The notes below the pieces were generated by a model, which saw only the letters and a list, made by a program, of their open reading frames with translations, was not told the origin of the DNA and did not search any database. This document shows, piece by piece, positions 1-20,000 of a DNA stretch of 20,000 nucleotides (within the stretch, counting starts at the first letter, position 1; every line of letters begins with the position of its first letter). Origin of the DNA: Candidatus Fermentibacterota bacterium (GTDB lineage Bacteria; JAFGKV01); NCBI GenBank assembly GCA_016928395.1, contig JAFGKV010000096.1, positions 49,127-69,126 on the forward strand, written 5' to 3'. The translations under genes were made by a program, and so were the position numbers.

Positions 1-222
1 GATCTGCTGCTCACCGATCTGGTCATGCCTGAAATGACCGGGCGTGAGTTGGCGACGCGCGTCGAGAGGATGAAGCCGGGCATAGGATGCGTGTTCATGT
101 CGGGGTACACCGCCGACGTGCTGGCCCGACGTGGCGTTCTGGACGGATCGGTGCGGTTCCTCCAGAAGCCCTTCACCCTTGACGAGCTGGCGCTGAAGAT
201 GCGTGAGGCGCTGGAGGGGTGA
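1..222 (+). CDS. C-terminal receiver domain of a hybrid sensor histidine kinase (5' end outside the window)
   Basis: Frame 1 is open from base 1: DLLLTDLVMPEMTGRELA...FMSGYTAD...FLQKPFTLDELALKMREALEG*. It shows the phospho-acceptor D, the SG and the KP receiver motifs, and is paralogous to the C-termini of the three complete hybrid kinases downstream. Confidence 0.9.
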   Translation, partial: DLLLTDLVMPEMTGRELATRVERMKPGIGCVFMSGYTADVLARRGVLDGSVRFLQKPFTLDELALKMREALEG

Positions 223-223
223 C

Positions 224-370
224 AAGGAACGCGGAGCGCGGAATGCGGAGCGCGGAATGCGGAGCGAGGAACGCGGAGCGAGGAGCGAGGAACGCGGAAC
301 GCGGAGCGAGGAGCGCGGAACGCGGAGCGCGGAACGCGGAGCGAGGAGCGCGGAACGAGGAGCGCGGAAT
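224..370 (+). repeat. Tandem heptamer array, 21 units, consensus G(C/A)GGA(G/A)(C/T)
   Basis: Counted directly: AAGGAAC at 224-230, then 20 in-register 7-mers at 231-370 (GCGGAGC, GCGGAAT, GAGGAAC, GAGGAGC, GCGGAAC). The array starts one base after the kinase stop codon. Confidence 0.95.
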
Positions 371-379
371 GGCATGAAC

Positions 380-440
380 TCCCGCAGAGACCGAGAGCTC
401 GGAGCGCCATGATTTCCCGCAGAGACGCAGAGGCGCGGAG
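380..440 (+). repeat. Two copies of the octamer arm TCCCGCAGAGACGCAGAGGCGC(A/G)GAG (degenerate at 380-404, near-intact at 415-440)
   Basis: 415-440 matches the left arm of the GxxExxY cassette (4275-4300) at 25/26 positions. Confidence 0.9.
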
Positions 441-450
441 AATGCAGATC

Positions 451-485
451 TCGGAGTGCGGAGCGCGGAACGAGGAGTGAGAAAT
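451..485 (+). repeat. Second short heptamer run (TCGGAGT GCGGAGC GCGGAAC GAGGAGT GAGAAAT)
   Basis: Same 7-nt register and consensus as 224-370. It runs directly into the four-helix-bundle remnant. Confidence 0.8.
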
Positions 486-575
486 GAGCAGGATGAACTG
501 AGGGAGAAAGCGAAGGCATTCGTCCTCACGAAGGTTAGACTGGCGAACCCGCTGCCTACCACCCCAGAGGGGCGA
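477..575 (+). pseudogene. 5' remnant of a four-helix-bundle (23S rRNA IVP-like, TIGR02436-type) gene
   Basis: The translation VRNEQDELREKAKAFVLTKVRLANPLPTTPEGR follows the family N-terminal pattern as I recall it (L..R.K.F.L....L...LP....GR). The expected continuation (QL.RS.TS.GANY) is missing. It sits right after heptamer repeats. Confidence 0.6.
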
Positions 576-661
576 CATAAGCCCTTGGCGTCGATGGCGC
601 GGGAGCAGGTGGCCGGACCGCGCGTCCCCGTGGCTCGGGTGACGGCTGTGGAGGAACAGAT

Positions 662-3600
662 GTGAGCAAGAACGCCGCGATCTTGGTCGTTGACGATGAT
701 CCCGCGCTGCTGCGGGCAACCTCTGCGGTGCTTGCCTCGGCCGGACACACCGTGCATGAGGCCAGAAGCGCCGCCGAGGCGTTGGAGAAGGTGAAGACCT
801 GTTCGCCGGACCTGGTGCTGGTGGACGTGGTCTTGCCCGATATGAGCGGCCTCGAAGTCAGTCGCCGGATCAAGGCCGATTCGTCCTTGACCGACATCAT
901 CGTGGTACTCATGTCATGCCTTCGCACCGACTCGACAAGCCAGGCCGAAGGGCTGGAGGGCGGGGCCGATGACTACATCGCCCGCCCGGTCTCCAATCGG
1001 GAGCTTGTAGCACGGGTGCACGGCTTCCTGCGGACTAAGCGCGCGGAGGCGGCGCTGAGGGCGTCTCTGGAGCGCAGCCAGCAACAGCAGGCAGTGGTCG
1101 CTGCGGTTGCCACGTCTCCCCACCTCGCTGCGGGGGATGTGCCTGAACTCGCCCTTCAACTTACTGAGCTCGCCGCCAAGGCACTTGGCGTCGAGCGCGT
1201 AGGAGTGTGGCTGTGTGACGACGACGGAAACGAATTGCGCTGCGTGGACCTCTATGAGGACTCCGCGGGGCGTCATTCCGCGGGCGCGGTGCTGCAACGG
1301 CATGAATACCAGAATGAGTTCGACGCCCTGAGCGCGGCGAAGTACGTGGATGCCGATGACCCGTTGACTGACCCACGGACGGCCGGGTATGTGGCGGGAT
1401 ACCTGAAGCCACTGCGTATCACATCAATGCTGGATGCGGTCATCCGGAGTGCAGGGCGGATTCTCGGAACCCTCTGCTTTGAGCACGTGGAGAGGACCCA
1501 CCGCTGGGAGCCGGATGAGATCGCATTCGCGTGTCAGCTCGCAGACCAGGTCGCGCTGGCAATAATGAACCAGGCGCGCAGGAAGGCGGAAGAGGCGCTG
1601 CGGGAGAGCGAGGAACGAAATCGCTCCATTGTGGCGGCATTGCCTGATCTGCTCTTCCGAATATCCGCCGACGGACGCTTCATTGACTGTCGGGCCAATA
1701 GCCCGGAGCTATTGCTGCTCCCACCTCACCAAGTCATCGGCAGACGAATAGCGGAGATCTTGCCGCCGGACTTGGCACACCTCACCGAGAAAAGGGTGCG
1801 GGAAGCGCTCGATAGCGGACAACTGCAGGTCTATGAATACTCGCTCACCCTGGAAGGCCATGCGCACTGGTTTGAAGCTCGAATGACAACCAGTGGGGCC
1901 AACTCCGTGCTGGCGCTCATCCGCGACATCACCACACGCAAGCTGGCCGAACGGGCGCTGCGGGAATCGGCTCAGAAGTGGAACACCACCTTCGACGCCA
2001 TTGGGGACTGCATGGCCCTGATGGACACCGAGCAGAACATCCTCCAATGCAACAGGGCCTTCGCCGAGTATCTGGAGAGGCCCCTCTCTGAGATCATCGG
2101 CCGGAAATGCTATAGTCTAGTCCACACCGACGGCCGACCGGCAGAAGGCTGTCCCTTCGACCGGACGCTGCACAGCAAGCGGCGCGAGACCATGGAGATG
2201 CAGGTCAACGGCCGCAGCTTCGAGGTCCTGGTGGACCCCATTCTGAGCGAGGATGGCGAGATCACCGGCATCGTTCACATCCTAGCCGAGACTACCGAGC
2301 GCACGCAGGTCATGGACGCGTTGCGACGGAGCGAGGAGCGGTATCGCACGCTGGTGGAGGGCATGGCCGAGGGCCTCATCGCGGGAGACAACGACGATCG
2401 GATTCAGTATGTCAACGCCCGGTTCTGCCAGATGATTGGGAGGGATCCCGAAGAGCTGATCGGAAAGGTCGGCTACGAGGTCTTCGCGCCGGAGGACGAG
2501 CGGGAGTCGATCAGGGCGAAGACCCGCCTGCGGCAGCGAGGGGTCAGCGACACCTACGAAACGAGAATGACCACTGAAGACGGAAGGGAGATCTGGGTGT
2601 CCATCTGTGGTTCGCCGGTGTACGGCCCGGATGGGGCGGTCGTCGGCTCGATCGGCCTGGTCACCGATGTTACCCAGCGCAGACTGGCCGAGGAGGAGCT
2701 GCGGGAGAGCGAGGGGCGTTTCCGGGCAGCGTTCGAAGGGTTGCATGATGCAGTCACCATCGTCACTGAAGACGGGAAGTTCCTCGACTGCAACCAGAGG
2801 GCGCTGGAGATGTTTCGCGTCGAGAGCAAGGCCCGATTTATTGCGCGGCGCCCCGCCGATTTCTCTCCTCCCTTCCAACCTGACGGGCGCGAATCCGTCA
2901 CGGCATCGCGCGAGAGGCTGAGGGAGGTCCTTGAGAAGGACGGATTCGTGCGCTTCGAATGGCTGCATCAACGGGCCGACGGAGAGGCGTTCCCGGCCGA
3001 GGTGGTGCTCACCACCTATCAACGGGGGGGGCGGAGTATCATCCAGGGTGTGATCCGCGACATCACCGCCCGCCGGCGGGCGGAAGAGGAACGCGAGAAG
3101 CTTCAAGGGCAATTGCTGCATGCGCAGAAGATGGAGGCTGTCGGACTGCTGGCGGGCGGGGTGGCGCATGACTTCAACAACATGATCCAAGTCATTCTCG
3201 GGCATACGGACATGGCGTTGGGGCAGGTTGCCTCGGTGGATCCGCTGCTCGCCGATCTTGAGGAGATCCGCACGGCCGCTCAGCGGTCGGCTGCCCTCAC
3301 GCGGCAGTTGTTGGCCTTCGCCCGCAAACAGATCGTGACACCCAAGGTGCTGGACCTGAACGCAACGGTCGAGGGGACACTGAAGATGCTGCGTCGGCTG
3401 ATCGGCGAAGACATCGCGCTTTCGTGGAAGCCAGGAGCCGGGCTGTGGAGCGTGAAGATGGATCCATCGCAGGTGGACCAGGTTCTGGCGAACCTGTGCG
3501 TGAACGCGCGGGATGCGATCAGAGGGGTGGGCGAGGTCGCCATCGAGACGAAGAACGTCACGGTCGACGAGGCATGTTGCGCGGATCGCGCTGGCTTTGT

Positions 3601-4246
3601 TCCGGGGTCGTACGTGCAACTTTCCGTGAGTGACGACGGGTGCGGGATGGACAAGGAGACCCTCGGGAGGGTGTTCGAGCCGTTCTTCACGACGAAGGGC
3701 GTGGGAGAGGGAACGGGGCTCGGGCTGTCGACGGTGTACGGCATCGTGAAGCAGAACGAGGGATTCATCGACGCATACAGCGAGCCGGGAGCAGGTACGG
3801 TGATCACGATCTATCTGCCGTCGCAGGGAGAGGGAGTGCAGGAGGAGGAGCAGGAGAAGGGATCGGGGGTGCGTCGAGGCGGGGGAGAGACAGTGCTGTT
3901 GGTGGAGGACGACGGGGCGATCCTGCGGATGGGGGCGCGGATGCTGGAGGGTCTTGGGTACCGTGTGGTGACGGCGGGGACGCCGTGGGATGCCATACGG
4001 CAGGCGGAACGTGCGGGAGAGATCGACCTCTTGATCACAGACGTCGTGATGCCCGAGATGAACGGGCGTGAGCTGGCGAGGCGGATCGGCGGGATGAAGC
4101 CGGGTTTGAGATGCCTGTACATGTCGGGCTACACGGCGGATGTGATTGCACACCGGGGTGTAGTAGATGCGGGTGTGCGGTTTCTACAGAAGCCGTTCAC
4201 ACTGGAGGAGTTGGCGCGGAAGGTGCGCGAAGCGCTGGTGGGATGA
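662..4246 (+). CDS. Hybrid sensor histidine kinase: REC-GAF-multiple PAS-HisKA-HATPase-REC (1194 aa, cytoplasmic)
   Basis: N-terminal receiver (ILVVDDD...LVDVVLPDMSG), GAF (ITSMLDAVIR...LCFEH...FACQLADQVALA), about four PAS/PAC units, H-box AGGVAHDFNN, N-box NLCVNARDA, G1 DDGCGM, F EPFFTTK, G2 GTGLGL, and a C-terminal receiver. GTG start with GGAGG upstream. Confidence 0.95.
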   Translation: MSKNAAILVVDDDPALLRATSAVLASAGHTVHEARSAAEALEKVKTCSPDLVLVDVVLPDMSGLEVSRRIKADSSLTDIIVVLMSCLRTDSTSQAEGLEGGADDYIARPVSNRELVARVHGFLRTKRAEAALRASLERSQQQQAVVAAVATSPHLAAGDVPELALQLTELAAKALGVERVGVWLCDDDGNELRCVDLYEDSAGRHSAGAVLQRHEYQNEFDALSAAKYVDADDPLTDPRTAGYVAGYLKPLRITSMLDAVIRSAGRILGTLCFEHVERTHRWEPDEIAFACQLADQVALAIMNQARRKAEEALRESEERNRSIVAALPDLLFRISADGRFIDCRANSPELLLLPPHQVIGRRIAEILPPDLAHLTEKRVREALDSGQLQVYEYSLTLEGHAHWFEARMTTSGANSVLALIRDITTRKLAERALRESAQKWNTTFDAIGDCMALMDTEQNILQCNRAFAEYLERPLSEIIGRKCYSLVHTDGRPAEGCPFDRTLHSKRRETMEMQVNGRSFEVLVDPILSEDGEITGIVHILAETTERTQVMDALRRSEERYRTLVEGMAEGLIAGDNDDRIQYVNARFCQMIGRDPEELIGKVGYEVFAPEDERESIRAKTRLRQRGVSDTYETRMTTEDGREIWVSICGSPVYGPDGAVVGSIGLVTDVTQRRLAEEELRESEGRFRAAFEGLHDAVTIVTEDGKFLDCNQRALEMFRVESKARFIARRPADFSPPFQPDGRESVTASRERLREVLEKDGFVRFEWLHQRADGEAFPAEVVLTTYQRGGRSIIQGVIRDITARRRAEEEREKLQGQLLHAQKMEAVGLLAGGVAHDFNNMIQVILGHTDMALGQVASVDPLLADLEEIRTAAQRSAALTRQLLAFARKQIVTPKVLDLNATVEGTLKMLRRLIGEDIALSWKPGAGLWSVKMDPSQVDQVLANLCVNARDAIRGVGEVAIETKNVTVDEACCADRAGFVPGSYVQLSVSDDGCGMDKETLGRVFEPFFTTKGVGEGTGLGLSTVYGIVKQNEGFIDAYSEPGAGTVITIYLPSQGEGVQEEEQEKGSGVRRGGGETVLLVEDDGAILRMGARMLEGLGYRVVTAGTPWDAIRQAERAGEIDLLITDVVMPEMNGRELARRIGGMKPGLRCLYMSGYTADVIAHRGVVDAGVRFLQKPFTLEELARKVREALVG

Positions 4247-4253
4247 TGATGAG

Positions 4254-4301
4254 CGCGGAGCTCGGAACAATGGATCCCGCAGAGACGCAGAGGCGCAGAG
4301 A
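4254..4301 (+). repeat. Left arm of nested inverted repeat around the GxxExxY gene (heptamer part 4254-4268, octamer part 4274-4301)
   Basis: 4274-4301 is the reverse complement of 4689-4716 at 27/28 positions. 4254-4268 is the reverse complement of 4733-4747 at 14/15. Confidence 0.95.
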
Positions 4302-4687
4302 TGATGAATGAGAACGAGATCGGGACGATCATCGTCGAGTCGGCGATCGCGGTTCATCGAGGCTTGGGACCAGGACTACTCGAGACGGTCTACGAGGTAG
4401 TCCTGGCGCGTGAACTGCGGGACCGTGGCTTGTCTGTTGAACGGCAGCAACCTATCGCAATCGAGTACAAGGGAATCACGTTCGACGAGGGGTTCAGGGC
4501 TGACCTCATTGTTGAAAGACGAGTGATCGTGGAACTCAAGTCGGTCGAGCGGGTGACGGCCGCGCATGCAAGACAGGTCCAGACCTATCTGCGGTTGACG
4601 GGATGCAGACTCGGGTATCTTCTCAACTTCGGCGAGGCGCTGATGAAAGAGGGTATCACGCGATGCGTGAATGGCCTTGCAGAGTAG
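4301..4687 (+). CDS. GxxExxY protein (PD-(D/E)XK nuclease superfamily, PDDEXK_3 type), 128 aa
   Basis: Signature VHRGLGPGLLETVY (GxxExxY), nuclease-like RADLIVE...VELKS motif, and the typical Q..TYL...LGYLLNFG tail. Confidence 0.95.
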   Translation: MMNENEIGTIIVESAIAVHRGLGPGLLETVYEVVLARELRDRGLSVERQQPIAIEYKGITFDEGFRADLIVERRVIVELKSVERVTAAHARQVQTYLRLTGCRLGYLLNFGEALMKEGITRCVNGLAE

Positions 4688-4688
4688 C

Positions 4689-4747
4689 TCTCTGCGTCTC
4701 TGCGTCTCTGCGGGATAGAGCGTATGTCTTCCGTTCCGCGCTCCGCG
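4689..4747 (-). repeat. Right arm of nested inverted repeat around the GxxExxY gene
   Basis: TCTCTGCGTCTCTGCGTCTCTGCGGGAT (4689-4716) and GTTCCGCGCTCCGCG (4733-4747) are complementary to the left arm. Confidence 0.95.
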
Positions 4748-4801
4748 TTCGGAAGGCTCTGCACGCCATCGCTGTTCTGCGAGTATGAGGGGAGGAACGT
4801 C

Positions 4802-7800
4802 ATGACCGGGAAGAAAGGGAACACTCAGAACCGGAAGACCAAGGCGACGCCCGCCACGCCAGCCAAATCGCCCCCAGTCTCGGCGGAGACCGATCAGGCT
4901 GAACCGGGCCCGGTCCCTACGCGGCAGGCGCATTTTCCCATCGTCGGCATCGGCGCCTCGGCCGGGGGCCTGGCGGCCTTCGAAGCCTTCTTCTCCGGCA
5001 TGCCCGCCGACACCGACCCCGGCATGGCCTTTGTGCTGGTGCAGCACCTGGCCCCGGACCATGAGAGCATCCTCACTGATCTGATCCGGCGCCATACCCG
5101 CATGCAGGTCTTCCAAGTCGAGGACGGGATGGTGGTCCAGCCCAACTGCGCGTACGTCATCCCTCCAGGCAGCGACATGGCGTTTCTGAACGGCACGCTC
5201 CAATTGATGGAACCGTCCGCCCCGCGTGGGCAGCGCCTGACGATCGACTACTTTTTTCGCTCCCTGGCCCAAGACCAGCACGAGCGGGCCATCGGCATCG
5301 TACTTTCGGGCACGGGAAGTGACGGCACCCTGGGCGTGCGTGCGATCAAGGGCGAGGGTGGCATGGTTATGGCGCAGAACCCCGCATCCACTGAGTACGA
5401 TGGCATGCCGCGCAGCGCCATTGCCACCGGCCTGGTGGACTATGAGCTGCCTCCGGCCGAGATGCCCGCCCAGCTCATCGCCTACGTAACTCATGCGTTC
5501 GGCACGCCGCCCCGGCCCTCCACAGCCACGGCGTCCGCGGTCGAGAACGACCTGAAGAAGATCTTCATCCTGCTGCGCGCCCACACCGGCCACGACTTTT
5601 CCCGGTACAAGTCGAGCATGATCAACCGCCGCATCGAGCGGCGCATGGCCGTCCACCAGATCGAAACGATGGACGGGTATGTCAAGCATCTGCAGCATGC
5701 GCCTGAGGAGCTTGACGCACTCTTCCGGGACCTGTTGATCGGCGTGACCAGTTTCTTCCGCGATTCGGAGGCCTTCCGGGCACTCGAGGAACAGGTCATC
5801 CCAAAGCTTTTCGCCGGCAGGCCCGCGAGCTCCGTGATCCGCGTCTGGTCGCCAGGATGTTCCACCGGCGAGGAGGCCTATTCCATCGCAATCCTGCTCG
5901 CCGAACGTCAGGAGGCGATGAAACAGAGTTTCAAAGTGCAGATCTTCGCCACCGACATCAGCAGCCAGGCTATTGTCGCGGCCCGGGCCGGCCTCTATCC
6001 GGCCAGCATTGCCGCAGACCTCTCGCCGGAGCGGCTGATGCGCTTCTTCACGGCCGAGCCCGACGGTAGCGCGTACCGAATTCACCGGGGCATCCGCGAC
6101 ATGCTGGTCTTTTCCGAGCAAGATGCGATCGAGAACGCACCCTTTGCGAAACTCGACCTCATCAGTTGCCGCAATCTCCTGATCTACATGGGCGGGGACC
6201 TGCGGAGGAACCTCATACCCATGTTTCACTATGCGCTGAAGCCGGGCGGTTATCTCTTTCTGGGCACTTCCGAAACCGCGGACGAGTTTGGCGATCTGTT
6301 TACCGCGTTAGACCGGAAATCGAAGCTATATGAGCGCAAAGAGGAGACTCACGGCACAAAGCACACGGCGATGAGGCGGTTTCTCCCGGCCATGACGGCG
6401 ATAGATGTGGCGCTCCCGCGAGCCGTCGAAAAGGCCGCGAACGCTCCGAAGCTGCCGCTGCGCGAGCTGACCGAACAGGCGCTGCTACTGCAGGGCGGGC
6501 TGGCCGGCGTACTGGTCAACTACCACGGGGACATCCTCTACCTCCACGGCCGCACCGGGCAGTACTTGGAGCCGGCCCCAGGCGAGGCTGGAACCAACAA
6601 CATCCTGAAGATGGCCCGCGAAGGGTTGCGGCGCGAACTGACCGTGGCCCTCCGCAAGGCCGTGAGGACAAGAGAAGTCATTCGCTGCCCGGGCCTGCGC
6701 GTCAAGACGAATGGCGACGTTTCCACGGTCAACCTGACCGTGCGCCCGGTGGCCCCGAGCCTGGCCGCACCTGCGCAAGGCAAACCCGGCGCGGCGATTG
6801 AGACGCCCCTGTTCCTGGTCGTCCTGCAGGAGACGCGGTCGGACAAGTCGGACAAGTCAGACGCATCCGACACACCGGACGCCAACGCGCGCATCGCGGC
6901 GCTCAAACAGGAACTACGGTCCAAGGAGGAATACCTCGATGCTACCATCGAGGAACTGGAGACCTCCAACGAAGAACTCAAATCATTCACTGTGGAGATG
7001 CAGTCGGTGAACGAGGAATTGCAATCCACCAACGAGGAGCTGGAAACATCCAAAGAGGAATTGCAGTCGGTGAACGAGGAACTGGCCACGATCAACGCCG
7101 AACTGCAGACCAAGGTGGCCGATCTGTCGCGGGCCAACAACGACATGAACAACCTGCTGGCAGGCACCGGCATTGCCACCGTCTTCGTGGACCTGGACCT
7201 GCGCATCCTGCGCTTCACCCCCCGCGCCATTGAGATTGTTAAGCTGAGGGTGAGCGACGTGGGCAGGCCCGTGGGCCACATCGTCTCCAACTTGGTGGGC
7301 TACGATCGCCTGGCGATGGACGCGCAGGCCGTGCTGGATACTCTGACTCCCAAAGAGCTGGAGGTGCAGACCCGTGCAGGAGTGTGGTACGCGATGCGCA
7401 TCCTGCCCTACCGCACGCTGGACAACGCGATTGAGGGCGCCGTGATCACGTTTGTCGACATCACCGAGACCTGGAAGATCCGGGAGGCGCTGCGGAAGGC
7501 GAACGAACTGCTCCGCCTGGCGGTTGTCGTGCGCGATGCGCACGATGCGATCACCGTGCACGACCTGGACGGCCGCATCATCGCCTGGAATCCGGGAGCG
7601 GTGAGGATGTATGGCTGGAGTGAAGCCGAGGCGTTGGCGATGAATGCCCGCGAACGGATCCCGAAAGGGCTTCGAGACCAAGCGTTGGTCAAGGCACATC
7701 AGCTCAGCCAGGCTCAGGTTCTAAAGCCGTTTCGCACAGAACGGCTCACTAGGGACGGTGCCGTCGTGGAGGTCTGGATGACCGCCACGGCATTGGTGAA

Positions 7801-7897
7801 TGAGACCGGGCAAGTGTATGCGATCGCGACAACGGAACGGTCGATCGGATCAACGAATGCCCACACGAAGGAGGCCCGCGATGGCTCGCAGGGATAA
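4802..7897 (+). CDS. cheBR: CheB methylesterase - CheR methyltransferase - coiled coil - PAS fusion protein
   Basis: CheB catalytic motifs GIGASAGG, VQHL and GTGSDG. CheR motifs RVWSPGCSTGEEAYS, IFATDI and DLISCRNLLIY. NEELQS heptad coiled coil and C-terminal PAS domains. Start placed at ATG 4802 (GGAGG at 4791-4795); the longer ORF from 4724 only reads through the repeat arm. Confidence 0.93.
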   Translation: MTGKKGNTQNRKTKATPATPAKSPPVSAETDQAEPGPVPTRQAHFPIVGIGASAGGLAAFEAFFSGMPADTDPGMAFVLVQHLAPDHESILTDLIRRHTRMQVFQVEDGMVVQPNCAYVIPPGSDMAFLNGTLQLMEPSAPRGQRLTIDYFFRSLAQDQHERAIGIVLSGTGSDGTLGVRAIKGEGGMVMAQNPASTEYDGMPRSAIATGLVDYELPPAEMPAQLIAYVTHAFGTPPRPSTATASAVENDLKKIFILLRAHTGHDFSRYKSSMINRRIERRMAVHQIETMDGYVKHLQHAPEELDALFRDLLIGVTSFFRDSEAFRALEEQVIPKLFAGRPASSVIRVWSPGCSTGEEAYSIAILLAERQEAMKQSFKVQIFATDISSQAIVAARAGLYPASIAADLSPERLMRFFTAEPDGSAYRIHRGIRDMLVFSEQDAIENAPFAKLDLISCRNLLIYMGGDLRRNLIPMFHYALKPGGYLFLGTSETADEFGDLFTALDRKSKLYERKEETHGTKHTAMRRFLPAMTAIDVALPRAVEKAANAPKLPLRELTEQALLLQGGLAGVLVNYHGDILYLHGRTGQYLEPAPGEAGTNNILKMAREGLRRELTVALRKAVRTREVIRCPGLRVKTNGDVSTVNLTVRPVAPSLAAPAQGKPGAAIETPLFLVVLQETRSDKSDKSDASDTPDANARIAALKQELRSKEEYLDATIEELETSNEELKSFTVEMQSVNEELQSTNEELETSKEELQSVNEELATINAELQTKVADLSRANNDMNNLLAGTGIATVFVDLDLRILRFTPRAIEIVKLRVSDVGRPVGHIVSNLVGYDRLAMDAQAVLDTLTPKELEVQTRAGVWYAMRILPYRTLDNAIEGAVITFVDITETWKIREALRKANELLRLAVVVRDAHDAITVHDLDGRIIAWNPGAVRMYGWSEAEALAMNARERIPKGLRDQALVKAHQLSQAQVLKPFRTERLTRDGAVVEVWMTATALVNETGQVYAIATTERSIGSTNAHTKEARDGSQG
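6838..6880 (+). repeat. In-frame 9-nt tandem repeat in the CheBR linker (encodes SDKSDKSDASDTPD)
   Basis: GTCGGACAA GTCGGACAA GTCAGACGC ATCCGACAC ACCGGAC read directly. Confidence 0.75.
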
Positions 7898-10745
7898 CCC
7901 GCCTGGCGACGCCGCCGAACTGCGCCGGGAGGCCGAGGAGATCGCCCGGAGAAAAGCCGCCCATTCGCTGAAGAGCATTGAGACCCTGTCGACCGAAGAA
8001 GTACGGAAGGTTCTCCACGAACTAGACGTGCACCAGATCGAGCTGGAGCTACAGAACGAGGAACTGCGCCGGGCGCAGGCGGAACTGGAAGCGTCGCGGG
8101 CGCGATACTTCGACCTGTACGATCTAGCCCCTGTCGGCTATTGCACCCTTAGCGAGAAGGGGCTGATCCTGGAAGTCAATCTCGCCGCCGCCGCCCTGCT
8201 GGGCGTGGCCCGGAGCGCGCTGGTCAACCGGGCGTTGACCAGCTTTGTCTACCCCGAGGACCAGGACATCTACTACCTGCATCGCAAACAGCTCTTTGAG
8301 ACCGGTGCGCCGCAGGCGTGTGAATTCAGGATGCTGCGTGCCAACGCCGGCCCTTTCTGGGCACATGTGGCGGCCACCGCGGCAAAGGACTCCGATGGCG
8401 CGCCCGTGCGCCGCGTCGTGATGAGTGACATCACGGAGCGGAAGAAGGCGGAGGCAACGCTGCGGGAGAGCGAGCAAAGGTACCACCTGCTGGTCGACAC
8501 CGCTCAAGAATCGATCGTTGTCGCGCAAGACGGCCTGCTCAAGTTCGTCAATCCCGTGACGCTGGGCCTGTTGGAAGGGCATTCGGAGCAGGAACTCATT
8601 GATCGACCATTCACCGAATTCATCCACCCTGATGATCGGAGCATGGTGGTTGCCAACTACCGGCGCCGGATCGCAGGAGAACCAGTACAGTCCCGGTATG
8701 CCTTCAGGCTGGCTACCCGTGATGGCAGTATCAAGTGGGTGGAAATCAGTGCCGCCTTGATTGAATGGCAAGGCAGACCGGCCACATTGAACTTCCTCAC
8801 GGATGTCACAGAGCGCAAGCGGGCGGAGGAGGAACGGCAGTCGGCGAGAGAATTCCTCGACAGGATCATCAACGCGATTGCGGATCCGGTCTTCGTCAAA
8901 GATGACCAGCGGCGTTTTGTGCTCGTCAATGACGCGCTGTGCGCGATCGTCGGCCGCCCGAGAGAGGCCCTCCTTGGCGAGGATGGCGACGATATGTTCC
9001 CCGAGGACCAGGTCGCGGTCTTCCGGAAGATGGACGCCGGTGTTCTCGACACCGGCAACGAGAATGTGAACGAGGAATCTCTGAGCAACTTGTCCAGCGG
9101 AGAGGTGCGCACGATCGTCACGCGCAAGACCCGCTACATCGATCCGGCCGGAAGACGGTTTCTCGTCGGAGTGATCCGTGACTTCACCGAGCGCACGCGG
9201 GTGGAGGCGGCGCTACGGGAGAGCGAGGGGAGGTACCGGTCTCTCGTGGAGCTGGCGCCTGATGCGATCTACACGATAGCTCCGGATGGCACCATATCGT
9301 CGCTGAACCAGGCCTTCGAGAAGATCACGGGCTGGTCGTGCGAAGAGTGGTTGGGGAGGCCCTTCGTGGGACTTGTTCACCCGGATGACCTGCCGGGAGC
9401 CGTGCAGTCGTTTGAATGCTCACTCCGCGGCGAGTTTCCACCGCCCTACGAAATGCGGATTCGGCTGAAGACGGGCGGTTACGTGGTCGCCGAATTCACC
9501 AGTTGCCCGCTTGTGGAAGATGGGCGGGTCATCGGCGAGCTGGGGATGGCCCGCGACATCACCAATCGCAAGCGTGCGGAGGAAGAGCGTGACCGGCTCC
9601 AGGCGCAACTCCTTCAGGCGCAGAAGATGGAATCCGTGGGGCGGCTTGCCGGCGGGGTGGCCCATGATTTCAACAATCAACTGCAGGTGATCTTCGGATA
9701 CACGACCTTTGCGCAAAAGCACGTGGACCCACACGAGCCCCTGTATGCCGACCTTGAGGAGATCCGCAAGGCCGCCCAGCGTTCCGCCGACCTGACGCGC
9801 CAACTGCTGGCCTTTGCCCGGAAACAGACCATCGCCCCAGAGGTGCTGGACCTGAACGTGACGATTGAGAGCATCCTCAAGATGCTGCGGCGGCTCATCG
9901 GGGAGGCCATCGACCTGGCGTGGCTGCCGGGCAAGAACCTGTGGCCGATCAAGGTGGACCCGGCGCAGATCGATCAGATCCTGGCAAACCTGTGCGTGAA
10001 CGCGCGGGATGCGATAGGCGGCGTAGGAAAGATCACCATCGAGACGCGGACCGCCAGGTTCGACGAGGTCACCAGCGCGGGACATGTGGGATGTGTCCCC
10101 GGCGAGTATGTGATGCTGGGAGTAAGTGACGATGGGCGCGGGATGGACAAAGAGACCCTCGATAGGGTGTTCGAGCCGTTCTTCACGACCAAAGGGGCAG
10201 GAGAGGGAACCGGGTTGGGGCTGGCCATGGTGCATGGCATCGTGACGCAGAACAAGGGATTCATCAGCGTTCAGAGCGAACCGGGGGAAGGCACGACGTT
10301 TTGGATCTATCTGCCCCGGCACGAGGGCGAGGCGGTGGATGTGTTGAAGGAGCCCGTGGAGGAAACGCCGAGGGGCCAAGGCGAGACGGTGCTGGTGGTG
10401 GAAGACGAGGTCTCGATCCTGCGTCTGGCGAGGAGAATGTTAGAGGGTCTCGGTTACGTCGTTCTGACGGCAGGGACCCCTGGCGACGCCACACGACTGG
10501 CCGAGGAACATACTGGCGAGATCCATCTGCTCATGACCGACGTGGTGATGCCCCAGATGACGGGGAAGGATCTGGCGGAACGGATCATGGGGACGAGGCC
10601 GGGGCTGAGATGTCTGTACATGTCGGGGTACACGGCGGATGTGATCGCGCCCTTTGGCGTGCTTGAGGACGGTGTGCGGTTCATGCAGAAGCCGTTCACG
10701 CTGGAGGACTTGGCGCGGAAGGTGCGCGAGGCGCTGGAGGGGTGA
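7881..10745 (+). CDS. Hybrid sensor histidine kinase: coiled coil - about four PAS - HisKA - HATPase - REC
   Basis: N-terminal LHELDVHQIELELQNEEL...YFDLYDLAPVGY, typical of genes that follow cheBR fusions; PAS/PAC units; AGGVAHDFNN H-box; complete ATPase boxes; C-terminal receiver. Start at ATG 7881 with AAGGAGG at 7868-7874, overlapping the cheBR end by 17 nt. Confidence 0.94.
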   Translation: MARRDNPPGDAAELRREAEEIARRKAAHSLKSIETLSTEEVRKVLHELDVHQIELELQNEELRRAQAELEASRARYFDLYDLAPVGYCTLSEKGLILEVNLAAAALLGVARSALVNRALTSFVYPEDQDIYYLHRKQLFETGAPQACEFRMLRANAGPFWAHVAATAAKDSDGAPVRRVVMSDITERKKAEATLRESEQRYHLLVDTAQESIVVAQDGLLKFVNPVTLGLLEGHSEQELIDRPFTEFIHPDDRSMVVANYRRRIAGEPVQSRYAFRLATRDGSIKWVEISAALIEWQGRPATLNFLTDVTERKRAEEERQSAREFLDRIINAIADPVFVKDDQRRFVLVNDALCAIVGRPREALLGEDGDDMFPEDQVAVFRKMDAGVLDTGNENVNEESLSNLSSGEVRTIVTRKTRYIDPAGRRFLVGVIRDFTERTRVEAALRESEGRYRSLVELAPDAIYTIAPDGTISSLNQAFEKITGWSCEEWLGRPFVGLVHPDDLPGAVQSFECSLRGEFPPPYEMRIRLKTGGYVVAEFTSCPLVEDGRVIGELGMARDITNRKRAEEERDRLQAQLLQAQKMESVGRLAGGVAHDFNNQLQVIFGYTTFAQKHVDPHEPLYADLEEIRKAAQRSADLTRQLLAFARKQTIAPEVLDLNVTIESILKMLRRLIGEAIDLAWLPGKNLWPIKVDPAQIDQILANLCVNARDAIGGVGKITIETRTARFDEVTSAGHVGCVPGEYVMLGVSDDGRGMDKETLDRVFEPFFTTKGAGEGTGLGLAMVHGIVTQNKGFISVQSEPGEGTTFWIYLPRHEGEAVDVLKEPVEETPRGQGETVLVVEDEVSILRLARRMLEGLGYVVLTAGTPGDATRLAEEHTGEIHLLMTDVVMPQMTGKDLAERIMGTRPGLRCLYMSGYTADVIAPFGVLEDGVRFMQKPFTLEDLARKVREALEG

Positions 10746-10782
10746 CAAGGAGTGCGGAGTGCGAGGCTGAATGATTTCCCGC
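10746..10782 (+). repeat. Decayed copy of the post-kinase repeat module
   Basis: AAGGAGT GCGGAGT heptamers, then ATGATTTCCCGC (10771-10782), identical to 409-420. 10728-10751 is identical to 205-228 across the stop codon. Confidence 0.75.
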
Positions 10783-11007
10783 TCCGCCACTACGCGCAGG
10801 GCTGGATGCTGTCTGTACTGGGGGTATGTGCTGAGAAGTGGTGCGCGGGAACCCACCAGCGAAATCGGATTCGACATGAGCCTCGCCTAGGAGCGGGACC
10901 ATTGACGCCGAAAGGCCAATGGCTTTGCGGAAGCGGACAAAGGGAAGCGTTCTGTCGGTGACAGGCCGACTGCCGGTGTCGGCATCGATGGGGAAATGAG
11001 GAGCCGG

Positions 11008-13662
11008 ATGAGACTCAAGACGAAGCTGCTCGTCCTTTTGAGCTCGACAGCGGCCTTCATCGTCCTCGCCTTTGGTGGGATCATCTACACAAGGCTCCGG
11101 CATGAGCGGCTGACGCTGGTCCAGGAGAGCATCTCCCAGCAAGCGCGGGACTTCGGCTTCTCCTTGAAGAGCTTCTTCACCGAGGTGGAAGGCAACGTCA
11201 GTGCCTTGGCGGACAATGAGTTGGTCCGTTCGAGGGATGACAGTCGATTCACCAGCTTCCTGCACGCCGACGAGGACGGCTTCGAGTACAACTACACCGA
11301 GCAGGAGAGGAAGATCATCCAGATCTTCAACACCCACCGGCTCACGCACCGGTACGTGAACTCGGTCTACATGGGGAGAGAGAGCGGAGCCTTCGTCCGT
11401 TCCCACCCTCGAGAACGTCCTACCCGCTACGACCCCCGGGAACGGCCCTGGTACATCCTGGCCAAGGCCACACCTGGGGAAGTGATGAAGACCGACGCCT
11501 ACCCCTCGCTAACCACCCGAGACGTCAACATCGGCGTAGTCAAGGCCTTGGTGGACGAAAGTGGGACGGTGTTCGGGGTGGTGGGCATTGACGTCACGCT
11601 TGTCAACCTGACGGACTATATGCACAGCTTCAAGATCCGCCCCGCCGGGACGGTCTTCCTGGTGGACCAGAATGGCGTGGTCCTTGCCAGCCAGGCACAC
11701 GGGCTGCAGGGGAAGAAGATCGAGCAATATTCCCCGGCGCTCGCATCCGTACTGAGGAGACGCGACGCGGGAGTCGCATCCCTGAACATCCGGGGACAGA
11801 AGACGCTCCTTTTCTGCCAGAGCGTCACTGAACAGGATTGGAGGCTGTCCGTCCTCGTCCCCGTGGCTGACATCGAGCGACAGATCCGTGGCCCCATTCT
11901 CTGGACGGTTCTCAGCCTCTCCGCCGGCCTGGTGCTGCTGAGCATCCTCACCCTCTCCGGCCTCCATCTCTTCGTCATCCACCCCCTCAAGAGGCTCACC
12001 AGGGAGACCGACGCTATCGGCCGCACCGCGGATCTGGACCGACGGGTTGAGATTCGCTCCCGGGACGAAATCGGCGATCTGGCGGACTCCTTCAACGAGA
12101 TGGTCGGCACCCTGAGACAATCCAAAACCTTGCTCCAGGAGAGCGAGCAGCGCTACCGGCACCTCTTCGAACGCAACCCGGCGCCGATGCTGATCTACGA
12201 GCGCGAGTCGCTGCAGATACTGGCCATGAACGAAGCCTTCCTGCGCCACTACGGCTACGCCGAGCGGGAAGCCCTGTTCCTTCACCTCCCGGATCTCTTC
12301 CCCGAGGCGGAGCGGGACCAAATCGTAGCCTTGGTCCCCCGCCTCAGCGGCTACGCTGACGTCGGCGAGTGGCACCACCGTCGCAAGGATGGTGCGCTCA
12401 TCACGGTAGTGGCCAGCTCGCACGACATCCCCTATCAGGGGCGGATGGCCCGGATCGCGGTCATCACCGATATCACCGAACGCAAACAGGCCGAGGACGC
12501 GCTACGCGTCTCCGAGCAGAAGTTTATGAAGGCCTTCCACGCCACACCCGACGCGATCGTGATCAGCCGGGTCTCCGACGGTGTGCTGCTGGACGTCAAC
12601 GAGGTCTTCCTCCGGTACACCGGACACACGCGCGAAGGGGTACGACAGCGGTCCGCGGTCGATTTGGGCCTTTGGGCCAACGCTGGCGATCGGGAGCGGT
12701 ACATCTCGGCCGTGCGGGCCGAGGGTCGCGTCCGGGACATGGAGGCGGCTTTCGTCACCACATCCGGAACGGTGCTCGACGGCCTCGTGTCCGGAGAGGG
12801 CATTGAGGTGGACGGGGAAGCCTGCCTGCTGACCATCATTCGCGACATCACGGAGCGCAAACGCATCGAAGCCGAGCTGGAGCGGCATCGGTTGCACCTC
12901 GAGGAACTCGTCGCGTCGCGCACAGCCGAACTGGCGGCCGCCAAGGAGCGCGCTGAATCCGCCGACCGCGTGAAGTCCGCCTTTCTGGCGACCATGTCGC
13001 ATGAATTGCGCACGCCGCTCAACTCAATCATCGGGTTCACCGGCCTCTTGTTGCAGGGCTTGGCGGGGCCGTTGAACGCCGAGCAGAGCAAGCAGCTCCA
13101 CATGGTCAAAGACAGCGGGCGACACCTGTTGGCCCTCATAAACGACGTGCTAGACATCTCGAAGATCGAGGCCGGTCAGATCGAAGTCGCAAGCGCGCCG
13201 TTTGACCTGCCGGAGTCCATTCACAAGGTCGTGCGAACCGTCACCCCCCTCGCCGATAGGAAGGGTCTGCAGTTGATCGTTCGGATCGCGCCCGAGGTGA
13301 GCCGGGTCACCAGCGATCGCCGTCGCGTCGAACAGATCCTCCTGAACCTGTTGAGCAACGCGATCAAGTTCACCGAGCAAGGCCACGTCACGCTCACTGT
13401 GGAGACTCTACCGGACGCAGTCCGCATCGCCGTTGCGGATACGGGCATCGGCATCAAGGCGGAGGATCTCGACAAGCTGTTCGAGCCGTTCCGCCAGCTT
13501 GACACCGGCCTGACGCGCCAACACGAAGGGACTGGGCTGGGGTTGACCATCTGCAAGCGCCTGATCGAGCGGTTAGGCGGGGAGGTTCACGTTGAGAGCG
13601 AATGGGGCAAGGGCAGCACGTTCCGTTTCACGCTGCCGATCCACCCAGAGAGGGGACCATGA
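11008..13662 (+). CDS. Membrane sensor histidine kinase: TM - Cache - TM - HAMP - 2 PAS - HisKA - HATPase
   Basis: Two hydrophobic segments, Cache-type YDPRERPWY and GVVGIDV motifs, HAMP (DEIGDLADSFNEM), two PAS units, H-box FLATMSHELRTPLN, NLLSNAIKFT, DTGIGI and GTGLGL. Start is ATG 11008 (GAGGAG upstream) or ATG 10996. Confidence 0.95.
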   Translation: MRLKTKLLVLLSSTAAFIVLAFGGIIYTRLRHERLTLVQESISQQARDFGFSLKSFFTEVEGNVSALADNELVRSRDDSRFTSFLHADEDGFEYNYTEQERKIIQIFNTHRLTHRYVNSVYMGRESGAFVRSHPRERPTRYDPRERPWYILAKATPGEVMKTDAYPSLTTRDVNIGVVKALVDESGTVFGVVGIDVTLVNLTDYMHSFKIRPAGTVFLVDQNGVVLASQAHGLQGKKIEQYSPALASVLRRRDAGVASLNIRGQKTLLFCQSVTEQDWRLSVLVPVADIERQIRGPILWTVLSLSAGLVLLSILTLSGLHLFVIHPLKRLTRETDAIGRTADLDRRVEIRSRDEIGDLADSFNEMVGTLRQSKTLLQESEQRYRHLFERNPAPMLIYERESLQILAMNEAFLRHYGYAEREALFLHLPDLFPEAERDQIVALVPRLSGYADVGEWHHRRKDGALITVVASSHDIPYQGRMARIAVITDITERKQAEDALRVSEQKFMKAFHATPDAIVISRVSDGVLLDVNEVFLRYTGHTREGVRQRSAVDLGLWANAGDRERYISAVRAEGRVRDMEAAFVTTSGTVLDGLVSGEGIEVDGEACLLTIIRDITERKRIEAELERHRLHLEELVASRTAELAAAKERAESADRVKSAFLATMSHELRTPLNSIIGFTGLLLQGLAGPLNAEQSKQLHMVKDSGRHLLALINDVLDISKIEAGQIEVASAPFDLPESIHKVVRTVTPLADRKGLQLIVRIAPEVSRVTSDRRRVEQILLNLLSNAIKFTEQGHVTLTVETLPDAVRIAVADTGIGIKAEDLDKLFEPFRQLDTGLTRQHEGTGLGLTICKRLIERLGGEVHVESEWGKGSTFRFTLPIHPERGP

Positions 13663-14054
13663 AACACACTATTCTCCTCATCGAAGACAATGAGCAGAAC
13701 CTCTACCTTGCTACGTTCCTTCTGGAACAGAATGGTTTCGATGTGATCCCGGCCCGAACCGGACCTGAGGGAATCGAACTGGCCGGCCGGATCGTGCCCG
13801 ACCTTGTTATTCTCGATATCCAATTGCCCCAGATGGACGGCTACGCAGTGGCGCGAGCCTTGAGACAGAACCCGACTCTGAAGGACGTGCCCATTGTGGC
13901 AGTCACCTCCCACGCGATGGTGGGCGACCGGGAGCGAACGCTGGAGGCTGGATGCAACGGTTACATCGAGAAACCCATTGACCCCGATACGTTCAGGAGC
14001 CAGATCGAAGAGCATCTGAAGACCCGACCGACGAGTGGAGGGACTGAACCATGA
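13659..14054 (+). CDS. Single-domain response regulator (DivK/CheY-like receiver)
   Basis: MKHTILLIEDN...LDIQLPQMDG...AVTSHAMVGDRE...GCNGYIEKPI. ATGA overlaps with both neighbours (13659-13662 and 14051-14054). Confidence 0.95.
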   Translation: MKHTILLIEDNEQNLYLATFLLEQNGFDVIPARTGPEGIELAGRIVPDLVILDIQLPQMDGYAVARALRQNPTLKDVPIVAVTSHAMVGDRERTLEAGCNGYIEKPIDPDTFRSQIEEHLKTRPTSGGTEP

Positions 14055-16918
14055 CCATCCTCATCGTGGACGACAATGAGCAGAACCTCTATCAACTCCA
14101 AGTGCTTCTGGGCGGTAATGGGTATGAAGTCGTGGCCGCCCCCAATGGCGCGGAGGCGCTGGCCAAGGGCCGGCAGAATCCGCCGGACCTCATCATCAGC
14201 GACATCTTGATGCCGGTGATGGACGGGTTCGCCCTCTGTCGGAAGTGGAACCAAGACGAGCGTCTGCGGTCAGTCCCCTTCATCTTCTACACTGCCACCT
14301 ACACGGACGGGCGGGACCGTGAGTTCGCACTCGGCCTTGGGGCTGCGCGGTTCATCGTCAAACCGGTGGAGCCGGAGGTCTTCATACAGACGATTCAGGA
14401 AGTCATCCAGCAGGTTCAGCATCCTGCCTCCGGGGCGACCCGCGAGCGGATCGAGGCGCCTCCGGGCGATGAAGCCGGGTACTTGAAGCAGTACAACGCG
14501 ACGCTGATCAGGAAGCTGGAAGCGAAGATGCAGCAACTGGAGCAGACTAACCGCGAATTGGAGCTGAGCCTTGCGGACCACAGGCATATGGAGCACGATC
14601 TGGAGGCGTCCGAAACGCGGTACCGTCGCCTGTTCGAAGCCGCCAAGGACGGCATCCTGATCCTCGATGCGGACACGGGAATGATCGTTGACGTCAATCC
14701 GTTCCTGGTGGAGTTGGTGGGGTGTTCGCGCAACGAGTTCCTTGGTAGGCACCTCTGGGAGATCGGCCTGTTCCGAAACATTGTAGCCTCCAAGGCTTCG
14801 TTCGCCGAATTGCAGGACAAGGGATACGTCCGTCATGAGGATCTCCCGCTTGCGACCCGTGACGGGCGGGAGATCGATGTCGAGTTCGTCAGCAATGTGT
14901 ACCGTGTCGACAACCAGAGGGTGATCCAGTGCAATGTCCGTGACATCACTGAGCGAAGGCAGGCGGAGAAGGCCTTGCGCCAGAGCGAGGATCTCCTGAA
15001 TGAAGTCGGGCGCATTGCGAAGATCGGCGGGTGGAAGATGGATCTGATCACCCGCAAGGCCGCCTGGACGCGAGGCACGTACGACATCGTTGAGATCGAG
15101 CCCGGCCAGCCCATCCCGGGCCCGGACGAGCACGTGGACTACTACCTCCCGGAATACCGGCCCATGATCGCCGAGGCGATGCGGGCGTTGATCGAAGACG
15201 ACAAACCCCTGGATTTCGAGGCCCAACTCCGCACCGCCAAGGGGAACATCAAGTGGTGCCGTGCCCAGGCGAGGGCTCTCCGTGAAGGGGAAACGACGGT
15301 TGAGGTCCGCGGCACCTTCCAGGACATCACCGCGCGCAAGCAGGCGGAGGAGGCGTTGCGTGCGAGCGAGGCTCAGCTTTCTAACGCACTGCAAATAGCA
15401 CGCGCCGGTCACTGGGAGTACGACGTGGGCCGCGACCTCTTCACGTTCAACGACAACTTCTACCGAGTCTTCCGCACCGCCGCCTCGGAGGTGGGTGGCT
15501 ACCAGATGTCCTCGGCGGACTACGCTCGACGGTTCTGTCATCCCGACGACGCAGCCATTGTGGCACAAGAGGTTCGCGCGGCCATCGAGTCTGCCGATCC
15601 GGACTACAGCCGCCAGATTGAACACCGCAGTCTTCGTGCCGACGGAGAAGTCGGTTACATCACGGTACGTTTCTTCATCGTCAAGGACCCCCAAGGGCGC
15701 ACCGTGAAGACCTACGGCGTCAACCAAGACATCACCGAGCGGAAGAAGGCGGAGGAAGAGCGAGCGAAGCTGCAGGCGCAGCTTCAGCAGGCGCAGAAAA
15801 TGGAATTCGTGGGGCGCCTGGCCGGGGGTGTCGCCCATGATTTCAACAATCAACTCCAGGTCATATTCGGGTACACGACCTTTGCGCAGAAACGGGTGGA
15901 TCCCGGCGACTTGCTGTACGGCGATCTGGAAGAGATCCGCAAAGCTGCCCAGCGGTCGGCGGACCTGACACGTCAACTGCTCGCCTTCGCCCGCAAGCAG
16001 ACCATCGCCCCGGAGGTACTGGACGTGAACGCGGCGGTGGAAAGCACTCTCAAGATGCTGCGGCGGCTCATCGGGGAGAGCATCGACCTGGCCTGGCTGC
16101 CGGGCAAGAACCTGTGGCAGGTCAAGGTTGACCCGGCGCAGATCGATCAGATCCTTGCGAACCTGTGCGTGAACGCCCGGGATGCGATCGAGGGGGTCGG
16201 CAAAGTGACGATCGAAACGGGAACCGCCCAGTTCGATGAGATCTCCTGCTCTGAACATGCCGGATGCGTGCCAGGGGAGTATGTGGTGCTGGCGGTGAGC
16301 GACAACGGCTGCGGGATGGAACCGGCCGTCCTGGAGCACCTCTTTGAGCCGTTCTTTACGACCAAGGGAGTAGGTGAGGGAACTGGATTGGGTCTGGCCA
16401 CGGTGCATGGGATCGTCACGCAAAACAAGGGATTCGTTAGCGTTCGGAGCGAGCCAGGCGAAGGCACGATCTTTCGGATCTACCTGCCGCGACACGAGGG
16501 CGAGGCGGTGGATGCCTGGAAGGAGAAGGCGAAGGAAGTGCCGAAAGGGCGAGGCGAGACTGTGCTCGTCGTGGAGGACGAACTCTCGATCTTGCGCCTG
16601 GCGAGAAGAATGCTGGAGAGCCTTGGCTACGTGGTACTGACGGCAGGGACCCCCAGCGAGGCAGCGGGGCTGGCCTCGCACCACACCGGTGAGATCCATC
16701 TGCTCATCACCGACGTGGTGATGCCTGAGATGACGGGAAGAGACTTGGCGGCACGGATCGCAGAGACGAGGCCTGAGCTGAGATGTCTCTACATGTCGGG
16801 GTACACGGCGGATGTGATCGCACCCTTTGGCCTGCTCGAGGACGGCGTGCAGTTCATGCAGAAGCCGTTCACGCTGGAGGAGTTGGCGCGGAAGGTGCGG
16901 GAAGCGCTGGAGGGGTGA
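14051..16918 (+). CDS. Hybrid sensor histidine kinase: REC - 3 PAS - HisKA - HATPase - REC (955 aa)
   Basis: N-terminal receiver (ILIVDDN...SDILMPVMDG...FYTATYT...KP), PAS/PAC units, AGGVAHDFNN, ATPase boxes, and a C-terminal receiver ending REALEG. Confidence 0.95.
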   Translation: MTILIVDDNEQNLYQLQVLLGGNGYEVVAAPNGAEALAKGRQNPPDLIISDILMPVMDGFALCRKWNQDERLRSVPFIFYTATYTDGRDREFALGLGAARFIVKPVEPEVFIQTIQEVIQQVQHPASGATRERIEAPPGDEAGYLKQYNATLIRKLEAKMQQLEQTNRELELSLADHRHMEHDLEASETRYRRLFEAAKDGILILDADTGMIVDVNPFLVELVGCSRNEFLGRHLWEIGLFRNIVASKASFAELQDKGYVRHEDLPLATRDGREIDVEFVSNVYRVDNQRVIQCNVRDITERRQAEKALRQSEDLLNEVGRIAKIGGWKMDLITRKAAWTRGTYDIVEIEPGQPIPGPDEHVDYYLPEYRPMIAEAMRALIEDDKPLDFEAQLRTAKGNIKWCRAQARALREGETTVEVRGTFQDITARKQAEEALRASEAQLSNALQIARAGHWEYDVGRDLFTFNDNFYRVFRTAASEVGGYQMSSADYARRFCHPDDAAIVAQEVRAAIESADPDYSRQIEHRSLRADGEVGYITVRFFIVKDPQGRTVKTYGVNQDITERKKAEEERAKLQAQLQQAQKMEFVGRLAGGVAHDFNNQLQVIFGYTTFAQKRVDPGDLLYGDLEEIRKAAQRSADLTRQLLAFARKQTIAPEVLDVNAAVESTLKMLRRLIGESIDLAWLPGKNLWQVKVDPAQIDQILANLCVNARDAIEGVGKVTIETGTAQFDEISCSEHAGCVPGEYVVLAVSDNGCGMEPAVLEHLFEPFFTTKGVGEGTGLGLATVHGIVTQNKGFVSVRSEPGEGTIFRIYLPRHEGEAVDAWKEKAKEVPKGRGETVLVVEDELSILRLARRMLESLGYVVLTAGTPSEAAGLASHHTGEIHLLITDVVMPEMTGRDLAARIAETRPELRCLYMSGYTADVIAPFGLLEDGVQFMQKPFTLEELARKVREALEG

Positions 16919-16919
16919 C

Positions 16920-17056
16920 GCGAAACGCGGAGCGCGGAACGCGGAACGCGGAGCGACTTCAGTCGCGATAGAGCGAAGCGGAATGGGGAAGGGCATGATC
17001 CCGCAAGGACACAGAGGCGCAGAGATGAAAAGACATCAGAATGCGGAGTGCGGAGC
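16920..17056 (+). repeat. Empty copy of the post-kinase repeat module (5 heptamers, octamer arm with ATG, 2 heptamers)
   Basis: Heptamers at 16920-16954. ATCCCGCAAGGACACAGAGGCGCAGAGATGA (16998-17028) matches 4274-4304 at 28/31. GCGGAGT GCGGAGC at 17043-17056. Confidence 0.9.
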
Positions 17057-17242
17057 AGTGAGGCAGGATCGCCCGTCCCTCGAGTCCGTTCAGGGTCAAC
17101 TCTGCGCCGCCGCGGGGCAGTTCCTCGGTCTCGATCTTCGGCATGTGCGGCTGGCTTCCGCGAACGCGAACACGTGCAATTCAACTCGGCGTGGTGTGCG
17201 AACCCGGCCGCGCACCAGCCCGCGAATGGAGAGCAGACAGGA

Positions 17243-17935
17243 TCACACGTTGAAGCGGATGTCCAGAATGCTGTTCTCCGGAACGATGTAGTCTCGGTCA
17301 ACAAGCTTGGCGAGGCCCTTGGAGCGCGCATCCTGCATGTTGTGGGCGGTCATCATGTCCGCACAACTGACGAGTTCGGCCTTGATGAACCCCCGGGCCA
17401 GATCCGAGTGGATCCTGTCGGCACACGTGACGGCGTCCGCGCCTTTACGCACCAACCATGCATGAACCTCCTGTTTGCCGACCGTATAGAAGAACATCAT
17501 GCCCGCCTTGTCCAATGCCTCGTGGCACAGTTCGTCTGCATCCGGTGCCCGGTCGCTGGAGACCACGGTCGGCGTAAAGCTGAGCGGCCCAAGCGCCTTG
17601 ACAATGGCCCGCTCGTCTTCATCCAAGGGCAAGTCACAGATGGGCTTCAAATCCTCGAGCTGCGCCATGCATCGTGATAGGACCGCTCGTTCAGCCTCAT
17701 CCTCTGTCCGGGAGAGGCGCCCTTCGATCTTCTCCATGTCAAGAATGAGCAGGTCGAGAAGCTGTTCGTGCAGTATCGCGATGACATCTGATGATGTGTA
17801 TGCGTCCGGACGTAGCTCGAAGTAAAACGGGGACACCTTCGCCGGTCGAAACTTGTCAACGAGATCTGCGAACGTCTCGTCGTTATACTTCCTTTTCCCT
17901 TCGGGCAGGCTTAGGCCTGTGTACGCGATCTTCAT
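17243..17935 (-). CDS. DUF933 / YchF C-terminal (TGS) domain protein; shortened YchF homologue without a recognisable G domain (230 aa)
   Basis: The C-terminal FFYTVGKQEVHAW...IHSDLARGFIKAE...DYIV...IRFNV is YchF-like. No GxxxxGKS/T motif. GAGGAG upstream of the ATG. Confidence 0.88.
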   Translation of the reverse strand: MKIAYTGLSLPEGKRKYNDETFADLVDKFRPAKVSPFYFELRPDAYTSSDVIAILHEQLLDLLILDMEKIEGRLSRTEDEAERAVLSRCMAQLEDLKPICDLPLDEDERAIVKALGPLSFTPTVVSSDRAPDADELCHEALDKAGMMFFYTVGKQEVHAWLVRKGADAVTCADRIHSDLARGFIKAELVSCADMMTAHNMQDARSKGLAKLVDRDYIVPENSILDIRFNV

Positions 17936-18695
17936 ATCCCACTAACTCCTCTGCTCCAACCACGTATGATCAGAGCAATCCTTTGTGCCCACGAATCAGT
18001 CTTCGCTGCAAGTCTCGTGTGAGTCATGCGCGGGTCACGCGTGCACAGACGTGCACAGCAGGACCCTTGCCTTAGGCCCCTAAGGGCGACAAGGCTCGCT
18101 GCGACGCATTCCTGATAGACCGAATTCCTCGACCCTTCGTCGGTGAGTCGTGGCCCCGGCTCGCCTTGATTGAGTACGCACGGCGGTTCGGTGCCGTCCT
18201 TGGAAGAATCCGACGAGACGGTTGGCCCGCCCTGATCCGGCCTGCGTTGGATCCGGGGCAGTTGTCTCTCTGACATGGAGACGCATCCGAAATGGCTCAA
18301 CCTCGGCGCGCACGGCCCGTGCGGCCGCATCGAGCACACTGCCAAGTCGGCATTGATGTGCAGCAGGCTGCGCAAGTAAGAGACTTCGATACGGGGGTCA
18401 AGCGGCACGCCGGCAGACTGCGCGTGGCTCAGGCCCCGACCATCCTTGACTCTCTCCGCCGGGCGAGATGAACTATGACGGTCCTCAGGGGTCATTTTCA
18501 ATCTTCGCCGGGAGTCGCCTGGCGTGAGCCCGAGTGATGGAAGGAGGAGAATCGGCAGGTCAGAGTACCGGGTGACCCCGGATGCGGGGCCGCGTGCGAG
18601 TTGACCGATGCGCGGGCGGATCTCCGCGACAAGTCGGTGCCGCGGCCTTACCTCCCCGCCCCCTTCTCCTCGCCCCTAACCTTCGCTGCCAGCCC

Positions 18696-18941
18696 TCAGT
18701 CCGGCAGATTGGCCAGCGAAATGAACTGGCCATCGCGGATTTCCTGACGGGCCTCGGCGATCTTGGCGAGGAACCGCTCGTCGCACTCCAGTCGATAATC
18801 GAACCAGTCATCTTCGTCGCGAAACGCGATGACGACGGCCGCCGGCCTCCCGTGACGAGTGATAAGCACCCTCTCGGTCTCTGCCTCCCGGATGATGCGG
18901 CAGATGTCGTTTTTTGCTTCGGTTATCGTGCAAGTCTTCAT
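18696..18941 (-). CDS. Phd/YefM family antitoxin
   Basis: MKTCTITEAKNDICRII...VLITRHGRPAAVVI is the Phd/YefM N-terminal pattern. 81 aa with an acidic tail. ATGA-coupled to the upstream toxin. Confidence 0.9.
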   Translation of the reverse strand: MKTCTITEAKNDICRIIREAETERVLITRHGRPAAVVIAFRDEDDWFDYRLECDERFLAKIAEARQEIRDGQFISLANLPD

Positions 18942-19237
18942 TCTGGCACTCCGTGCCGCTCAAGCCACGCTTCGACGCTGGCCTTCCTGACAAACCCGAG
19001 AACTTCGACCCGGCGAAGTGCGGGGTTCACGTCATAGAACACGCGCATATCATCCACCCGCAGGCGATACTGGGGGCGGCGGAGGGACCGCAGACGCTTG
19101 ATCCGGCTCTTGCTCTCGCGGGTCGGCTCAAGCTCGAGATGGTCGTGCATGACGCGCTTCAGAGCTGAACGCCGGCACGCATCAAGGCCCCGGAACTCCC
19201 GCTCGGCGCTTCTTGCGATGATCACATCGTATCTCAT
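18938..19237 (-). CDS. RelE/ParE family type II toxin
   Basis: 99 aa, basic. Y.V.I...A..E...L N-terminus and IKRL...YRLRVDDMRVFYDV...V.V motif of RelE-like mRNases. Confidence 0.9.
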   Translation of the reverse strand: MRYDVIIARSAEREFRGLDACRRSALKRVMHDHLELEPTRESKSRIKRLRSLRRPQYRLRVDDMRVFYDVNPALRRVEVLGFVRKASVEAWLERHGVPE

Positions 19238-19275
19238 TCTGGGAAGAACATAGCCAGAATTCCTCCGCAGCGCAA
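19236..19275 (-). promoter_or_regulatory. Putative sigma70-type promoter of the TA operon with overlapping inverted-repeat operator
   Basis: On the - strand: TTGCGC (19275-19270), 17 nt, TATGTT (19252-19247), then 9 nt before the ATG. The perfect inverted repeat ATTCTGG-N11-CCAGAAT (19236-19242 / 19254-19260) straddles the -10 box. Confidence 0.6.
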
Positions 19276-19495
19276 GCCATCCATCCGGTCCGAATCGCTC
19301 CCGCGCAGCGGATACGGCATCTATCGTCGAGCCTTGAGGTGGGTGCTGCCGGACCTGCGAAAGAAGGTGAATCCCGGTCGCGGAACCGAGGGTCCTGGAC
19401 TACCCCGGAGACCATGGGAGCGAGAAGAGCGCCTCAGACGTCGGTGAGGCCTCTGGATGCAACTGCACCCAGGTCTTTCGAGGTGGAGAGTACGG

Positions 19496-19527
19496 CCGCT
19501 GTCAGCTATCGGCTCTCAGCTATCAGG
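19496..19527. repeat. Short heptamer run of a second family (CCGCTGT CAGCTAT CGGCTCT CAGCTAT CAG)
   Basis: Four in-register 7-mers with consensus C(A/G)GCT(A/C/G)T, intergenic. Confidence 0.6.
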
Positions 19528-19559
19528 CCCGCCCAGCGCTACGAGAAACCGTTGCCGTC

Positions 19560-19585
19560 GTAGAGGCGACCGTCTCTGGTCGCCC
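19560..19585 (+). repeat. GTAG-tagged REP-like palindrome
   Basis: GTAG-A-GGCGACC-GTCTCT-GGTCGCC-C: a GTAG tetranucleotide 5' of a perfect 7-bp GC-rich stem. Only one copy is seen in the window. Confidence 0.55.
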
Positions 19586-19709
19586 GCCGGGGCGGGGTCG
19601 GCATCGCGATCGCCATCGGAGTCGCATCTCCATGCATCCAATCGGCCGCTTGTCCCCCTGTTCATTCATCCCTTCAGTGTTCCATACCCTGCTCTCGCCC
19701 CCGAGATGT

Positions 19710-20000
19710 TCACGGGCACACTATGTCGTTGAGGTCGGAATCCCAGCAATGCCAGAGGTTGTCTCCGAAGTGATTGGGATCACGAACGCGGCCGTCCAGG
19801 TTCACCGGATCCCACTCAGCATCGGTATGGTTGTCTGCTCCCTTGTTGTACACATCATAGAACGCGGCGTAGGGCTCGCCCGTCGTAATACCCCAGAAGA
19901 TATACCCGCCATTCTCAGGGTTCCCGACTTCGACGTTCGTGTACCGGATATCCGAAGTGCCGTTCTGCACGTCGCGATGCCAGGTGATCTCGATCAACGG
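19710..20000 (-). CDS. 3' end of a hypothetical protein, possibly secreted or a lipoprotein (5' end outside the window)
   Basis: Frame is open to the window edge. Aromatic/Asp/Asn/Gly-rich protein-like sequence ending ...GRVRDPNHFGDNLWHCWDSDLNDIVCP*, with GC-rich third codon positions. Confidence 0.75.
   Translation of the reverse strand, partial: PLIEITWHRDVQNGTSDIRYTNVEVGNPENGGYIFWGITTGEPYAAFYDVYNKGADNHTDAEWDPVNLDGRVRDPNHFGDNLWHCWDSDLNDIVCP

Follow-up and report, generated by a model that had tools for sequence, protein, structure and literature searches.

The window analysed here, the whole stretch of 20,000 nucleotides, carries at positions 4274-4716 what is very probably one copy of a horizontally mobile arm-gene-arm cassette, lodged at the site of an older cassette. 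As we reconstruct it, the unit consists of a promoter-less gene for a small PD-(D/E)XK nuclease and of two inverted arms that are inherited and transferred with it, each of them made up of a short outer block and three CRCNRAGR octamers. In relatives, orthologous stop/start junctions within operons are filled or empty, and the unit usually has the same orientation as the upstream gene. The explanation as a whole, which adds to the mobile unit and its nesting the roles proposed below for the arms, is one that we favour on balance, with less confidence than we place in that core.

Table 1. Positions of the cassette, its neighbours and the paralogous kinase flanks in the window.
Feature	Position	Strand	Remarks
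Flank A (paralogous)	226..480	+	behind another kinase-type gene end; no ORF, no inverted partner
Flank A, heptamer array	226-369	+	more heptamers at 452-477
Flank A, solo octamer arm	418-441	+	GAGGCGC variant in common with left arm 4274-4301
Probable remnant of PF05635 gene 5' end	484..560	+	1-nt deletion; aligns over ~45 nt with G001 ORF start, weakly beyond
Upstream hybrid histidine kinase	662..4246	+	receiver, GAF, PAS x3-4, HisKA, HATPase, receiver
Outer left arm	4251..4268	+	heptamers GCGGAGC / TCGGAAC; belongs to repeated 3' flank of kinase paralogues
Inner left arm	4274..4301	+	ATCCCG, then three octamers CGCAGAGR; ends in or at start codon
GxxExxY / PDDEXK_3 gene	4301..4687	+	128 aa; 127 aa if start is 4304
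Inner right arm	4689..4716	+	three octamers TCTCTGCG, then GGAT; begins 1 nt past stop codon
Outer right arm	4733..4750	+	GTTCCGC GCTCCGC GTTC; inverted heptamer copy
Downstream CheB-CheR-PAS fusion	4802..7897	+	likely ATG 4802 behind GGGAGG; longest ORF starts at 4724
Flank C (paralogous)	16918..17060	+	behind kinase gene 14051-16918
Flank C, heptamers	16918-16952 and 17041-17057	+	
Flank C, degenerate solo octamer arm	about 17000-17026	+	

The first-pass annotation had described a 128-aa GxxExxY gene set within 28-nt inverted arms, and this was borne out by the inverted-repeat search, the open reading frame and the profile matches. The inner arms are complementary at 27 of 28 positions (96%), and the single mismatch, a left-arm G facing a right-arm T, would indeed be a G-U pair in the + transcript, as had been noted. 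TRF resolved the arms into three copies of CGCAGAGA at 4278-4301 and three of TCTCTGCG at 4689-4712. The local-alignment score for inverted repeats in the flanks was 51 at this locus, compared with a maximum of 24 in 100 shuffles, and inverted pairs of short arrays with the same unit within 100-2500 bp number only 14 in the whole 4.79-Mb genome. A predicted RNA fold of 4240-4760 closed both the inner and the outer arm pairs at -241.1 kcal/mol (z -6.25), and none of 100 shuffles folded as well. The arrangement of the arms is beyond chance. The purine-rich units of the left arm are also the sole source of a Shine-Dalgarno-like sequence, GAGG 7 nt before the ATG. Because the alignments of most relatives begin at residue 2, ATG 4304 is possibly the true start, in which case the first ATG (4301) may represent the last bases of the arm.

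The encoded protein matched PF13366 PDDEXK_3, its sole Pfam match, with an E value of 8e-41 (139.5 bits, cut-off 22) and TIGR04256 GxxExxY with 2e-40 (137.8 bits, cut-off 35). Its GxxExxY motif is formed by G25, E28 and Y31 and its catalytic residues are D68, E78 and K80; in an alignment of 64 sequences G25, E28, D68, E78, K80, Q92 and F110 were invariant, and conservation of Y31 was at least 90%. The AF2 model (pLDDT 93.7) is predicted to adopt the restriction-endonuclease-like PD-(D/E)XK fold: the top VIA structural matches were 3ijm_B (Z 8.7, rmsd 3.2, 101 aligned) and BpuSI 3s1s (Z 8.3), the VIA matches listed were mostly known PD-(D/E)XK nucleases, and Foldseek matched the model to Cas4, lambda exonuclease and Hjc. 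The VIA Z values are middling and therefore support the fold only, not a function. From the invariant residues, the length of the relatives' open reading frames (at least 119 aa in 137 of 147) and the predicted fold, the nuclease is probably active. A sequence search of the PDB gave only weak Csn2 rows (E 0.17 or worse). The protein was rejected as a listed defence protein, the PADLOC and PHROGs searches having returned only weak Cas4-like rows (E 0.0087 and 3.3e-4). A homodimer prediction scored 0.00 (mark 0.42), which is evidence neither way. The entry for GxxExxY/PDDEXK_3 in the table of Steczkiewicz et al. (2012) reads 'Unknown; multiple transfers'.

Paired arms were then sought at other GxxExxY loci, a check that the first-pass annotation had proposed. 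The close relatives comprised 159 loci at 61-89% amino acid identity, from more than 15 phyla, of which 147 were scorable. The inverted-repeat score of the flanks reached at least 28 at 86 of these 147, compared with 2 of 400 displaced-position controls, and exceeded the 99th percentile of the controls at 98; by this score clear arms were wanting at 61. Nine of 13 distant GxxExxY loci likewise beat all 100 of their shuffles. The common design was a TCTCSC outer block plus three CRCNRAGR octamers, and, of the 86 armed loci, 42 had an arm abutting the start codon and 40 one abutting the stop codon (within -5..4 nt). The purine-rich arm came before the open reading frame at 67 loci, versus 15; the reversed order (R-ORF-L), in which the open reading frame is not in the loop, was seen at 15 of the 147. 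Mean complementarity between the arms was only 88.5% across the relatives, and left and right arms covaried, matching each other at 0.98 for unit position 2 (expected 0.55) and at 0.92 for position 5 (expected 0.39). On a FastTree tree of 137 proteins, the 80 cassettes with an arm-class label showed a single change of class (CGC versus CAC), where 200 shuffles gave 20.2 on average and never fewer than 15, and the 65 with a phylum label showed 31 changes of host phylum, where shuffles gave 43.7 on average and never fewer than 38. Gene and arms behave in this tree as one evolutionary unit that has crossed phylum boundaries. Genomes carry several copies, with up to 25 or more matches in a single one; in 13 copies read from Scalindua rubra, the arms were weak or variable (scores 8-35). 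Viral contigs and phage records yielded no relatives, and only 7 of 72,556 plasmid records matched, all below 60% identity and labelled non-mobilizable.

Filled and empty sites were found side by side in three families. In Lamprocystis one genome (G041) is filled; in another (G055), whose flanks show 77% and 81% identity, only 2 nt separate the TAG of one gene from the ATG of the next. The cultured strain Lamprocystis purpurea DSM 4197 is a carrier (locus L168). Among Geobacteraceae two genomes are filled, the flanking genes are adjacent in 14 (four read base by base, overlapping to 3 nt apart, and ten by coordinates), and six more carry the cassette elsewhere. The Prosthecobacter family has one filled genome (G043) and one empty site with an ATGA stop/start overlap (G137). 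At the empty sites of all three families, stop and start codons overlap or are separated by 0-3 nt. At two related loci (L204 and L130) the upstream stop codon appears to come from the arm itself. The three comparisons revealed no target-site duplication, between flanks of only 73-91% identity, so that the exact boundaries of the cassette are blurred; a Calditrichales locus (L180) had no matching relative for a comparison of this kind. At the kinase/CheB-CheR junction itself no empty allele was found: the other two genomes of the phylum examined (G001 and G002) are without a CheB-CheR orthologue, and insertion here is therefore deduced from the relatives and from paralogous sites. Syntenic fixation, which the first-pass annotation had set against its own mobile-cassette reading, is not what we observed, as the GxxExxY gene is absent from both of these genomes. 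The mobile-cassette reading is supported by that absence, by the arms in relatives and by the filled and empty alleles.

The same alleles invite the idea of a free-standing gene of the homing-endonuclease type, which would cut the empty stop/start junction and be copied in, with its cassette, by repair, the arms then serving insulation or regulation. PD-(D/E)XK homing endonucleases are known, the active-site residues are conserved, no recombinase is present, and in three families the cassette is present or absent exactly between conserved co-directional genes. However, the insertion sites have neither sequence nor gene content in common (kinase/CheB-CheR; an ABC ATPase and its neighbour; another gene pair), and a sequence-specific homing site therefore does not fit; the spread over more than 15 phyla also goes beyond what homology-dependent homing alone would give, and gene-less hairpins have spread too. 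We regard homing as very unlikely.

None of the contigs from four sequencing runs spanned the kinase to CheB-CheR without the cassette. A joint from 4300 to 4690 ('skips 389') occurred in two contigs in X1 and three in X2, and further forms had 16-40 other letters between the arms, in both cases with ~23-24 nt per side. These stretches lie within the arms, and the joint and the other forms probably derive from further hairpins of the same family in the metagenome, possibly in other organisms, rather than from excision at this locus. Depth in the contigs was zero over 4755-4871 in all four runs. The contig joints also bear on an invertible segment, in which recombination between the arms would flip the gene as a phase switch. 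Inverted repeats do lie on both sides of the gene, but no invertase gene is nearby, a free switch would be expected to give equal orientations and not the arm-order bias reported above, and no strand-changing joint at the arms was found among the joints listed, which is weak evidence as it comes from contigs only. Such a switch is hardly conceivable. The mobile cassette, for its part, contains no transposase or integrase, and the large open reading frames nearby all encode signalling proteins. An integron cassette was dropped as a candidate, since this unit has an arm at either end and the large open reading frames include no integrase.

The GC content of the GxxExxY gene is 56.8% (GC3 0.69), compared with 61.6-63.1% (GC3 0.77-0.83) for five neighbouring genes, and it is the only PF13366 gene of its genome. 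Judged by composition and by its absence from the other two genomes of the phylum, the copy in the window looks acquired. The opposite reading would be a resident, non-mobile gene whose inverted repeats are a local regulatory device, for translational silencing or as an operator, derived from the genome's own short tandem repeats. The genome does hold 772 non-overlapping period-7/8 arrays in total, the same heptamers and octamers recur at two other flanks in the window, and the left arm covers the ribosome-binding region. This reading is nevertheless barely tenable and is already contradicted by the comparative data, in that homologues of the gene from more than 15 phyla come with homologous arms, neither of the other two genomes examined in this phylum has the gene, and relatives have both filled and empty sites; the foreign composition also speaks against it.

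The outer repeat given in the first-pass annotation (4254-4268 / 4733-4747, 14 of 15) proved to be real but slightly longer, extending over 4251-4268 / 4733-4750 (18 nt, 16 of 18, 89%). The description of the unit as nested stands in that the inner arms lie within the outer ones; the outer arms, however, are not part of the GxxExxY cassette, and another gene lies between them in the sister species. Elsewhere in the window, two further kinase-type genes are followed by the same heptamers. The kinase flank of the sister genome G001 has heptamer arms that bracket a PF05635 four-helix-bundle open reading frame (E 2e-17), and positions 4732-4756 of the window are 96% identical to the right arm of that cassette. 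By this comparison the outer arms are part of a 3' flank that recurs behind the local kinase paralogues, and not of the present cassette. Since they carry a PF05635 gene in the sister species, one cassette sits within the arms of another, the cargo at the heptamer-arm site having been either replaced or inserted. The paralogous kinase-flank sites hold solo arms and one empty octamer hairpin, debris of such cassette turnover. All three confident PF05635 genes in the window's genome are bracketed by the same arm design, and their arms belong to tandem-repeat families that rank 1, 4 and 6-7 in abundance. As this design brackets non-nuclease four-helix-bundle genes, the nuclease is not required for it.

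The stop codon of the kinase gene is 4 nt away from the outer left arm, no sigma-70-like promoter was found in 3900-5100, and the kinase gene is the probable source of read-through transcription into the cassette. Among 95 related loci the upstream gene was on the same strand in 66, on the opposite strand in 16 and unclear in 13. No RNA run with this stretch was among the sequencing runs listed, and two metatranscriptome runs from the study of X1 contained almost none of its sequence words. Downstream, the CheB-CheR gene likely starts at ATG 4802, a start that leaves both right arms between genes. Within a read-through transcript, the predicted pairing of 28 + 16 bp would hide the ribosome-binding site, and the same stem could perhaps be cut by RNase III, insulating the host operon as in rRNA intervening sequences. 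These transcript roles, which do not exclude a role of the arms as a site for the nuclease, are possible but somewhat doubtful.

A purely RNA-level element of the intervening-sequence (IVS) type would go further: RNase III would cut the transcript stem, loop out the open reading frame and so insulate the operon, and the nuclease would be unrelated to the arms. The predicted fold, which closes both arm pairs, is consistent with such an element, as are the lack of a promoter-like site and the shared direction of cassette and upstream gene in 66 of the 82 relatives that could be assigned. Furthermore, genes of the 23S rRNA IVS protein family sit within arms of this design both in G001 and in the window's genome, and the IVS of Coxiella burnetii, 428 nt long with an S23p open reading frame, is reported to be excised by RNase III (PMC4990558). 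However, the strand-specific pairing signal that such a stem might leave was not seen. A check for G-U substitutions in the arms, also put forward in the first-pass annotation, came out negative, with 52 sense-wobble and 41 antisense-wobble mismatches (p 0.30) and no sense-strand excess, and 103 of the 196 arm mismatches were transversions, which allow pairing in neither strand. Both the outer block and the unit sequence C-R-C..A-G have been kept across phyla, whereas a bare stem could drift, and at the R-ORF-L loci the open reading frame lies outside the loop. Finally, gene-less hairpins reach 150-190 arrays in some genomes, and a DNA-level copying process is therefore needed. We consider a purely RNA-level element distinctly unlikely.

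The gene-less arrays were sampled in 201 Verrucomicrobiota genomes, 71 of which contained triple-octamer arrays. A GxxExxY gene was present in 65 of these 71 compared with 36 of the 130 without arrays, an association that is inflated by shared ancestry, genome size and the two arms of each armed gene. Where at least five arrays were present the gene was found in 37 of 40 genomes, but a close homologue (E 1e-40 or better) was missing in 28 of the 40, and one genome with 154 arrays had a best GxxExxY E value of only 2.5e-17. Arrays far outnumber genes within a genome (for example 194 to 6), and a 19.5-kb stretch of one genome (G197) contained, besides one filled cassette, at least nine L..R hairpins that have no gene. 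TRF found just four arrays of the octamer family in the genome of the window, and three or all of them lie inside the window, so that nothing resembling a REPIN population exists here.

This co-occurrence, and the analogy with NTS for Ssn and REP for RAYT, suggest that in the mobile cassette the arms may be the cognate nucleic-acid site of the encoded nuclease, and that, folded as a single-stranded DNA hairpin, they may be what is recognised during copying of the unit or of hairpin derivatives that have lost the gene. We put this forward tentatively, at a little less than even confidence. A wider joint reading is more doubtful still: GxxExxY genes and octamer hairpins would form a third independent class of small nuclease with hairpin repeat, next to RAYT/REPIN and Ssn/NTS, in which the nuclease would recognise the tandem-octamer hairpins and the transposase-free element would copy both itself and its gene-less hairpins into operon stop/start junctions in more than 15 phyla, and the four-helix-bundle version would be the free-living source both of rRNA intervening sequences and of the unexplained heptamer/octamer arrays in many genomes.

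If the arms are the partner of the nuclease, they provide the first concrete, testable candidate substrate for the large GxxExxY/PDDEXK_3 family. Insertion at stop/start junctions without a transposase would constitute a new route for genes into operons that leaves the operons intact, would explain where gene-less hairpin repeats come from and would tie protein-gene cassettes to rRNA intervening sequences. A small sequence- or structure-specific nuclease is a potential tool, as has been proposed for Ssn, and for annotation the cassette would account for small 'hypothetical nuclease' genes and short tandem arrays between unrelated operon genes. No published account of this arm design was found in the literature on GxxExxY, PDDEXK_3 and S23p / IVS.

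Several known systems resemble the cassette in part. Like MITEs and TIR transposons (cf. PMC3184786), it has terminal inverted repeats, an intergenic site and short gene-less derivatives. It differs from them in having no transposase of a known class and arms that are internally tandem-repetitive; a target duplication was not seen between flanks that are only 73-91% identical. RAYTs are HUH tyrosine transposases, vertically inherited and usually single-copy, whereas the cassette gene is a PD-(D/E)XK gene and not HUH (Y1), its hosts change phylum 31 times among 65 on the protein tree, and a single genome may have several copies. REPINs are reported to flank RAYT genes (PMC3337134). The likeness is that in both systems a single protein gene has inverted repeats, cognate or putatively so, around it and gene-less inverted doublets lie between genes. 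Unlike REPINs, the octamer family is nearly confined to this window in its own genome.

Open reading frames are also carried by 23S rRNA intervening sequences in Leptospira. Such elements and the cassette are alike in size (~430-500 nt), in having one small open reading frame within long-stem inverted repeats, and in appearing horizontally acquired and selfish; moreover, the outer arms carry the IVS family PF05635 in the sister species. Unlike them, the cassette lies between protein genes, with no Rfam families in the 20-kb window, and its cargo is a PF13366 nuclease and not S23p/PF05635; excision by RNase III has been shown for intervening sequences, whereas the stem of the cassette is a predicted fold.

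Chenal et al. (Nat Commun 2025, PMC11893778) reported that the ssnA genes of the Ssn-NTS/SRM system have their cognate hairpin repeats on either side. Ssn has been demonstrated to cut single-stranded DNA site-specifically, whereas cleavage of the arms by the cassette nuclease is a proposal. As in that account (PMC11893778), a small stand-alone nuclease gene has copies of a short hairpin-forming repeat on both sides, the repeat also occurs gene-less and in many copies in gene-carrying genomes, and the spread is wide and patchy. An Ssn-like association of arrays with the gene is seen in Verrucomicrobiota (65 of 71) and not in the window's own genome (four arrays). Ssn is a GIY-YIG enzyme, whereas that of the window, with PDDEXK_3 as its only Pfam match, belongs to the PD-(D/E)XK nucleases. 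Unlike the repeats of Ssn, the arms of the cassette are tandem octamers in strict inverted order that abut the start and the stop of the gene, and together with it they act as a single insertable unit.

The gene and inner arms proposed by the first-pass annotation were recovered as described, and the 15-nt outer arms that it had called match at 14 positions, as claimed, within a longer repeat (see table). Each inner arm consists of three octamers (CGCAGAGA / TCTCTGCG) plus ATCCCG, and the sole mismatch sets a G against a T, confirming that it would become a G-U pair in a plus-strand transcript. The inverted-repeat score of the gene flanks, obtained by local alignment, was 51, where 100 shuffles reached 24 at most, and in the predicted RNA fold of 4240-4760 both arm pairs were closed (-241.1 kcal/mol, z -6.25). 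As the protein alignments of relatives begin at residue 2, the true start may be the second ATG, at 4304. No sigma-70-like promoter was found in 3900-5100 and no Rfam family was matched in the 20-kb window. Among 95 loci, the upstream gene lay on the same strand in 66 and on the other strand in 16, with 13 unclear, a bias that would fit expression of the GxxExxY gene through upstream read-through.

Coordinates of the cassette and of the related repeat-bearing flanks
Feature	Position	Strand	Size and match	Basis or description
GxxExxY ORF	4301-4687	+	128 aa	PF13366 PDDEXK_3, E 8e-41; TIGR04256 GxxExxY, E 2e-40
Inner inverted repeat	4274-4301 / 4689-4716		28 nt, 27/28	repeat search
Outer inverted repeat	4251-4268 / 4733-4750		18 nt, 16/18	repeat search
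Flanks with heptamers and solo octamer arm	226-480 and 16918-17060			direct orientation, no ORF

Paired arms were also present at other GxxExxY loci. For close relatives (61-89% identity), 79 metagenome and 80 genome loci were fetched, of which 147 of 159 were scorable; 86 of the 147 had an inverted-repeat score of 28 or more, compared with 2 of 400 control positions taken 1-1.5 kb away within the same loci, and 98 exceeded the control 99th percentile. Of the 86, 42 had an arm ending within -5 to 4 nt of the start and 40 had one ending at that distance from the stop. In the common design, a TCTC[GC]C block on the outside is combined with three octamers C-R-C-N-R-A-G-R; classed by motif orientation, the nearest arrays were purine-rich upstream and pyrimidine-rich downstream at 67 of the 147 loci and in the reverse order at 15, the remainder having partial arrays or none. 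In a distant set, from seven unrelated genomes, the flanks of 9 of 13 full-length GxxExxY loci scored above all 100 shuffles, with arms of tandem 7-9-mers of a related form. In Candidatus Scalindua rubra, PF13366 was matched about 39 times, roughly 25 times at near full length, and two of the copies lie in tandem with 200 nt between them; the arms of many of these copies are weak or decayed.

On a FastTree phylogeny of 137 proteins (restricted to ORFs of 115-160 aa, which removed 10), arm class, defined by CGC or CAC units, changed once among 80 labelled cassettes, compared with a mean of 20.2 and a minimum of 15 in 200 label shuffles; no label was given to 50 rows scoring under 28 for inverted repeats or to 7 whose arms were classed as 'other'. 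For host phylum, 65 rows carried a label and 31 changes were counted, where shuffles gave a mean of 43.7 and a minimum of 38. By record title, the genome loci came from Desulfobacterota, Verrucomicrobiota, Planctomycetota, Binatia, Bipolaricaulota, Thermotogota, Sumerlaeota, Nitrospinota, Gammaproteobacteria, Acidimicrobiia, Chloroflexota, Calditrichota, Lentisphaerota, Kiritimatiellota, Hydrogenedentota and others. Phasing was possible for 30 of 62 cassettes, in which, counting cells rather than independent events, left and right arms agreed at unit position 2 with a frequency of 0.98 (0.55 expected), at position 5 of 0.92 (0.39), at position 8 of 0.73 (0.30) and at position 4 of 0.61 (0.39). 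Judged from these sequence comparisons, gene and arms travel as a single unit.

Syntenic fixation across relatives, the pattern that the first-pass annotation had set against mobility, was not seen: the cassette holds the only PF13366 gene of its genome, none was found in the same-genus sister genome G001 (82% complete), and in the third genome of the phylum, G002, the sole hit was a marginal fragment some 30 residues long. The gene has a GC content of 56.8% and a GC3 of 0.69, compared with 61.6-63.1% and 0.77-0.83 for five neighbouring genes, and the window copy looks acquired.

Since no CheB-CheR orthologue was found in G001 or G002 and the phylum sample comprised three genomes, filled and empty junctions were compared among relatives of the cassette, where both states occurred in three families. 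In Lamprocystis purpurea, a 720-nt insert (hairpin unit, GxxExxY gene, hairpin unit) separates two genes that in G055, the only one of 40 relatives searched to have both flanks, are joined by TAG + 2 nt + ATG, the flanks being 77% and 81% identical. Among 41 Geobacteraceae genomes, two (G042 and G098) were filled and the flank genes were adjacent in 14; four of these were checked at base level (TAA + 3 nt + ATG; ATGA overlap; TAG + 2 nt + GTG; TGATG overlap) and the other ten called from coordinates. Six more Geobacteraceae genomes had a 70-74% match to the cassette elsewhere, without those flanks. In the Prosthecobacter family, the filled genome G043 carries about 880 nt, including duplicated upstream-gene 3' ends and a masked stretch, G137 is empty with an ATGA stop/start overlap, and the junction is equally tight in G141 (tblastx coordinates) and G135 (blast coordinates). 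No target duplication was evident at the filled and empty sites of the three families, whose flanks are only 73-91% identical. The comparative evidence from arms, tree and filled and empty sites supports the part of the first-pass reading in which the GxxExxY unit is a mobile cassette.

At the junction occupied by the cassette in G043, the sister genome G158 has a 630-nt insert of other palindromes (locus L239, G158:C132, reverse-strand 2640-3340), and this stop/start junction seems to attract hairpin elements. At the G043 locus itself (L130:2600-3560), segments of about 70-130 nt, each combining a coding 3' end with the arm next to it, occur as tandem duplicates to either side of the cassette, which hints at template switching at hairpins. 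At L130 and at a second locus, L204, the stop codon of the upstream gene lies within the arm.

The outer arms belong to a different element. In the window (G000:C126:49127-69126, from an assembly of 4.79 Mb, 343 contigs and 62% GC), the heptamers GCGGAGC / GCGGAAC and a solo octamer arm also lie behind two further kinase-type gene ends, and these solo arms have a GAGGCGC variant in common with the left inner arm. G001 has three paralogous kinase 3' ends, each followed by a different state: a 117-aa PF05635 ORF (23S rRNA IVS protein, E 2e-17) between heptamer arms, the right-arm region of which is 96% identical to window 4732-4756; heptamers, then a solo octamer arm, then further heptamers; and an octamer hairpin without a gene, its loop spanning about 60 nt. 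An alignment of window 440-560 covers the heptamers and roughly 45 nt at the start of the G001 PF05635 ORF, and shows a 1-nt deletion. From these paralogous flanks and states, the outer arms can be identified as the site of a four-helix-bundle cassette that was duplicated together with the kinase genes, with the GxxExxY cassette and its own arms inside it; the sequence of events behind this nesting is one that we infer.

Directly after a stop codon, window 226-369 is a 144-nt strand-uniform heptamer array (period 14/21, units GGAACGC GGAGCGC), far longer than the arms at other flanks. At least three large signalling genes in window 1-20000 share a C-terminal receiver-domain motif (...KPFTL.EL..K.REAL.G*) and a repeat-bearing 3' flank; the signalling cluster therefore expanded as genes were duplicated along with their flanks. 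Contig depth over 4755-4871 was zero in all four metagenome runs, with adjoining bins covered, which may be a filter effect.

The first-pass annotation had also proposed that the arms might form an RNA stem, in which case G-U substitutions could be looked for. Across 62 distinct arm pairs, 88.5% of 1699 positions were complementary; of the 196 mismatches, 52 would be wobbles in sense RNA, 41 in antisense RNA (p 0.30) and 103 were transversions. The mismatches therefore carry no RNA-strand signature, and the arms pair loosely. Since the octamer unit sequence is nevertheless preserved across phyla, the arms would seem to be recognised by sequence, whether in addition to pairing or in its place.

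Arms also occur without the gene. In a test modelled on the logic of the Ssn/NTS paper (PMC11893778), 201 Verrucomicrobiota genomes were scanned for three consecutive arm-consensus octamers and the protein was searched separately. Arrays were found in 71 genomes (nearly none in a backwards-read control), and a GxxExxY gene (E 1e-10 or better) in 65 of these compared with 36 of the 130 others (Fisher p 2e-19, odds ratio 28), in a sample where the genomes are related, size is a confounder and each armed gene contributes two arrays. Such a gene was present in 37 of the 40 genomes with at least five arrays, a close homologue (E 1e-40 or better) in only 12; one genome had 154 arrays and a best protein match of E 2.5e-17. 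A 19.5-kb stretch of G197 holds at least nine gene-less hairpins between genes (loops 12-180 nt) and one filled cassette, and metagenome contigs from the window's source include forms with left arm, 16-40 nt and right arm, not assignable to this organism.

In the window's genome, TRF detected 772 non-overlapping period-7/8 arrays, only 4 of them of the cassette's octamer family. Inverted arrays bracket each of the three confident PF05635 genes (C206:1251-1850, C231:4859-5372, C153:1525-2227), and the array families of their arms rank first (AACCCTG, 102 arrays), fourth (AATGATGG, 21) and sixth to seventh (ACAGCCG, 16; AGCCGAT, 14) in abundance, in what looks like a genome-scale relation of the protein with its own repeat. 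On contig C157 (5302-5563), inverted AGGGTTC arrays surround 205 bp with no convincing ORF, which by its layout looks like a gene-less version of the array-flanked design.

Seven residues were invariant in 64 sequences (G25, E28, D68, E78, K80, Q92 and F110), and the ORF was at least 119 aa in 137 of 147 relatives. The AF2 model (pLDDT 93.7) has a restriction-endonuclease-like fold, with VIA matches to 3ijm_B (Z 8.7) and BpuSI (Z 8.3) and Foldseek matches to Cas4, lambda exonuclease and Hjc; for this predicted structure the Z values support the fold alone and no function. A sequence search found no solved relative.

In Steczkiewicz et al. (2012), PDDEXK_3 is entered with an unknown function and multiple transfers. 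PF05635 genes have been noted between the genes of cas operons (PMC3936711) and within CPR rRNA insertions (PMC11270868), in neither case with a description of arms in the passages concerned. No published account of the arm-gene-arm design was found in the literature outside subscription journals and supplements. New here are an account of why the arms are nested, the single change of arm class on the protein tree, the three sets of filled and empty sites, the arm mismatches without RNA-strand signal and the array-gene association. Among the closest published systems is REPIN/RAYT, which differs in having an HUH transposase, RAYT, that is passed on vertically. Ssn/NTS has its logic in common with the cassette, but its nuclease is of another superfamily than GxxExxY. 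The ORF-bearing 23S rRNA IVSs, for which excision by RNase III has been demonstrated (PMC4990558), have an architecture like that of the cassette and a cargo family like that of the outer arms (PF05635), but unlike the cassette they lie within rRNA.
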